From Macrostomum lignano (Eukaryota), in the NCBI GenBank assembly GCA_002269645.1, contig NIVC01000038.1, positions 1,116,001 through 1,180,000 on the forward strand: a stretch of 64,000 nucleotides of DNA, read 5' to 3'. This document shows, piece by piece, positions 1 through 64,000 of the stretch. Within the stretch, counting starts at the first letter, position 1. Each line of letters starts with the position of its first letter. The position numbers and the translations under genes were made by a program. The notes under the pieces are model-generated. The model worked only from the letters and a program-made list of their open reading frames with translations, did not search any database and was not told where the DNA came from.

Positions 1-507
1 GCTCCTTAATGTTAGACATGGTGGCTCTTTAATGTTAGACATGGTGACTCTTTAATGTTAGACATGGTGGCTCTTTAATGTTTGACATGAAGTCACATAT
101 ACAGTATGTTGGACATGGTGGCTCTTTAATGTTAGACATGGTGGCTCTTTAATGTTCGACATGGTGGCTCTTTAATGTTAGACATGGTGGCTCTTTAATA
201 TTCGACATGGTGGCTCTTTAATGTTAGACATGGTGGCTCTTTAATGTTCGACATGATGACTCTTTAATGTTTGACATGGTGGCTCTTTAATGTTTGACAT
301 GGTGGCTCTTTAATGTTCGACATGATGGCTCTTTAATGTTTGACATGAAGTCACATATATGTTCGACATGGTGGCTCTTTAATGTTAGACATGGTGGCTC
401 TTTAATGTTCGACATGGTGGCTCTTTAATGTTCTACATGGTGGCTCTTTAATGTTCGACATGGTGGCTCTTTAATGTTCGATATGGTGGCTCTTTAATGT
501 TTGACAT
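1..507. repeat. 23-bp minisatellite (GACATGGTGGCTCTTTAATGTTA), truncated by the window start
   Basis: About 21 tandem near-identical units read directly from the sequence. Confidence 0.97.
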
Positions 508-570
508 TGTGCTTTTTTGTGTTTAGCATTTTGTGTTTTTAAGGTTTTTGAATAAAAAAATCTTTTTGCA

Positions 571-635
571 CAGCTAAGATTCGAACCCAGGTCGCTGCAT
601 TAGCAGTCCAGTCTGTTCGCATCTATGCTATCTCT
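571..635 (-). mobile_element. tRNA-derived (SINE-like) fragment
   Basis: Minus strand reads GAGATAGCATAGATGCGAACAGACTGGACTGCTAATGCAGCGACCTGGGTTCGAATC. It has a B-box (GGTTCGAATC) and a tRNA-Ser(GCT)-like anticodon arm, but the cloverleaf is degenerate. Confidence 0.55.
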
Positions 636-1009
636 TGTCAATTGGAGTACATGAATTGTGGCCCTTATAATTAAATTCTTATAGCAAATCGGTTAGAGTA
701 AAAAGTTATGACATAATCAATTTCTCAGTCAGCCAGTATCAGTCTCAATTCAAGTTAGCAATATGGTTACGCAATTACAATCAAGTCTTGTGTGCATTTC
801 TTCGGCACTGTTTTGAACTTGTTGTGATGCAATCATTACCACAATCAGAATTCAGCCAGTCAGTTTTTTCTCTAGCATTCTTAAAATGCATTTTAAGTCG
901 AAAATTTTGCTTGACCTTTGCAAAAAAGCATGTTTTTCGAATATTTAATCCCTTTAGCATTTAGCAATTTCTTAGCCAAGATGCATGTACCGTGCCAGGA
1001 AAATTTCTG

Positions 1010-1102
1010 AATGAATGGTGCAAGTTTGAAGAAAATCGGTTGAGCCATTTTTTCCGAAATCTATCGCATACCCACAGACAACTCATTTTTAGTATATAGG
1101 AT
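1010..1102 (+). mobile_element. possible 3' end of a non-autonomous Helitron/Helentron-like (HINE/DINE-like) element
   Basis: AAAATCGGTTGAGCCATTTT ... CATACCCACAGACA ... TTTTTAGTATATAGGAT resembles the stereotyped 3' ends of such elements. Pattern recognition only. Confidence 0.35.
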
Positions 1103-1153
1103 TCGGACCCCTAGAACAGGGGTAGAGAGATAATCCTTCTCTCTGTATGCAAA

Positions 1154-4100
1154 ATGGCTAAACGCAGCGCAGCATCGACCACTTTCCTGGCTGACAAGAG
1201 GCAACGTTTTTATGGTAAGTTTTAATTAATTTCTGACATCAGTCTAGACGGGTTTTGAGTTGCTGCAGCAGGGAGCTTCTATGAATTGACAGGGACAGGA
1301 GCAAGAGGGGCTCGATAGAGAGTTGAAAAGAGCAGGTTAGACAGGCGGGGTTAACAAAGAGTTTAGGGGTTTGTCGCTGTGACAGCTTCAGGAGCATGCG
1401 GGAATTCAGAGTGCTGCGACAGGGGCTTACGAGTTTGAGTAGGGAAGGCGCGCAAACAAATAGCAGGCCGGATAACAGCTGCGGGCGGGGGTTAAAAAAT
1501 TGCAGAGCGTTTCAGCAGCAGGGTCTACGCGCAAGAGGTTATGTGGGAACACAAACAATGAGCCAGACCGGTAAAAAATGGTGGGCGCTCTGACAGCTGC
1601 AGGAGCATGCGGGAATTCAGAGTGCTGCGACAGGGGGCTTACGAGTTTGAGTAGGGAAGACGCGCAAACAAAGAACCAGGCTGGATGCGGGCTGGGGTTA
1701 AAAAATTGCAGACGCGTGTCGGGAGGAGGCATGAGTGCGAGGGGTTATGGGGGAGCGCAAACAAAGAACCAGGCTGGATGCGGCTAGGGTTAAAAAAAAT
1801 TGCAGAGCGTTTCAGCAGCAGGGCTTGTGCGGGAGGGGTAGCGCAAACAATGAGCCAGGCGGGATGCGGCTAGGGTTAAAAAAAATTGCAGAGCGTTTCA
1901 GCAGCAGGGCTTGTGCGGGAGGGGTAGCGCAAACAATGAGCCAGGCAAATGCGGCTGGGGTTAAAAAAATTGCAGACGCGTCTCGGCAGGGGGCATGCGT
2001 GCGAGGGGTTATGGGGGAGCGCTAACAAAGAGCCAGGCGGGATGCGGCTGGGGTTAAAAAAATTGCAGAGCGTGTCGGCGGGAGGGCCTGAGCGCAAGGG
2101 AGGAGCGTGAACAATGAGTCGGTTGGAGTCTGATCCTTGGGGTGCCACGAATTGACAGATTCTTCTGGTTTTTTATCTCCTTGTGTTTTTTCAGACGCGT
2201 TTGTCCCGCCAACACAGCCGGAATCTGTTACCGGACCGGGTGAGTTATCCAGCCCCCCATTCCCTAGACAGACCGGGCTGACTCACACCCCCATTCGTTC
2301 CATGCAGGTTTCACGGCCCGGCTGGATAATCAGCGCGACCTGCCCAAGTTTAGGGCAAAGGGTGTTGAATATGTTGTGAAGTTAGATGACACCGAAGATT
2401 TACGCGAGACATTTGCCAGTATGCTCGATGTCTTTAAGCAAGATTTGGCCGGCGAGGATTTCATGGCTGCGAAATTCGAGAGCGATAACATGCTCAAAGC
2501 GGCTCATACTCCCCCGGTGCGTGCAGCCCGCATGACAGCAGAGTTGTTGTTTAAGCACATTGACAAGATTGTGCAGTCGGATGCAACCGTATTAAGCAAC
2601 AACTTTTCTATCCGACTGCTAAAGGCCTGGGTGCCTCGAGGTGGTTGTGCCCTCGAGAACAAGCATCTAGAAGAGCGGCACGCCTTCTCCCGCCACTATG
2701 TCCGCATCAACAACACGGACAAGAGGTGCCTGCTGCGAGCGCTTGTTGTCGCATGCGCCTACCTGCAATTTGTGGCCAAGCGCATCACCGAGGATGTGTG
2801 GCGCAGGATCAAGACCAATTCGCCCAAGCAGACTAAGCTGGCGACTGAGCTGCAAGTCGAAGCAGGCCTCTACACGGTAAGTTGTGCACTAGTATCAGTA
2901 TCATGGAATACTAAAAGATATATTTTCTGATAAGAATTTTTACGCAGTATCATGGAATACTAAAAGAAATCTTACATAGTACCAGGGAATACTAAAAGAA
3001 TTTTTACACAGTATCATGGAATACTAAAAGATATATTTTCCGATAATATTTTTACATAGTATCAGGGAATACTAAAAGAAATATTTTACCCCCACACAGA
3101 CTCATCAAATCGTCTCGCAGGCTGGTCCTTTCGGGCTGGATGCACTGCCCGAAGCGATCTGTTCCCTGAACCGGCTGCATCCTGGCCACAACTTTGGTGT
3201 ACGCGTGTACCGGGCAGAGGAGGCCAACAGGTGCATCTTCAACCTGCCTGGCACCGAGATTCTGCACCTGCACCTGGTTGAACAGCACTTCAATGTGATC
3301 ACCAAGCTGCCTGCGTTTTTCGGCAGCCACCACTACTGTGCCAAGTGCGAGATGGCCTATGATAGCGACCCCGCCAAGCACAAGTGTGTGGATGCCTGTA
3401 GCACCTGCAAGACTCCGGGCTCTAACTGCAAGGTCAACCGCGCATATGTAAGATGCCAGGATTGCGGGCTAAACTGTTATAATGCTCAGTGCCTAGAGAA
3501 TCACAAGCGCAAGAATAAGGCGGGCAGATCTCGCTGTGATTCAGTCCACGTTTGCGGCACGTGCGGCTATCTAGAAGAACTAAAAGTAGGCCAAGCCCCC
3601 GAGCATCAGTGTGGTTACGCCAAGTGCCCAGTCTGCAAGCAGTACGACGAAACTGCCACCCACGAGTGCTTTGTCACCCCGCCCAAAGCCAAAGAGTCTA
3701 GCGCCCCGTAAGTTTACTATGATTTTGAGACGTACGTGGACTCGGGAAAGCAGCACCGGGTACACTTGGTTACGGCAGCTACCTCCTGCGAGGCGTGTCC
3801 CAAACTCTTCCCCAGGCCCCGCTGCGGCGCGTGCGGGGGACTACACAGCTCAGCCAATTGCATTGCGGGACGCGATTTGGCGCGCGATTTTACGAGCTGT
3901 GTGTCCCACAGCGACTGTGCCTGCGGGATGCGAGAGTTTGTATCCGTCGGGCCGCACTCTATAGACGCTTTTTACTGCTGGTTGACTACACTGTTCAAGC
4001 AGGGAGCTATTGCTATAGCGCACAATGGCTCTGCGTACGATGCATTCCTCCTGCTCGGCGCCCTACTCAATGGCCTGGCCAAGAAGAAGCCGCAGGTGAT

Positions 4101-5061
4101 TTTCCAAAACAGCCGCCTAATGTATATGAAGTGCGACAAGATCGCATTCAAGGACAGCCTCAACTTTATCCCTATTGGTCTGGCGCAATTCCCAAAGGCG
4201 CTTGGTTTGGGCACCCAACTGACCAAGGGAGATTTCCCGCACGTGTTTAATCAGCCAGAAAACTGGGGCTACGTGGGGCCCTACTGCTCAATTGAAATGT
4301 ACGGAGGCAAGAAAAACAAGCAGCACGACTCTATCACAGACTGGCTGGCCAAGCAGGAGGGTCGAGTGTTTGATTTCAATAAGGAGTACCTGGACTATTG
4401 CCTGCAGGACACGCTAATTTTGCGGGAAGGCTGTCTAAAGTACGCCCGCCTGATTAAGGACATTTGCGGACTGGACGCATTTGTTCAATCCAACACCATT
4501 GCGGGCTTGGCTATGGCAGTATTCACCACCAAGTTTATGGAGCCCAACACTCTTGGGGTGATTTCCCGCCGATCGGATGTACAGTCGCACAAGGCGCGGT
4601 GCTGGCTTGCACATTTGAATGCAACCGAGTTTGGCGGCAGGTTGAGGACAGCGGACTCGGGCGGCGAGGCTTTTGCCATGGGTCGTAAGGTGGACGGCTT
4701 CGACTCGGAGACTAGGACGGTGCTGCAGTTTCACGGCTGCTTCTTCCACGGTTGCCCAAAGTGCTTCCCCAATGGCGACGTGCTGCACCCGCTCAAGAAC
4801 CAGCCAATGCGGGCAATTTATGAAGAGACTGAGCGCTTCACTCGCCTGCTCTCTACCGCCTACAATGTGCGTGTCATGTGGGAGCACGACTATCAGGACG
4901 AGGGAGCGCCAGTCCAGCAGCCTATTCGCCTGGAGGATGCCCTGTTTGGCGGACGCACCGAGGCTTTTGTCCCGCACGCCGAGGCCACCGAGACTGTGCA
5001 GCTGCGCTATCGGGATGTGGTAAGTTTGTACACTTTTCAAAGTTTTTTCAAAATTTCTCAT

Positions 5062-5099
<38 letters not shown>

Positions 5100-6517
5100 G
5101 ACTTGTGTTTGAGTTTGGCCTACTTACCCCCCTAGGTGTCGCTCTACCCGACTGTCAACAAGTTTGACAAGTACCCCGTCGGGCATCCGGTTCACCACCC
5201 CGAGCCTCATCTACTGGATGAGCAGCAGCTGGCCCGGTATTTTGGCATCGCCGAGGTGTCAATTCTGCCGCCAACCAATCTCCACATTCCGCTACTGCCC
5301 GCCAAGATTAGCAAGAAGCTAGTTTTCGGCCTCTGCCGCGTCTGCATGGAGACCCAGTGCAGCAGCGAGTGTACACACACTGACGCTGAGAGAATGCTCC
5401 GCGGCACGTGGTCGACCCCAGAGCTCCACAAGGCCCTGCAGTTGGGTTACAAGCTGCAGTCAGTTCATGCCCTGGCCTATTGGACCAAGACTCGGACCGG
5501 GCTGTTTGCAGATTATGTAAACACCTTTTTAAAGCTCAAAGCCGAGTCTAGCGGTTCGCCGGGGATGACTGAGGACGCCAAGGCTGCCTACATGGCCAGC
5601 TTTTTTGAGCGCGAAGGCGTCCGGCTGGAAAAGGTGGAAGAAAATCCTGGCCTGCGCTTTGTTGCCAAGATTTTTCTAAACTCGTAAGTCTGGGTTTGAA
5701 CAGTGGGGACCGTGTTTTTCTACTTACAGTAGTAATACTAAATCTTTTTTTCCCTGCAGGCTCTGGGGCAAATTCTGCCAGCGGGATGACTTGACCTCCA
5801 CAGAGATTGTGGACAGTTACGAGGCGTGGCTGCAGCGCCTGACAGACCCGTCCATCAAAGTCAAGTCGTGCGAGCCAATAGGAGAGTGCTTCATGATGCT
5901 TGAATACAAGCCCCGAATTGGTGTTGCTGGCGAGCGGGCATTCAAGTACGCCAATGTACCTATTGGAGTTTTCACCACCTCCCATGCCCGGCTGCGACTC
6001 TACGAGGCTCTGGAGGGCCTAGGAACCCGCGTGATTTACGCCGATACTGATTCGTAAGTTTTTCACACTGTCTGTCTGTCTGCTTCGCTCCCCTAAACAC
6101 TTTATTCTCCTCCTCCTCCCCAGGGTCGTATACCGGTGCTCTCCGGGCGAGTACGAGCCTCCGGGCGGATCGAGTTTGGGGCAGTGGACTGACGAGGTAC
6201 CTGCCGGCTGCCGCATGGTACAGTTCACCACGGGAGGCCCCAAGCTCTATCGCTATGTGGTGGAGAAGCCCGACGGGTCGCTGTACTCGGTGCTCAAGTG
6301 CAAGAGCATCCGAGTCACGCCCGAGATTTCCGAGCGGGAGGCGGAGCTGCAGGAGATTCTGCGCCACGGCGGGACTGTACGGCTGCCCCAGGCACAGTTC
6401 AGGCGCGACAAGGCCAGCTGTACAATTCGGACCCTGGAGATGGATAAGACATTCCAGCGCGTCATGACTAAGCGAGTGTATGGGTCTGGCAGCCGCCCGT
6501 TTGGCTTTCGGGAGTGA
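1154..6517 (+). CDS. polB: Polinton/Maverick-type protein-primed family B DNA polymerase, 7 exons, with one in-frame TAA at 3709-3711 (this copy may be a pseudogene)
   Basis: Exons 1154-1214, 2195-2239, 2308-2876, 3100-5019, 5136-5683, 5760-6053 and 6124-6517 total 3831 nt (1276 codons plus stop). All six GT-AG junctions are phase-compatible. Motifs: D-x-x-C (NNTDKRCLLRAL) and HFNVI, a Cys/His zinc array, Exo I YYDFET, Exo II AHNGSAYD, Exo III YCLQD, Vsr-like QFHGCFFHGCPKC, LFGGRTE, Pol A RDV/VSLYP, Pol B KIFLNS/LWGKF, Pol C YADTDS/VV, C-terminal KR...PFGF. Confidence 0.93.
1365..2110. repeat. about 87-91 bp G-rich tandem repeat inside pPolB intron 1 (1215-2194)
   Basis: GGGTTAAAAAAATTGCAGAGCG...GCGCAAACAA...GCCAGG...ATGCGGCT recurs at about 1490, 1696, 1787, 1873, 1958 and 2051. 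Confidence 0.9.
2890..3085. repeat. about 39-40 bp tandem repeat (AGTATCATGGAATACTAAAAGA...) filling pPolB intron 3 (2877-3099)
   Basis: About five copies read directly. Confidence 0.9.
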
Positions 6518-6829
6518 TAAGGCCATACGCCTCCCTTGACTGAGATTCCCCTGTCTGTGCGGCACTTGGGATAATAAAACCTATTTGGAAGCTCCCCTGG
6601 GGAGAATTCTCTTTGTATGCGGTCTGCTACCTCCACTGTACATTGGGGCGGTTCTGTTACTCCTCTCTGCCCGCACTGTACTCCGCTAAGGATCCCCCGG
6701 CCCTGGGGAGGAATTGAATTTCTCTATGTTACTCCGCCTGCACTGTACATTGGGATCCCCCGGCCCTGGGGAGGAATGCGGGGGCGTGTCTCTTTACTAG
6801 GAAGCCGGATATTTTACTTTGCACCTATA

Positions 6830-7310
6830 AGCTTAATTTTGCATACATATGTTGTATTATACTTAACTTCCAGTGTGTGTATTTTATCCTATGCATTGAA
6901 ATTTGTGCCTGCGGTTAATATGCAAAATGTAATGTTTAAAATCTGCCTACATTATATGCTATGTAATTTTCCTGTATTATACTCAATTTGCACCTACAGT
7001 GTATGTATGCACCTGCATAATTGAAATCGAGAGTGCGTATGTGTATTTCCACCTATGTTTAATTTTCCTGCAGTATACTTGAATCTGCCTACTACACTAA
7101 TATGTACCCGCTTTGTATTTTGCCTGTTTTACCGTCTGCCAATATAACGATAATATCATTATGTATACCTAAGTTTGTACACCTATATGCATTATGCACC
7201 AATATGTACATTTTAATATGCACCTGCATTATACCTATGCGCCTACCATGTATTTTTTATACTTTTTATGTAAATATACGCAATTTCACCTACTATAAGT
7301 AGTTTTCGTA
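6830..7310. repeat. AT-rich degenerate repeat block, copy A (paralogous to 9290-9835)
   Basis: Shares the 45-bp block ACTTTTTATGTAAATATACGCAATTTCACCTACTATAAGTAGTTTTC (7261-7307) and TGTACCCGCTTTGTATT with the copy at 9290-9835. Confidence 0.8.
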
Positions 7311-7339
7311 ATTTTGTGTGTTAATATCGCTGACTATAC

Positions 7340-7775
7340 GTATCGGTGTACACCTGTATTGGGCGAGTGTACACCTGTATTGGGTGAGTGTACACCTGGC
7401 GCCTGTGGTTGGGAGGGTCTACATATCTGGAGGGTGAGCCTGCGGCTCGGGAGGGTCGCCTCCAGCTGCGCCTGCGGCATACATATCGGTAGGGTGTACT
7501 TATCGGGAGGGTCTACATATCGGGAGGGTCTACATATCGGGAGGGTCTACATATCGGGAGGGCCGCCTGCGGCATACATATCGGGGGAGGGCGCCTGCGG
7601 CATGGGCGCCTGCGGCATGGGCGCCTGCGGCATGGGCGCCTGCGGCATGGGCGCCTGATTGGCGCGCCTGGATGGCGCTTGGCGCCACGCGCCTGCGGCG
7701 CGCGCGCGCCGAGCGCCAGCCAATGAGAGGCGAGGAGGGTTGACACCCACCCCACCTCCAAAAACGCCCGGATAC
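7340..7775. repeat. GC-rich modular repeat A (GTGTACACCT / CATATCGGGAGGG / GGCGCCTGCGGCAT units)
   Basis: Short tandem units, closely similar to 9860-10200 and 12555-12995. Confidence 0.9.
7700..7775 (+). promoter_or_regulatory. CCAAT-box plus GC-box-like module, duplicated at 12925-12995
   Basis: GCGCCAGCCAATGAGAGGCG(A/G)GG(A/T)GGGTTGACACCCACCCCACCTCCAAAAACGCCCGGATA is nearly identical in both copies. Function is inferred from motif resemblance only. Confidence 0.35.
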
Positions 7776-8423
7776 GGGTTCATATAGTAGTGCGGTTGAA
7801 CTTTCGAATTTCCGCCGGCGTTGTGGTCGCACATATAAATCCGGAAGTATCGCAGACGAATCACAACGAAATTCTTTCTCCTTGTTTTACTCCGACTGCC
7901 GGGGTCCTCAAATTCCGGGGGAGGGTAGTCATAATCGTCGTGCGGTCGTACAAATGGTAGACGCCGAAGATTCTGACACCGAAAATTAATTCGTCGATTT
8001 GTTGAGCTGATTACTTCCAGTAGGGTAGAGCTGCCACCACCGTAATTTAAGTATTACGGAACGAATAAGTCACAGAGATTTCTTTGAGATGAGAACTTTG
8101 GTTGTTTTATGCCCCACGGGCAAATAACGATCAAGATAGGCTATGGCTCGGGTTAATTGTTAATGAAGAAGGAATTATTGTCTTGGTGCTGATATTATTA
8201 TTATTATTATTATTAAGAAATCAAAGCAGCAGGCTAAACGTTATTAGGTTACTTATTGACGAAAGAGTTGCGGGTGCCGAGGTACGAGGCTAAGCTTAAA
8301 AGTCAAATGCTAGTCAATAAGTAATGAGCTAGATAATTAACGAGTAGGCAAAATAAATGACGTAAATGAGCGAAGAAAAGTGGAGAAGGAACGAGGAAGC
8401 AGAGCATTGAAGACATTACATGT

Positions 8424-8603
8424 ACATGTACACAAATTTACGCAAATGTACACACACACACACACACACACACACGCACGCACACGCGTATCCTGCAGCG
8501 CATCCTGCAGCGCAGCAAGGCAGGGAGCTCTTGCTGTGAATACGCGTGTGCATGCGTGTGTGTGTGTGTGTGTGTGTACATTTGCGTAAATTTGTGTACA
8601 TGT
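8424..8603. repeat. long inverted repeat / MITE-like foldback (arms 8424-8491 and 8540-8603)
   Basis: ACATGTACACAAATTTACGCAAATGTAC(AC)n...CACACGCGTAT pairs with ATACGCGTGTG...(GT)nACATTTGCGTAAATTTGTGTACATGT. Confidence 0.9.
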
Positions 8604-9289
8604 GGTCCTATATACAGGAAACTGTGTACATTTATGTGTACAATTATGTCTATGCGCTACGTTGTGTGTAGTTCGTTGACCTGCGTTTGTAAATACAGTT
8701 TATACAGTTTAGCCCGTGCACCGCATTGATGCCTACTTTTGTGCTGAGATACCTGCTTTTTATTAAATACGCTGCACCAAAAGCAAATTTTGTTGGTGCA
8801 TACTGTGTTTTTGTAGAGGTGGAGGCATGCTTTTTAATACATATGTCTTTAGTGTAATTGGGTGTGCTTCAACTTGGCTCGCGAATCTTGCACTATGGCT
8901 CTCTAGTGGAAAGTACTCTTACTTGTGCTGGTTGTGGGTGAATGTGGGGCTTTCTGCTTGACTTATTTAGTTTACTTGATGGTTAAATGAGGAGTGGGAG
9001 ATGACGCGCCTACCTCAGGGAGGAATGCAGCTCCGCGGTCTGATGCAGCGCTTTCTGTTACCCCTCTCCATCCGCACTGTACTTGGTCTCCGCTAGGGAT
9101 CTCCCCTTGGGATTAAGAGTGGGCGGGCCCTTTGTACTCGACCCTGGGTTAAAAACTCGCATTTGGAGGCTCTGGAGAGTTGCAGTGGGGTTCAACAAAT
9201 GTCTGATAAGATCTCTTGTGAGGGCGTGATACTCGTCTCGAAATAAAAAAAAACCTGAACAAGTGTTGGATGCCCTTACTAGTTGGCGG

Positions 9290-9835
9290 GTTGTTACCTC
9301 TACAATTGTGCATTATTTCTGTCAATATTTTCCCCTGCATTATGTCAATATGTGCTACAGTGTGTCATAATATGATATTTTTATGCACTAATATGTATCA
9401 TAATTTTCCTGCATTATGCTTGCTTCTGCCTCTACGATGTGTGTATTTTAGCCTATACACCTACATAATTTGAATCTACAGTGTGTGCATATGCACCTGC
9501 ATTATACTTGTATCTACTCTGTTTATGTGTATTTCAACCTATGTTTTACATTATACTAGCATCTGCAAGCGCCTACTCCACTAATAAAGCGATATGTACC
9601 CGCTTTGTATTACGATTTTGTCTATTTCACCTACTTTTCTGTCAATATATCGATAAAATGCATCTATATTGTGTGTTTTTTGTTGCTCATATGCTTAATT
9701 CTATATGTCTGTACACCTATATGCATCGTAATATGCATTATGCACCGATATTTACACCTACTGATATGTTTAATATGCGTTTTGCTTACTTTTTATGTAA
9801 ATATACGCAATTTCACCTACTATAAGTAGTTTTCA
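9290..9835. repeat. AT-rich degenerate repeat block, copy B
   Basis: Paralogous to 6830-7310; the conserved 45-bp block is at about 9788-9834. Confidence 0.8.
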
Positions 9836-9859
9836 CTAGCCTAATTTTGTGTTAATATC

Positions 9860-10200
9860 GTTGGTTACATATCGGTGTACACATACATATCGGGAGAGTG
9901 TACACTCATATTGGGAGAGTGTACACACATATTGAGAGAGTGTACACTCATATCGGGGAGTGTACACACATATTGAGAGAGTGTACCTTCAGTTCGGGAG
10001 GGGGCGCCTGCGGGATACATTTCGGGGGCCCGGACCGCGCTTGGCACCTGTGGCTCGCGCGCCATATGGTAGGGTGTACATGTCGGGTACATGTCGGGAG
10101 GGGCGCCTGCTGCATACATGTCGGTGTACATATCGGGAGGGTGTGCCTGCTGCATACAGGTCGGGAGGGTTGCCTGCGTCATACATGTCGGGGCGCCTGG
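9860..10200. repeat. GC-rich modular repeat B
   Basis: Same CATATCGGGAG / GAGTGTACAC / GGCGCCTGC units as repeats A and C. Confidence 0.85.
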
Positions 10201-11389
10201 ACTGGGCTCGAGTGTTGTACTCTTTGTATGAATGCATTCTTGGTGTGTAACTCCAGACCATCCCTTCCCTCCAGGAGCACTGCAAGTAGACTGGTATGGT
10301 TTGGTATTCGAGGTTGGCGCGTGTACGTAATATACTCTTTGTAATATTTACCTGACCTGGGTTTGTAAGGTTTAATAACATATAAATGACTACTGCTGAC
10401 TAGTTGGCGCATCTGGATGGTGTGATAATAACTAACGTATCGAGATTTCGAGAGAAATCCTAGCATAATACTGTCTGTCCGGCATGTGGAAAAGTATTTG
10501 CCCCACCTTCGCTTACTCATACTGCACACAGACAAAGCTTATCTCTTTTAGTAAACTGTTCGTGGTGGTTTAGAAGGAGACGATGGTCTTCCTGTATATA
10601 CCTCTCTATCCCTTCTTCGCTCGTAATAACTTCATAAATGCTCGCTTGACCAATGGCTGGTACTGAACTAATAATTCATACGATACATAATGCCTAATAC
10701 TTTCTAACTCCGTACAGCTCACAAGTTTCTACTCTCTACTCTATCAGTAACATTAAAATAAAAAAGGTAAAATTTGCTGGTTTTGTGCCTAGTTTACTTA
10801 CTTTTCTATGTAGTTTCTAGCTCGTATGTAGTTTGCTTACTTGAAAATGTCTGCTTTTTATTCAAATTTATGTGGTTTGAAGGTTTATTTTTGCTAAAAT
10901 ACCTGGTTTCTTATAAAAATTTCTACTCTCGACAATGATTGTATCAGCTATTTCATTAAAATAACCTACTTTTTGAATAAAACGTTGTATTTAACCTCCT
11001 AGTTCTTTTTTCAAAACATAATGGAAACCCTCCCTACACCCTGGAACCTCCTCAAGCAGCTTACATAGAGCATGCAGACCCCGAAACCCCCTCTAGTGTG
11101 CCCTGATTTCAGCGGTCTAGCGGTTAACATCTGTATTTTTACACTATATTTTCCTTCATACAGCAATACAGGAGGGTTTGGAAGAGTGAGTCTGGCGGGG
11201 GAGGGGGCTTGTGGGATGATGAGGATGCGTACACACAGTTTAGCCTGTTTTAGCCTACCTTTTGGGCTAATATACTTACTATTATTACTACTAGGTACTA
11301 TGTACATACTATTATACTACCCACTATTAAATATGCTGCACTAAATCCAACTTTTGATAATACATAGCGTGTTTTGGTCGATTCTCCCT

Positions 11390-12420
11390 CACGTCTCTGT
11401 CCCTACACGTGCTCTGCCCGCTTTGGTCTCTGTTTGTGTACCTCTCTGTAACGTCTCTGTACGCTCAGACTGGTTTCTCCGTCCCCGCACGCGCCTCTAC
11501 TAAAGTTTGCTGTTACCTACCCCTACACACTGCTCTCTGTCTCCCTCCGCGCACACCTCACTGCCCTTGCATGCAACTTGCATGCCTTGCATGCCCTGTC
11601 CTGCCCTCGCGTGGGTCCCTGTCTATACATAGCTACTGGACCCTACCTCTCTGTGCCTTGCTCGCAACTCTGTCCCAGGCCCCCTTCACACTTCTCTGTC
11701 CCGGGCTGCAACTGGCTGACACGCGCCTCTCTGTTCCCCAGCCTGCGTGGCTGCCTACCCCTGCACACTGCTCTCTGTCCCCCCTCCTCTCTGCGCCTCT
11801 CTATCATCCTATTCCTGCAGCTGACCGTGCCGTTCAGCTCTGTCCACGCGCGGCTCCACCCCTGCCCGTGTCTCACTGTACACTGCCCCCCCCCCCTGCT
11901 GCATGGCTCCCTTGTGTGGCTCCCTTACCCAGCGCGTTTGCTCCCTATCTCCCTCCTGCTCCATATGTTTCTGTTCCCTCACACTACGCACGCGTGGCCA
12001 GCTCTCTGTCCATACACATCTCTGCTCCTCCACTCTATCCTCGCGTGGTCCCTTGACTGTTCGCATGCCCCTGCATACCCTGCCTGCCTCTCTGTCCCCT
12101 GCACTGGGGAGGGAGCTCTCTATCCTCTGTACGGCTCTCTCTGTGGGGTGTGTGTGACTCACACTACCTCTCTGTCCTAGCATGCGCCTCTCTATCCGGC
12201 TCCTGCAGCAGGCTGTGTTGTTCACATCTCTTTCCACCCACCCTCTGCCCGTACACGCTCACTGTACAGGGCTGCGTCAGCGTCGGGGTTAAAACTTCTC
12301 GCTCCCTATGCTTCAACAGTATAACAACCTAGTGGCTGGCTCTCTGTCCGCCCACCCCTCTGCCCGTACACGCTCACTGTACAGGGCTGCGTCAGCATCG
12401 GGGCTGAAACTTCCTATACC
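11390..12420. repeat. pyrimidine-rich degenerate repeat (CTCTCTGT-rich) ending in a duplicated ~62-bp unit
   Basis: Recurrent CTCTCTGT(C/A)C motifs. CACCCTCTGCCCGTACACGCTCACTGTACAGGGCTGCGTCAGC occurs at about 12239 and 12353. Confidence 0.75.
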
Positions 12421-12554
12421 CAACCGTGTAGTGGCCTAGTATGGGCGCGACCTGAGTTCGATTTCGCTAGTTGAGATGCGGGTGAGAGAGGGGAAGAGGC
12501 TAGGTGGGGGGCAGGGTGTGAGGTATAGGGGGCCTGCGGGGTACGTATCGTTGA

Positions 12555-12995
12555 CTACATATCGGGAGAGTGTACACCTGTATTGGGAGAGTGTACACCT
12601 GTATTGGGAGAGTGTACACCTGTATTGGGAGAGTGTACACCCGTACTGGGGAGAGTGTACCTTTGGCTCGGGAGAGTGTACACTCGGGGCGCCTGCGGCA
12701 TGGGCGTCTGCGGCATGGGGCGCCTGCGGCATGGGCGCCTGCTGCTCTGGAGGGTGGGCATACATATCGGGAGGGTGTACATATCGGGGTACATATCGGG
12801 AGGGTGCGCCTGCGGCATACATATCGGGAGGGTGGGCATACATATCGGGAGGGTGCGCCTGCGGCTGGTCGGCGCTTGGCGCCACGCGCCTGCGGCTGGT
12901 CGGCGTTTGGCGCCACGCGCCTGCGGCGCGCGCGCGCCAGCCAATGAGAGGCGGGGTGGGTTGACACCCACCCCACCTCCAAAAACGCCCGGATA
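12555..12995. repeat. GC-rich modular repeat C
   Basis: Closely parallels 7340-7775, including the terminal CCAAT module. Confidence 0.9.
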
Positions 12996-13208
12996 AATGC
13001 ACGTATAGTAGTCCCGCCTGAACGGACCCTGCAAGGTGAACAGCAGGACGTCCTGAACAGGTTGGGGGCAGTAGAACTCTGCCCGGATCACGTGGCCCCG
13101 CCAGTTGAAGTCGCCGCCGGCGCACGATGGTGGACGGGCTCGCTTATACATTGACAGACGGTTAAAGGACGCTGCTAGCGCCCCTGACCAGGCGGGCGGG
13201 TGTGTCTT

Positions 13209-13850
13209 TTAGGGAACTGTCCCATTGGCGGGCCATCTGACTCCTTCCCCCTTCTGGCCCCTGTATGGTTGGTGGGAGGAGTTCTTTTTTGTAGTTCTTG
13301 TGGTTGGTGGTCCCTTGTGCTGTTCTGTATTCTCGCGAGGCCGAATCTTCCCTGAAAAACTCAACACCCGATGGAAATCAGCAAATTTTCTCACCTTTTC
13401 TTTGGATCGAGTCAATCGCCCCTAAATAAACTTTGATTGCTGCTAGATCCTACAGAATCCCCTAATAAGCACCCACTAAGTGTCCTTTTCTTACCCATCG
13501 TTTGCAACTCTCCAAACACCCACTCAAATTCGAGACTTCCGGATCCCCCGTGACTGCAGCCGCCGCCGTGACCATCCAAGGACTACCGCGCCAAGCAGCC
13601 CTGCCCGTCGGGGCGTCTGTGAAGGTATTTTTTTTCTGTTGCGCTGCCTCTGGATACTGTCAGCCCGGTCTCCCACTATTGCTCACCAAATATAACATAC
13701 CGTCTTAAATTCCGCTCTAAAAATTAACTCAACGTAGAGGCGGACAAAGTCTAGGGAATGAGGCCTGGCGGGGATGAGCGCCAGAAACCAAGGGGTTGCA
13801 TAGGTGATTTCATGCAGCCTAGGTTGCGTCAAATAATTATAATATAGCAT
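13209..13850 (-). CDS. spliced orphan gene, 4 exons, about 169 aa, function unknown
   Basis: Exons 13850-13701 (ATG, 50 codons), 13656-13495 (54 codons), 13449-13395 and 13351-13209 (TAA). Introns are 44, 45 and 43 nt (GTATGT..ACAG, GTAAGA..GTAG, GTGAGA..TCAG), all phase-compatible. The protein begins MLYYNYLTQPRLHEITYATPWFLALIPARPHSLDFVRLYVELIFRAEFKT/YPEAAQQKK. No family recognised. Confidence 0.55.
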
Positions 13851-14108
13851 CTAGTCTTTATTCTTTATCTGCATTCTTTATATTCGAGTTTTCTTCTTCT
13901 ATATTATATCTTCTATCTTCTATCTAAAACAAAAAAATTACGCCAGACTTTATAGTTATTGTATCCCTGTGTTTGAAAACTGTGTCAGTTTTGCATTGAT
14001 TGAAAAAAAATTAATTAAATCTAAGCGAACCTGCATCAGTTGATGATTCATTCTTCACGACACGCTGCAGCCCACCGCAAGCACAACTGACTTGTTACAG
14101 CTTGACCG

Positions 14109-14253
14109 AGGGTCGTTTCACAAACCCTAATTTTCACAACGTCGAAACCAGAACCTTTCATAAGACCTATATTTCAGGTCTTATGAAATTTGGAGCTTAT
14201 GAAAGTTTGTGTCTTGCGAAGTTGTGACATTTAGGGCTTGTGAAAGCGACCCC
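14109..14253. mobile_element. 145-bp MITE with TIRs and 7-bp TSD
   Basis: Left end AGGGTCGTTTCACAAACCCTAA versus right end TTAGGGCTTGTGAAAGCGACCCC. Flanked on both sides by TTGACCG. Internal palindrome TTCATAAGACCT...AGGTCTTATGAA. Confidence 0.85.
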
Positions 14254-14583
14254 TTGACCGTATGGACTGTGTAGCGCCTTGTCCCCCACTGTCCCTGCAT
14301 TTAATAAAAGTACTTTCTTTTGAGTGCTCACTAGCTAGGTTGTCTATGGCTCAAACTCCAACTTTCGGTTTCAGCCCCAGACTAACTGTACTTTATTTTT
14401 ATTAAATAGACGCGATCGCCCCCCAGTCGATTGAACTAAATTGAACCAGCCGCTCAACTTAATCAATAATCTTCATCTTTTGGTAGCCAGCGCTAAAACT
14501 GCATTACTAAAACAGCTGCTGGAGCCACTCTACTTTGTGGTGTGACCACATATGTTGTAAATTACTGCCTTGAAAAACGCGTG

Positions 14584-14670
14584 CATCGACACTCATTCCA
14601 GCTCCATCGACACTCATTCCAGCCCCATCGACACTCATTACAGCCCTATCGACACTCATTCTAGCTCCGT
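14584..14670. repeat. 21-bp tandem repeat, 4 copies (CATCGACACTCATTCCAGCTC)
   Basis: Read directly. Confidence 0.9.
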
Positions 14671-14954
14671 CGAAGTTTTACAGTTGCCATCACTAACTGA
14701 AAAAATAGATAGAATTGAATAGAATACACCGATCGTATAATCGCTGACAATTTGCGCTGACGATTTCATTTTCAATCAGTCAATGAAATGATATTCCTCA
14801 AGTACTGCAAGTTTCCATTTATTTTGCATCTTCTATAACACTTGATAACAAAATACCCCTTAGAAGCCATACAGCATTTAGTCCGATTTTAAAATGAAGA
14901 GAAGAAAATATTCACGTTTTGGTGAACTTTTGCTATTCAAAAGGTTTGTTTAAA

Positions 14955-15965
14955 TTAATTCAACGTCATATCATTCCTCTCTGGATCGATGGGAGCTACG
15001 CGTTGCCCGCTGCCAACCACATCAGGTTGGCCCAATTCTCCTCTGCGTGTAGGCATACACCGCAGTAGGGCCACGAACTCCCGGCGAAACATGCTGGACC
15101 TGCCCAGGTACACAAACAGGTTCACAGTGGAGCTGAGCATCTGAGGCAGGCGCATGAAGTTGCCGAAGCGCGAACGGTAATGCTTAGGCAGCTGGGCCAG
15201 ATAGAGGTACCCAATGCGAGACGCTACCTGGGTCAGGACCAGCAGTCCGGCAATAATGGCGATGGTGCCGGCGCTCTCGAGAAGCTCGCCAGTTCGACCG
15301 CCAATATCCGCATTGATCTTGACCAGGTGCAGCACGCGGAACAGACAGGCCAAACTGAGCCCCAAGGCCAAGCAGCTGTAGGTGATGGTCGATACCAGCA
15401 GCCAAATGTTGTAGGCGTTGCCATAGACACCAGAATTGGTGCACATCGGCGTCACATTGTCCAGCTGGTCGATAGACAGCGACAGAGCTATCACGGAGTC
15501 GGCACAGGTGTACAACCAACCGGCCAGGATCACCAGGGCTCCGCAGCGATGCGAGTACCCGATGTACTTCTGGGGCCGGAGCAGAACAGCGCACCTGTCG
15601 CAACACAACGCCAGAGTGAACACCGTCGAGGCTACCAGACCGAATGTCATTGGCACGATGTCGGTGAGGCATTGCAGTTCAGTTCTCAGGTTGCCCTGGC
15701 CAACGTAATAATCGTTGAGACGTCGGCCAGTGACGTACATGTAGGCTGCGCCAATCCATGCATCCGCAATGGCCAAATTCGCCATGACAATGTAGTAGAA
15801 GCGGCGTCGCAAAGTTTTCGACGCGAAACAGTTTAGCGCGATCAGAATGTTGCACAAGGCGCAGCCAGCAGCCGTAAAAAACTGGGAATAGCTGGCCGGT
15901 AGGTTCCATTCGTACAACTGGATGCTGTCGGAGCGCAGCTCTTCTAAAACATCAGATTCGTTCAT
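14955..15965 (-). CDS. intronless divergent class A (rhodopsin-like) GPCR, 336 aa
   Basis: Seven hydrophobic segments, TM2 NLAIAD, TM3 DRC (DRY-like), TM7 VNLFVY (NPxxY-like). Confidence 0.88.
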   Translation of the reverse strand: MNESDVLEELRSDSIQLYEWNLPASYSQFFTAAGCALCNILIALNCFASKTLRRRFYYIVMANLAIADAWIGAAYMYVTGRRLNDYYVGQGNLRTELQCLTDIVPMTFGLVASTVFTLALCCDRCAVLLRPQKYIGYSHRCGALVILAGWLYTCADSVIALSLSIDQLDNVTPMCTNSGVYGNAYNIWLLVSTITYSCLALGLSLACLFRVLHLVKINADIGGRTGELLESAGTIAIIAGLLVLTQVASRIGYLYLAQLPKHYRSRFGNFMRLPQMLSSTVNLFVYLGRSSMFRREFVALLRCMPTRRGELGQPDVVGSGQRVAPIDPERNDMTLN

Positions 15966-16377
15966 TGCTTTGATTTGAATCCGATCTCTTAGAGTATACT
16001 CTCAGCTTTTCTGGAATTTGTCTCGCTAAATCTCTTGGCGTTGCTTTTGCCTAATATTTATATAAAATCGGCGGAATCCTGCGGGAAAATCAGAATGATA
16101 TAAAATGCCGCAGGTGGCATTGGGAAAATGCGCGGTCCTCGATCGTTACATGAAATTCTGACTTGCTAATTAATTGCAGGGATTTTGCCATCCCCGCTTC
16201 CCAGGTGAATCTTATATAGCCTAGAATTTTCAGACATACGCATGAAGCCTGCCGTTGGGGCATCTGCCGTAATTAATTCATTCATTCCAAGACACCACAT
16301 AATGAATAAAAGCTTATTACGAGCTAGTATTTGTAGGAAACGATCGTCGCTACAAGCAAGTTAGTCTCCCACTAATT

Positions 16378-18460
16378 GGTGTCCCATTAGACCACCACTC
16401 CAGCTCGCCACGCAGCGACTAATCCATGCGGATGCCGTGCCTAGGATGAGCTAGAGAGCTAGTTGACTCTTGGAAATAAGGTTGCGCAAGAAACTTCTAC
16501 CCAGGAGTGGAGCATCTTGGCACCACCAGTGAATCTTGCCGCACAGCTTTTGAAGCGCCCGCTTAGTTAACCGCGGCTTCAGCTTCATCCGCTGGACAAG
16601 GTTGACAGTCAAATCGATCTTATTCGTGTCGATTTTTACACCGAGGTAGGTGACGGTCTGGGCTGGGACGCTGCTCTTCTGCCAGTTGATGCCGAAGCTA
16701 AGACGCTGGAGAAGCCCAGTTAAAAACTCATAGGCCTCTTCACACTTGACTCTACTGTCAAAGGCAAGACCAAAGTCGTCCAACTATCCAACGACATTGC
16801 TAAAGCCAGACCGCTGCATAATCCGGAAAATTCTATGAAAGATGGACACGGAGGCAGCGGCCCCAAACATCAGCCGGGTGTCAACCAGGTAGCAGGGCGG
16901 GTCGGCTCCTTGGAATCTCCATTGTAGACCAGGCGGCGGGCAGCAGGAAGGGTGAATTCCAACGTAGCGGTAGGCATGCTTGATCGACTTTTGCCACAAA
17001 GCGGCCAGGACGGAACGATAGGCATGCTTGGTGTCGACTTTTGCCACAAAGCAGAGGATAATATTCATCGATAGACTGAAAGCAAATGCGATTTGACGGT
17101 AGTGACTTTTAATAGAGTTTCGATACGGAACGCTGGCGTCGTGGAGCAGCCGGATTGATGAGCTCTCTTGCCACTTCTCACTCTTCGCCCGCTGCTGAGC
17201 CAGTGCGCAAGGTTGTTTGCTACGTTGACAATGATCCAGCTGTCTGCATTCTCAACAAGGCTGCTTCTAAATGACTCTAAGCTGTTGCGTTTGCTTCAGA
17301 CTGTTGGTCCCTTCTGCTTCACAAACAACGTTGTGTTGAAGTTCTTTCATGTGCCGGGCTAGTGTCAAAACTTATGCTGATTCTATTTCGCGTCTTCACT
17401 CTCGGACTGGCCTCATTAACTTTTGCATGGGTTTTATGGCACTGTGCAAGTATGCCCGTCTGAATTTGCTTCCCACAAGCTAGTTTCTGCTGCCTCCCAT
17501 TTTCTGCTTTTACAGGTCCTGACCCTGCGGTGCGGCGGCTTCGGGGGCAGGCGGCTCATCTGATCGACTTGTCTCTGAAGGAGTCGACGCGGCTGACCTA
17601 CGCGTCTGTCTGGCGAGTCTGGTGTCGCTTCTGTTAAGGGCTAAATGAACGACCTGAGCAGCCCACGGTGGAGCTTCTCGTACTCTACCTCTCCGACATC
17701 TCTTTTCACCTTTCGTTCAACAGTGTTCAACTTCATCTGCCAGCGTTGAGCTGGTATTGCCGCTGCCTCGGTCTTGACGAAGTTGTACAGCTCTAATTTT
17801 GCCACTCATCCTAAACTGAATTAGACGGGATCGAAGCAAGTCGTGGACCCCAGCCACTAAGCAACCGCTCCGACCGGAGCATTTGATGCGCATTCACCAG
17901 CAGATTCTGCTCTGCGGGCTCCTGTGGGCTCTCGTGCTCACGGGCTGGCTGACATGCTTCGCCTCGGTAATCTGTGCGCCCGAAAGAAATTTAGTGACTC
18001 GGCGAGCGAGTTCAAGATCTCTGACGTCAAGTTGAGCCGTGCTGGTGTTACCATCTATATAGCTCGTTCAAAGAAAGTGCAGTTCGGTGAGCGCGTTCAC
18101 ATCATCCAGCTCCCGGTCATTTGCCCGAGCTCAGCAGCGGCTCTTGAAGTGTGTCCTGTGGCTGCGCTCCGACATCACTGGCAGCTGAATCGCCTTTCTG
18201 ATGCGTCTCAGAGTCTCCCCATATTCTCAGTTTCATCAGCGCCGCGATCTTGGCGGCCGCTGACTCAGAGGTGGATCCGCGACCGCCTGCATCGCCTGTT
18301 TTGCAAGACCGGACTGGAGGCTTCCAGCTTCTTTGCGCACTCGCGTTGTGAAGTGACGTTTGTTTTCAATGCTGGGATGAGCGTGGACCGCATCAAACTG
18401 CTGGGAGATGGGCGCAGATCGGCGGTAGCGGGTACCGACAGGCGGTAGCGGCCCGTCGAT
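16378..18460. mobile_element. degenerate DIRS-order (PAT/Ngaro-like) tyrosine-recombinase retrotransposon with an internal inversion
   Basis: RT lies on minus at about 17070-16378 (VDTKHAYRSV, LMFGAAAS, stop-interrupted DDF, YLGVKID, ELEWW). RNase H lies on plus at about 17120-17400 (YVDN, FFHVPG..ADSISR). The SAM-like domain and tyrosine recombinase lie on plus at about 17540-18450 (STRLTYASVW, LRLGNL, FFAHS, IKLLGD). Many stops and frameshifts. Confidence 0.85.
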
Positions 18461-19287
18461 CCATGTCAGCTTGCCTTGGGCTCGTACTGCTCTTCATTTG
18501 CCTCCTCTCCCCTGCCCATTGTTGTGCTCGCTGTCCTATTGTTATAATGGTCATATATTTCAACTACAAAACTGCAGGCCAAAACCAGTGATGCTATTTA
18601 TTAGCAGCCATTTTATTGTTTTTTTTCTCCGCAGGAAAATTCGAAACTCAATGGAATTTTTCTGCTGGGTCTCATCTATCTAATAATATGAGAAAGCAGA
18701 GCTGCTTTTAGCTACGCCTGCAATAAAAAAAACTTCAGAAAGAGTTACACAACTTGAATAGGGACAGTAGTTAGAGCTGGGGTCTCTCGAATCTTTTAGA
18801 CTTTCTTGTAAAACTCATTCATATAGAAATAGAGTCAAAGCCAATTTGTTACAATGCTTTAGACGCCAGGCCAGTGATGGGGTCAGTGCAGTGGGTATTG
18901 TGCGAGCTAAAAAGACTCAATAAGCTACCCCAGCTGTTCAACTCAACTCTACCCGCAGTTTCAAAATTCTATTTACAACCAAAGTTTCGCTTTGGTGAAT
19001 AGATAAAAACTACAGCAGGTGCAAATAAAGCTATACCAGTAAACGCTGCTGCTAGTAAAAAATTGCTCGTCAGAAGCTCTAAAGGAATTTTTTAAACTCA
19101 CATTGTTTCAGTAAGTTAGTAAACAAAGTTGTTTATATTTGCTATAATATTGTACGGGCTCGAAGAAACGTATGTAACTTTCCCCATTAACTTTTTAATG
19201 CGTAAATAATTTCCATAAGTTTATTAATACGTCAAAAGAGAGTCAACAAGGCAATAGTTCATTAGGTACACAAATTGTTCTAGTAGG

Positions 19288-19345
19288 TCCAGAATCGAAC
19301 CCCCGGCCTGTCAGTCGTGAGTTCGACACTCTAACGACGCTCTAA
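19288..19345 (-). mobile_element. tRNA-derived SINE head fragment
   Basis: Minus strand AGAGCGTCGTTAGAGTGTCGAACTCACGACTGACAGGCCGGGGGTTCGATTC has a B-box and resembles the head at 20036. Confidence 0.5.
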
Positions 19346-20035
19346 AGCAGTTACAAGTGAGCACTCCATGCGAGCGGCGAGTTCTCATTAGTACATGACA
19401 TGGACTTCTCCGAACCGCAATTGAATTTGTTTAAAAGTAGAAATTTAAACGAGGAAGAGAGAGATGAGGCTTAAGAAAATCTAGAGGGAGGACTCTATCA
19501 AGTTAGACCGGTTCCAATGAGTACGAGCCCGTATAAAACTACGGTCAAGCGCTTAGACGTCAGTTCTCTTGGGGTCTAAATACGTACTTTGATTTCATTT
19601 GTAAGATTGCTTTGAAAAGTTGTATTTGTTTCACTTTCAGAACTTCAATACATCAGATATAAAGACACAAAACCGCCGTTTAAAAAAATTGCTTGCGTCA
19701 CGCCTCAGTTGTATAATAACCCCCCCCCCCTTGATATTTTTGCTGCACCGAAATGGAGGAGAAGGTGCGCAACAAAAAGTTAGCCTGTGTTCTTAAATTT
19801 CGTGTCTGTGTTGCTTTGTTCCAGTGCAGCAAAGAAAACTACCCTGGGGAATACCTCACCCTCATGGTAGCTCGACAGGCGGAAAATTAGTGGCTTGGTA
19901 TTCCTACTGTTAAATAGCGTGAACTTTAAAAGGTCATAAACAGCTGAGTTGTAGCAGAAAACCTGCTGGGAGACTGGATGACTTTTTGTTTGCGGGCACA
20001 AGTTTTTTAAATAAAATAGCAAAGATAAAAAGTTA

Positions 20036-20330
20036 GGTAGTGGTTGTAGCCTAGCAGTTCGAGCGTCGGAATCACGACTTGAAATCGGGGGTTCGATCCC
20101 CGATCCCACTGGAACAATTTGCGTCCTCCCAGTTCATCCAGCTGTAAAAGGGTGTCAGCATTAACTGGGGTAATTGAGGGGTGTGTGGCGACCCCCCAGT
20201 CCTTTGGACTGAACAGCCGTACGCAGCCTTCAGATGCGCCGCGCAATAGCTGCGGCTGAGCTGTCGGTTGCACATCTGGCCCAATAATGACTTGTGTAAC
20301 CAATTGTTATTGTTATTAAGATAAAAAAGT
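20036..20330 (+). mobile_element. tRNA-derived SINE
   Basis: tRNA-like head (GTAGCCTAGCAGTTCGAGCGTCGGAATCACGACTTGAAATCGGGGGTTCGATCCC), body with CCCAGTTCATCCAGCTGTAAAAGGGT, and an AT-rich (TTG/TTA) tail. Confidence 0.65.
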
Positions 20331-20457
20331 TATTTATGAGCAATAGTAATTTAACGTAATTATTGTAATATAAATGCTGTTAACCAGTTTTTAAAAAACT
20401 CTCTAACACTTATTTGCAGATCCTTACCTGTCAATCAGCAGCATTAAAGCCTCTTCC

Positions 20458-23400
20458 ATGGCGGACAAACTTAAACGTTTACAGCGCGCCGCAAAACAAG
20501 TATCTACTTTAAAAAGGACCGTGACTGTTTGGGGAATAGACTTTGATGCAATTGAAAAAGATCCAAGCAAGAGACTGTATCTGCGTGCAAATCAATGCCA
20601 ATTCAGTGACGTCAGTAAAATTTTAACTGCTGAAAGTGCAACTCTGCAGCTGCTACGTGACGACAATCGCAGAACAGCCGCTCATTATGCAGCCATGAAC
20701 AAGTTTGGAGAAGCTGCACTCGCTGAACTCATCGAGAGATTCGGACCAGGCTGCCTCACAAGTCCTGACGTTGACGAAATCACTCCGTTGCATCTGTCAG
20801 CGCGCTATCACTCAGCTAAGTCTTGGGAACAGAACTTCAAAGCTGTAAAAAAGGTCAACATGTTTAGGTTGAAAGACGCTAACGGAGACACCTGCGCTCA
20901 CTGGGCTGCTCAAAATTCTCAAGACTGCCAAATGATGCTTACAGTGACGAGAATAGCTTCTAAAGCTTGCTTGAAATGGAGAAACAATAGAAATGCAACA
21001 GTGTTGCACCATGTACTTCAGTATTGCACCGAAGAAGTTATTGAGAAGATTGTGCATGGAATAGGCAATTCAAAGGACATTCTTGGCGGAGAAGATATTG
21101 ATGGCAATACCATGGGTCATTTTGCTGCTAAAAACAAAGTCGATGCCATTAAGTTTGTGTCACGAATGAAGACTTCATCACAAAGCGAAATTCATTGGTT
21201 AAAGCCTACAAACAAGCTGGGAGAAACGGTTCCACACTTGGCTCTTCGGCACAACAACGAGAAAGTAGCAACCGAACTTATTGAACTCTTATTAAAAAAA
21301 TCGCTGCCAAATTGGTATAAATTGAAAGACAAGCAGGGCAACACATGTCTGCATGCGATCGCTCAACGCCCAAAAAGAGATGCACTGCTTCTGAAAGCTG
21401 TTGAAGCCGCCATTGAACAGAGTCAGAGTCCACCGACTGAACTCGACTGTCTCATGGATGAGAACAAGCACAAATCCACAGTTCTTCATTACGCTGTTGA
21501 AAATTGCAGCTTGGAAACTGTTCGAGTGCTGCTTACTAAGATAAAAGAAGGCCAAAACCTTCAGACTGCCAACAAAGAGGGCAACACAATCTTCCACATT
21601 GCTGCACAGAGAACAGATAAAAGTGAATTATTGGAGACACTGTTCTCTCGTGAAGAAGTTGATATGAAGGAAGCTTTAAGCAAACTAAATAACAAAAATC
21701 AATCGGTGCTTCACCTGGCAATCGACGTGATGGACAATTTTCAGAAACTAAACATTACGAACATTATCGAAGAGATGACAACGGATGAGCTCTGCCGCAC
21801 CGACATAGGAGGAAACACTTTGCTACATTCGCTGATGCAGAGCAAATTAACATATGATGGCTTCGAGCAGCACCTTTTGAATCGATTCAAGCTACTCGTC
21901 GAGAAGGGAGTAGATGTGGAAGCCACCAACAATCTCAGTTTGAACTGCCTGCACGCAACAAAGCTTGATGCTCTGGTGCTCTGGAAGCTGCTAGATAAAG
22001 TTCATTCGGACGAAACTGCCAGGAGTCACTTCGATAAACTTTTGGTAAATTCAAAGACTGGCGCTCACATAATTCACACATTTTCAGGTCAGTACAAACT
22101 AAAGAATTTGATGTTGGAAAGTATTGAAACTTTATCGAAGAGTCCTCCAAATAGCCTGCTTAAAAAAAAAGTCAAGCTACAATCTTGCGAAAACTCGCAG
22201 CACGGAGAGACCTGCTTGCACTTTGCCTGCGCTTACGGGCATCAGGAAAATATAATTTTCCTGCTTGAAAATGGCTTGAGCCTTTGGAGCGAATCGCATT
22301 CAGGGCAGACATGCGTTGACCATGCCTTTGAAAGCGGAAACTTATACGATCTCCTTCAAGCTGTCCAGGAAGACAAAAAGAACCAGAATAACGTTCCAAG
22401 CTCTGATACATTTACCTCTCAGAAAGAAATCAAAATGACGGACATATGGCGCCTTCTGGATCCGCCGAAAAGAGCGCTTAAACTTCCCAACAGGTCAGCG
22501 GCGAGAATGACTCTGGTGTCTATAACCAATGACTATAGTACAAAGCAGCAAAAAACGGACAAGATAGTTCTGATCAAAGCGCTAGAAATGGACTCCAGAA
22601 AGCTGTTTCGCGCGGCACTCAGCCTAAACATCATCACGAGAGAAACTGAGAGACAATTTACGCAGTATTTTATTGACACAGTAACGGAAGACGAAGAAAT
22701 CCAGCGAGCTTTTTCCAGACAGAACACGTTCAAGCACCTGACTCATGTGGATCCCAATTCTGAGTTGGCGCTTCTAGACTTGGCCACATTCTTTCATCGT
22801 GATGAGATCCTGCCTGATCTGATTCTGACTCGACAGTTCGAGCTTATTCCGTGCTGCCTCAGCTTGCTCATCCAGCTGGACCCCGAGATCATCAAGATGA
22901 GAGCCAAGGCAAAGGGCAAGCATGAGCAGCTGCTTCAACTAAAAAGCAAGATCACGAACATTGCAGTGAACGCACTCAATGAGCTGTTTGTTAACGCTGA
23001 CAGCATCGAGTTCGAGCTGCTGTTCAAGTACATTAAAGGTGAAATGAAGCATTTTACTTTAGATAGCAAAGCAGCAGCAAAGAAGGAAAATCGCGACTGT
23101 TTGGGACCGAAGTTTCCGTACCGAGTCTTTAAAGACGGGAATCCAGAGAAAATTAAGTATAAAAGCATACTTGATCTGGTGAAAATAGCTGACAACCCGG
23201 ATCTGTTTGCCACGGACTGCATCTATTCAGTCACCAAAGAGGAGTGGAGGCAGCCCATTTCAAACTGCTCAAAGCGAGGTTCATCCGGAAACTGCTGTCT
23301 TCCGTGCGACTGCTGCCCCAGCGCTTGCAGCTGCAGGCCAAAAATTTCGAGACCGGATTCTCCACTGGCAAGGTTTTGGACCCACTTTGTCGCATTCATA

Positions 23401-25041
23401 TGTTTCCTCGTATTCTTTGGTTGGTACGTTATTAATTTCGAGGACAGTTTCTTAAAACCACAGTTTGACGCTCTTCTTTTTGCCTATCTTTTTTCCTTTG
23501 GCTTGCAAGAACTGAGTGAAATCTGGAGACAACGAAAAGCTAGAGAGAACTGCAAGATCGGTTCTCACGTACGATCTGTTCCCGCCTACATTGTTGATGG
23601 GCTCAATATTTTCGATGCTCTGGCGATTCTGTTTCTGCTGGCCGGCCTTTCTACAAGATGGCTATATTATGGGATGGGCTTTCATCTACAAGATGCTTAT
23701 TCCAGTCAAGTTGTCCTGTGCGTGTCGTACTCACTGTTCTGCTTTCGATCCGTCTCGTTCCTGAGCTACTTTGAGACCGTTGGGCCAATGATTAACATGC
23801 TTTGGAATCTAATTGTTTACGACTTGTTGCCTTTCTTGGTGGTCTTGTTCGTGATTTTCAGCTGCTTTGGAGTATTCTTTGTGTGTCTGCTGTTTTCGGA
23901 CGTCTGGACTCCGACAGAAGGACTCGCTACTCTAAGCAACGGATGGGAAACGTTTGTTCAAGCTGCCACGATACCTCTGAACTTGCTGTTCGGCAACTTC
24001 GATCAGATCGAGTTGAGCTACTCTCCAGATAGCACGAAGCTAGGAAAGGTCGCCATTAAGCAAGGCTATGAATGGTTTAACTATTTAATAATATTCTTAT
24101 TCATGGGCCTGGTGAATGTTGTGATGATGAACTTGCTGATTGCACTGTTCAATTTGCGAGTCACACAGATTTATGGCGTGGCGATCGGCGTCTGGAGAAA
24201 GCGGTTCGTCCAGATGTTGCAGGAGTACCGGCAGTCGACTCTACTTCCGCCGCCATTGAGTTTTCTGGAGTACATTTTTAAATTTGTTTTGTTCATAGTC
24301 AGTCGATGCTCTAAAAAGTTTTGCACGAAAAATGCTGTCGAAGATGAAAATATCGCAAGTGCTGATGACGTAAGTGACTTTTCGAAATCTCTTTGTTGCA
24401 GCTCATTTATTTGTATTGGAGTCTTCATTATAAAATCGGATGAAACTGAATGCTGATTTTAGACCACAATAATTCGATTTTACATGTAGCTGTTTTTCCT
24501 ATGAATATTCATGGGGGTATACGTGCTAGTTTTAATCACGTCTATACTATTTCGAAAATTCTCTTTTGCATTTCAGAAAACCATCCTTTGGTGGCTAAAA
24601 GACAAGAAGGACTACCCCGAAGAGTACAATCGGTTCCTGAAGTTCCAGGCGACACAGTTCCGCCGGTGCCGGTCCCGCCTGCTGCGCGACACCCAGTGGA
24701 ACAGAAACGACTTTGACGTGGTGAAGGCGCACACGGGAAAGGAACTGTCGGAGTTAAAAATGGATTTGCAGGAGATGCTGGACGATGCGAATATTCAAGG
24801 CCAATTAGGAAAGGTAAGCTATCACAGGCACGATTCGCTGCACCAGGAGACAAAGGTATTTGAAGAAAATGTGTCTGCGGGACCGAATCTGACTCCGAAA
24901 AAGAAGCAGGAGACCAACAGCGGTCAGACGGTGTTTACAGAGCTGAAGCGACAGGAGCAGCGAATTGTAAGCATTGAATCCAAACTGGACCAGCTTCTGA
25001 AACTTTCTCAGCAGCAGCAAAAAAAATCGACAAGAAATTGA
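20458..25041 (+). CDS. ankyrin-repeat TRP cation channel, about 1458 aa, 2 coding exons
   Basis: Exons 20458-24369 and 24577-25041 (phase-0 intron GTAAGT..TTTCAG). About 15 ankyrin-like TxLH motifs, six TM segments, pore LLFGNFD, S6/TRP helix NLLIALFN...VWRKRF...EY...LPPP, and a C-terminal coiled coil. Confidence 0.9.
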
Positions 25042-26589
25042 AGACGGTAAAGTAATTTATGACAGTATGTCAGTAACTATCAATTTAAAAAACAGTTTTT
25101 CCTCAATGCGACAAATATTCTGAAGACAGTCTTTGCATTAAGTAGTATTGTAGTACATTAGATAGTAAGTACTCGTACAGCAAGATTTTCTTGGTTCTCA
25201 AATTCAGGTAGCTACGAAAACAGAAACTAGCGTGTCAACTTTTAAAGCAAAGCAGTTTGAAAAGGTGGCAAGTGTCTTCAAAATTGGAATGATATACTAA
25301 AATATTCTAGCAAAGTAAGTGTGGAATTCAAAGCCTAAAACTATACCGTAGTATTCTATTATTTTCTTATTATTGAATCTTTTAATTATGATATAGTGAT
25401 ATTGTAATAATTGCTTACCTTATGTATATTACTCGTTAAATGCGTTATGAAAAATATATATTCCTTTATTAGCAAATTACTCCTATCTATTTGATCATAA
25501 AAAGTAGCGTAAATATCATTTACTGTCTCAAATATGCTCATAGTGCTTACTATTTTCAAGGTTTTGTTAAAAAGTGTCCGCCATTTTTATTAAATAGCGT
25601 ATATATACGAGCAAATATATCGGATTCTGTTGCCGCCTAAGCTTCTATTTGGCCTTTGCCTTTCGGCCGCATGAACAGTTGTTCTAAAAATAGATCAGAC
25701 TCTGTGTCATTCCTTTGAAGGCGCCCTCGCCTTTTTCCCTTCCCTAAAGAGGTCTTGTTCAGTTCTGATTGTACAGCCTCTCCCCTCTTCCCTGAGAAGG
25801 CCCTTTTTGTTCCGCTATAAGCGTACAGCCTTTTCGCCTTCCCCTCCCTAACTGAGTGTACAGTCTCTTCCCAATTGAGTAATCACACTGATCTTCCCCA
25901 GACTACTATTCTAACCTGGCGATTTGCCAATTCCCTATCCAGAATCGCTGTCTGCGCAGGCCTTTGCCAATTCCCAAACCTTCCTATCAGGCATCCCGCC
26001 TTCTTAAACACACCTCTGTCTATCTAATCCCCACCAACTATCATATTGAACTGTTTCAATGCGCTTTGAGTTGCATAAATCGGCCTAAAATCGATAAAAA
26101 TATACCATTTTAAAATGAAACGAATGAACCGGTAACTGCATTTGTTATACGAATGGTTTTTGTTTATTTGCATACAGTCAGGAAATGGGACCTCACTCGC
26201 TCAGCAAGTAGACTTGCTGAAAAGCTGCGAACAAATACTCGCTATAAAGCATCACCTATATTTGGACGTGATGAAACAATTTCTTGGTCTAAATTATCTT
26301 TTTCGCAACTCCTATAGATCGTCTCGCTTCCTGTTAATGGATCTGCTTAAAGTCGTTCGGATTTAGCGCGCATTGCGACTTCGTGCTGTCCCTCCGTCTC
26401 TTCTTCTGCATGGCTGATTGGCAATGACTTCGTTTGCCCAGTAATACTTGCTGCATGCAGCCTATGCGCTGTCTTGGGCAATTAAAACGCCTTCACTGAT
26501 CAGCCAAAAGCTCAAAACTGCCATAAAATCCGATGCCGAGTCTCTCCATACTGGCAGAATTCTCTTCTACTGACTCACTGAAGCTTGCA

Positions 26590-27624
26590 ATGCGCCGCAA
26601 AATTTCCAGCCTCCTACATCTCGCTGTTCTGTGCGGCCTGCTCTCGGTCTCTGACTGTGTGAACGGAGACAAAACTACACAGCACAGAGTAGCCAACAAT
26701 GACTGCCTGAACTTGTCGCTGTCTGTGTGGCAGCTGTCGCGAGCCTCCGCCTCCCTGCTTGACTGCTTCGTGTCGAGTCGGTCGTTCCGTCTCGGCAGCG
26801 TCGGCGTGGTGCAGCGGAACAAGCGAGACGCCTCGTGCGCGCTGTTCCGCTTCGGTGAGGTGTGCCGCCTGCTCAACATGACCAGCTCGTCTACACCGAC
26901 TGAGGCAGTGGCCGCTGAGAGCACCTGCGACACCGTGGTGGACTCGGAGTACGACGCGATCGCTGCGAACGAGCACTTCAGTGCTGTGTGGGTCGGAGAC
27001 AGGGGACCGGCGCTGGAGAACCTGGTGTGCGGCTCCGAGGGACAGAGGAACCCCATGAAGTCGCTCAATGTGACCTGGACGAGTGAGGGCGCTCGTATGG
27101 ACGGAGTCTCGTCTCGGCTGTGGGTGGACGACCCCACAGGTCTGGACTTCACGGCGTCCTACACTTGGGTGCTGCACCTGAAGAGAACTCCCAAGAAACA
27201 GTGCTTCATCGAGCTGGACAACTGCGGATCATTAGAAGACATGAGCTCATACTCAAGCCACTTTTGTGAATACAGCCTTGTTGCAGGAAAGACGCGATGT
27301 CTGTATTCCAATATTGGCGACAAAAATTGGGTCCAAACCTGCTCTGTGCTGCCCGCCGACCCTGAGCGCTTCTTCATCGCTGGCTTGACAACCGATAAGC
27401 CGTCAGGTGAACGCCGATATCTGCTGGGATCCGCCTTTTTAACTGAGCCCCTGAACTCTGGCAACGGTTCCAAATTTAAATATAACAATGCTGGCGCCTG
27501 CATCAAGATCGGCTGGCGGTATCCAGGCAAGTTCATATTGAATGGCGTCATCCGTGCCGTCGCCGTGGCCAACTCGGCTGTGACTGAAGAGGCGGTGCGG
27601 CTGCTGCTTCAGCAGCAGCCTTGA
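26590..27624 (+). CDS. intronless secreted protein with a Cys-containing N-terminal (PAN-like) region and a C-terminal concanavalin A/LamG-like domain
   Basis: Signal peptide MRRKISSLLHLAVLCGLLSVSDC. The C-terminus KIGW...FILNGVIRAVAVANSAVTEEAVRLL matches the LamG_3-type ending. An upstream in-frame ATG is at 26533. The domain calls are by eye. Confidence 0.6.
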   Translation: MRRKISSLLHLAVLCGLLSVSDCVNGDKTTQHRVANNDCLNLSLSVWQLSRASASLLDCFVSSRSFRLGSVGVVQRNKRDASCALFRFGEVCRLLNMTSSSTPTEAVAAESTCDTVVDSEYDAIAANEHFSAVWVGDRGPALENLVCGSEGQRNPMKSLNVTWTSEGARMDGVSSRLWVDDPTGLDFTASYTWVLHLKRTPKKQCFIELDNCGSLEDMSSYSSHFCEYSLVAGKTRCLYSNIGDKNWVQTCSVLPADPERFFIAGLTTDKPSGERRYLLGSAFLTEPLNSGNGSKFKYNNAGACIKIGWRYPGKFILNGVIRAVAVANSAVTEEAVRLLLQQQP

Positions 27625-28121
27625 TAAACTTTATAGCTGGCTCATGTGATGTTTTTTGGACGCATATAGAAGCAACGAACATGTCGAACTATTGAATTTC
27701 TTGTGATTTTTCCGAACCGCTTTCGGCCTTTCTTCAATCATCAAAAGCGAATGCTTAACCGATCTTTGGACTCTGCTTTGTTGTGTTGCTATTTACGAGC
27801 TACGTACTATCCAAAGCATGATGTGTATTTTTAAAAAATGTTTTTTTACTGGCAAATACTTATTTTTAGATAGCCTTCTGATACAGCTATCTTGTTCTTT
27901 CTGTACATTTATACATGTATGGCTACATGAGTTCAACTTGGATGCGCTCTGGCAGTATGACGACATGACGAGTATTTGACTACATCACCTACTTTTTTCT
28001 GTTGTTGAATCTAATTAATTTCAAGGGAAACTTTAATCTTTGAGTTAATTCTAGAATTTTTTAATACTGTGCGCACTGCCAGAAAAACTTATATAGCTTT
28101 ATAATCCTCACATCAGTGTTG

Positions 28122-28668
28122 TGTAACGGCTTGGTATCTCTTATTATTTTGTGAGTTTCCATGATTCTTATAGATCCTAGTGTTTAATTTGGATTCTGTT
28201 TCTAAGCAATTCTGCTTATATTCAAACATGCGATTTGTAGTTTTTTCCTTCTGTAAGCGCGGTGTGACAGGCGCCTTGGACGTGGATTAGCGCAAGTTAT
28301 ATGATAAGATAGACATTTCTTTTTAGCTCCTGGTAAATCGTCCAGACCTGAAATGCGCATACTATATACTACTTGTTATTGCCACCTAGTTGAATTAGCC
28401 TAGCAGGGCGGTGCCTGTTCCCAGCGCTCTCTCTCTCTCTCGCCTGCTCTGTCCTAATCAATAGCGTAGCAATGTACATGTTCATGAATGTACGCATCGT
28501 TCACTGTCGCCTAACAAATATATATATATTGGGCCCACGGCCATATGGGGCCTTAAGCCTTTCGTTTCGCGCTCACACTGCCGCCTTCACTATCGCAGTC
28601 TTTACACTACTCCTATAGTACTTGTACGCTAGCCACCTTCGCTAAGTAAATATAACGGACTTGTTACA
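28122..28668. mobile_element. possible solo LTR
   Basis: TGTAAC...GTTACA termini with internal TATA-like and AGTAAA signals. No TSD found. Confidence 0.35.
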
Positions 28669-28914
28669 TCTGCTTAACAGGCAAAACAATAATTGGAATC
28701 TGCGGCTTTACGGAGTTGACTTTAACGATTTTGGACAAATGTTGACAATCGAAAGTGTAAAATCAAAAAACCGACTATAAATATATAATATTAATCGAAA
28801 TGAAAGTTTATTTTACACTTAAAATTTAAAATTGTATCCAAAGTTTTTAAATGCACATAAAATTTAAAACTTTAAATTTCTAAATTTAGTTTTCGGCCGA
28901 TTCGCTGGTGCCGA

Positions 28915-31790
28915 GGGAGGACCCCGAGCAGACAGCTCCTCCCGCAGCACATGGAGCGAGCGTATCTCGGAATTGGAGCGATCCCACCGGCCGCCTTGCG
29001 TCGCCGCTTTCGCCGCCCGGATGACTGGGTCGCTGGCAGAGCTCTTGCGGATGTCCTGGAGCGTCAACGCCAACGGGACAGCCGCCTGCGCCACCTCGTT
29101 GATGTAGGCCTCCCTTGATGCTCGCCAAAGCTTCCGGGCTGCCTGCTGAGTACGTCTGCAGCATTGGAGGCTCCTGGCTGGTACTGGACCTTGAACACTA
29201 GGTGCTGGATCCTCAGCGCCATATGAACATGGCAGTCAGCGGCTTGTGATCGGAGACCACTGTGAACTCGGGCGATCCATGCAGGTAGTACTCAAAGTTC
29301 AGGCCTCCTCGAAGACCAGTGCCTCTTTATCGGTTTGCGAGTATCGCCGCTCGACGTCAGATAGGGTTCGGCTGGCGTATGCAACCGGCCTCGAGCTGCC
29401 GTCGCGCTGCACCTGCGCCAGGATGGCGCCCAGTCCGGTCGGCCCCGCGTCTACGATCAGCTGCATGCGCAGCTGCTTGTCGTAAAAAGCCAGCGTTGTC
29501 GGCTCCGCGATGCTGCGCTTCAGCTGCTCAAAGGCGCTGGCCTGATGGCCAGTCGACGCCCTTCCTGGTCAGACGCCGCAGCGGTTCCGCCACCTTGGCT
29601 AGCTGTGGCGTGAACACGGCGAGGTAGTTCACGAGGCCTAGGAATGAGCGAAGGTGTCCAATCGTCCCGCCTCCTTGAAGTCTTGAACGGCGGCGACCTT
29701 GCTTTCGGTGGCCTGGACTCCTTCCGCCGTGAGCCGCATTCCCATGAACTCGATGCTGCTGCGCGCCAGTCGGCACTTCCGAGCGTTCAGCGTGATGCCG
29801 TGCTGCGCCAGGCGGGCCAGACATGCCTCGAGGCTGCTGTTGTGCTCCGCCATCGTGCGGCCGAACACGACCACGTCGTTGTGGATCTATTTTACGTTGG
29901 GCAGGCCTGCCAGCACTCGACTCATCACATTCTGCAGAATCTCCTGGGAGGTGGACAGCCCATGGACAGCCGGGTGAGTCGGCGAAGTCCGCGAGGCGTC
30001 GAGAATGTTAGCAGGTTGCGGCATTTCTCGGCCACAGGCACCTGGTAGAACGCCTTCGCGATGTCAAGCTCAGATCGAACACAGTGCTGCTGGCCATGTC
30101 CCCGGTCAACTCCTCGAGAATCTGGTGCCGCTCGCGGATGACGTAGCGGTTGACATCGCGGAGGTCCTGCGTGATGCGCACCTCGCTCGGCTCCTTCTTG
30201 AGCACGACGACCATCCGCGAAACCCACGGCGCTGGACCGTCGACGGACTCAATGATCCCGAGCTGCTCCAGTAGCTGCAGTTCCTTGTTCACCACGTCTG
30301 CCAGATGGATCGGCACCTTCGAAGGCCCATCGCAGACCGGGCGTGCGCTGTCGGTGAGGTGGATGTCGGCAGGCGGTCCAGTGAAGCAGCCGATGCCGCT
30401 GAACACGCTGGCATGCCAGCACCCTGCCGATGTCCTCGACGTGTTTTTGAGGCACTCCGCTGGATATCGTGCCGCTAAGGAGGCCGTCGACCACCGCCTC
30501 CACTTCAGCGACCTGCAGCACCTGCTGGCCGGCATTAGGTTGTGGTCCGACACGCAGGATGTCCATCTGAGTGGCCGTCTGCCTGCCGATGATGGTGATG
30601 CCTCTCCCTTCGACGACGTGGAACGTGGCGACTGCCTGCCTGCTAAAAATGCGGACGGCCATCGCCGCCTTGCCCAGCAGCTGCATCGGCCGGTCCGACC
30701 CGTATGCGTACAGCCTGTCCGAGGTGGTCTGCAGGTGCGGCCGCTGTCTCAGCCTCTCGAAAGTGGCCCGGTTGATCACATTTCGAGCCGCGCCGCTGTC
30801 GATTAACACCGAAAGTCTGGAACCGTTGATCTCGGCTACTGTGTGGGCCGACTGCTCACCCTGGTCGACCTCACGGCGTTGGCGCCGCTCTGCGGGGCGC
30901 CCTGCTTGGACCTGCAGGCTCGCGCGAAGTGGCCCGGCTTCCCGCACTTTCTGCAGCTCTTGCCCTGCTCTGCGGTGCACGTGGGGTGCCCCGATCTGCC
31001 GCAGCGATCGCAGGATACGCGCTGCGTCGGTGCCTGCGGTCTTGGCGGCTGCCGGTCTCTTCTGACTGCTGCGAGCTGCTGTGGTTCTCCTGGTCTGTCG
31101 CTCTCCATTGCGGTGGCCTGCTGCTCCGCGGTTTCTTTTGCCCTCGCCTTTTTGAGCACATCTGCCAGGGAGATGCTGTTGGTCTGCAAGAAGTCTCTCC
31201 TAAGTCTCTCGGACTCGCAGTAGGCGACGATTTTGTCTCGGATCAGTGAGTCTCTGAGGGACCCGAACTCGCACGGCTCCACCGCCTTGTGCAGACGCTG
31301 ATACCACTGGTCGATCGGCTCGCCAGGCTGCTGTCTGCAGGTCTGAAACTTGAAACGCAGGAACACAATGTTATTCTTTCCATCCAAGTGGCGAAGCGAC
31401 GAGTCCATGCAGTCCAGCGCTGTGCAGTGGAGTTGCAATCGCTATCGATAGTAAACGAGCCGGGTGGCGCGAGTGAGAATTGCTGAGTCATGATTTTAAG
31501 GGTTCGCTTGCGACGCCATTGTAGTAACTGAGACAGAGGCCGTGTTTGCTGTGTAGCCGAAACTCTGACACTCTCGCCGCGCTGGGCACACATCTATATA
31601 TTTAGAGCTAGAATTGGGGTGGCGGCACCCACCCGCTCTGCAGCCAATCAGACCGCCCGGGCGTACACGTTGGGCTAACATACCGTGCGTACGCACACTA
31701 CAACTCCCATGTACGATGGAGGCATTCTCTCCATCATGTTGTCTGGACATCCGGCAAGGGATCACAACAACACAACAACACACAACAACA
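28915..31790 (-). mobile_element. Ty3/Gypsy LTR retrotransposon, frameshifted and truncated at the 3' end (integrase and 3' LTR missing)
   Basis: 5' LTR 31790-31520 (TG...CA) followed by a PBS-like TGGCGTCGC (about 31518-31510). Gag with two CCHC knuckles (CDRCGRSGHPTC, CRKCGKPGHFARAC), protease LIDSGA, RT (LDIAKAFYQV, YVDDVVVFG), RNase H (VDAGP.GL). The sequence breaks into AT-rich DNA near 28915. Confidence 0.92.
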
Positions 31791-31796
31791 ATCAGA

Positions 31797-32400
31797 ATTG
31801 GCTCGACCGTTGTTCAATGAGGACCCGACAGACAAGCTCTCTACAATCAAGTAGAGAGAGATAAATTTCTTTTACCGCAACTGGACTCAGTACCAGAGCG
31901 AGTTCGGGGGGGGGCTGACGGAAACTACTGGATCGGTGAGTGCATCCCAGATCTGCTGCATTCGCTTGCTTTTCCAGTTCGGATTTCAATGACAAGCAGC
32001 GCCATGACGCCCGCATCTTCCCAGGACTGAATTCTCTCCACGCTCTCACTGCTTCTGGTCCTTGGAAGCTGAGGATCCTGATGAAAGCGTGGAACGACTC
32101 TGAGCACTGGGCCGAGTACTCCAGCTTCTCCGTGGGTCCCGAGTCCGACAAATACCGACTGAGCGTCTCCGGCTTCTCCGGCAGCGCCGGCGTCGGCGAC
32201 AGCCTCACCTACAGCAGCGGCATGCAGTTCAGCACGAAGGACGCCCATCACGACACCGATTCTACTAAAAACAGCGCAATCCGTTATAAAGGTGCCTGGT
32301 GGTTCGATGCGTGTCATCTCACCCACCCGAACGGAGAGTACAAAAACTCATCTGCTGCCATCGAAGGTGCTTATGCAGAGGGAGTTATTTGGCATGGAAG
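31797..32400 (+). pseudogene. fibrinogen-related domain (FReD/ficolin-like) pseudogene fragment
   Basis: YRNWTQYQSEFGG.DGNYWIG, intron 31936-32024, then GLNSLHALT...YSSFSVGPESDKYRLSVSGFSG...MQFSTKD...GAWWFDAC. The GWTVIQRR-like motif has decayed to GSTVVQ*. The 5' part is cut off by the LTR element. Confidence 0.8.
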
Positions 32401-32851
32401 GAGTTCGAGATGCTGCTTCTGTAGCAGCACCAGCATGACTGCAGAGAAGATGCCGCTGCTGCAACCGGCGAATTCGAGCGCTCAATCGGCTTCGAAGCAA
32501 CTTTGACATTTCCTGAAATTTGTGCAAACTGAAATATTCTGCTGCAGTGCGAGGACAGCCGCGAGATGAGGCGGTCGAAACTGATAATGAAAATACATGA
32601 GCTTTGAATTTCCACCTTGAGAAAAATAAAATTTCCTAATTTAAAATGTCAAAATTTGCGGTAGCGGTAGCGGTGCTCTATTAAAACTTGCGCTGACGCA
32701 ACACAAAGGAATTGGTTCAGCGGTTTATACAGTCGAGGATTTTGTCGCAATGATTGGAGATGTGACTTTTCTAGGAAAGCTTTTGATCGAGGCCTTTTTT
32801 GAGCATTAGCAGTGCAAGACAAACCATTTTTAGCATATGGATATAACACTG

Positions 32852-33432
<581 letters not shown>

Positions 33433-33459
33433 ATTGTGCGGCCCTGCCTCGAAGATAAC

Positions 33460-33685
33460 TCAGAATGGCGTTTAAAAGATACTCAATTGGCGCTTGTAAG
33501 ATACTCAAATTAGGCGCCACAGAGATACTCAAGTGGCGCCACCTAGATTCTTAAATTGCGCCCTAGCGATACTCAAATAGGGGCCCTAAAAGTACTCAAA
33601 TTGGCGCCACAGAGATACTCAAATTGGTGCCCTAAAAGTACTCAAATTGGTGCCATGCACAGAGATATATTCAATTCGGCGCCAA
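33460..33685. repeat. about 22-bp degenerate tandem repeat (AGATACTCAAATTGGCGCC)
   Basis: About nine copies read directly. Confidence 0.85.
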
Positions 33686-35176
33686 CAACTCACAGTTATA
33701 ATAGCTAGCCGCTGTAGGTGACGTATCGAGGATAAGTGGTTGAGGTAAAAAAGTTGTGGTTTAAAGCAGGACCAGCACAAAGAGTTTTTGAAGAACGAAT
33801 TAACTTTCAGCCTCCAAGGCTTTTACTTTTCTCTCTTCAGTTCTTGTTCTTCTCTGTCAGTGTGCTAGTGAACTTTTTCGAACAAATTTGCATGGATACA
33901 ATAATTCAACAGAAAAAGTATTTGCTTCCTCATTGTCTGTCTATTTAATCAGTATTGAAGCCCGGGAAGAACGCAGAGACCGTTTTTAAAGCAAGTCTGT
34001 CTAAAACACAGATCTTAAAACTTTCATCGGTGGTCTCAGCTGGCCGCTGGATCGAAGATTTAATTTTGTGTTTCAACCATACTGTAAATGCATGTAAAAA
34101 AGAGTTCTCTTGAGAACGATTAGGGCACCATGCTTATAAAACCAACATTATTTCAAGACGCTTGTCAATTGACACTTTTTCGCTATTGACTTATGCGGTA
34201 GAAAACGCATGGTTTTTTAAGGCATTTATTAACAGTGAAACAAATCCTGTTTAAATTATTCAAAGAAAGTTTTCAAAAAGTAAATCGCTTCTAGCATAGA
34301 AAGTTTTAATTAAGTAGCATATTCTGAATATAAACATAAAAACTTCACTTGCTTGAAAATTTACTTCGGTTTTTAAATTTTACGTTTTTTTTCTAAGAAA
34401 ATATTTACCCCTTCACCCCCTTAATTTTCAATTTTCATAAGATACTTTTAGGTCTGACGTTGACGTAGGCTGGACCGCTGGAGATACCTGTATGGTATCC
34501 CCTAAAAATGAAGTTTCGAAAAGGGCGAAAACTAGACGCCCACGTACAGTTTGTAACCGACTATGTTGCTGTGTTGTCAATTGTTTATGTTTTCAACGAA
34601 ATTTGGTTAATACCTGGATAGGGGCTATGTAAGCCTATGTTAAACTTAAAATGAATTAAACTTACCGTTATAAGTTTAACTAAAAAAGCAACTTTACTTA
34701 TTTGTTCATGCATTCATATTTTTTTAATTATTAAAAGCAAGCTACGTTGGTGCATGCTAAAGCATTAGGAATGAATGAACATTAGTTAAATAGATTAGGC
34801 CTAACCACCTATGTTTCATTTTATGATATTATAGACATGGTATGAAGTTCATAGCTTCAAAGTTCAAAACTATATTATTTCTTTTACAGCTAACTTAGCT
34901 TAATTAAAAGCCTGCCTGGCAACTTATTAGGCTCATAAATTGGATACGTCATTCTACTCATAATGACACCAAAAAGGCATTTTTGGGGGTGCAATATGTT
35001 TCATCAAGCTGTTTTAGGGGGCAGCTGCCTTCCCCCTAAATCTGTCCCTGCTTTACACAATTTTGATTGAAATAGATTTACATTTTGTTGTAGGGCTACT
35101 TCTTATTATTCCTACCTTATAAATTTCCTAAAGCTGCCACCAAAATTGACACAAGGGTTAGGCCCTACTTCTGGGT

Positions 35177-35578
35177 GATCTTTCAGTTTGTGTTGCAAAA
35201 TTATTCGCTTGTTTATTTTAGTTTAAAATGGTGCATCAATGTAGTGAAAGTTGAAACATTAGAAAACAATATCTATGGCCAAAAGGGATATGAAATATAA
35301 GTAGACGAGTAATAGTAACAGTTAGAGGGGGGTTGAAAACAGAGGATCTGGTTACAGAGGATAATAATGTGACACCCAATACAGCACAGTGCCAACTGTT
35401 GCACTAGGGTATAGGCAGCACCATAGAAATTCCTCAGATAGCCAATGAAATCAGAATGTCTTTAACAAAGCTATTTTGCATCCCTTTTGGCCATAGACAT
35501 TATTTTCTAATATGTTATTACATTGTAGCACCAATTCAAACTTGAGAATAATATTGTGAAACAAACTGAAAGATTGCC
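35177..35578. repeat. imperfect inverted repeat with ~110-120 bp arms (35177-35297 and 35473-35578)
   Basis: ATCTTTCAGTTTGT pairs with ACAAACTGAAAGAT, and TCTATGGCCAAAAGGGAT pairs with ATCCCTTTTGGCCATAGA, in colinear inverted order. Confidence 0.8.
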
Positions 35579-35633
35579 TACTTCTGTCCCTGGCCTAATA
35601 TAATCTTACAAACTATCACCAAGTTGTCAGAGA

Positions 35634-36410
35634 TAGTGATGGACCAAATGTAGATTTTTGCAAGTTTCCAAAACCAAATCCGAATGTACAATAAAATTCT
35701 GGATCTGAATCTGAATATCTAAATGTGTTTCCAAATGTAGAAAAAAGTGAAAGGTAAATGGCAAGAGTAACTATGACACTTTTCAGTGGCAAAAATGTCT
35801 TGTCATCTAGTTAGTAATCATATTAGTGGTGTACATTAATTTATACTGACAAGATTCAATCTATCTCAGGATTCTTAGGCTTATAATACTATATCTATCT
35901 AGTGTCTAAATTAAATTGAACTTGGAATTGAACTTAATTCTAATGTATCTAATCTAACTAATTCCAATTACTAATACTAGAACTGGCATTATATTTATAT
36001 AATTTGATAACCTTAACATGTGCAATGCACATTCAAAAAGTTTGTTTTTTTGAAAAAGAACAATGCAATGATTACACTTGAACAATGATTACCTAAAATA
36101 TTTCTGTGACTTTAAGTTGAATGCCTTATAGGGCCCAAAGTTAAGTAACTTTACTTAATAACACTTTTTTAAAATATGTTATTGCAAAAATAGACAATTG
36201 TAAAAATGTACAATATGATTTTAAATTTAGTATAATCTTCATTTTTTAATTTACTTTCTTTTTTCAAAAGTTGTATTTCTTTTATGTTTGTATAATTTTG
36301 TTTTGTATTTTTTTTTCATATTTGGAAGCATAAAATAAAATTTCCAAATCTAAAACACTTGGATTTCTAAAAAAATGAGACTTTTAGATTCAGATTTGGA
36401 TCCATCACTA
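35634..36410. mobile_element. non-autonomous hAT-like element (777 bp)
   Basis: TIRs TAGTGATGGACCAAAT and ATTTGGATCCATCACTA. The flanks GTCAGAGA and GTCAGAAG look like a decayed 8-bp TSD. Confidence 0.75.
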
Positions 36411-38377
36411 GTCAGAAGGCTAAACTTCTCTTTAACTCTGTTAAGTTTCCAAAGTTATATTAATTAGTTCCTATAATACTTGTACTTTTACAGATGTTGT
36501 ACTTCTGGTAGCATATATATATCTACTAGTAGTGCATGTATTAATTTACTGGTAGCATATTTACATGTATTATACTTTTGGCCTAAGTAGTCTTATGGCA
36601 CTGTCTAATTCCCATCTATACTCTACATGTAAGTTTTTTTATACTCAGTCCTGGGCATTCCCAGGATCAGAGGGTCACAGCTTACTCACTGGGTATTCTG
36701 TCCTAAGGTGGGTTCTTCAAGCTCTGAGTTTGGATTACTCTATCCTATGGTAGAATTTCTGCCTTCTAAAGGCAATCTCAAAGTGCAATGACACACTTGG
36801 TGGCTCAACCCAGTACTTTGGGAGCTTTTAAATGCCTATATTATACTAGTCTTCAACTTAGTATTTGTAACAACTGGTTTACCAAGGATGCCTATGTAGT
36901 CAATGTAGCAATGAATAGGTCTCCCATGACTGTTATGTCCTTTGCTGATCCCAGATAGTGCCTTTATCCACTTCTTTATCAAATGGTACCATTTTGGCTT
37001 TTGGGATGCTTTAGACTTATTAGGATGCTTCCATTGCATGCTTTGAGCTTTGATCTTTAGCTTATATAACATTCACTATCATAATAGTCAAGAAACTCCT
37101 CTTGGCAGTTTGTATATCATTTTCTGTCTATGGTAACAACTAAGATCAATTTGAAAGAAGCCTTATGTAGAAAATTTAAGTATTGTCATAATTTTTAGGG
37201 CATATGCAAAACATTGGGTCCGCTAGTTGTTTAGGCCTTTAAAATCAAAATCAAATGTACAATTTTGAAATGTGCCAGAAAAATTGACACTGATTGTTGA
37301 AATGGGCAAAGGCGCATGTGGTTGACCTTTAGCTTGATGAACTATGTAGGTACCTACTGATTCCTTGATTGACATTATACCAGTAGGGCCCACATGCTTA
37401 ATGCACACTGTCAATGTACTAGCGTCAATGGACAGGGCTTTGGACATAGTTCTAAAGTTGGTGTCTCTCCTAATCCTTGAGTCTCATTCTACACTTTCTG
37501 GGTTCTTGTGACCAGTGCTGGAATGTCAAGAATCTCTTCTGACTCAATCTTGTCTGCCAATTCCTTACTCAATTCCTCCAAATACTGGCTGTTTGACTCC
37601 ACTGAAATCCAGGCTAGCTCTTTGATTGACATACCAAATAGAACTTCTCCAGGCAAATTTGAATAATTGATTAATTGATTGATCTTTTTTGAAGTGTGGT
37701 AAGACCATGCTAACAAATTAAAATTTATCCTGACATTATTTTTCCTTTTACAGTGAATCTAGGCCCATAAATACCTATGCCTATATGTCTATGGTCCTAA
37801 ATTGACAAATGAGGAGAAAGAATGGCCATAGACACTTAAAACTTCTTGTATGTTACAACAGAGCCTGGAATTTTTTACATTAATGTCATTTTCTCACATG
37901 ACAATGTAATGCTGTTTATAGCAAAAATAAATGTTAATGTTAAAGTGACAGGACTTTTTATTGCCTTTGTACTTTTTAATTATGATGAAACACTACTAGT
38001 TAAATTAAGTTCTGTTTGTTTGAGCATCAACAATAGATCTATAAGTAAAGTATACTGATATACTGATTATGAACTGAATTACAACATGAACTTTTATTTA
38101 AAGATTTTTTGTATCTCAAAACTTAGAGTTTGTAACTATTAACTAGATATAATAAATCCTGAGAAAATTTTTAGAACAAATTTTAGTTTTTGTTTTGGTT
38201 AATTTTTTAGGAGTAGCCTATGTAAGTGTCGAATCCTGTGTTTGAATGTCTTAAATGAACAGATATGCACGGGCATTTATAATGCAATGACAAAAAGGCT
38301 CCAGTGTGATCAATGTACTGACTATCATCAACCCTTTCGCAGCCAGCTCTCACCTCACAATTCATCTCCAAGTCACC

Positions 38378-41080
38378 ATGGTTTTGTCTCAACGACAGAG
38401 AGAAGAACTGAACAAAGCCATAGCCGATTACCTGAAATCGCAGGGCTATACAAAAACATTTGAACAGTTCAAAGAAGAATCCGAACTGCAAGGCGAAATT
38501 GACAAAAAGTATGAGGACCTGCTGCAAAAGAAATGGACATCAGTGATTCGTTTGCAAAAGAAGGTGCACGATTTAGAAAAGAAATTATCGGAGGCTGAGA
38601 GCGAAATTAACGTTGGTGCGCCATCGAGGGATAAACGATCCCCTACTGAGTGGATCCCGAGGCCGCCGGCGAAGTATGAGTTCCCGGGTCACCGGGGCCC
38701 AGTCACCTGCGTGAAATTCCACCCGATCTATGCTCAGATGGTCTCAGCCAGTGAGGATGCCACTATCAAGGTGTGGGATTATGAATCTGGCGAGTTTGAG
38801 CGCACGATGAAGGGCCACACTAACTCTGTGCAAGACTTGGCTTTCGATGCTTCAGGCAAACTTTTGGCCTCTTGTTCTCACGATTTGCAAGTCAAATTGT
38901 GGGATTTCACTACTTACGAGTGCTTGAAGACACTGTCTGGTCACGATCACAACGTGTCTTCGGTGCATTTCACACCGTCTGGGGATTTCCTGGTGTCTGC
39001 CGGGAGAGATCAGCTGATTAAGGTGAGTTTCAGTGAATGTGTAGCTTCAGGCCTTCAGGCTCGAGTGAATGTGTAGCTTCAGGCCTTCAGTTTCCAGTGA
39101 ATTTGTTGCTTCAGGCCTTCAGTTTTCAGTGAATTTGTAGCTTCAGGCCTTCAGTTTCCAGTGAATGTGTAGCTTCAGGCCTTCAGTTTCCAGTGAATGT
39201 GTAGCTTCAGGCCTTCAGGTTCGAGTGAATGTGTAGCTTCGGGCCTTCAGGCTCGAGTGAATGTGTAGCTTCAGGCCTTCAGGTTCGAGTGAATCTGTAG
39301 CTTCAGGCCTTCAGTTTCCAGTGAATTTGTAGCTTCAGGCCTTCAGTTTTCAGTGAATTTGTAGCTTCAGGCCTTCAGGTTCGAGTGAATGTGTAGCTTC
39401 AGGCCTTCAGTTTCCAGTGAATGTGTAGCTTCAGGCCTTCAGGTTCGAGTGAATGTGTAGCTTCGGGCCTTCAGGCTCGAGTGAATGTGTAGCTTCAGGC
39501 CTTCAGGTTCGAGTGAATCTGTAGCTTCAGGCCTTCAGGTTCGAGTGAATCTGTAGCTTCAGGCCTTCAGGTTCCAGTGAATGTGTAGCTTCAGGCCTTC
39601 AGGTTCGAGTGAATCTGTAGCTTCAGGCCTTCAGGTTCGAGTGAATCTGTAGCTTCAGGCCTTCAGGTTCCAGTGAATGTGTAGCTTCAAGCCTTCAGGT
39701 TCGAGTGAAGTTGTAGCTTCAGGCCTTCAGTTTCAGTTCTTCATTGCGCAGATCATTACATATTTTCAGGTGTTCATATTGCAGAGGTCAGTAGCTGTAA
39801 CAGTATTCATTTTAATGTGTATTCTTAAAATGCTTCACTTGCAGGTGTGGGAGGTGTCCACCGGCTACTGCGTGAAGACCCTGGCCGGACACCAGCAGTG
39901 GGTACGAATGGTTCGAGTGTCCCCAGACGGCACTTTAATCGCCTCGTGCTCAAACGATCACTCAGTCCGCGTGTGGCTTGTAGCAACCAAGGAGTGCAAA
40001 GCGGACCTGCGCGAACACGAGAATGTTGTTGAGGCCGTAGCCTGGGCGCCAGACAATGCCAAGGAGGCCGTCTGTCAGGCTGCTGGAGGCGATGCTAACA
40101 AAAGGCCTGGGCCCTACCTAGTTAGCGCTGGCAGGTAACTGCATTGTGGAATAGCCCGCATTTCTCGCTGAGGTTCAGGTTGTCTCAGTGTGCTCAGGAG
40201 TCTGTCTCAGGGGTATTTCTCAGTGTGCTTTGCAGAGTCTGTCTCAGGGGTATTTCTCAGTGTGCTTTGCAGAGTCTGTCTCAGGGGTATTTCTCAGTGT
40301 GCTGTGGAGTGAGTCTGTCTCAGGGGTATTTCTCAGTGTGCTTTGCAGAGTCTGTCTCAGGGGTATTTCTCAGTGTGCTTTGCAGAGTCTGTCTCAGGGG
40401 TATTTCTCAGTGTGCTGTGGAGTGAGTCTGTCTCAGGGGTATTTCTCTGTGTGCTTTGCAGAGTCTGTCTCAGGGGTATTTCTCAGTGTGCTCTGGAATC
40501 TGTTTCAGGGGTATTTCTCAGTGTGCTCTGGAGTGTTTCAGGGGTATTTCTCAGTCTGCTCTAGAGCCTGTCTTATGGGTATTTCTCAGTGTGCTTTGCA
40601 GAGTGTCTTATGGCTATTTCTCAGTCTGCTCTAGAGCCTGTCTTATGGGTATTTCCTCGTTTGTCTTAAGGGTATTTTTCAGTCTGGTCTGGAGTCTGTC
40701 GTAGGGGTATTTCCCAATTTAATCGGTGCTGATTTGAGGTTCAAGGAAGAATTTCTCTAAATTCCAACCTTCTGACACCCGGTTCGCCCCGCAGAGACCG
40801 GGTGATCAAGTTCTGGGACACGAGCGCCCAGCTGTGCCTGTTCACCCTGGTTGGCCACGACAACTGGGTCCGGGCGGTGCTGTTCCACCCAGGCGGCAAG
40901 TACCTTGTCTCGTGCTCGGATGACAAAACCATCCGAGTGTGGGACCTGGCGAACAAAAGGAATACGAAAACCTTGGACGCGCACTCGCATTTTGTTACTA
41001 CAATTGACTTTCACAAGAAATCGCCATATTTGGTCAGCGGCTGCGTTGATCAAACTGTGAAGGTTTGGGAATGTCGCTGA
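38378..41080 (+). CDS. LIS1: LIS1 / PAFAH1B1 dynein regulator (LisH, coiled coil, 7 WD40), 406 aa, 3 exons
   Basis: Exons 38378-39022, 39845-40134 and 40795-41080, phase-compatible (1221 nt). Diagnostic [42 protein letters not shown] and the C-terminal [11 protein letters not shown]. Confidence 0.98.
39028..39735. repeat. 32-bp minisatellite filling LIS1 intron 1
   Basis: GTGAATGTGTAGCTTCAGGCCTTCAGGTTCGA, about 22 copies. Confidence 0.97.
40180..40705. repeat. 37-bp minisatellite filling LIS1 intron 2
   Basis: GAGTCTGTCTCAGGGGTATTTCTCAGTGTGCTTTGCA, about 13-14 copies. Confidence 0.95.
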
Positions 41081-41419
41081 CCTTTCGGCATCCAAGAGCG
41101 GCGCCGTGTGTCAGCTTTACTGATGATGATGATGCACGCATTATCGATAACTGGTAGAATTTCAGCCTATTATATTTATTTATTATTGCTACTACTACTA
41201 CTATTACTAAATATTATTTATTTATTGTTTGTCTATTTTGCTTAATTTGCTTCATTGCCGCCTGTTGCTATTGTGAAATATGAAATTATCTCTTATTTAT
41301 ATATATTCTTATGGTGTAATTGTATATGGAATATATTGTAATCAGTTTTTACTTGCTCATTATATTGTAATTTGACTGATTGTAGTGTAAATCTAATTGC
41401 CCTTATCCTTTAGGATAAG

Positions 41420-42020
41420 TCCCCCTTACCCTTGTCTATCGAGGGTTCAAAGTCCCCCTTACCTCAGTCCTTCATCCGGGGTCAAAGCCCCCCTTGCCCC
41501 AGTAATTCATCGGGAATCAAAGCCCCCCTTACCCCAGTTCTTCATCGGGGGGTCAAAGTCCCCCTTGCCCCAGTCCTTCAATGGGGGTCAAAGCCCCCCT
41601 TACCCCAGTTCTTCATCGGGGGGTCAAAGTCCCCCTTGCCCCAGTCCTTCAATGGGGGTCAAAGCCCCCTTACCCCAGTTCTTCATCGGGGGGTCAAAGT
41701 CCCCCTTGCCCCAGTCCTTCAATGGGGGGTCAAAATCCCCCTTACCCAGTCCTTCAATGGGGGGTCAAAATCCCCCTTACCCAGTTCTTCATCAGGGGGT
41801 CAAAGTCCCCCTTACCCCAGTTCTTCATCGGGGGGTCAAAATCCCCTTATCCCAGTTGTTCATCGGGGGGTCAAAGTCCCCCTTACCCCAGTTCTTCATC
41901 AGGGGGTCAAAGTCCCCCTTATCCCAGTTGTTCATCGGGGGGTCAAAGTCCCCCTTACCCCAGTTGTTCATCGGGGGGTCAAAGTCCCCCTTATCCCAGT
42001 TGTTCATCGGGGGTCAAAGT
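41420..42020. repeat. 36-bp minisatellite
   Basis: CCCAGTTCTTCATCGGGGGGTCAAAGTCCCCCTTAC, about 16 copies. Confidence 0.95.
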
Positions 42021-42724
42021 CCAGATCCTCTTTGTCGCTCAGAAATCTGTAAATTTGTTAAAACAAAGTTCAGCCAGTCAGTAGTACTGTATGCATATGA
42101 CTATTATATATTACTCCCGACTGGCAAATTATGATCAATTTATCAAGCTACGGTAGGTCGCTCTGCTTTCCTATTATGCCCGTGTAATCTATTTTTTTAA
42201 TTAATATAATAACTTCTATTCAAGCTTATATAAATATAATGTGTTGTGTGTGGCTTTCCTCGAATGTTCGTCTCAACTAAGGACATTAATCCCATAGTGG
42301 CCTGGATTATAGGGGTATTAGTTTCACAGATTACAAGTAAACTTTTCAACCTAAGGATTATATGGATTTTATATCGAAAATTTTCGATATAATATTCGAA
42401 ATATAATATTCGAGTCCTGTTTTCGTGAGTCCAGGACTCAGGCCTGTCTATTTACTCGAAATATTTCGCTTGTCATTTATGCGCAACTGCTAAATCGTTT
42501 GTCAATATTTTGAGTCGTCAGTTTTTACTGTGTAAGAACTGATTGACTTGATTTTGTGCTGCGTGCAACGTTAGATAGACAAGAAAAACATGCGTTTCTG
42601 TGATGATCCCCTGTTATTAATTATTCTATGACCTGTGTTCCCAGTTTAATTGCCTTTTTAGTGCAAAAGCTGCAAAATTCTTTACTTTGCTGTCTGTTTG
42701 CCTGTCTGTCTATCATCATCTTTA

Positions 42725-44190
42725 ATCCGTCTCTCTTCCCCTTTCACCTCTCTTCCTCTCTTCCCCTCTCTTCCCCTCTCTTCCTCTCTTCCCCTCTCTT
42801 CTCCTTTCTTCCCCTTTCTTCCCTCTCTTCCCATCTCTTCCCCTATCTTCCCCTTTCTTCCCTCCCTTCCCCTCTCTTCCCCTCTCTTCCCCTCTCTTCC
42901 CCTATCTTCCCTTATCTTCCCTCTCCCCTCTCTTCCCCTTTCACCTCTCTTCCCCTTTCTTCCTCTCTTCCCCTCTCTTCCCCTATCTTCCCTCTCTTCC
43001 CCTATCTTCCCTTATCTTCCCTCTCCCCTCTCTTCCCCTTTCGCCTCTCTTCCCCTTTCTTCCTCTCTTCCCTCTCTTCCCCTCTCTTCCCCTTTCTTCC
43101 CTCTCTTCCCCTCTCTTCCCCTATCTTCCCCTTTCTTCCCTCCCTTCCCCTCTCTTCCCCTCTCTTCCCCTCTCTTCCCCTATCTTCCCTTATCTTCCCT
43201 CTCCCCTCTCTTCCCCTTTCACCTCTCTTCCCCTTTCTTCCTCTCTTCCCTCTCTTCCCCTATCTTCCCTCTCTTCCCCTATCTTCCCTTATCTTCCCTC
43301 TCCCCTCTCTTCCCCTTTCGCCTCTCTTCCCCTTTCTTCCTCTCTTCCCTCTCTTCCCCTATCTTCCCTCTCTTCCCCTCTCTTCCCCTATCTTCCCTCT
43401 CTTCCCCTATCTTCCCTTATCTTCCCTCTCCCCTCTCTTCCCCTTTCGCCTTTCTTCCCCTTTCTTCCTCTCTTCCCTCTCTTCCCCTATCTTCCCTCTC
43501 TTCCCCTATCTTCCCTTATCTTCCCTCTCCCCTCTCTTCCCCTTTCACGTCTCTTCCCCTATCTTCCCCTCTTCCCCTCTCTTCCCCTCTCTTCCCCTCT
43601 TCCCCTCTCGTCCCTCTCTTCCCCTCTCTTCCCCTCTTCCCCTCTCGTCCCTCTCTTCCCCTCTCTTCCCCTCTTCCCCTCTCGTCCCTCTCTTCCCCTC
43701 TCTTCCCCTCTTCCCCTCTCTTCCCCTCTCTTCCCTTCTCTTCCCCTCTCTTCCCCTCTTCCCCTCTCGTCCCTCTCTTCCCCTCTCTTCCCCTCTTCCC
43801 CTCTCGTCCCTCTCTTCCCCTCTCTTCCCCTCTTCCCCTCTCGTCCCTCTCTTCCCCTCTCTTCCCCTCTTCCCTCTCTTCCCTCTCTTCCCCTCTCTTC
43901 CCCTCTTCCCCTCTCGTCCCTCTCTTCCCCTCTTCCCCTCTCTTCCCCTCTTCCCCTCTCTTCCCCTCTTCCCCTCTCGTCCCTCTCTTCCCCTCTCTTC
44001 CCCTCTTCCTCTCTCGTCCCTCTCTTCCCCTCTCTTCCCCTCTTCCCCTCTCGTCCGTCTCTTTCCCTCTCTTCCCCTCTTCCCCTCTCTTACCTCTCTT
44101 CCTCTCTTCCCTCTCTTCCTCTCTTACCTCTCTTCCTCTCTTCCCCTTTCTTCCTCTCTTCCCCTCTCCCCTGTTCCTCTCCCCTCCCAA
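42725..44190. repeat. about 1.45-kb polypyrimidine/polypurine satellite (CTCTTCCC-based)
   Basis: Almost exclusively C/T on the + strand, with higher-order repeats. Confidence 0.98.
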
Positions 44191-45109
44191 TGCTACCCTC
44201 AGCACTCAATGTCCATTCAAAATCCTCTCCTACATGTAGCAGCTGCGCATTTGAACGCAGCCCGCAACCCGAATTTGTTTATTTATTTATATTTATTAAT
44301 CTCCTTGGCGTGTCCAATGCGCTGGGGCGGGGGCGTTGTGCTGACTTTGCTTGACAAATGCTTTAAATGACTTATTGTTATTTTTAATATTATTATTAAT
44401 TATAAACTTCAGTGTTGGTAAATAAATGTCAACAATTTCTTATAGGCTGTTCCTGCCTTCCTGGCGTCTGCCCATGCCCTGTTTTGCTGCTTCCACTCAA
44501 ACTGTTAATTGCTATATCTATATAAAATATGCCTATAAATCATATGATAGTAATAGTAGTAACTTTGGTGTAATTTTTTGCAATGTCTACAATTATTAAT
44601 AAATATATTATTAGTTAAATTTTGGAATTATTGCCATATATTTATATAATCTTTAAAGTTCACTAGGTCAGATGTAACTACTGCTACTACTGATGCTGTA
44701 AGTAGGATATGCGCGTGTTTATTGCTGAAAAAGTAAAATAGTATTTTGACTAATTAATTGTACTGAAGTACCGGTATGTACTGCCCTGGTTGGTACGATT
44801 GTTGATAATATACCAAAAAAGAGTAGCAATGTTCGGTGTTATTGCTAATTTACGAATATATTTTATATAAATAAAAATATGCATGATAGCTGCATGATGC
44901 TTCTCCCCGACACTGCGGGAGGTCTTGCTCTTGTGCAGCAGCCAGTAGCAAACTTTATAATACTAATTTAATAACTCTTATAGTTATTACTATTGAGATT
45001 GCGCTACTCTCGCTTCAGAATGTTAATTGCTTCTTCAATGAATTATGATCTTGCCAACGATTTAGTTATTTTGCGCAAGCAGTCTATTGTAATCTTTAGT
45101 TGGTGACAT

Positions 45110-45935
45110 AGATTAGCAATCCATTAATACCCCTCATTAGTGAGATGGATTAGCAATCCATTCTAATCCTTCATTAGTGAGATAGATTAGCAATCCATTA
45201 ATACCCTTCATTAGTGAGATCGATTAGCAATCCATTCTAATCCTTCATTAGTGAGATAGATTAGCAATCCATTAATACCCCTCGTTAGTGAGATGGATTA
45301 GCAATCCATTTTAATCCTTCATTAGTGAGATAGATTAGCAATCCATTAATACCCTTCATTAGTGAGATGGATTAGCAATCCATTCCAATCCTTCATTAGT
45401 GAGATAGATTAGCTATCCATTAATACCCTTCATTAGTGAGATAGATTAGCAATCCATTAATACCCTTCATTATTGAGATAGATTAGTAATCCATTCTAGT
45501 TCTTCACTGGTGAGATAGATTAGCAATCCATTCTAGTCCTTCATTAGTGAGATAGATTAGCAATCCATTCTAGTTCTTCATTAGTGAGATAGATTAGCAA
45601 TCCATTCTAGTTCTTCATTAGTGAGATAGATTAGCAATCTATTCTAGTCCTTCATTAGTGAGATGGATTAGTAATCCATTCTAGTTCTTCATTCGTGAGA
45701 TAGATTAGCAATCCATTCTAGTTCTTCATTAGTGAGATAGATTAGCAATCTATTCTAGTCCTTCATTAGTGAGATGGATTAGTAATCCATTCTAGTTCTT
45801 AATTCGTGAGATAGATTAGCAATCCATTCTAGTCCTTCATTAGTGAGATGGATTAGTAATCCATTCTAGTTCTTCATTCGTGAGATAGATTAGCAATCCA
45901 TTCTAGTTCTTCATTCGTGAGATAGATTAGCAATT
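45110..45935. repeat. 37-bp minisatellite
   Basis: CATTAGTGAGATAGATTAGCAATCCATTCTAGTTCTT, about 22 copies. Confidence 0.97.
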
Positions 45936-46164
45936 GATTTTGTGTATTGTATACACAGTATCGAATATTTATATTAAATATACTTCATATCAGGTTTCTT
46001 CCTGCATCCTGCAAAGTGCATGGTGTCATGGACCTTGAGCAAAACAAGCCTGCCTGCTTTGTCTTGTGCAGATCAATATTCTTGTGAATCGTCACACCAA
46101 TATCGACCGACTGTCAGTGCGGTGCTTTAAGTTTTTATCTGGCGGAATCTGAGACACGGGCTCT

Positions 46165-46980
46165 GAGATATGGACATATTTAGGGGGTGAGATATGGACA
46201 TATTTAGGGGTGAGATATGGGCAGATTTAGGGTGAGAAATTGTTAGATTTAGGGTGAGATATGGACATATTTAGGGGTGAGATATGGACATATTTAGGGG
46301 TGAGATATGGACAGATTTAGGGGTGAAATATGGACATATTTAGAGGTGAGATATGGACAGATTTGGGGGTGAGATATGGACATATTTAGGGGTGAGATAT
46401 GGACAGATTTGGGGGTGAGATATGGACATATTTAGGGGTGAGATATGGACAGATTTAGAGGTGAGATATGGACAGATTTGGGGGTGAGATATGGACAGAT
46501 TGGGGGTGAGATATGAACATATTTAGGGGTGAAATATGGACATATTTAGGGGTCAGATATGGACAGATTTAGAGCTGAGAGATAATGAACAGATTTAGGG
46601 TGAGATATTGGCAGACCTTTGGTGAGATATGGACAGATTTCAGGGTGAGATATGGACCGATTTAGGGGCTGAGATATGGGCATATTTAGGGGTGAGATAT
46701 GGACCGATTTAAGGGCTGAGATATGGGCATATTTAGGGGTGAGATATGGACAGATTTAGGGGTGAGATATGGACATATTTAGGGGTGAGATATGGACAGA
46801 TTTGGGGGTGAGTTATGGACAGATTTAAGGGTGAGATATGGACACATTTTGGGGTGAGATATGGACAGATTTCAGGGTGAGATATGGACCGATTTAGGGG
46901 CTTAGATATGGGCATATTTAGGGGTGAGATATGGACCGATTTAAGGGCTGAGATATGGGCAGATTTAGGGGTGAGAAATC
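46165..46980. repeat. 23-bp minisatellite containing TTAGGG
   Basis: GAGATATGGACATATTTAGGGGT, about 35 copies. Confidence 0.97.
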
Positions 46981-48674
46981 AGGGTTGCTCAATCGTGGAA
47001 AAAAGTTCAGAGCACTGGCAGAAGCAGCGCTCGCGGAATTTTAATTAAAACAGCCAGCAGTCCGAGCTTCCCGCAGAAGTCGAGCCAGCATCCCCGTCGC
47101 GAGAAATCTATAAGATCGGCTGGGGCGCGTGCGTGCCAGCAGCCTCATCGCGATCCGCGAGTCCTCAAAGCCCCAGGGGAGCAGCTTCTGTAAGTGTTAA
47201 TTGCCGAGTTTTTCCTTCACAAGTCGGGCCTGAGGCGGTCTCAGTTTTTACGAGTAGGAGGCCTCCCTCTCAATCTCACTTCCCAATGTCTCCAGTGTGT
47301 GTTGAAGTTGCAGTGCCGAAAATCGAGTCATATATTGTATTTTACACTGTACATTTTCATGCAAGTTTGCAGAGAAGTTTGCTAGGAAATTATGTAGACG
47401 TCAGGTACATGCATGTAAAGTAGAAATATACATGACTCACCCAGTCCAGCAAATGCTCATTCGAATTGTGGCCATTAAAAAATGCAAATTTATAACAAAA
47501 AATCAATAATGATGAAATTGTTTCTTGGAAAATGTGCTGCAACTTTGAGAAATGTAAAGTTTATTTGCTGAAAAAAGATGTCACTTTTTACGCAACATGT
47601 ACTTCTGCGATGTACATGCACTGTTAAGAACTGGGTGTACTTTTGAACTGTTTTGCAACAGGTTCACAGTTATTACAGTTCACAACAAAAAATATATTTA
47701 GTTAGATTTGACTACCAAAAAACTACTAGCTAGAAACGTAGCTTTTACCTTATTGGCTATTTAATTAAAACGAAAATGAAATTCACGAAATTAATTAAAT
47801 TAAAACGAAACGATAACTACTTATAACAAAGATACAGTGAGAAATATTTGTCAGCGTGATTCATTTTGATTCGTCTGAAGCTATAATCATAATTTATTTT
47901 GCCAAGTGAATGATATACCTACAATGTATAACATGTAAAATGTATGAAATTTTGATGTAATATTCGAATATGTGCAGTAAATAAATTTTTCGTTATTGGA
48001 GAATATACAGCACATCGTGTTTCATAAGTACATAGTGCTTAAATTCCACACTAAAATATTGTAAAAACGGTGCATTGAAAATCGTTTATAAACTATTGTA
48101 TATAAGCAAACTATTCATTATTGTTAGTTTCAAATATGAAATAGAATTTCAAAGTTATTTTAAATATTACGCTTACTTTCTGAGAAAGAGAAATATTTGT
48201 TAAAATCAACGTGCTAAAATTTCAAAATTAAAACAGTATACGGATTGTTTGACCTTTGATTAAAACAAAGTATATAATTATATAGTGTGCAAAATGAAGT
48301 GCATTTTATTGACTAAAGAGCTTCTAACTTACAACAAACACAGGCTTCAGAGACTGTAAGCGAGAGTAGTTAATGAACAATGTACGCAGAAAAAAAGTGC
48401 GTGAATATGTTGATAACTTCGATTTTATTGTTAAAATAAAATATCTGCCCAACAACTCGCTGGGGCCTCAACCTACTTTGTCTATATTATGGATATGGGA
48501 TAGAAACTATTTTTTCATGTCTTTCTTGTTTCCATAAATGTTGTGACAGTTTAGGCAACACTAATAAGCATGCTACGAATAATTGGAAACTATTTGTTGT
48601 TCTTTGTCCTGTTTAATACATGCTGCTCATCATTTTATATGACTGCATGGGCCTTGCTGCTGAGTCTTGCAATT

Positions 48675-50335
48675 CTACAATGTCGACTGCGCACCAGACG
48701 GCGGTGTCCACAGGTTCCTTTGCGACCTCTGCTGCTGCTGCTGCTGCTGCTGCTGCATGTGTCTCCGCGGACTTGCGGTTGCAGTTGACGACGTGGCTCC
48801 CGCCATCCCCGGTGGCGGAGGCGGCGGTGGCATCGGCGGAGGCGGCGGCGACTGCGACCGCTCGAAGGACTCCATGCGGTGCAGGTAGGCGGCCGGGGGC
48901 GGCGGCGGCGGCGGCACCGAGTGCGGAGGCGGCGGCGGCAGCGGGTGCATGGCGAAGTACTCGTTGTAGATGCCGGGATGATCGGCTGCGTCAGAGATCA
49001 GCGAGTGCTGCGGGTGCTGCTGCTGCTGATGGTGCGACTGTCGCAGCGAAGAGGACGAGTGCTGATGCCGGAAGCTGGCCCGGCCTCTGGAGTCGTCGAA
49101 CGAGCCGCTCTGCATCAGAGTCGCCACCGGCTGGTGCACAGGCGGCGGCGGCGGAGGTGGTGGTGGCGGCGACTGCATCTCTGCCTGCAGGATGTTCTTC
49201 TTTGAGCGGCTGCCGCGGCCGTACCGGTTGAGGGTAGCGATGCCGCCGGGCTCCTGAAAGAGCTCCCTGTTGCCCTTGGCCAGCCGGAGGCGCGGCATCT
49301 CCGTGCGACAGCAGCCACGCTTGCTGATCAGGCAGATGAACACGAACGGGTTGACGGCGGCGTTGCAGCAGGCGAAGATTGTCAGGGCCTTGTAGGCCAC
49401 CGGCTGTCCGTGGAAGTTCGGATCGACCAGGGTGAGGATGAACAGCGGATACCAGAACAGCACGAACAGAGCCGTCATGAGCAGCAGGGTGTACAGTTTG
49501 GTCATGGCGAATCGCTCCACTTTCTTCAACAGGGCCCTCTCTGCCACGTCGTCGACGCACTGATCGGCCATCATCTGATGCTGCAGCTGCGGGTGGCCGG
49601 ACGGGCTGAGGTCGGACGGGCCGCGATGGACTGGCGGATGATGCGCAGCAGATCCGATTGCAGAACTCCGCTGGTCGAGTTGGATTTGATGTCCTGGCGA
49701 AGCTTCTTCAAGTACATGATGGCCAGGCTCATGGCGAACGTCACCAGGATGATCCACAGCACGTGGAGCACGTAGTTCCGGGTCTCGCCGTAGCTAAAAG
49801 TGCAGTGACCGACTTTCTGGATGTAGCTCGGATTGCCAGGCAGGAAGGCGACGCCCAAGTTGAGAATGATGCTGGCGAACCAGATGGTGCTGATGCTGAA
49901 CAGGATGCAGCAGTAGTTGCCGCTGTCCTTCACCCCAGCGCTAAGGTCGGCAAAGACGTAAGCCTCGCTCATGACCATGGCCAGGATGTTGAAGGCCGTG
50001 CTGGTCACGCACACGATGAAGGAGCCGCCAAGAAGGTTGCAGAACATCGGCTCCTGGTCGTGCAGCAGGCTGTTGGCAAAGATCAGGCAGTAGAGCGACT
50101 TCAGCAGGTCCAGCAGGCAGTGGTGGAACATGAAGGCGTTCGCGGCCTTTCGCAGACGGCGGACGAACAGAATGACCAGTGCAATGCCGAAGTTGCCGAT
50201 GATGCCGACAATTCCAATGCAGATCAGCAGGCCGTATTCAGAGTATCGCGACAGGGTGATGGACGGTTCGTCTCTGCTGCTGGCTCCGCCGTTGACGCTC
50301 ATCATGACTTCTGGTGCCTGAGTGGCGCTGGCCAT
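48675..50335 (-). CDS. intronless class A GPCR (tentatively SREB/GPR85-like) with a Pro/His/Gln-rich tail and one frameshift in ICL3 (about 49600-49700)
   Basis: TM1-TM5 are in ORF 49571-50410 (ATG 50335; GIIGN, NAFMFHHCLLDLLK). TM6-TM7 are in ORF 48675-49757 (FVLFWYP, NAAVNPFVF). The subfamily call is by eye. Confidence 0.85.
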
Positions 50336-51074
50336 CTTGTCTAAAAAAGCTGACGGAATCAACAGCTGCTTTAATATTAATTCAAGATGCGAACAAGTGA
50401 ATGTGATCACAGAGGCGCTAAGCCTTACCTCGCCAGTCGGTCGGCCTACAAAGTTGCCAGGAGAAAGAATTGAGGAAAAGAAAACTTTTCTTGGCTTGGT
50501 TAACTTAAGAAAAGGGCTTATGTATAGGTTGGCAGAGGCCGGGCGCGCAGAAGAAGAAGGAGGAGGAAAGGAGGGGAAATGTCCGAGAGAGGGAGGCGGA
50601 CACGAACCTATAGGTTCAGTTGGGGTTCTCCGTCCACCTCCCTGTCCCTTAAATTTCTCTCTCCTTCAGCTGTCCCCCTGTTAGCAAAGCAGTCCCTCCC
50701 CCAAAGCCCAACTGACTCGCTCCTGCACCGTCTACCCTCGTTTATCCCCTCCCCCAAGTCCAAAATCCCCCCTCAGCCCCTCAGCCAAGACCTCCACGTC
50801 TCCGGCCTTCCCTCTCGTCCGCTGCATCCATCCCCGTCCCGACCTGATCGTCACTGCCCCCAGGCCAATCAACTGCGGGAAAGCAGTACTTTTAGCTGGC
50901 AGGCCTTGAGCTTAGAAAATCTATCCTCACCTCAATCGCCCCTTACTCTCGGCTCTCTCTCCCTCCTCTCTTACCCAGCTCCCTGTTTTTCTCCCAAGCC
51001 CGCGGCCGAGAGCTTTGCTTAGGATAGAGAGCGCGACGAGGTCGATCTGGACCCCTTTTCCCAGCTCTGTGCGA

Positions 51075-51213
<139 letters not shown>

Positions 51214-53063
51214 AACTCGAGGCCGGCCTGCACGCACGCGGCAACTCTTCAAAGTGAAAGCAATTTCGCCGGCACGCTCACTGCCGTCCCAATTCTCGAC
51301 CCTCCATGAGTTCCCCCCAAGTGCTTCAGAAACAGTTTTCTCTCTTCTCAAACCCGTGCGCAGTCCTCACCGCGATATCGGGCCGAAGCTCGATCACAAA
51401 ATAAACTCTCGTCAAGAAATCTCGTCTCCCCATGCAAGATCCTTTAGCTATATAGCGGCTCCACCCAAAATCAAACTTTTCTTTCATTGGGGGAAATGCG
51501 AATTATACTTTCGCATCTTATATATTGCATGCATATATACATATGTACCATGCTGGTACCGCAGTCCGACGTCTGTAGACAAGTATTATCAACGTCGCTG
51601 ACAAATACGTACATTACATTACATTTACATTAGATAACGTACGTAACGTCATACATGTAAGGTCGTCTACTGAACCATCGCTGTACTGTAAAAGTACTCA
51701 TTTGCCACTCACTCGTCGATAGACGTCGAAAACCGCGTTGGCCGACATTGTGGCCATATCAGATTGCTGCATGGGTATACATGTGCATGTACACTAAGAA
51801 TGCATGTACATTTTTCTCGTATCTACGTACGTTTAGTACAGTAGCATATTTAGAAAAATAGTTTTAACGAACTCGACTTTTAATTTTTCGTCTCTTTTAC
51901 ACGTTATTCGTCTAACATATCCAACATGTATTAGCACCTTAAAGTGAATTACATTCGGATGTGCTTTAATTTCCGCTCGTATTTTCATCAGACTTGCAAT
52001 ATAATACAAGAAGAGGTTTCTTGAAACTAGCTCAGCTTACTTCTTCTAAAAGTTCAAATAATATTGTTTATTGGGTTCTACAGCATATTTGCGGCTTATT
52101 TTGGTGTTATAATTAACAGTAGTATAACAAAAAAGAAGATTTAAAGCATTGCAAAACGAAATTTAAGGGTTGTACAAAACATTTCTGTGAAAAAGCTAAC
52201 ATAAGCAATCACAATAATTTCTTTTTGTTACGAAAGAATCTTTTTATCAAGTAATAGTGTATATTTAACTCGTACTTTTTCAGCGAAATAAGTGCGCAAA
52301 GCATGACTGCAAATGTGAATATTACCACTGACAAGGAACTAAAATAAATTTTTGCTTTAACAGCAGCTACTCTCTTGTTTTAATTCCGTTATGAACAATT
52401 TTTTAGTTATTTAGCTTTCATGATGAGCCGTTAAATAAAATAAAAAGTGGAAGGATATTTTACTTATTCGAATATCTGCTATAGTGGTCCATGAATTGCG
52501 AAGATTATATTTTCTGATACTCACGTAAACCGATTCTTTACTGCAGCTTTAAAATGTTAGACAACATAACAAAAAGAATTTTACTACTGAAACAAAATAA
52601 GTCTATATCTAGTTATATTTATTTAATACTATCAACTACTTTTTAATTAAATTAATTACTATTATTTAATTAAATATTTATTTCTTTATTATATGTTGTC
52701 TTCAGCCACTTTTCGAGTCAGAAACTCATTCAATTAAACTTATTTTAATAATATTATGGTGTTAATTAAAGTACACAAATTTCGCTGATTTCACCTATAT
52801 TTTTAGCAATAAGACATAATAAAGAATTGCTTAAGTCGAAAACCTATTTTAAACATTTTTAAAGGATTGAATCTTGTATTCTTAGCTCGCAAATTTGAAT
52901 TTAAATTTATGTTTAAATTTTTCACAGAAATTGCGGTTGAATTTCTGAATGGAATCAGAGCTTTAAAATCTAGTTTTTTAACTGTTGGTCACTCGAAGAA
53001 GCGACCTTTCTTTTCAGAAAAGACCAATTATATAGGCTGCTGATTCAGTCCAGGACTTCAAGC

Positions 53064-56000
53064 ATGAGTCAGTGGACGCAAATTTCGCACTTAACGCGAG
53101 TAGCCGACACTCCCAATGAGGACTTCTTGCAGTCGTGCTTCAGGCGGACCCCGACAAGCTGAGGGCGCATCTGACCGGTGGTCAGTCTCCTGATCAGATG
53201 TTCAATTTTAACGGCAGCTGCCTGTCGCCGCTACATCTGGCCTGCATCACCGGCAACTACCAGGCCGCTCAGCTGCTCACCCGGTCCTCAAAGCAGCCAG
53301 AAGTGAACGTCAATCGTCAATCGAGTCACGGAGAATCTCCACTTTTTGTGGCCTCTGCCTATGGTCACGACAGGTTGGTCAGCAGCTTGATTCTGCAGGG
53401 TGCGAACGTCGATCTGCCTCAGAAACTCGGCTGCACGCCGCTCTGGGTCGCTGCTCAGAACGGGCACCGCGCTGTTGTACAGCTGCTCATCGAGGCTCAG
53501 GCCAACGTGAATCAGTCCAGAACAGACGTCCGGTCCACGCCGCTCTACATGGCCGCTCAGAACGGACACTGGGAAATTGTCACCAGCTGGTCTCAGCTAT
53601 GGCCGATGTTGACGCGCAGAAAACTGACGGCTGCTCGCCAATGTACATCGCTGCTCAGAATGGTCATCGGCAAGTGGTGGCTGCGCTGCTCAAAGCTCAA
53701 ACAACCCTCGACCTGCAACAGGAGCGAGGCAGGACTGCCATCTACGCAGCTGCACAGGAAGGCCACGCGGAGGTTGTCGAGGTGCTCAGTCGGGCAGCCG
53801 CAGACGTCAATATTCAGCAAGTTGATGGTGCAACTCGTTGCTCATCGCGACGCAATTCGGCCACCGTCAGATTGTTCGCTGCTTGTTGGAGCTCGGAGTT
53901 CCTGACGTCAATCTTGCCGAGTTCAGCGGTGCTACGCCAATGTACATCGCATCGCAGGAGGGCCATGTTGAGATAGTGCAAGGCACTGGTCCAAGCCATG
54001 GCGGACATCGATCAGGCCATGCTGAACGGCAGCACTCCTTTGTACGCTGCGGTACAAAATGGACGCAAGTTGGTGGTGCAGAACTCATCAAGGCGAAGGC
54101 AGCTGTCCAACCAGAAACGGCACACCTCTGCACACCGCTCTATGGTGCATCCTTCCTGGGCGATCGGTCTATAGTGGACAGTTTGCTAAAACTCGGAGCA
54201 AATCCAAATTTGGACTGTGGTATTTCCGTAATTCAGCCAGCGCTTCACGTAGCCGTACATTGCAACCAGCTGCCAATAGTACTCAGCCTCATCAAAGCTC
54301 AAGTTGAAGTCAATCAAATTGGCGAGCTGGGCACAACAGCTCTGTACACAGCGGCGCAGGAGAACCACTGGAAGATTGCGCGTGCTCTGGTTGAAGCGAA
54401 CGCGGATGCGGATGCCACGTTGCATCCGGAAGGCGCGGCACCGATTCACATCGCCAGTCAGTTGGGCCACCATCGAATTGTCCAACTGCTCGCTAAAGTC
54501 GCCCTGGCCGACGTGAACCTTCGGCTAAGCAGCGGGCGCACAGCTCTGCACCTGGCATCACAAGCTGGTCACGCGGCTTCGGTAAAAATTTTGTTGAGCG
54601 TTCCTCAGATCGACATGAATCTCACAGACTCAACCGGCTGCTCGGCGCTGCTCGCTGCTTCGCGAGAGGGCCACACAAACACGGTGGATCTGCTGCTGGC
54701 TGCCGGAGCCGTCCCCGAGTTGAAGGCTCACGACGGAATAACGCCGATGTTGATTTCCGCACTGAATGGCCACAGGAAGGTTCTAGATAGGTTGACAAGT
54801 TACCGTTCGACCATGAAACTCTCGGTTGATAATTATTTTCCAGCGTAAGTCCGAGCGGGCCCAGTAGTAGATTTCGTTGAGATGCTTGCACCAGAATGCG
54901 GAGGATTTTGCTGGGGGTTCCTAGCATTCCATTCCACTAACCCCTGGCGACCACGGGCAGCTGGTGCTGCGGTGTCTCGCAGGGAGATCCGGTGGTGCCA
55001 ATATCCATAGCGCAATCTCCCTCCAGAGAGTCCAGGAGGTGAATAGTGCTCGCCCGGTAGCCCTTTGGTTGCGGATGAGCTGGCAGAGATTCTCAGGTTT
55101 GGGCCGAAGTAGCTAGGTGTCAGCTCGTCCTGAGTAAATTCTAGGGGCATTCACAGATGAAATGCTCCGCATTCTCGACACCGGAGAGGCAAAATGGGGT
55201 GCTCAGGGGTCAGCGAATAGGTACCTTCTCACGGCTGCGACTTCCCTCCAGTGAAAATAAAATAACTGACGATAAACTTTCCATCCTTGATCAGGTCAAC
55301 AGCAAGTGAGCAGAGTCTGCTGGTGCACCAGTCAATGCTCCGTGCTGGCTTCACCAGGTCCAGGGCGGCACTGCAGACTGCGGCTGCCGAGGTTCTGCAC
55401 CAGCTGGTCCCTGCGCGCAGTCGGTGTGATAAAGAGAATAAAATATTTGTTATGGGCAGCTTTGCTGAAGGCTGGGGCAGCTGCATGGCCTCGTTAAATG
55501 GCGACATCGATCCAGACTCCGACATCGACTATTTGATGATTGACACAAACCAACTGTTTCACTTGAAGAACTATTGCCGCTGCAGGCATCCTGATCCAGC
55601 TAGCGTTAGAAAAACTGTTGAATACTGCAACGGTGAAATTACCTGCGATGATTTTGGTAAGTGGAATTGCAACGTTCTTAAGTAAACCTTCTAGTCTATA
55701 CTGTTGCTTTATAACTTTAATCTCTGTTAAGCCCAAAGTTGACGGTTTTATCTCATTTTTAGCGTCAAATTGTTCTACAAAACATGTCGAAACTGGCAAC
55801 AAATCTTTGGGGCCAGCGATTCACCTGGAGACCGCCCTCAGTCTGTGCTGCTATCCACCCATGGCAGTGTTGCAGCCTCAAAATGACTCCAACATGTCAC
55901 AGAGGGTGCTGGACTTGCTCCGGCAAGAGATCACCTCAACGCCCTGTCATTTGGTACGTGCCGCATCTCCAGGATCTGCTGGCTCGCAGTTCCGCGTGAG

Positions 56001-56997
56001 CACCGCCTTTTTAGAGAGGAAGCTGATGCAAAATCTCACGACACTGCAAGGTCAGCTGTTTGTTATTATCAAATATCTGTTTAAACGAGTTATTAGCAAC
56101 TGTGTGCCGGGTTTGAAAACATATCACGCCAAAACTCTCCTGTTCCGAATGCTTGAAGCGACACCGGCTGATCAGTGGAGACCGGAGAATCTCTTCAGTC
56201 TCACTCGACATGCCTTGCAGATGATGCTAAACTACGTTGAGCAGAGTTGCAATTTGAAGACATTCGATGGACAAATCATGAGGCACTTCTTTCTGAGTGA
56301 TGCTGCCTTGTACTTGCAAGGACAAAGTCGGGACACAGCGATGAAAATTGCTCAATGCCTAATTGAGTTGATTCACCAACTGCCGTACATACTGGCAGAG
56401 TTCAACGATGGTCTTGCCAGCATTCCTGATTCTGAAAATTTCAGCTTTCATCCATTTCTACTGCTACTAACGCTGGAAGAGAAACCCAAGCCACTAATTG
56501 AAGCTTCTATTGAAAAATTTGCTTTGGAAATTCAGTATCTCAGTATTTATGACAACGTGAAAGAAGCACTTGTTATGCTAGACGAAGACGACACAAGCTC
56601 CGACTGTAGATCTGTCTTAGATGATGTCATTGCGCGCCTGCCTGACTGCGCCAGCAAAAGCCGAGAGACTCTGCGAGCTCTGTCTTGCATCAAGTTCGGC
56701 CGTCTGGAAGCTGCGTCAGAGGTGCTGCTGAGTAGCCGGCAGCCCGAGGTCCACCGGGGCATCAGCTGGAAGGAAGAGCTGTCCCAGTTTGAACCAACCA
56801 AGGAGCTTGTCTGGCAGCACCTGAGAAGTCATGACTCTGCTTGGAAATTCCACTTGAAATTTGATTCACCAATAAAGTTTAACTTTTTGTCCGTAAACAA
56901 TATTTTCTCGACCTGTCTGCTTATAAGCGGCAATGAAATTTATGTCAACTTCGAGGCTCTGCATCGCAGCCTCAGTGTGGCTCTGTGTCGGTCGTAA
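53064..56997 (+). CDS. ankyrin-repeat plus Mab-21/cGAS-like nucleotidyltransferase (cGLR-type) gene; about 5 single-base frameshifts in the ankyrin exon
   Basis: About 16 ankyrin repeats at 53.1-54.8 kb. Phase-2 intron 54845-55294 joins FPA/STASEQ. NTase motif FVMGSFAEGWG...DSDID. Phase-1 intron 55657-55762. Mab-21 core CHLV...FRVSTAFLERKLM...IIKYLFK...LKTYHAKTLLF. Stop at 56995-56997. Confidence 0.85.
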
Positions 56998-57599
56998 CTG
57001 GGCTGAGGAACTGAGGAACTGCTGACTCGGAGCATTGTCAGTGTTTGCTCAGAAAGTGGAGCGGCACCCTTGACAACTATTCAAGTTCGGAAAACTTCAG
57101 TAGCTTCATAAAGTTTATTCCTTATTCGATGGAAATCTAAAGAAACTCAATCATCATGTCTAAACATCAAATTTAACCTTCTTTAGAGAAACTGTTTTCT
57201 TTTCTTTTAAAGAACCTATCATAAGTTTTTACTTTTAAAAAGCAAATAAAAAGAACTAAATCATTTATTTTTTTGCTTTCGAAGCATGATGGGCTGGAAA
57301 TTACAGACCAGTGATTGTTAAGTGACAAAGCTGCATTGTGTGTGCTGAATTGCTTGTTTATTTTTTTAGCTAATAACATAATTTGAACTCAAAACTGTAC
57401 AAAATTTGAATTTGAAAATTGTGACTTTCAATAAGATTACGAGCTTAAACTTAACGAGCTATAATGAACAAAAGTTTATGACGGACGCATTCGCCTAAAA
57501 AGGCACTAGCTAGAGAAGCGATCGCTTACAAAGGACTAGACGGATTTGCATTTTACTTGTATTCTACTCGCAGTAGTTTAACTCTTAGATTCAACGAGC

Positions 57600-60500
57600 T
57601 CAGGGCGAGCCCGGGAAGTCCCTGCCGCTGCCGTAGCCGCTGCTGCTGTCCCAGCTGACGGTGGACTGAACCACCGCTGGCGGTTGACATCGAGGCCGAC
57701 GGCGACGCAGGCTCGAGTCTGGGAAGCCGCCGCCAACTTGAAAGTCTCGCAGAAATTCGCAGTCGTCCGCGGTTTCGTCCGCGTCAGCAAGGGCGAACAA
57801 ACTCAGCGACGCGTTGCCTAGCAACTGACTTGACGACGGGGGCGTCGCAGTGGACAGCAGCATCAGCTGGGCCGTGCCGTCCTCGGCCTCCAGGCTGCAG
57901 AGGCGAAACCCGACCGAGGACAGCAGATCGTGACAGCCGTCGCGACGCCACAACGTTGAAGGAACCGTCAAACAGGCGGCTGTCGTGGCCACCTTCGACG
58001 CTTCGTCGAGCAGTCTGCCGAGACTCTCCAGACAGTCGCTTTCGCTGCCGACTGCAGCGAGGAAGCGACGCAGCGCCAGCACAGCGGCATCGGGAAGGCT
58101 AATCAGGGCTCGAACTCTGGCCCCGGCTGCCTCCAAGTTGGTTCCCAACCAATGATAAGAGGCTTGAGACTCTGTCGGCGCGGTTTCCAAGTATTGTAGC
58201 AGAGACCTAAGGAAGCGACGAACTTCTACAAGCCCGACAAAGTCACCGCCAGAGTGCTGCTGCAGGCTTGCCAGAAGAACTTGTCGAAGCATCCAACTAG
58301 CAGAGCCAGTCACGGATGGTAAACGCGTCCCGACGTCTCCTAATAGGATTAGTGGGTTGCTAGGCACGCTAGTATGGTTTCCATGGTCAGCCGTAGCTGT
58401 TTTTACAGCTTCAGTGACTCTTCCACCGCCAAATTCACCGCTGCACGTGAGAAGCTTTGAATACACCTGACTGAGCAGGCTTGGCTTCAGGCAGATGAGC
58501 ACAGCTCGAGCTCCTGCAGTCAGCAGAGTCTCAGCTTGCCTAATCAGCAAGCTCAATTGAATTGAGTTTAGCGAAATAGCCGACTCAGTTGAGCAGCTGA
58601 TCACCACGAGTCGAGCTGCAATCGTCAGATGCTCGGTCTCTAAAACAGCTGCGGTTGGAAAAGTTCCCATACTGATGTGGATGACTTCTTTTGCATGAGA
58701 TGCCAGTTGCTTTAGCTGACACAAGGGCCGGTAGATGCAGGCTGCTGGGCGTTTTTCTCCACTGTCAGGGCTGCCCAATAAGAATTCGTTTGCTTGTTCC
58801 TCCTCTCTGTCTGTTAATGCTAACAATCGACAGGTGGGTTCAACTGCAGGTGCCCTAGAAGTTCCCCGCTGCAGCTTCCTCCATCGTACGCAGTGGCTCA
58901 AACTGGGCGCCATGGCAACTGAAACTTGTCTATCTAGCAGTCCAGTCGTCAGAGGGATTTTCAGCATCCTCTCGGCGTCGCAAACCACAGTCAGCCTTTG
59001 AATGAGTTCTCTAGAACTGCAAAGAGCCCGAGTCAGTTCTCGTACTGTCGAAGTTACAGCTTCTGAGCTAGCGGAGTCAACTTTTGCGCTCCTGCCAGTC
59101 CAGCCTCCTCGCTTGGACGAAGTCAGGAGCCAGACCAGCAGCTGGCGTTCGCCCGCCCAGCTGATGCACAGCACAGCTTCCCTATCATCCAGGTCAGTCA
59201 GCAGCACTTCTACCGCATCCGCATCCATATCTAAGCAGGTGCCGTCGAGCGCCAAATGCAGTCGCCGTTCAAACTGCTCCAGCGCGCCCCGCCAGTCGCC
59301 CAAAGCTGCCAGGATTCGCTGCAGCCCGTCGAGACACTCGCCTAATGCAGCAACGTCGGATTGTTCATGGTCGACACTGCCAGTCTCTTCGTTGCTCTGC
59401 CTATTCAGCGTCTTCAACTGCCCATCAGTCGCGAGCATCAGAGCATTTCGAGCCTCATCAAGACGGCCCAGCTGCTTCAGTGCAAGTCCGCCTTGATGAT
59501 TCAGTAGCAGCAGCGGCTGGCGAGAAAGCTCCGGGGAGCAGTCGTGCTCACAGTTGGATTGATCGTCAGCGTTGCCTTTCGAGAGCTCAATTGTCTCCAA
59601 GGCAGCCTGGGCGTCTCCAGCCTTGCGCTGACTCTCAGCCAGCGCTGCTCGCGCTCGAAGGCGCCCCGAAGGCGTCGGCGCAGCTGCCAGCGCTGCTCGT
59701 TGCCAGGCGACCGCTTCGGACCGGCGGCCGGCGAGCAGCCGCGCCCTGCCCAGCCAGCCGGCGGCGGCGGCCTCGCGCGAGCGGCAGCCGACCCGACGAG
59801 CGGCGGTCAGCTGAGCGGCGAAGCAATCGCCGGCTGATTGAAGGTCCGGCGACTCGGACGACTGCAACAGCAGCAGGCGGCCCATGGCTTCGTAGGCATC
59901 GGCAGTAACTGCGTCAGTTGTGGCGCTGGAGACAGCGGCTGGTCTCGCTGCAGAAGCCATTGACAGGCATTTTTCGGTGCAGAGCAGAGCCTGCTGAAAG
60001 TCTCCGCACCTCTCATGACATTCAGCCAGCTTGATGAGAATGACAGTTCGAGCTAGCCATTTAATTTCCAAGGCGCTCTTTGAAACATTTTGCTCCTCTG
60101 AAGTTGCAGCGACGCTGCAAGCCTCGCAGGAGCAGCTCGAACAGTTTCTGATCGCTTGCAATCCGGCAACTCCCGCAGCTCTCTGCGGTGCCGTCCAGTT
60201 GAATGGTTTCGATGACTCACTTTCGTCAGTTGAGTTCAATACGCCAAGACAGCGCTGGTAGCAACTGACAGCTCGTCTCTGCTGACGCAATCTTTGATAA
60301 CAATCGCCCAGCATAAGCAGCAAGTCGGCCTTGAAGCATTCAATAATTCTGTGTTGGTCTCCAGTTTCTCTGCTGTCAAGCAGGCTTTGCAATTTCTCCA
60401 GTTGCTTTGCAGCCTCGGACCAGTGCTTCGCCGACATCAGCGCTGCAGCGAGACGAAATACTGCTGTCGAATCAGAGGATTCGCTCACTTTAACCGCGTC

Positions 60501-63346
60501 CCGATGGCAGCGCAGGCAGGACGCCACGTTGCCCACGGCCAGATTGACATCTCCGAGGTCTCCCAGCGCAGTCTGCAGAAGCTTCGGGCATTCAGCAAGT
60601 CGAGCCGCTTCAAGAGCCGCTTGTCGATGGCGTAGAGCTCCGGGCAGGTCGCCAAGGCGCTCTCGCACCGCTGCCAAGCCTGACAGAGTCTTCGATGTCT
60701 GCTTTGAGCAGCCGGCCTCGGAGCAGGCGGCTAGGCTCAGCTCCAACGCTGTTTCAGCCTCTGGAAATCGACCCTGAAGCAGCAGAGTTCCGGCCAATCC
60801 CCTGTTTGCTTTCGCCATTTCAAGCGGAGGTATCGGACCCGGCGTCTGCGAATCTCGGTAGCAGCGTTCAGCATTAAGTAGATTACCGCATTGCAATTGA
60901 AGACTTCCCAGTCTACGATGCGCTCGTGTCTTAACTTTGCAGACCGTTTCATTGTCACTGGGGCGGGTGGCCGGTCCAGACAGGGCCGATAGAAGGTTCT
61001 TGTACGCGTCCAGCACAGTTTGAAGATCGCCTGACCGAGTAAACCCAGCCCGCACGCTCTGCCAGAGAGTGTCAGCCAGGCAATCGAGCGAGTCAATTCG
61101 GCTGTTGACGCCTGTCGATAAATCCGCAAGTTGACGCGCAAACTGCAGCGCATCTGACCAATGTCCCAGCGATCGACAGCTGCTGATCAAATCTTTCAGA
61201 CAGGCACTTTTCTGATGATGGTCAGCGCGCAGGTCGTTGAGCAGCGATAGGCGCTCAGAGTGTCGGCGCAAAGCGACTCGATGCTCGCCTCGAGCAGCCT
61301 GACAATGACCTGCGAAGGATGAGATCAGGTGGGAGGGGTTTTAGGTTGTTCTCAAAACACTTTCACCAATTTTTGAGTAACGTTTATCCAAAATATCATG
61401 GATTTTGATGATTAAAAACTGCCTGCGAGAGATAAGGTAATTATGGAGTGGGTGTGCTCACTGCCTGCGAGAGATAAGGTAATTATGGAGTGGGTGTGCT
61501 CACTGCCTGCGAGAGATTATGGAGTGGGTGTGCTCACTGCCTGCGAGAGATAAGGTAATTATGGAGTGGGTGTGCTCACTGCCTGCGAGAGATAAGGTAA
61601 TTATGGAGTTGGTGTGCTCACTGCCTGCGAGAGATAAGGTAATTATGGAGTGGGTGTGCTCACTGCCTGCGAGAGATAAGGTAATTATGGAGTGGGTGTG
61701 CTCACTGCCTGCGAGAGATAAGGTAATTATGGAGTGGGTGTGCTCACTGCCTGCGAGAGATAAGGTAATTATGGGGTGGGTGTGCTCACTGCCTATGGAC
61801 TTGTTAGTTATTCTCGTGCAATTTTATTTCCGCCAGAAATAACGGCTTGAATAAACTACAAGTTGCTCATCGTGTTTCGTTCGATATTTATTTACTTGTT
61901 TTACTCATCAAACCCTTTTTTAAGCTATTTAAACGGTAAGGTTTGAAAACTTTAAAAACAATTTTCGTCCTGGTCGAAATTTCGAAATTCTTACGTTTTT
62001 TCCTCACAGAGCATACCGTAAAAATCATAAATTGTCTTCGTCATAAATTCGCGTGCTTCACATTTTTCAAAGCCCTACTGACCCGGCTAAAGCACCCCCG
62101 GCGGAAAGGCCGTTGCATCAATTTTTCTTTTATCTCTCACTCTCATTTCGCCATCTCGACGGCTCCGCTACGGCAGCGTGACCAAAAGAAGCAAAAAAGC
62201 AGTTGCGTTTCTGGTGCTGCGTACATTGAAGAAGATTTCATATTTTACTCTGCCTCATTTGTCTCCTGCGTCTTGCTGCTTGGAGAGGGGTTGGGCATCT
62301 CTGCAACCCTCAGTGGGAGCCAGAAGCGCTCTTAAAAATGGGAAACAAACAGGCGGCATCCATTAGCCTCTGTTGCCGACAAAGAGAAAGGAGGAGAGGA
62401 GGCCAACTTTGACCAGCTTCAGTGCGTGGCGCATCAAAACAGACGAAAGCTAGAGGCAGAAGGAAATGCAATGCGGAAGTAAGGGTCAGGCGTACCCCCG
62501 ATTCTGAACGGCGAATAGAAGTGCAGCAGAGTGAAAGATTTTTTGAGGACACGGACACGGCTACGACGCTTGGTATGCTGCTTTGACCTGGATTGTGTTG
62601 ACATGTGTAGGACTACCAGTTTTGCTGCGTTCTGTAGTTCATTTAGAGGGTGATGCTGAGGTGTTTTGATTGAGGTCGAGTGGGTGATGCTGTGGTGTTT
62701 TGATTGAGGTCGAGTGGGTGATGCTGTGGTGTTTTGATTGAGGTCGATTGGGTGATGCTGTGGTGTTTTGATTGAGGTTGAGTGGGTGATGCTCTGGTGT
62801 TTTGATTGAGGTTGAGTGGGTGATGCTGTGGTGCTCCATGGCTGGTCGAGTGGGTGATGCTGTGGTGCTCCATGGTTGGTTGAGTGGATGATGCTGTGGT
62901 GCTCCATGGTTGGTCGAGTGGGTGATGCTGTGGTGCTCCATGGTTGGTCGAGTGGGTGATGCACAACTCACCGATTTCTCCAAGAGCCTCAGCCGCTGCC
63001 TCGTTGTCCTCCAGCCTCTGCGCTGTCTGCAGCTTTGTTTGAAACAGCTTCTCAGCCTCATCCGACACCGTGGATTCTGTAGAGGACTCGGACTCTCTCG
63101 CATTGCGCCAGTTTTGCTGCCCAGTCTGCCGCTGGCTGAGCATCGAGTTTCGAGTATCCATGCGGGTGTGAAGTCGTCCCAGTGTTGACTGCTCAAATGC
63201 CGAATTGGATGACAGTCTGGAGGTCGAATCCTGTTGGCAAAGTCTCAAACGGCGTCGCTCGAAACGCAACGCCTCCGCGCTGCGTCCCAGGGCTGAGAGG
63301 GCGGCGATCAGGTTGCCAAGGGCGCGGCTCTGCTCAGCTGAGTCGT
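57600..63346 (-). CDS. TTC28: TTC28-like TPR-repeat protein with a degenerate CHAT domain; the 5' exons lie beyond the window
   Basis: Exons 63346-62972 and 61309-57600 join in phase 1 to give the TPR LGEIG/HCQAARGEHRVALRRH. Many TPRs, a CHAT-like segment (VIHISMG, LVVISCS) and a TTC28-like C-terminal LTVPSTLWRRDGCHDLLSSVGFRL. Confidence 0.75.
61418..61795. repeat. 42-bp minisatellite in a TTC28-like intron
   Basis: ACTGCCTGCGAGAGATAAGGTAATTATGGAGTGGGTGTGCTC, about 9 copies. Confidence 0.97.
62650..62960. repeat. 34-bp minisatellite abutting the splice donor at 62971
   Basis: GTCGAGTGGGTGATGCTGTGGTGTTTTGATTGAG, about 9 copies. Confidence 0.92.
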
Positions 63347-63404
63347 CTGCGCGAGGCAGTTGAGGATGGGATCGGGAATCTTTTGAGATAACTGCCAAAA
63401 AACG

Positions 63405-63830
63405 TAGTTATGGGTTGGGGTGCTCACTGCCTGCGAGAGATAAGGTAATTATGGGGTGGGTGTGCTCACTGCCTGCGAGAGATAAGGTAATTATGGGGTG
63501 GGTGTGCTCACTGCCTGCGAGAGATAAGGTAATTATGGGGTGGGTGTGCTCACTGCCTGCGAGAGATAAGGTAATTATGGGGTGGGTGTGCTCACTGCCT
63601 GCGAGAGATAAGGTAATTATGGAGTGGATGTGCTCACTACCTGCGAGAGATAAGGTAATTATGGGGTGGATGTGCTCACTGCCTGCGAGAGATAAGGTAA
63701 TTATGGAGTGTGTGTGCTCACTGCCTGCGAGAGATAAGGTAATTATGGAGTTGGTGTGCTCACCGCCTGCGAGAGATAAGGTAATTATGGAGTTGGTGTG
63801 CTCACCGCCTGCGAGAGATAAGGTTATAAA
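63405..63830. repeat. second array of the same 42-bp minisatellite in the next intron
   Basis: Same unit as 61418-61795, about 10 copies. Confidence 0.97.
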
Positions 63831-64000
63831 ATAATTACTTTAAATAAATAATTGAAAAAATAGCGACTTAAATAAACCAGAAATTATGACCTGTGAGAGG
63901 AAGTCAGTACAAAAGTATTTTAAGGTATAAAAAGGTACAAACTATTGCAGGTTACTTGTTGTCGGGCCATCGTTCGTTTGAACTTAATCAACTGCCTTTA

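Follow-up and report, generated by a model that had tools for sequence, protein, structure and literature searches.

Contig NIVC01000038.1 of the Macrostomum lignano assembly GCA_002269645.1 carries, within the 64,000 nucleotides analyzed here (the window), a gene for a protein-primed family B polymerase (pPolB), which raises the question of whether this gene is half of a complete, minimal 12.8-kb element with two inward-facing spliced genes between positions 1102 and 13925, as a preliminary description had proposed, or a fragment of something larger. The window probably holds a defective copy of a Polinton/Maverick-type element from a multi-copy Macrostomum family, cut off or interrupted just 5' of the polymerase gene, and the 12.8-kb unit as delimited is not supported. 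The surprise of the locus is not such a unit but a polymerase gene with six spliceosomal introns.

As predicted from the window sequence, the Polinton/Maverick-type pPolB gene spans 1154-6517 on the plus strand, with seven exons and six GT-AG introns. The spliced plus-strand pPolB described earlier was thereby confirmed, with PF03175 matches (E 2e-18 and 2e-13) and an ATG at 1154, 52 bp past 1102. Exon 1 (1154-1214), whose end is paralleled in gene model P0079 (11/14 residues), is followed by a 980-nt intron containing an 86-bp minisatellite (1215-2194) and by exon 2 (2195-2239); exon 3 (2308-2876) encodes a terminal-protein-like alpha/beta domain and the start of a vOTU domain with the catalytic-position Cys, and exon 4 (3100-5019) encodes the end of the vOTU with its His, a Cys-rich region, Exo I-III, a VSR-like insert (about 4560-4910) and the first half of motif A. 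The remaining exons run from the second half of motif A to the first half of motif B (5136-5683), from the second half of motif B to motif C (5760-6053), and through the thumb region to the stop (6124-6517), with three introns interrupting motifs A, B and C. All six introns have GT(A/G)AGT donors and pyrimidine-rich acceptors (acceptor scores 4.7-11.5) and keep the reading frame, and codon scores of the gene range from 1.8 to 22.8. On the predicted main splice path, this copy is broken and cannot yield a full polymerase, as an in-frame stop at 3709-3711 (plus strand, codon 429 of 1276) lies directly 5' of Exo I. A residue is present between flanks matching those of the stop in 33 of 52 related models (see below), while the near-identical models P0053 and P0055 have no residue there, their predictions splicing around the site and losing Exo I. 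The stop is absent from the preliminary description, and introns within pPolB were not its point either.

The predicted domain order (terminal protein, vOTU, Cys-rich region, exonuclease, VSR-like insert, palm) corresponds to the order TP-vOTU-Exo-Palm described in PMC11161782. A structure model was made of P0055, which is identical to exon 3 of the window at 189/189 residues, and its best fold match is phi29 polymerase (Z 10.4), so that the protein-primed family B polymerase of Polintons/Mavericks is present. The modeled protein has a vOTU domain near its N-terminus: OTU folds match residues 115-260 at Z 8-9.6 (residues 125-258: Z 9.6, rmsd 3.9, 124 aligned), and across 35 sequences the catalytic-position Cys (C140) and His (H252) show conservation of at least 90%. 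An alpha/beta domain occupies residues 2-106; the likeness of residues 13-110 to the accessory domain of Y-family polymerases (Pol eta 315-431; Z 5.8, rmsd 3.5, 95 aligned) is within the background range, and such a likeness (LF/PAD fold) is expected for a PRD1-like terminal protein domain, going by the account in PMC11161782. The insert between Exo and Pol A has a conserved His-Gly-Cys motif that is aligned in relatives; it is called VSR-like by motif likeness alone, a search for PDB sequence matches to it was negative, and the segment is missing from the folded model. The marine nematode and mollusc Polintons/Mavericks with pPolB2-VSR, as presented by Jeong et al. (10.1101/2023.08.22.554363), have the same TP-vOTU-Exo-Palm arrangement with a Cys/His nuclease-like insert before motif A, whereas the Macrostomum pPolB has six spliceosomal introns and a PC4-like neighbor, with no terminal inverted repeat (TIR), target site duplication (TSD), integrase or capsid seen. 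Cytoplasmic linear plasmids of the pGKL type are likewise described as capsid-less replicons with a TP-vOTU-pPolB, but they are extrachromosomal and cytoplasmic (PMC11161782), while spliceosomal introns in Macrostomum would imply nuclear transcription.

The window copy is one of many. Fifty-two M. lignano-type pPolB gene models were retrieved (51 labelled M. lignano and one unlabelled), a count made too high by genome duplication and misassembly of the kind reported in PMC5730564 and PMC10468722; the host of the family is M. lignano itself or a genome nearly identical to it. The models form one clade with two subfamilies (41 and 11 models), distant from other pPolBs: the best match outside the Macrostomum clade reaches 40% in the Exo region, and the nearest relatives, at about 30% identity, are polymerases of fish, Nymphon and nematodes. 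The exon sequence of the window is 85-100% identical to other copies, with P0053 and P0055, both without flank, about 100% identical to its pPolB. The host surroundings of the models differ (ADAM, synapsin and C2H2 zinc finger; in the window, a GPCR neighbor), which indicates that the family is dispersed; the evidence on flanks and contexts derives from ab initio protein models and not from the DNA of other copies. Vertebrate Mavericks are likewise dispersed and mostly defective (96% in the set reported in PMC8097293).

Some of the introns appear to be shared across the family. Models depart exactly at the end of exon 4 in 19/40 cases in subfamily 1 and 2/6 in subfamily 2, and enter at the start of exon 7 in 3/24 and 4/5, compared with 0/45, 0/35, 0/37 and 3/46 for four control motifs (a fifth gave 25/42 'other' owing to an ambiguous pattern). 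By these sequence comparisons, intron positions 4 and 6 recur in the second subfamily at about 60% protein identity. Polinton core genes are described as typically intronless, which is not a defining trait (PMC8097293, 10.1101/2022.07.12.499685), and the window pPolB with its six introns departs from this habit. Introns inside Maverick-Polinton-like elements are also reported for dinoflagellates, protists in which most of them are young introner insertions gained after the element had integrated (10.1101/2025.03.18.643946); in contrast, the Macrostomum introns are unrelated in sequence, common to two diverged subfamilies and found in an animal host. No earlier description of an intron-bearing Macrostomum Polinton-type family was found in the literature searched, and a multi-copy family of this type with pPolB introns common to both subfamilies appears to be new.

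The other copies also indicate what the window copy has lost. A stretch upstream of pPolB is common to 14 models (up to 97-100% identity) and has no match in the window; the closest model bearing it, P0056, is 96.8% identical to the window. On the opposite strand, this stretch corresponds to the part of P0011 that bears PC4 (score 134, against 29 +/- 4 and at most 41 in 100 shuffles), Pfam PC4 being found in P0011 at E 2e-4, below the cut-off; the related N-terminus of P0078 matches a PC4 cluster (TM 0.75), and P0079 joins the upstream stretch to the end of pPolB exon 1. The PC4-like gene region adjoins pPolB in 16/18 same-subfamily models that have upstream flank and is missing from the window, so the boundary at 1102 is not shared. 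The presence of a PC4-like ssDNA-binding gene upstream in other copies means that the element reaches left of pPolB, and the caveat attached to the original proposal, namely that genes could lie left of the window, has become the likelier case. A breakpoint test was marginal (43/552, null mean 10.7, 99th percentile 39, max 61).

Position 1102 itself, 52 bp before the ATG, resembles the border of a separate repeat. Positions 1-511 are a 23-bp minisatellite of 22 copies, which runs off the window and probably belongs to this left-hand repeat and not to the pPolB element, and the repeat at 512-1101 (minus strand) abuts the junction. Helitron 5' ends are described as starting with 5'-TC and inserting between A and T (PMC4067079, PMC4038834). 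The minus-strand start A|TC at 1102/1101 matches this rule, but as a three-base feature has little statistical weight. Besides this junction, the putative Helitron nature of 512-1101 draws on a presumed wider likeness to Lep1-type ends. The other end of the repeat, where a Helitron would have its 3' hairpin and CTRR, lies left of position 1. The repeat also contains a tRNA B-box-like stretch near 555-610, where ARAGORN found no tRNA, and two adjacent small hairpins lie between junction and ATG (1107-1144, plus strand; z -2.4, 1 of 200 shuffles equal). The window copy was probably parted from its left arm by a Helitron-like insertion 52 bp 5' of the ATG, and the true left end of the element probably lies outside the window.

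Under the explanation that we favor, intact copies would carry the spliced pPolB and the PC4-like ssDNA-binding gene head to head, with repeat-rich non-coding DNA 3' of pPolB. Host RNA polymerase II would transcribe the element in the nucleus, and removal of the six introns would be needed for active polymerase. The N-terminal terminal-protein domain would then prime replication at the element ends and be freed by the vOTU protease, while the PC4-like protein would coat the displaced strand; new copies would integrate in the host genome by means of an integrase encoded past the PC4-like gene or supplied in trans.

A tentative alternative, compatible with this explanation and differing solely in the DNA beyond the PC4-like gene, is that the whole family is reduced to pPolB and a PC4-like SSB, perhaps with a small orphan gene, without capsid module or integrase, and that its spread relies on help in trans or on insertion driven by repair and assisted by a nuclease, possibly in the form of inverted arrays. 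Pfam domains of integrase, ATPase, protease or capsid proteins occur in none of the 52 models, but the models cover one strand and a few kb, so that Pfam would be blind to opposite-strand genes, and 27/52 are without upstream flank. P0004 (ADAM, pPolB, ADAM) and P0070 (zinc finger, pPolB, zinc finger) have host exons on both sides and nothing else on the strand, and P0011 and P0078 each imply a single gene model that spans adjacent, mutually inverted copies, although inverted neighbors could be assembly artefacts. The packaging ATPase, adenain protease and capsid genes are described as optional in Polintons, and the nine elements reported to have lost MCP, protease and ATPase together are a precedent for such reduction, integrase loss and intron gain not being among the changes that the consulted part of that source reports (PMC4028283). 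Intron gain would suit a nuclear, non-virion life. Carried further, and somewhat more speculatively, the family could be old, recently amplified and fully nuclear, with a six-intron TP-vOTU-pPolB and PC4-like SSB, no capsid module or integrase, and spread independent of rve, relying on a helper integrase in trans or on protein-primed products being inserted with the aid of the VSR nuclease, in some cases as inverted arrays. If true, an animal that is easily studied in the laboratory would harbor a Polinton derivative whose life style is neither that of a virus nor that of an integrase-transposon.

Intronless core genes fit a virus-like cycle, while a six-intron pPolB family that went on amplifying points to long nuclear residence and reliance on host splicing, some of the introns being older than the subfamily split to about 60% protein identity. 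The family therefore bears on whether Polintons spread as viruses or transposons and on the loss of virion modules, and splicing, expression and extrachromosomal forms are directly testable in M. lignano, which offers RNA-seq, RNAi and transgenesis.

It is very unlikely that 1102-13925 represents a whole invertron-like unit in which two spliced genes face inward. An AGATAGA reiteration of 7 bp (13907-13925, minus strand, 19 nt), AG-initial as proposed for the right end, and an ATG 75 bp inside it are indeed present, but the reiteration has no left counterpart (12/50 first positions of the two ends agree) and short AG-containing reiterations resembling it are also found at other places in the window, such as 57003 and 33426. 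No TIR was detected at the proposed ends (comparing 520-1250 with 6.5-20 kb gave a top inverted-match score of 12, against 10-16 in 30 control pieces), nor a 6-bp TSD (two flanking 6-mer repeats, about four expected by chance). In intact vertebrate Mavericks, as described in PMC8097293, the 7-8 conserved ORFs are intronless, the TIRs carry (AG)3 or (AGT)2 at their ends and the TSDs are 6 bp long, hallmarks of which none is seen in the window copy. As previously stated for this locus, integrase, A32 ATPase, adenain and capsid families were not found, either in 24 six-frame read-through pieces of 1-2.2 and 6.5-14.2 kb, where the only two Pfam matches (E 0.12 and 0.47) were below cut-offs, or in 24 selected longer ORFs from the rest of the window. 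As TIR, TSD, integrase and capsid were seen for no copy, the polymerase is the sole basis for placing the family among the Polintons. Thus, a pPolB and a stretch without capsid or integrase gene remain of the proposed minimal element, while its limits as drawn do not, given the upstream PC4-like region of other copies, the nonsense codon in the polymerase, the missing TIR and TSD, a LINE remnant on the right and a promoter space of just 52 bp.

The DNA downstream of pPolB (6.5-13.0 kb) is, as annotated here, repeats and a LINE tail. Non-coding repeat module A (6640-7800, plus strand) has an AT-rich part, GC-rich mini-repeats and a CCAAT-containing end, and is 65% identical to module B (9050-10208, plus strand) over 825 columns and 72% identical to module C (12540-13012, plus strand) over about 510 columns; a 180-bp palindrome (8424-8603; 82% identity inverted, z -9) lies within CA/TG microsatellite bounds. 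The assignment of this DNA to the element holds in part: in one model of 52, P0009, the last pPolB exon is spliced to 15 residues identical to 12676-12720 in module C (33.5 bits, at most 24.3 in six control pieces), but the right-hand region includes the 3' remnant of a non-LTR retrotransposon ORF (13020-13200, minus strand; 64% over 22 residues, E 7e-6), which resembles the C-terminal stretch that follows the RVT_1 match of P0008 and has the top coding score within 6.5-14 kb. The candidate orphan gene (13209-13850, minus strand) has a best model of four exons (13850-13701, 13647-13495, 13449-13395, 13351-13209; introns 53, 45 and 43 nt) and 166 codons. Its three donors are decent (3.6-5.3) and 0/300 shuffles gave a spliced ORF as long, but its acceptors are weak (-6.1 to -0.9, against 4.7-11.5 for pPolB), exon 1 has a codon score of -4.7, and with the same loose rule 4/48 pieces of real non-coding DNA get to 154 codons. 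A 13-mer common to its first intron and pPolB intron 2 is one of five shared, about 1.2 being expected; Pfam and 98 stored proteins gave no match to the candidate, and a single PHROG match (E 0.048) is to an unknown family.

It is just as improbable that pPolB is cargo, a spliced, formerly domesticated gene carried by Helitron-like elements ending at two AT-rich junctions. The A|TC at 1102, a similar low-complexity TC/TAT/A-run at 13900-13935, the hairpins at 1107-1144 and the introns typical of captured host genes, as noted in the Maverick cargo literature, would be in line with this, but both junctions would be outward-facing 5' ends, so that pPolB is not enclosed by one Helitron, the scanned ORFs contained no Rep-helicase, and the terminal protein and vOTU are retained with catalytic-position residues, with PC4 linkage conserved across two subfamilies. 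Lastly, the idea that a decayed, once intronless gene acquired the six introns as insertions, for which gene-modelling tools that take insertions in dead Mavericks for introns (as cautioned in PMC8097293) and the mini- or microsatellites in introns 1, 3 and 4 could be cited, is hardly credible in view of the splice signals and frame kept in all six, the identity of the exons to other copies and the recurrence of positions 4 and 6.

The plus strand encodes a family B DNA polymerase of the protein-primed kind (pPolB; PF03175, E 2e-18 and 2e-13 in Pfam) in seven exons, located at 1154-1214, 2195-2239, 2308-2876, 3100-5019, 5136-5683, 5760-6053, and 6124-6517 (+). Each of the six introns is of the GT-AG type, with a GT(A/G)AGT donor and an acceptor rich in pyrimidines. 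Because introns 4, 5, and 6 interrupt polymerase motifs A, B, and C, respectively, an active pPolB is impossible without splicing. The spliced polymerase of a Polinton-type element is what is new here, and it sets the family apart from intact Mavericks, which are intronless according to the accessible portions of two reports (PMC8097293; 10.1101/2022.07.12.499685). Capsid-less Polintons and introner-bearing elements of dinoflagellates are known from the available text of earlier work (PMC4028283; 10.1101/2025.03.18.643946), and the accessible part of PMC8502044 contains nothing on splicing. No account of this polymerase family was found in a literature search with repeat databases (Repbase/Dfam) and most subscription papers outside its scope; queries for Macrostomum with Polinton or Maverick and for Maverick introns returned nothing relevant, and the only paper linking Polinton with PC4 uses "PC4" as a cluster label. 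Likewise, neither Maverick nor Polinton is mentioned in the available parts of PMC12801592, PMC10468722, and the supplements of PMC5730564, the text of which may omit the repeat table.

Two homologue searches (13 of 51 and 39 of 47 matches) supplied 52 ab initio models of the polymerase, 51 labelled Macrostomum lignano and one unlabelled, a count inflated relative to the true number of loci by genome duplication and by the many errors of the early assembly, as described in the accessible parts of PMC5730564 and PMC10468722. When the exonuclease regions of 34 models of sufficient length and 12 outside sequences were placed in a tree, the models formed a single clade (support 0.96) with two subfamilies; over this region, identity to the best outside relative is 40%. 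By overall identity, 41 models group with the window (subfamily 1) and 11 fall into subfamily 2 at about 50-64%. Two of the 41, P0053 and P0055, hardly differ from the window, which therefore comes from M. lignano or an almost identical genome. The host genes flanking the copies differ (ADAM, synapsin, and a zinc-finger gene; a GPCR in the window). A GTDB scan additionally returned a 2.2-kb contig (L001, 1-2180) without context, whose open 726-codon frame encodes a distant polymerase with a His-Gly-Cys insert as in the window; it is binned in a Planctomycetota MAG and is probably a mis-binned eukaryotic virus-like sequence.

Introns 4 and 6, at least, appear from these predicted proteins to be older than the subfamily split, since models of both subfamilies leave the polymerase exactly at the end of exon 4 (19/40 in subfamily 1, 2/6 in subfamily 2) and enter it exactly at the start of exon 7 (3/24 and 4/5). 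The same jump test gave 0/45, 0/35, 0/37, and 3/46 for four control motifs and 25/42 for a fifth with an ambiguous pattern, and the outcome of a cruder breakpoint test was marginal. Of the 1276 codons in the spliced frame, one is an in-frame stop: codon 429 (3709-3711), which immediately precedes Exo I. At this site, 33 of the 52 models have a residue between the same flanks. That this stop is a single read error is unlikely, because the near-identical P0053 and P0055 do not read through it either: their predictions splice round it, and Exo I is lost in both. In the interval 3707-3820 (+), the stop lies within a perfect splice-donor motif, which these two predictions use as a splice site.

The surroundings of other copies were approximated from ab initio models that run into flanking DNA. 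Of the 52 models, 25 (18 from subfamily 1) carry an upstream non-polymerase part of at least 30 residues, and one such stretch, of up to 325 residues and mostly 97-100% identical, is common to 14 models, with a fifteenth carrying its far part; it has no counterpart in the window. In opposite-strand reading, the stretch gives a match with the PC4-bearing region of the subfamily 2 model P0011, scoring 134 (29 ± 4, maximum 41, in 100 shuffles), the best six-frame score of window 1-15 kb in that comparison being 79, at the intron-4 microsatellite region. The N-terminus of another model, P0078, is the same PC4-like protein in sense orientation, and the Atlas model of this start matches a PC4 cluster (TM 0.75) that is eukaryotic, with nematodes commonest. 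In P0079, the upstream stretch is joined to the end of exon 1. A gene for a PC4-like ssDNA-binding protein so lies beside pPolB in 16 of 18 informative subfamily 1 models and in P0011; the remaining two splice directly from host exons into pPolB. The window copy is therefore probably cut or interrupted leftward of pPolB, although its nearest models, P0053 and P0055, lack any flank and the closest model that is informative shares 96.8% identity. A homologue search with the PC4-like region, covering proteins of 382-1217 residues, recovered nothing beyond that region itself. Two more upstream stretches are shared within subfamily 2, one by P0088 (71-120) and P0011 (1156-1201), the other by P0003, P0005, P0006, and P0072 (1-78). 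In P0011 and P0078, polymerase and PC4-like pieces are arranged in a way that, by their sequence along the model and their strand, implies inverted neighbouring copies, tail-to-tail and head-to-head, which could be concatemer-like arrays or long-read assembly artefacts.

The domain order seen here, TP-vOTU-Exo-Palm (putative terminal protein, OTU-type protease, exonuclease, palm), is that of Polintons in the available part of PMC11161782. In the P0055 model (pLDDT 75), the core is phi29-like (Z 10.4), the OTU domain (Z 9.6) carries a conserved Cys and His, and the N-terminal alpha/beta domain weakly resembles a Y-family accessory domain (Z 5.8); a single-sequence fold of exon 3 was of low confidence (pLDDT 56) and was set aside. 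A nuclease-like insert, similar by motif only and with no PDB sequence match found, sits where pPolB2 has VSR according to the accessible text of 10.1101/2023.08.22.554363. At the start of this segment (~4560-4910, +), about 30 of the 52 models break, and many skip it in frame with the same predicted splice sites; this may be an artefact of prediction, or the nuclease segment may be optional. The element would be transcribed and spliced in the nucleus, would replicate by self-primed strand displacement assisted by the PC4-like protein, and would re-insert, as a putative step, via an integrase not seen in the window or the models.

A non-coding module occurs downstream of pPolB in three diverged copies (65-73% identity), named A (6640-7800), B (9050-10208), and C (12540-13012); a 180-bp palindrome and low-complexity DNA also occur in 6.5-13.0 kb, where the codon model detected no coding signal comparable to the pPolB exons. 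The module is probably the element's own, because in the model P0009 the last pPolB exon is spliced to 15 residues that match module C without a difference (33.5 bits; controls ≤24.3). By eye, the flanks of P0056 and P0079 resemble the repeat module, but this likeness lacks significance. At 7550-8053 (-) and 9868-10538 (-), frames of 119-168 codons stay open across module ends; neither Pfam nor PHROGs matched them, and they show no coding signal.

Beyond a LINE ORF tail (13020-13200, -), the second gene of the preliminary description, an orphan on the minus strand (13209-13850), can be modelled as four exons totalling 166 codons, with introns of 43-53 nt, and is a possible, if doubtful, gene. 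Three of its donors are fair, none of 300 shuffles gave as long a frame, and it has a 13-mer in common with pPolB intron 2. However, its acceptors score -6.1 to -0.9 against 4.7-11.5 in pPolB, under a threshold set after the candidate had been seen; its exon 1 has a codon score of -4.7, a rough value, as one of the seven training pieces, which included pPolB itself, was out of frame; and 4 of 48 real control pieces also pass its loose rule. A phmmer search of 1.84 billion representatives gave no match, but carries little weight because its query frame covers just an alternative last exon and not one of the best model's four; Pfam gave none, and PHROGs one weak match. Nothing ties the orphan to the pPolB element.

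When 1-2.2 kb and 6.5-14.2 kb were scanned against Pfam as 24 read-through pieces in six frames, no integrase, ATPase, protease, or capsid family matched, and the only two matches fell below cut-off. That the family as a whole is reduced, having lost capsid and integrase, is rather unlikely, yet this reading is kept alive because the 52 models contain no integrase or capsid domains and two of them have host exons on either side of pPolB and nothing else on its strand.

The 12.8-kb minimal unit (1102-13925) that had been proposed is unsupported. Of its ends, the right one does carry the 19-nt reiteration at 13925 (-), yet a left counterpart is absent, with 12 of 50 terminal positions matching, and self-alignment found no inverted pair joining the two within the window. 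Around both positions, no TIR or TSD rose above chance: the best inverted match of 520-1250 into 6.5-20 kb scored 12 (10-16 in 30 control pieces), and two flanking 6-mer repeats were observed against about four expected. An AT-rich repeat, whose minisatellite runs off the window and which may more widely resemble Lep1-type ends, has its edge at 1102. On the minus strand this repeat begins A|TC, with the ATG of pPolB 52 bp away. Such a start fits a Helitron 5' end, by the rule in the accessible parts of PMC4067079 and PMC4038834. The repeat matched no phage record. Within it, a tRNA B-box-like stretch (555-610, -) was called by neither ARAGORN, which found no tRNA, nor Rfam, which gave only sub-threshold microsatellite matches in 1-20 kb. 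Paired adjacent hairpins lie just 5' of the ATG (1107-1144), one built of AG/CT dinucleotide runs and resembling the Polinton end motif, and an imperfect, MITE-like 150-bp palindrome (14105-14254; z -10) lies 180 bp right of 13925.

Elsewhere in the window, the scan of 24 other long ORFs yielded an aspartyl protease and genes of host type (GPCRs, ankyrin, TPR, Mab-21, WD40, fibrinogen). The GC-rich stretch at 29500-31600 (-), which matches a gag-type aspartyl protease, is likely an LTR retrotransposon remnant. An ankyrin ORF of 1349 codons (20407-24456) and, at 53120-61340, an ankyrin ORF cluster, an ORF with a Mab-21 C-terminal domain, and a TPR ORF of 1246 codons are possibly innate-immune-type genes. 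A LIS1/PAC1-like LisH and WD40 ORF (38291-39076, +) continues into a 32-bp minisatellite, and the same 42-bp minisatellite forms two arrays 2 kb apart (61418-61794 and 63404-63824).

Follow-up and report, generated by a model that had tools for sequence, protein, structure and literature searches.

Introduction

Polintons/Mavericks (polintoviruses, alpha adintoviruses) have a family B DNA polymerase that is protein-primed (pPolB, DNA_pol_B_2 family), terminal inverted repeats of 100-1500 bp, a short tandem repeat at their ends and target-site duplications of 5-8 bp, mostly 6 bp. Vertebrate Mavericks end in 5'-(AG)3..(CT)3-3' or 5'-(AGT)2..(ACT)2-3'. Two surveys give Polintons/Mavericks a length of 13-25 kb (10.1101/2023.08.22.554363) and report 134 intact vertebrate Mavericks as intronless (PMC8097293). 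We analysed a window of 64,000 nucleotides of a Macrostomum lignano contig (NIVC01000038.1, 1,116,001 to 1,180,000) together with the relatives of its pPolB gene in the same genome. The element to which this gene belongs resembles the Polintons/Mavericks in its polymerase (PF03175 above cut-off and related sequences, with protein priming predicted), in its short tandem end repeat, in terminal inverted repeats within the known range (about 1.4 kb, or about 0.25-0.3 kb in group B) and in target-site duplications that match in 20 of the 20 end pairs read. Unlike them, it lacks integrase, capsid, ATPase and cysteine protease, measures 8.5-11.3 kb, contains six introns and ends in 5'-ACTAC..GTAGT-3', the reverse of the described ends.

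Three other kinds of system are close to this element. The C. elegans loci with a pPolB and a terminal inverted repeat (10 loci) likewise have the repeat beside the polymerase and no integrase nearby; that study treats them as remnants (10.1101/2024.01.15.575659), whereas many copies of the flatworm element have two ends, target duplications and a constant layout of two genes, and show purifying selection and splicing. Cytoplasmic linear plasmids and transpovirons are replicons of Polinton origin in which the capsid module is gone and the protein-primed polymerase retained, fused to a helicase in transpovirons; they live as plasmids in the fungal cytoplasm or as parasites of giant viruses (PMC11161782), while the present element is chromosomal, spliced and found in an animal. 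Dinoflagellate polinton-like viruses also hold spliceosomal introns, which are described as copies of intron-generating transposons in full-length elements (PMC12166617); those of the flatworm element are old, are common to two subfamilies with unrelated intron sequence and sit in an element that lacks capsid and integrase. The reduced anatomy, rather than the introns alone, is the newer part. Our literature search found no description of the element, the only listed paper with both the species name and "Polinton" being an unrelated one on Tc1; the search covered articles, and an earlier description may exist, for instance in Repbase.

Results

A broken polymerase gene in the window

A first, sequence-only reading had joined the scattered frames of the window into one open pPolB gene of 1276 codons. 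The six introns are where it placed them: five of the donors are GTAAGT and one is GTGAGT, five of the acceptors are CAG and one is TAG, and the phases are correct throughout (1, 1, 0, 0, 2, 2). Likewise, the basic MAKRS...KRQR stretch of exon 1 reads as described. The seven exons total 3831 nt, and two exon stretches exceed the Pfam DNA_pol_B_2 cut-off. However, the frame is not open: that reading had missed an in-frame TAA at 3709-3711, directly ahead of the first exonuclease motif, which only one of 29 other aligned loci has in common, the near-identical sister copy L002. The window gene is thus a broken copy of the element, with the following features.

520..1103: very high-copy repeat, depth up to 270,000 versus about 1,500 in X15
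1086..1153, + strand: upstream stretch common to other copies, probable promoter or 5' leader
1154..1214, + strand: pPolB exon 1, start codon and basic N-terminus, a candidate nuclear localisation signal only
1215..2194, + strand: intron 1, 980 nt, phase 1, degenerate repeats inside; joined in RNA-like contigs X1, X5
2195..2239, + strand: exon 2, 45 nt, 58% over 12 aa against group B
2240..2307, + strand: intron 2, 68 nt, phase 1; joined in X1, X6, X5
2308..2876, + strand: exon 3, probable terminal-protein region, vOTU-like Cys motif from 2712, assigned by motif only (domain order from PMC11161782)
2877..3099, + strand: intron 3, 223 nt, phase 0; joined in X6, X5
3100..5019, + strand: exon 4, with a vOTU-like His motif (3286), exonuclease motifs (3718, 4018, 4396), a nuclease-like insert (4732) and the beginning of motif A
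3709..3711, + strand: in-frame stop codon TAA in exon 4, breaking this copy
5020..5135, + strand: intron 4, 116 nt, phase 0, within motif A; joined in X1, X6, X5
5136..5683, + strand: exon 5, Pfam PF03175, 48.9 bits
5684..5759, + strand: intron 5, 76 nt, phase 2, within motif B; joined in X1, X6, X5
5760..6053, + strand: exon 6, from exon peptide comparison with relatives
6054..6123, + strand: intron 6, 70 nt, phase 2, within motif C; joined in X1, X6
6124..6517, + strand: exon 7 and natural stop, from exon peptide comparison with relatives
6573..6578, + strand: AATAAA, possible polyadenylation signal by sequence
6600..7791 (start approximate): right terminal inverted repeat, last letters ..TAGTAGT at 7791, matching both arms of L031
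8426..13012: stretch of a non-coding derivative belonging to this family, which has an end of its own at 13012; 93% like L035 180-4771

Likeness to the other copies ends near 1086 on the upstream side, and past the ..TAGTAGT motif at 7791 the copies diverge. We infer that the repeat at 520..1103 marks one end of an insertion, about 11 kb long, that parts the polymerase gene from its PC4-like partner gene, located outside the window (G000:C38:1105665-1106084). The left end of this copy was not found, and no target-site duplication was read for it. The window holds no tRNA genes.

Splicing of the family

All six joints, for which junction-spanning RNA had been the proposed check, were found in contigs from three studies as GT..AG joints of exactly 980, 68, 223, 116, 76 and 70 nt, in runs whose RNA status is a guess ("RNA?"), none being on record as RNA. 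Junctions 2, 4 and 5 were seen in three of three probable RNA runs and junctions 1, 3 and 6 in two of three; the DNA-like run X15 had none of the six joined. The long RNA contigs derive from other copies, as they are up to about 8% unlike the window (47-48 differences in 617 nt), and splicing is shown for the family rather than for the window copy itself. The acceptor of intron 3 in use in the RNA-like contigs is 3099, not the in-frame alternative at 3120. A cryptic donor at the exon 4 stop (the GTAAGTTT octamer) was also considered, and no joint starts there among the 15 joints listed of 37. In single-frame relatives the exon peptides, compared singly, abut at junctions 4, 5 and 6 (971/974, 1156/1158 and 1252/1254 in P0059).

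Copies, ends and gene content

The genome search gave 98 matches to the polymerase from the 96 scored of 174 candidates, dispersed and falling into two subfamilies, groups A and B, about 65% alike (64% at the amino acid level). Group A has 33 end pairs measuring 3.2-11.3 kb, of which 15 come with a listed pPolB and measure 8.5-11.3 kb, in a catalogue whose listing omits 38 of 138 end motifs; group B elements are about 9.0-9.7 kb, besides one end pair of 14.4 kb at C126 whose contents are unread. Both groups end in the ACTAC..GTAGT pattern, and the 6-bp target-site duplications are exact in every one of the 20 pairs read and all different. The terminal inverted repeats reach about 1.4 kb in L031/L038, with arms 99.9% alike over the 1163 nt compared, whereas those of group B measure about 0.25-0.3 kb. 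In 17 of 20 elements the two ends agree exactly over their last 40 nt, and 17 different 40-mers are present among them. All copies seen are chromosomal, the 20 pairs read having target duplications, and no free linear form was observed among them.

Elements of about 9 kb have two divergently oriented genes, the spliced pPolB and a small protein with a PC4 fold. The latter is the only other recurring gene; in 23 of 26 group A copies it lies within 2.3-3.1 kb of the stretch that matches exon 4, and it was not found in group B L033/L034. A homologue of the small protein exceeds the PC4 cut-off, and the six best structural matches of its model (pLDDT 83) are human PC4, at E 0.005-0.02, short of E<=0.001. 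The alignment of the small protein excludes the repeat-rich chance hits P0088 and P0094 and the near-identical P0087, P0090 and P0091. Using tblastn with seven proteins from this genome, we found no integrase, capsid, ATPase or protease in window positions 1-20000 or in the four coding elements read, of which L032 misses about 0.9 kb; the control, L056, gave six hits with the same set. The left arm of group B has about 3 kb with no assigned gene and could hide a spliced, divergent integrase gene. Non-coding palindromic derivatives share the element ends. Deletion derivatives form in the family (L035-L037, L051-L054), and the seven group A end pairs read that have no listed pPolB are all non-coding derivatives, with 11 more pairs of this kind unread.

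Relationships and selection of the polymerase

Introns 2-6 occupy the same positions and phases in groups A and B (both group B copies read), and intron 1 of group B is also in phase 1 (one copy read); the intron sequences of the two groups are unrelated. Selection among copies, another check proposed at the outset, is purifying, with a median dN/dS of 0.061 (399 of 435 pairs, dS>0.05), and 11 of 29 loci are free of stops and length changes across exons 3-7. In a quick tree of one exon 4 stretch, which does not include the complete family L055, groups A and B cluster as a single clade (support 100) with a long stem. The nearest outside hits are 25-36% identical. Polinton pPolBs have the domain order TP-vOTU-exonuclease-palm. 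In the present polymerase the Cys and His motifs precede the exonuclease motifs, and similar motifs occur in 27 and 20 of 35 relatives, respectively, judged by motif only. The nuclease-like insert has no Pfam hit, is found in most relatives and has Q where 32 of 50 relatives have E.

The first reading knew of no metazoan pPolB with this many introns. Introns in Polinton-like elements proved less unique than it assumed, given the dinoflagellate examples of PMC12166617 and a clear intron in one of 10 metagenome relatives (L074). In two of the other metagenome loci, L073 and L079, the stretches viewed contain frameshifts or stops; L080/L081 resemble L079, and five of the 10 gave short matches only.

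Other Polintons in the genome

This genome also contains complete Polintons that have an integrase and show 6-bp duplications. A further complete family has pPolB frames of 1469-1478 aa. One complete Polinton, L055/L056, was read end to end; it has a 6-bp duplication and 5'-AGTAGT ends, of opposite polarity, and its polymerase is distant from that of the element (best blastp E 0.005, and nothing by tblastn at E<0.01). The one end observed in L047 is likewise 5'-AGTAGT. Of two probes of the L047 family, one shows a piece of pPolB motif B where it would be expected and the other shows no polymerase, so this family probably has its own polymerase. No helper for integration was identified among the complete Polintons read. 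The C393 pPolB family was rejected as a helper, as its polymerase gave no hit to the element exons and no end lies in the stretch read. Searches for capsid, integrase and polymerase, which scored part of the candidates, gave 73 capsid and 150 integrase places, none of them, by eye, inside the 33 group A end pairs, and four capsid loci have no DNA in common with groups A or B. Pfam Pox_A32 had no match over the genome though such genes are present, so this blank is uninformative.

Discussion

We read the window gene, with a probability of about 0.68, as a broken copy of a replication-only, self-copying offshoot of alpha-type Polintons/Mavericks that depends on host splicing and borrows its integrase. 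The polymerase of a Polinton, as first proposed, is borne out, while a full Polinton is not, given the missing integrase, capsid, ATPase and protease and the reversed end motifs. In such a cycle, the host would transcribe and splice the pPolB gene in the nucleus, and the polymerase would prime at the ACTAC repeats, using the terminal-protein domain that it carries itself. A freed linear form would be copied by strand displacement, the PC4-fold protein coating the single strands; pairing between arms would keep them identical and yield palindromic defective copies, and a retroviral-type integrase from a complete Polinton would insert the new copies. Introns once gained would be retained because the element spreads as DNA. 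More tentatively, and at rather less than even odds, the element may form a separate class with a long history, an animal replicon of two genes that is nuclear, spliced by the host and the chromosomal counterpart of a linear plasmid, having long since split from its Polinton parent, with its own end polarity, the integrase of another element or some other route, and giant palindromic non-coding satellites.

By their methods, Polinton surveys filter for intronless frames and for a pPolB beside integrase or capsid (PMC8097293; 10.1101/2023.08.22.554363; 10.1101/2024.01.15.575659). Such surveys would miss these elements or score them as dead fragments. A spliced, expressed and selected polymerase with no integrase shows that Polinton replication and integration are separable in a single genome. 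It also shows that a virus-like lineage is able to settle into full dependence on nuclear splicing. To our knowledge, the mechanism of Polinton excision, copying and insertion has not been demonstrated in any animal; many young copies with element-specific matching ends make this flatworm a natural system for the predicted protein-capped linear intermediate.

The 9-kb copies could instead be deletion derivatives of a complete intron-bearing Polinton still in the genome, the source of integrase and capsid. Such derivatives do form in the family, as L035-L037 and L051-L054 attest, the searches scored only part of the candidates and the 14.4-kb group B pair is unread; yet no group A end pair exceeds 11.3 kb, none, by eye, encloses a capsid (0 of 73) or integrase place (0 of 150), and the reduced plan is found in both subfamilies, only 64% alike, so that we consider this origin unlikely. 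A multipartite virus, of which the element would be one segment, is improbable, as is a packaged satellite, capsid and integrase in either case lying on a different segment with the same ends. Bidnaviruses offer a precedent (PMC8502044), and capsid and integrase genes do lie elsewhere in the genome, apart from these pPolB copies. Against this stand the seven non-coding group A pairs, among which no second coding segment with matching ends appeared, the four capsid loci with no DNA in common with either group, and the probable polymerase of the L047 family itself.

Integration unaided, by the nuclease-like insert of the polymerase or by an unrecognised spliced gene, is quite unlikely in our view. 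It would fit an end polarity unlike that of the complete Polintons read, the nuclease-like insert near 4732 in exon 4 and the unexplained left arm of group B, but the exact 6-bp duplication in all 20 pairs is that of the complete Polinton L055/L056, and the insert, with its Q and its lack of a Pfam hit, is present in most relatives. Duplications of 6 bp are typical of the Polinton integrase, as stated in PMC8097293. The sequence-only reading had left two branches, an intron-colonised Polinton lineage needing host splicing and a gene being domesticated by the host. The former is upheld by the spliced joints, the introns shared by two subfamilies and the purifying selection. A domesticated host gene might likewise be spliced, expressed and selected, but an element obliged to replicate itself should be under purifying selection as well. 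This branch is largely refuted, and left very improbable, by the dispersal of dozens of copies that have terminal inverted repeats, by their exact duplications (20, all different) and by the broken state of the window copy.

Splicing of the pPolB gene

The six introns that the sequence-only reading placed in the protein-primed DNA polymerase (pPolB) gene (1154..6517, + strand) were recovered at 1215-2194, 2240-2307, 2877-3099, 5020-5135, 5684-5759 and 6054-6123, each running from GT to AG, in phases 1, 1, 0, 0, 2 and 2. Contigs from three probable RNA runs of three studies skip exactly 980, 68, 223, 116, 76 and 70 nt at introns 1 to 6, joining all six junctions (2, 4 and 5 in three of three runs; 1, 3 and 6 in two of three); run types are guessed assignments, and none of the six joints occurs in the far deeper DNA-like run X15. 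The exon peptides at junctions 4-6, aligned singly, abut in single-frame relatives, several of which have frames of 1280-1385 aa on 4.5-4.6 kb contigs, leaving scant space for introns. The long RNA contigs diverge by up to about 8% from the window sequence, so the expressed copies are others than the window copy.

The earlier observation is thus confirmed in part: the introns are real and removed by splicing, and the window copy is broken, since an in-frame stop at 3709-3711, overlooked when an open 1276-codon gene was claimed, closes the modelled gene. Among 29 other loci aligned, this stop is common to L002 alone, a sister copy stemming from one shared insertion (dS 0.004, right flank in common). 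The stop sits inside an octamer (3708-3715) whose sequence is that of the intron 1, 4 and 6 donors; none of the joints listed is spliced from it.

A dispersed element with two genes

The best 33 protein matches were all labelled as the flatworm Macrostomum lignano, one being 100% identical, and the next were 25-36% identical. The copy count proposed in the sequence-only reading gave at least 98 genome matches (96 of the 174 candidates were scored), falling into subfamilies A (mostly 87-99% amino acid identity) and B (about 66%). Group A copies are bounded by terminal inverted repeats, whose arms in one copy (L031) show 99.9% identity across 1163 compared nt. The group A terminal motif occurs 138 times in the genome (control motif, 0), and the 100 occurrences listed yielded at least 33 end pairs spanning 3.2-11.3 kb, or 8.5-11.3 kb for the 15 with a listed pPolB. 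Group B has ends of its own type and spans about 9.0-9.7 kb; in both groups the ends read 5'-ACTAC..GTAGT-3'. Exact 6-bp target-site duplications, all different, flank 20 of 20 end pairs (5 coding A, 7 non-coding A and 8 B, selected because both ends were already located). The terminal 40 nt are identical at both ends in 17 of the 20 elements, yet differ between elements. A host-domesticated pPolB, the other origin considered initially, is rejected because the copies are dispersed insertions with different, integrase-type target duplications.

Four elements read, and likewise window 1-20000, gave no match to integrase, capsid, ATPase or protease (tblastn with seven proteins from other Polintons of the same genome; the control gave six matches). 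Apart from pPolB, a single gene recurs, an ORF of about 150-190 aa in divergent orientation; in 23 of 26 group A copies its distance from the exon 4 match is 2.3-3.1 kb. Two group B copies (C157, C1263) have a form with 43% identity no more than about 3 kb away; none was found in group B loci L033 and L034. Sequence and modelling identify its product as a predicted PC4-like protein: a homologue exceeds the Pfam PC4 cut-off, and the structure model (pLDDT 83) best matches human PC4, at E 0.005 only. PC4-fold proteins bind single-stranded DNA, and by analogy the protein may do so in the element. One group A copy (L032) has an extra 360-codon open frame (8580-9659, +) between left repeat and PC4-like gene, with no Pfam family above cut-off.

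All seven group A end pairs read that have no listed pPolB are non-coding, mostly large palindromes, one of 9.3 kb. Five such loci (L051, L052, L054, L035, L036) are non-coding, 6.7-9.3 kb long and largely or wholly palindromic, with family ends and exact 6-bp duplications; L051 (G000:C625:278480-287840) is 98% self-complementary over 9.3 kb. Another set, spread over many contigs, comprises dozens of roughly 250-codon ORFs that are 30-33% like the PC4-like protein; some stand in tandem and others form inverted pairs spaced by 11-13 kb, and they may mark other elements.

Selection and age of the introns

Median dN/dS among copies, a comparison proposed at the outset, was 0.061 over 792 codons (399 of 435 pairs, dS>0.05), indicating purifying selection. 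With its sister set aside, the window copy gave 0.05-0.08 against the others, which implies that its lineage stayed functional until recently. Exons 3-7 are free of stops and length changes in 11 of 29 loci.

Introns 2-6 have the same positions and phases in groups A and B, with AT-rich unrelated sequence in B (two of two copies); intron 1 of B is in phase 1 and 998 nt long (one copy). The shared positions and phases make these introns older than the A/B split. In the pPolB phylogeny, a quick tree built from 50 rows, the two groups join in a single clade with a long stem. A distant metagenome pPolB (L074, 33-39% like the window pPolB) has a 60-nt GT-AG intron in motif B (approximately 1169-1228), a few bases off intron 5 and probably a separate gain.

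Relationship to Polintons

The element resembles Polintons in replication and insertion signature but differs in integrase, capsid module, size and end motif, and is therefore best named a Polinton-derived element. Its ends have the reverse polarity of the vertebrate Maverick motif, 5'-(AGT)2..(ACT)2-3', given in the portion of PMC8097293 used here, where intact vertebrate Mavericks are reported as intronless. Polarity is likewise opposite in a complete, high-copy Polinton of the same genome (L055/L056, G000:C2506:58500-78499), which is about 17.5 kb long and has canonical ends, a 6-bp duplication, an intronless 1211-aa pPolB frame, an integrase with a phospholipase A2-like domain, a capsid and an ATPase. 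Two further Polinton families carry a capsid (L047, L049, L048, L050); L047 terminates in an inverted repeat of 100 nt that resembles a hairpin (9415-9514). At G000:C271:279860-315971, coordinates suggest that a complete Polinton has interrupted a group A copy: 34 kb separate the copy's pPolB from its PC4-like gene, and this interval holds the pPolB and integrase of another family.

In the passages of each source consulted, cytoplasmic linear plasmids and transpovirons have lost the capsid module, as has the element (PMC11161782), dinoflagellate polinton-like viruses carry introner-derived introns (PMC12166617), and C. elegans pPolB-plus-TIR loci without integrase are regarded as remnants (10.1101/2024.01.15.575659). 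No such element is described in the parts consulted of 10.1101/2023.08.22.554363, PMC8502044, PMC6431247 and PMC5718144, and none came up among the papers that the literature searches listed. For a specialist, the surprise goes beyond the introns: a reduced two-gene element, RNA-supported and under selection, with reversed ends and integrase absent.

Proposed mechanism

What the data show is splicing by the host, dispersed insertions flanked by integrase-type duplications, purifying selection, and no integrase found in the elements read. The initially suggested Polinton lineage dependent on host splicing agrees with the joints in probable RNA runs and the introns common to both groups. The replication steps follow a domain model of pPolB and the general scheme of protein-primed replication. 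The element would be transcribed in the nucleus and its transcript spliced by the host; the terminal-protein domain would prime at the short end repeats, and the freed linear form would be copied by strand displacement, with copying through paired arms, which would fit both the matching terminal 40 nt and the common palindromic derivatives. The domain model is taken from the part of PMC11161782 consulted.

For insertion, the element would most likely borrow an integrase from one of the several complete Polinton families in the genome; this is the weakest step, because both helper candidates with ends seen have opposite polarity. A two-segment virus, with capsid and integrase on another segment, is unlikely: the capsid loci tested share no DNA with the element, the group A end pairs read that lack a listed pPolB are non-coding, and the L047 family probably has its own polymerase.

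The window copy and its surroundings

Likeness of the window copy to other copies ends near 1086, and its left end was not found. The partner gene for the PC4-like protein is about 11 kb upstream, beyond the window, and is adjacent to pPolB in the sister copy; an insertion after duplication probably separated the two. The window contains:

7791: right end of the element
8426-13012: stretch of a non-coding derivative of the same family
20407-24456 (+): ankyrin-repeat open frame, 1349 aa (domain search)
53120-56997 (+): ankyrin and Mab-21-like set, broken across several frames (domain search)
57600-61340 (-): TPR-repeat open frame, 1246 aa (domain search)
14955-16001 (-), 48675-50665 (-), 30249-31199 (-), 31940-32506 (+), 38291-39076 (+): seven-transmembrane receptor frames, retroviral-type aspartyl protease fragment, fibrinogen C domain, LisH/WD40 frame
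1-520, 32842-33400, 38900-46970, 61390-63980: many minisatellite/microsatellite arrays, units 23, 3, 32, 35-37, 10, 34 and 42 nt

By eye, 16500-18450 holds, on opposite strands, decayed stretches resembling reverse transcriptase and tyrosine recombinase; two frames scanned there gave no Pfam match. The ankyrin, Mab-21-like and TPR frames are possibly immune-type genes.

Follow-up and report, generated by a model that had tools for sequence, protein, structure and literature searches.

Polintons are described in PMC5718144 as elements of 15-20 kb that carry their polymerase and integrase together. According to Barreat and Katzourakis (PMC8097293), intact vertebrate Polintons are intronless and an AC-type end occurs in one fish family, and the account of marine Polintons by Jeong et al. 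(10.1101/2023.08.22.554363) includes a VSR insert in pPolB2, a protein-primed family B polymerase. Inteins of PolB occupy three conserved positions that lie close together in the active site (PMC549080). As to spliceosomal introns, PMC2814812 reports no preference for conserved sites and adds that survival in conserved sites alone can create one. In the present study, we analysed a stretch of 64,000 nucleotides from Macrostomum lignano (contig NIVC01000038.1, positions 1,116,001 to 1,180,000 of the forward strand; hereafter the window, numbered from its first letter), which carries a pPolB gene with introns in its catalytic motifs. The intron pattern is real and recurrent, and the split organisation proposed below for the element is the more surprising result.

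The gene lies on the forward strand, with a reading frame of 1,276 positions over seven exons and six coding introns. It was laid out from the sequence, from frame checks and from contigs of four public runs; the contigs were matched at 90% likeness, so they may derive from any family copy, and the runs count as RNA only by an automated guess. Exon 1 (1154..1214) starts with the ATG at 1154 and is joined to 2195 in three of the four runs, across intron 0 (1215..2194; phase 1, 980 nt), which is filled with repeats. Exon 2 (2195..2239), placed by contigs and the frame check, measures 45 nt. The joint across intron 1 (2240..2307; phase 1, 68 nt) appears in two of the four runs and that across intron 2 (2877..3099; phase 0, 223 nt) in one; in family 2, the donors of introns 0 and 1 were recognised by eye in a single copy, and the position of intron 2 is common to both families of copies. 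Between introns 1 and 2, exon 3 (2308..2876), supported by sequence and contigs, covers the N-terminal region and, judged by eye from the layout in PMC11161782, may comprise a putative terminal-protein portion and, of a vOTU-like domain, the Cys half. Exon 4 (3100..5019; 1,920 nt) runs from the Cys-rich region through the exonuclease and the VSR-like insert to motif A, and is supported by PF03175, the 1vsr profile match and unbroken contig pieces, which confirms that this 1.9-kb exon has no intron, as a sequence-only reading had claimed. Downstream follow intron A (5020..5135; phase 0, 116 nt), exon 5 from motif A to motif B (5136..5683; PF03175), intron B (5684..5759; phase 2 within Ser, 76 nt), exon 6 from motif B to motif C (5760..6053; PF03175 and contigs), intron C (6054..6123; phase 2 within Ser, 70 nt) and exon 7 (6124..6517), which ends with a stop codon.

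The exons match PF03175 in Pfam, and a profile built from 28 homologues matches phi29 polymerase (1xhx, E 7e-12) and, over the VSR-like insert, E. coli Vsr (PDB 1vsr, E 1.5e-4); therefore, the gene is a pPolB2 with a VSR insert, that is, a protein-primed family B polymerase as expected of a Polinton/Maverick. Pfam did not find the VSR domain on the window's own polymerase sequence. Exon 4 contains a premature in-frame stop (3709..3711, forward strand), recognised by copy comparison and absent in the other loci (n=46; 36 with a sense codon, 10 unassessable). Consequently, the window's copy of pPolB is broken. A micro-intron at the GTAAGT near 3707 was also considered and ruled out, as other copies read through and the contigs are unbroken there.

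Sequence and contig joints alike bear out the earlier claim of three introns within motifs A, B and C. Intron A falls at RDV|VSLYP, intron B splits the Ser codon (TC|G) of N-S-L-W-G-K and intron C the Ser codon (TC|G) of D-T-D-S; all three run GT..AG, and among the contigs of the four runs, which are presumed RNA, A is skipped in three and B and C in all four. With GT-AG ends, a pyrimidine tract and removal from presumed RNA, introns A, B and C are ordinary host-type spliceosomal introns. Scoring of 40 loci, with the distant intronless L050 left out, found intron A in 37 of 37, intron B in 39 of 39 and intron C in 38 of 38 loci of families 1 and 2 that could be assessed. Across copies they measure 53-121 nt and change freely in length and interior sequence, and no mutual sequence similarity is seen among the six introns of the gene. 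Of 13 family-2 copies assessed, 7 have an intron A of 81 or 87 nt that keeps the frame and contains no stop; such an in-frame insertion would probably still inactivate motif A. Family 2, with its open frames of 867 residues, had been considered as an intronless sister; this was ruled out, its intron A being merely in frame. An origin of intron A by tandem duplication, considered since it opens V-S-L-Y like the next exon, was likewise rejected: V-S results from any GTRAGT donor in phase 0, other copies diverge after it, and no AG stands before the donor.

In a conservation profile (76 homologues, 11-residue window), intron A ranks in the top 2.5% of the 1,276 positions, intron B in the top 0.3% and intron C in the top 5.6%, and introns 0, 1 and 2 rank at 94%, 94% and 64%. 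A, B and C coincide with three of the four highest conservation peaks. The other nine of the twelve peaks are without an intron, including the top peak, FGGRT, and the exonuclease peak; these empty peaks, like the three introns in the least conserved N-terminal region (intron 2 being common to both families), run contrary to the persistence filter discussed below. Fisher's combined p for all six introns is 0.011, and the probability of three or more of six introns at such conservation is 0.003, with the threshold picked post hoc. Conserved windows show no enrichment in proto-splice-type sites (1.5-6.0% vs 5.5%), and introns B and C, being TC|G, have no G before the donor. The placement at motifs seen in the sequence-only reading thus proves non-random against a uniform null (at the post hoc p of about 0.003) and against a proto-splice null in this gene, where proto-splice frequency does not explain it.

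Introns of other pPolB lineages were inferred from the ends of protein ORFs, and uninterrupted rows may be spliced annotations; as the queries were bounded by junctions A, B and C, upstream intron positions are under-sampled. At this protein level the pattern recurs, with ORF ends piling up at the motif-B Ser: among 254 homologues with a profile match, 130 reach the C-terminus and 19 stop exactly at this Ser, compared with 43 ends over the next 198 positions, one 443-member cluster being counted once by hand. The pile-up is far stronger than at other conserved downstream sites, again contrary to a persistence filter. Thirteen of the 19 frames finish L-N-R, which is how AG|GTA would read, and one of the homologues ending at this Ser is a mealybug RefSeq protein; P0251 keeps a pyrimidine-rich stretch followed by an out-of-frame continuation of the polymerase. 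Neighbouring positions also read as introns, namely the Ser in phase 1 (P0093) and the Gly of WGK (P0120 cluster) in motif B, the Lys before YVDFTSLYP (P0267) and the codon after Ser (P0093, P0301) in motif A, and the Asp of DTD (P0122) in motif C. A quick tree made with IQ-TREE from 201 rows requires 12 changes of the motif-B trait, at least 7 of them forced by starred branches, and with a midpoint root a gains-only model takes 13 events vs 34 losses for a single origin. One clade unites both Macrostomum families with two environmental frames that A and B delimit; its sister, P0092 (support 98), reads through all three motifs and may be DNA- or RNA-derived alike. In 6 of 7 uninterrupted genomic pPolB2 loci the motif-B Ser is coded by AGY, a natural AG| context. 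One metagenome scan gave one locus and the viral scans gave 0, 0 and 21 loci, and none of these, where checked, is interrupted at A, B or C.

The sequence-only reading had also placed PolB inteins at allelic sites in the same three motifs and regarded the introns as possibly descended from motif-targeting mobile elements. The first of these ideas holds as far as the motifs go, PolB inteins occupying the same three (PMC549080), and the pol-c site given in that source, YGD|TDS, precedes intron C by 8 nt. Rfam gave no match for the introns, and no intein or homing-nuclease Pfam domain was present in the homologue lists examined, including 16 proteins checked by Pfam. Intron A presumably lies 3 nt upstream of the pol-a site and intron B, by the same assumption, 2 nt downstream of the pol-b site, and none of the codon offsets compared (-3, +2 and +8 nt) is exact. 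Inteins are in-frame protein inserts, and we know of no route from them to spliceosomal introns; rather than in-frame inserts with splicing motifs directly before the Cys, Ser or Thr of pol-a, pol-b or pol-c, the introns here are removed at the RNA level. Being of 53-121 nt, GT-AG, mutually unrelated and without Rfam match, they also differ from introns of groups I and II with their structured ribozyme core. In spite of the shared motifs, literal descent from inteins or group I/II introns at allelic sites is therefore very improbable, the offsets missing the intein sites and no remnants being found.

When any one of the six introns is kept, this copy is cut short within 1-46 codons; at B or C the stop follows after one codon, exactly the immediate TAA expected from the sequence, because a phase-2 intron that opens GTAA sets TAA in frame. 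From this stop a splicing-dependent lock had been proposed, in which tissue-specific retention would silence the polymerase outside the germline, and low-depth contigs do enter introns B and C (depth 6.7 and 6.0 vs joint depths of 114.6 and 79.1; these may stem from pre-mRNA or DNA, and the depth of a contig says little about level). However, TAA or TGA comes automatically with phase-2 GTRA donors, so the stop is a by-product of the donor; the upstream, N-terminal introns truncate likewise, intron A keeps the frame without a stop in those 7 of 13 family-2 copies, the introns vary freely in length and interior sequence, and a position within a motif would be unnecessary for such a function. We conclude that the motif introns most probably do not act as a switch, and consider a lock of this kind very unlikely.

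The copies of the gene in the genome show what kind of element carries it. A search with exon 5 gave 128 matches, of which 45 are full-length at 94-100% identity (family 1) and 26 stand at 67-71% (family 2); other, intronless pPolB families are present as well. When 46 loci were compared over 10 kb stretches each, all scored exons were open in 16, and the long exon of 10 family-1 copies has a dN/dS of 0.064, which shows that purifying selection acts on the polymerase. Ten family-1 copies with both flanks measure 8.7-9.8 kb and end ACTACTA...TAGTAGT, with inverted repeats up to 1.35 kb; as in Polintons, terminal inverted repeats with a 6-bp target duplication are visible, in 9 of these 10. The window's own element lacks the left terminal inverted repeat, and its right one spans 6604..7791 (no strand assigned), with the terminus at 7791 and an approximate inner edge. 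No other Polinton gene was found in the polymerase element, i.e., neither an rve integrase (37 loci) nor genes for capsid, ATPase or protease, and no capsid-element protein matches the 37 polymerase/palindrome loci.

This capsid element was found by a search with a Polinton capsid protein. Its copy on C251 is 10,856 bp long, with a 6-bp duplication, and is densely packed with genes for an ATPase, a protease, major and minor capsid-like proteins and an rve integrase, along with small conserved frames. The integrase matches rve at 34.5 bits, and two of the proteins are look-alikes of a DJR-like capsid (0.98) and of Peptidase_C5 (0.97); a sequence search of the protease against the PDB found nothing, and a single-sequence fold of the capsid gave no usable structure (pLDDT 34). 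No pPolB match occurs in three copies of the element, one whole and two nearly whole. Capsid matches in the genome number 20 at 98-100% (family 1) and 26 at 84-86% (family 2). Terminal motifs form one set of 19 pairs (median 10,524 bp), 18 of which enclose a capsid match, and another of 26 pairs (median 10,147 bp), 22 of which do so. Comparison of both match lists shows no spliced polymerase with a capsid of this kind nearer than 40 kb. C106, which had been considered as a helper element, was ruled out; it is another Polinton nested in a palindrome.

Family by family, the ends of the two element types agree. Capsid family 1 ends ACTACTA in 46 of 46 cases, as does polymerase family 1; for capsid family 2 the end is ACTACGTA in 62 of 67 cases, which agrees with polymerase family 2, the search patterns for capsid ends having fixed ACTAC only. 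From an independent anchor that covers right ends only, polymerase family 2 ends TACGTAGT in 15 of 15. In family-1 loci 12 of the 30 ends, and in family-2 loci 5 of the 14, carry an exact 23-mer of the cognate capsid family, and none is shared crosswise between non-cognate families among these 30 + 14 polymerase-locus ends; the first 23 nt at the window's terminus 7791 are identical to both ends of the capsid/integrase element on C110. The subterminal motif of capsid family 2 is common to polymerase family 1, and thus the ends are mosaic. Furthermore, non-coding palindromes of 6.7-9.3 kb have family-1 ends, and one arm of such an element, which is about 9 kb long as a whole, occupies 8500..13012 of the window (no strand assigned; terminus at 13012, inner edge approximate, placed by family-1 termini). 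As in segmented viruses, complementary gene sets lie on parts with common termini.

The position of the introns in the motifs may be explained, tentatively and with a fair chance of error, by a persistence filter: introns in catalytic motifs would survive because only base-exact loss is viable in an invariant motif, the spare room of the polymerase segment would let introns and long repeats be tolerated, and at the motif-B site a recurrent insertion hot spot would add to persistence. We favour this ahead of a nuclease-primed gain, a doubtful reading in which nucleases cut the motifs, repair filler becomes an intron, and the target is lost with the protein unchanged, leaving the gene immune; the nuclease could be that of an intein, a free-standing homing nuclease, or the VSR/HNH insert of a competing Polinton. 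Such a process would suit the offsets of -3, +2 and +8 nt, which fall within a recognition site of 12-40 bp (PMC2814812), the nearby but differing intron positions read in other lineages and the 7 or more changes forced on the tree for the motif-B site, and it has a precedent in Bathycoccus PRP8, where an intron and an intein share one codon (PMC3749507). However, the homologue lists and the 16 proteins yielded no intein or homing-nuclease Pfam domain, the VSR insert is without known target specificity, and any conservation-linked process would pick A, B and C because these are simply the most conserved sites. Chance combined with sequence bias is rather unlikely too, i.e., few gains, an AG| context at N-S(AGY) in motif B and the selection of a striking case. 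There are six introns only and the test is post hoc, AGY prevails at the motif-B Ser (6 of 7 loci), 13 homologues end L-N-R, and a single ancestral intron with many losses (34, against 13 gains) would fit as well; yet B and C are TC|G in this gene, with no G before the donor, and conserved windows are not enriched in proto-splice-type sites (1.5-6.0% vs 5.5%).

As for the element, the splicing, the complementary gene sets, the separate integration, the shared ends and the selection on the polymerase are established by the data, and together they make it likely that in Macrostomum lignano a Polinton has been split in two, into a polymerase element and an integrase/capsid element. In the mechanism proposed, the host spliceosome would make the polymerase mRNA, the spliced polymerase would prime replication at the common ends of both elements, and the partner element would supply integrase and capsid, moving both; the non-coding palindromes would ride along, and a packaging class of 9-10.5 kb would account for the element sizes. 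Co-replication and packaging of the parts are suggested by the shared terminal 23-mers and the size classes. There may instead be no bipartite unit but two unrelated kinds of defective derivative of Polintons, each of which other, complete Polintons of the genome would help. Several intronless pPolB families that could serve in trans, other capsid families and other complete-looking Polinton families do exist, and the two element types are never found together; nevertheless, this is improbable given that the gene sets are exactly complementary, that family-matched ends with shared 23-mers form two parallel pairs, that the size classes are tight and that the polymerase is under purifying selection. 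A bolder version, in which the parts form a segmented integrating animal dsDNA virus with 9-10.5 kb packaging and palindromic satellites, and in which repeated intron gain in the motifs, shared with many other animal pPolBs, confers nuclease immunity because introns destroy nuclease target sites without protein change, also strikes us as unlikely. For the whole, ordinary spliceosomal introns in the pPolB2 of a two-part Polinton are the best explanation, and one we lean towards.

In the literature searched, neither a bipartite Polinton nor this element turned up; many subscription papers and the repeat libraries (Repbase) lay outside that scope, and a prior description may exist. If the two-part Polinton is true, screens that demand polymerase and integrase in one element, or intact frames, overlook whole families. 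The motif-centred introns are an exception to the lack of conserved-site preference stated in PMC2814812, and at motif B, where the position recurs, parallel gain of introns can be tested by counting in an animal cultured in the laboratory.

Among known systems, the PolB inteins pol-a, pol-b and pol-c of archaea and giant viruses occupy the same motifs, but, as described in PMC549080 and PMC2814812, they are protein-splicing and at fixed sites, whereas the introns here are RNA-spliced and offset. The Bathycoccus PRP8 intron, for which PMC3749507 proposes intein-primed gain, is alike in being spliceosomal at an intein-type site; unlike here, where no intein allele was found, it lies in a host gene with an actual one. 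Introners in dinoflagellate Polinton-like viruses, too, are spliceosomal introns inside Polinton-type elements (PMC12166617), but these are repeated, similar sequences, in contrast to the six introns compared within this gene, which are mutually unrelated. There are also the Polintons/Mavericks (Eupolintoviridae), with which, going by published accounts, the two elements share a VSR-bearing pPolB, inverted repeats, the 6-bp duplication, an rve integrase, a double jelly-roll capsid, an ATPase and a protease. Unlike in Polintons, the genes are divided here between two separately integrating elements, and six introns interrupt the polymerase, in contrast to the intronless intact elements described from vertebrates (PMC8097293). 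Neither part reaches 15-20 kb (8.7-9.8 kb, and medians of 10.5 and 10.1 kb), but the two sum to about 19.5 kb, within that range. The ends, ACTAC...GTAGT (in full ACTACTA or ACTACGTA), are not of the AG- or AGT-type that descriptions give for Polintons, (AGT)2//(ACT)2 or (AG)3//(CT)3. Bidnavirids are single-stranded, and we know of no integrase in them. They resemble the present system in a Polinton-derived pPolB and in two segments with matching termini (Starrett et al., PMC8502044; PMC11161782), but their double jelly-roll capsid has been replaced (PMC11161782), whereas here the capsid is jelly-roll-like, an integrase is present, and both parts integrate. A two-part Polinton, if true, would be a living model for the rise of segmentation in the lineage from which the bidnaviruses came.

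Across all the element types compared, positions 8-25 of the terminus were hypervariable and built of short modules, and the same modules were found again in different types. Because these modules recur across types and, furthermore, the left and right ends of a single copy frequently agreed at the hypervariable positions, the terminal sequences suggest that the elements exchange their termini in the course of replication.

One element that ends in family-1 termini and measures 9,885 bp (L112, G000:C558:43420-53410) contained two retrotransposon-like pieces in tandem in place of the polymerase, yet belonged to the same size class. A Fic-domain frame (52.6 bits, L147:238-1041) was located within one capsid/integrase copy, close to its left end. 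On G000:C4072 and C2932, polymerase elements immediately adjoined, or sat within, capsid-like genes of other families.

As for other pPolB genes, that of a complete marine Polinton (L118) had no intron at catalytic-motif sites A, B or C, and an apparent GT-AG intron was found in its VSR motif, between FYG and CVYHG (L118:4550-4670). All three sites likewise lacked an intron in a decayed, AT-rich pPolB2 relative from the same genome (L050, G000:C234). At least three additional pPolB families (L086-L095) were intronless, with open frames of 1,000-1,480 codons, some accompanied by an ATPase and other Polinton genes.

Around the window's own copy, the flank at 1-520, a tandem array of a 23-nt unit, also adjoins a near-identical copy on contig C271 in reversed arrangement, which suggests that the locus was duplicated with inversion. 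A 348-codon frame at 14955-16001 (minus strand) looks, by eye, like a single-exon seven-transmembrane receptor.

The non-coding elements (window 8500-13012; further copies L106-L111 and L113-L117) were near-perfect palindromes of 6.7-9.3 kb, with two arms of about 4.4 kb each; a different Polinton was nested within one palindrome (L140-L142, G000:C106). These elements end in family-1 termini flanked by 6-bp duplications, the arm has at least 40 matches across the genome, and as a whole they resemble snap-back satellites.
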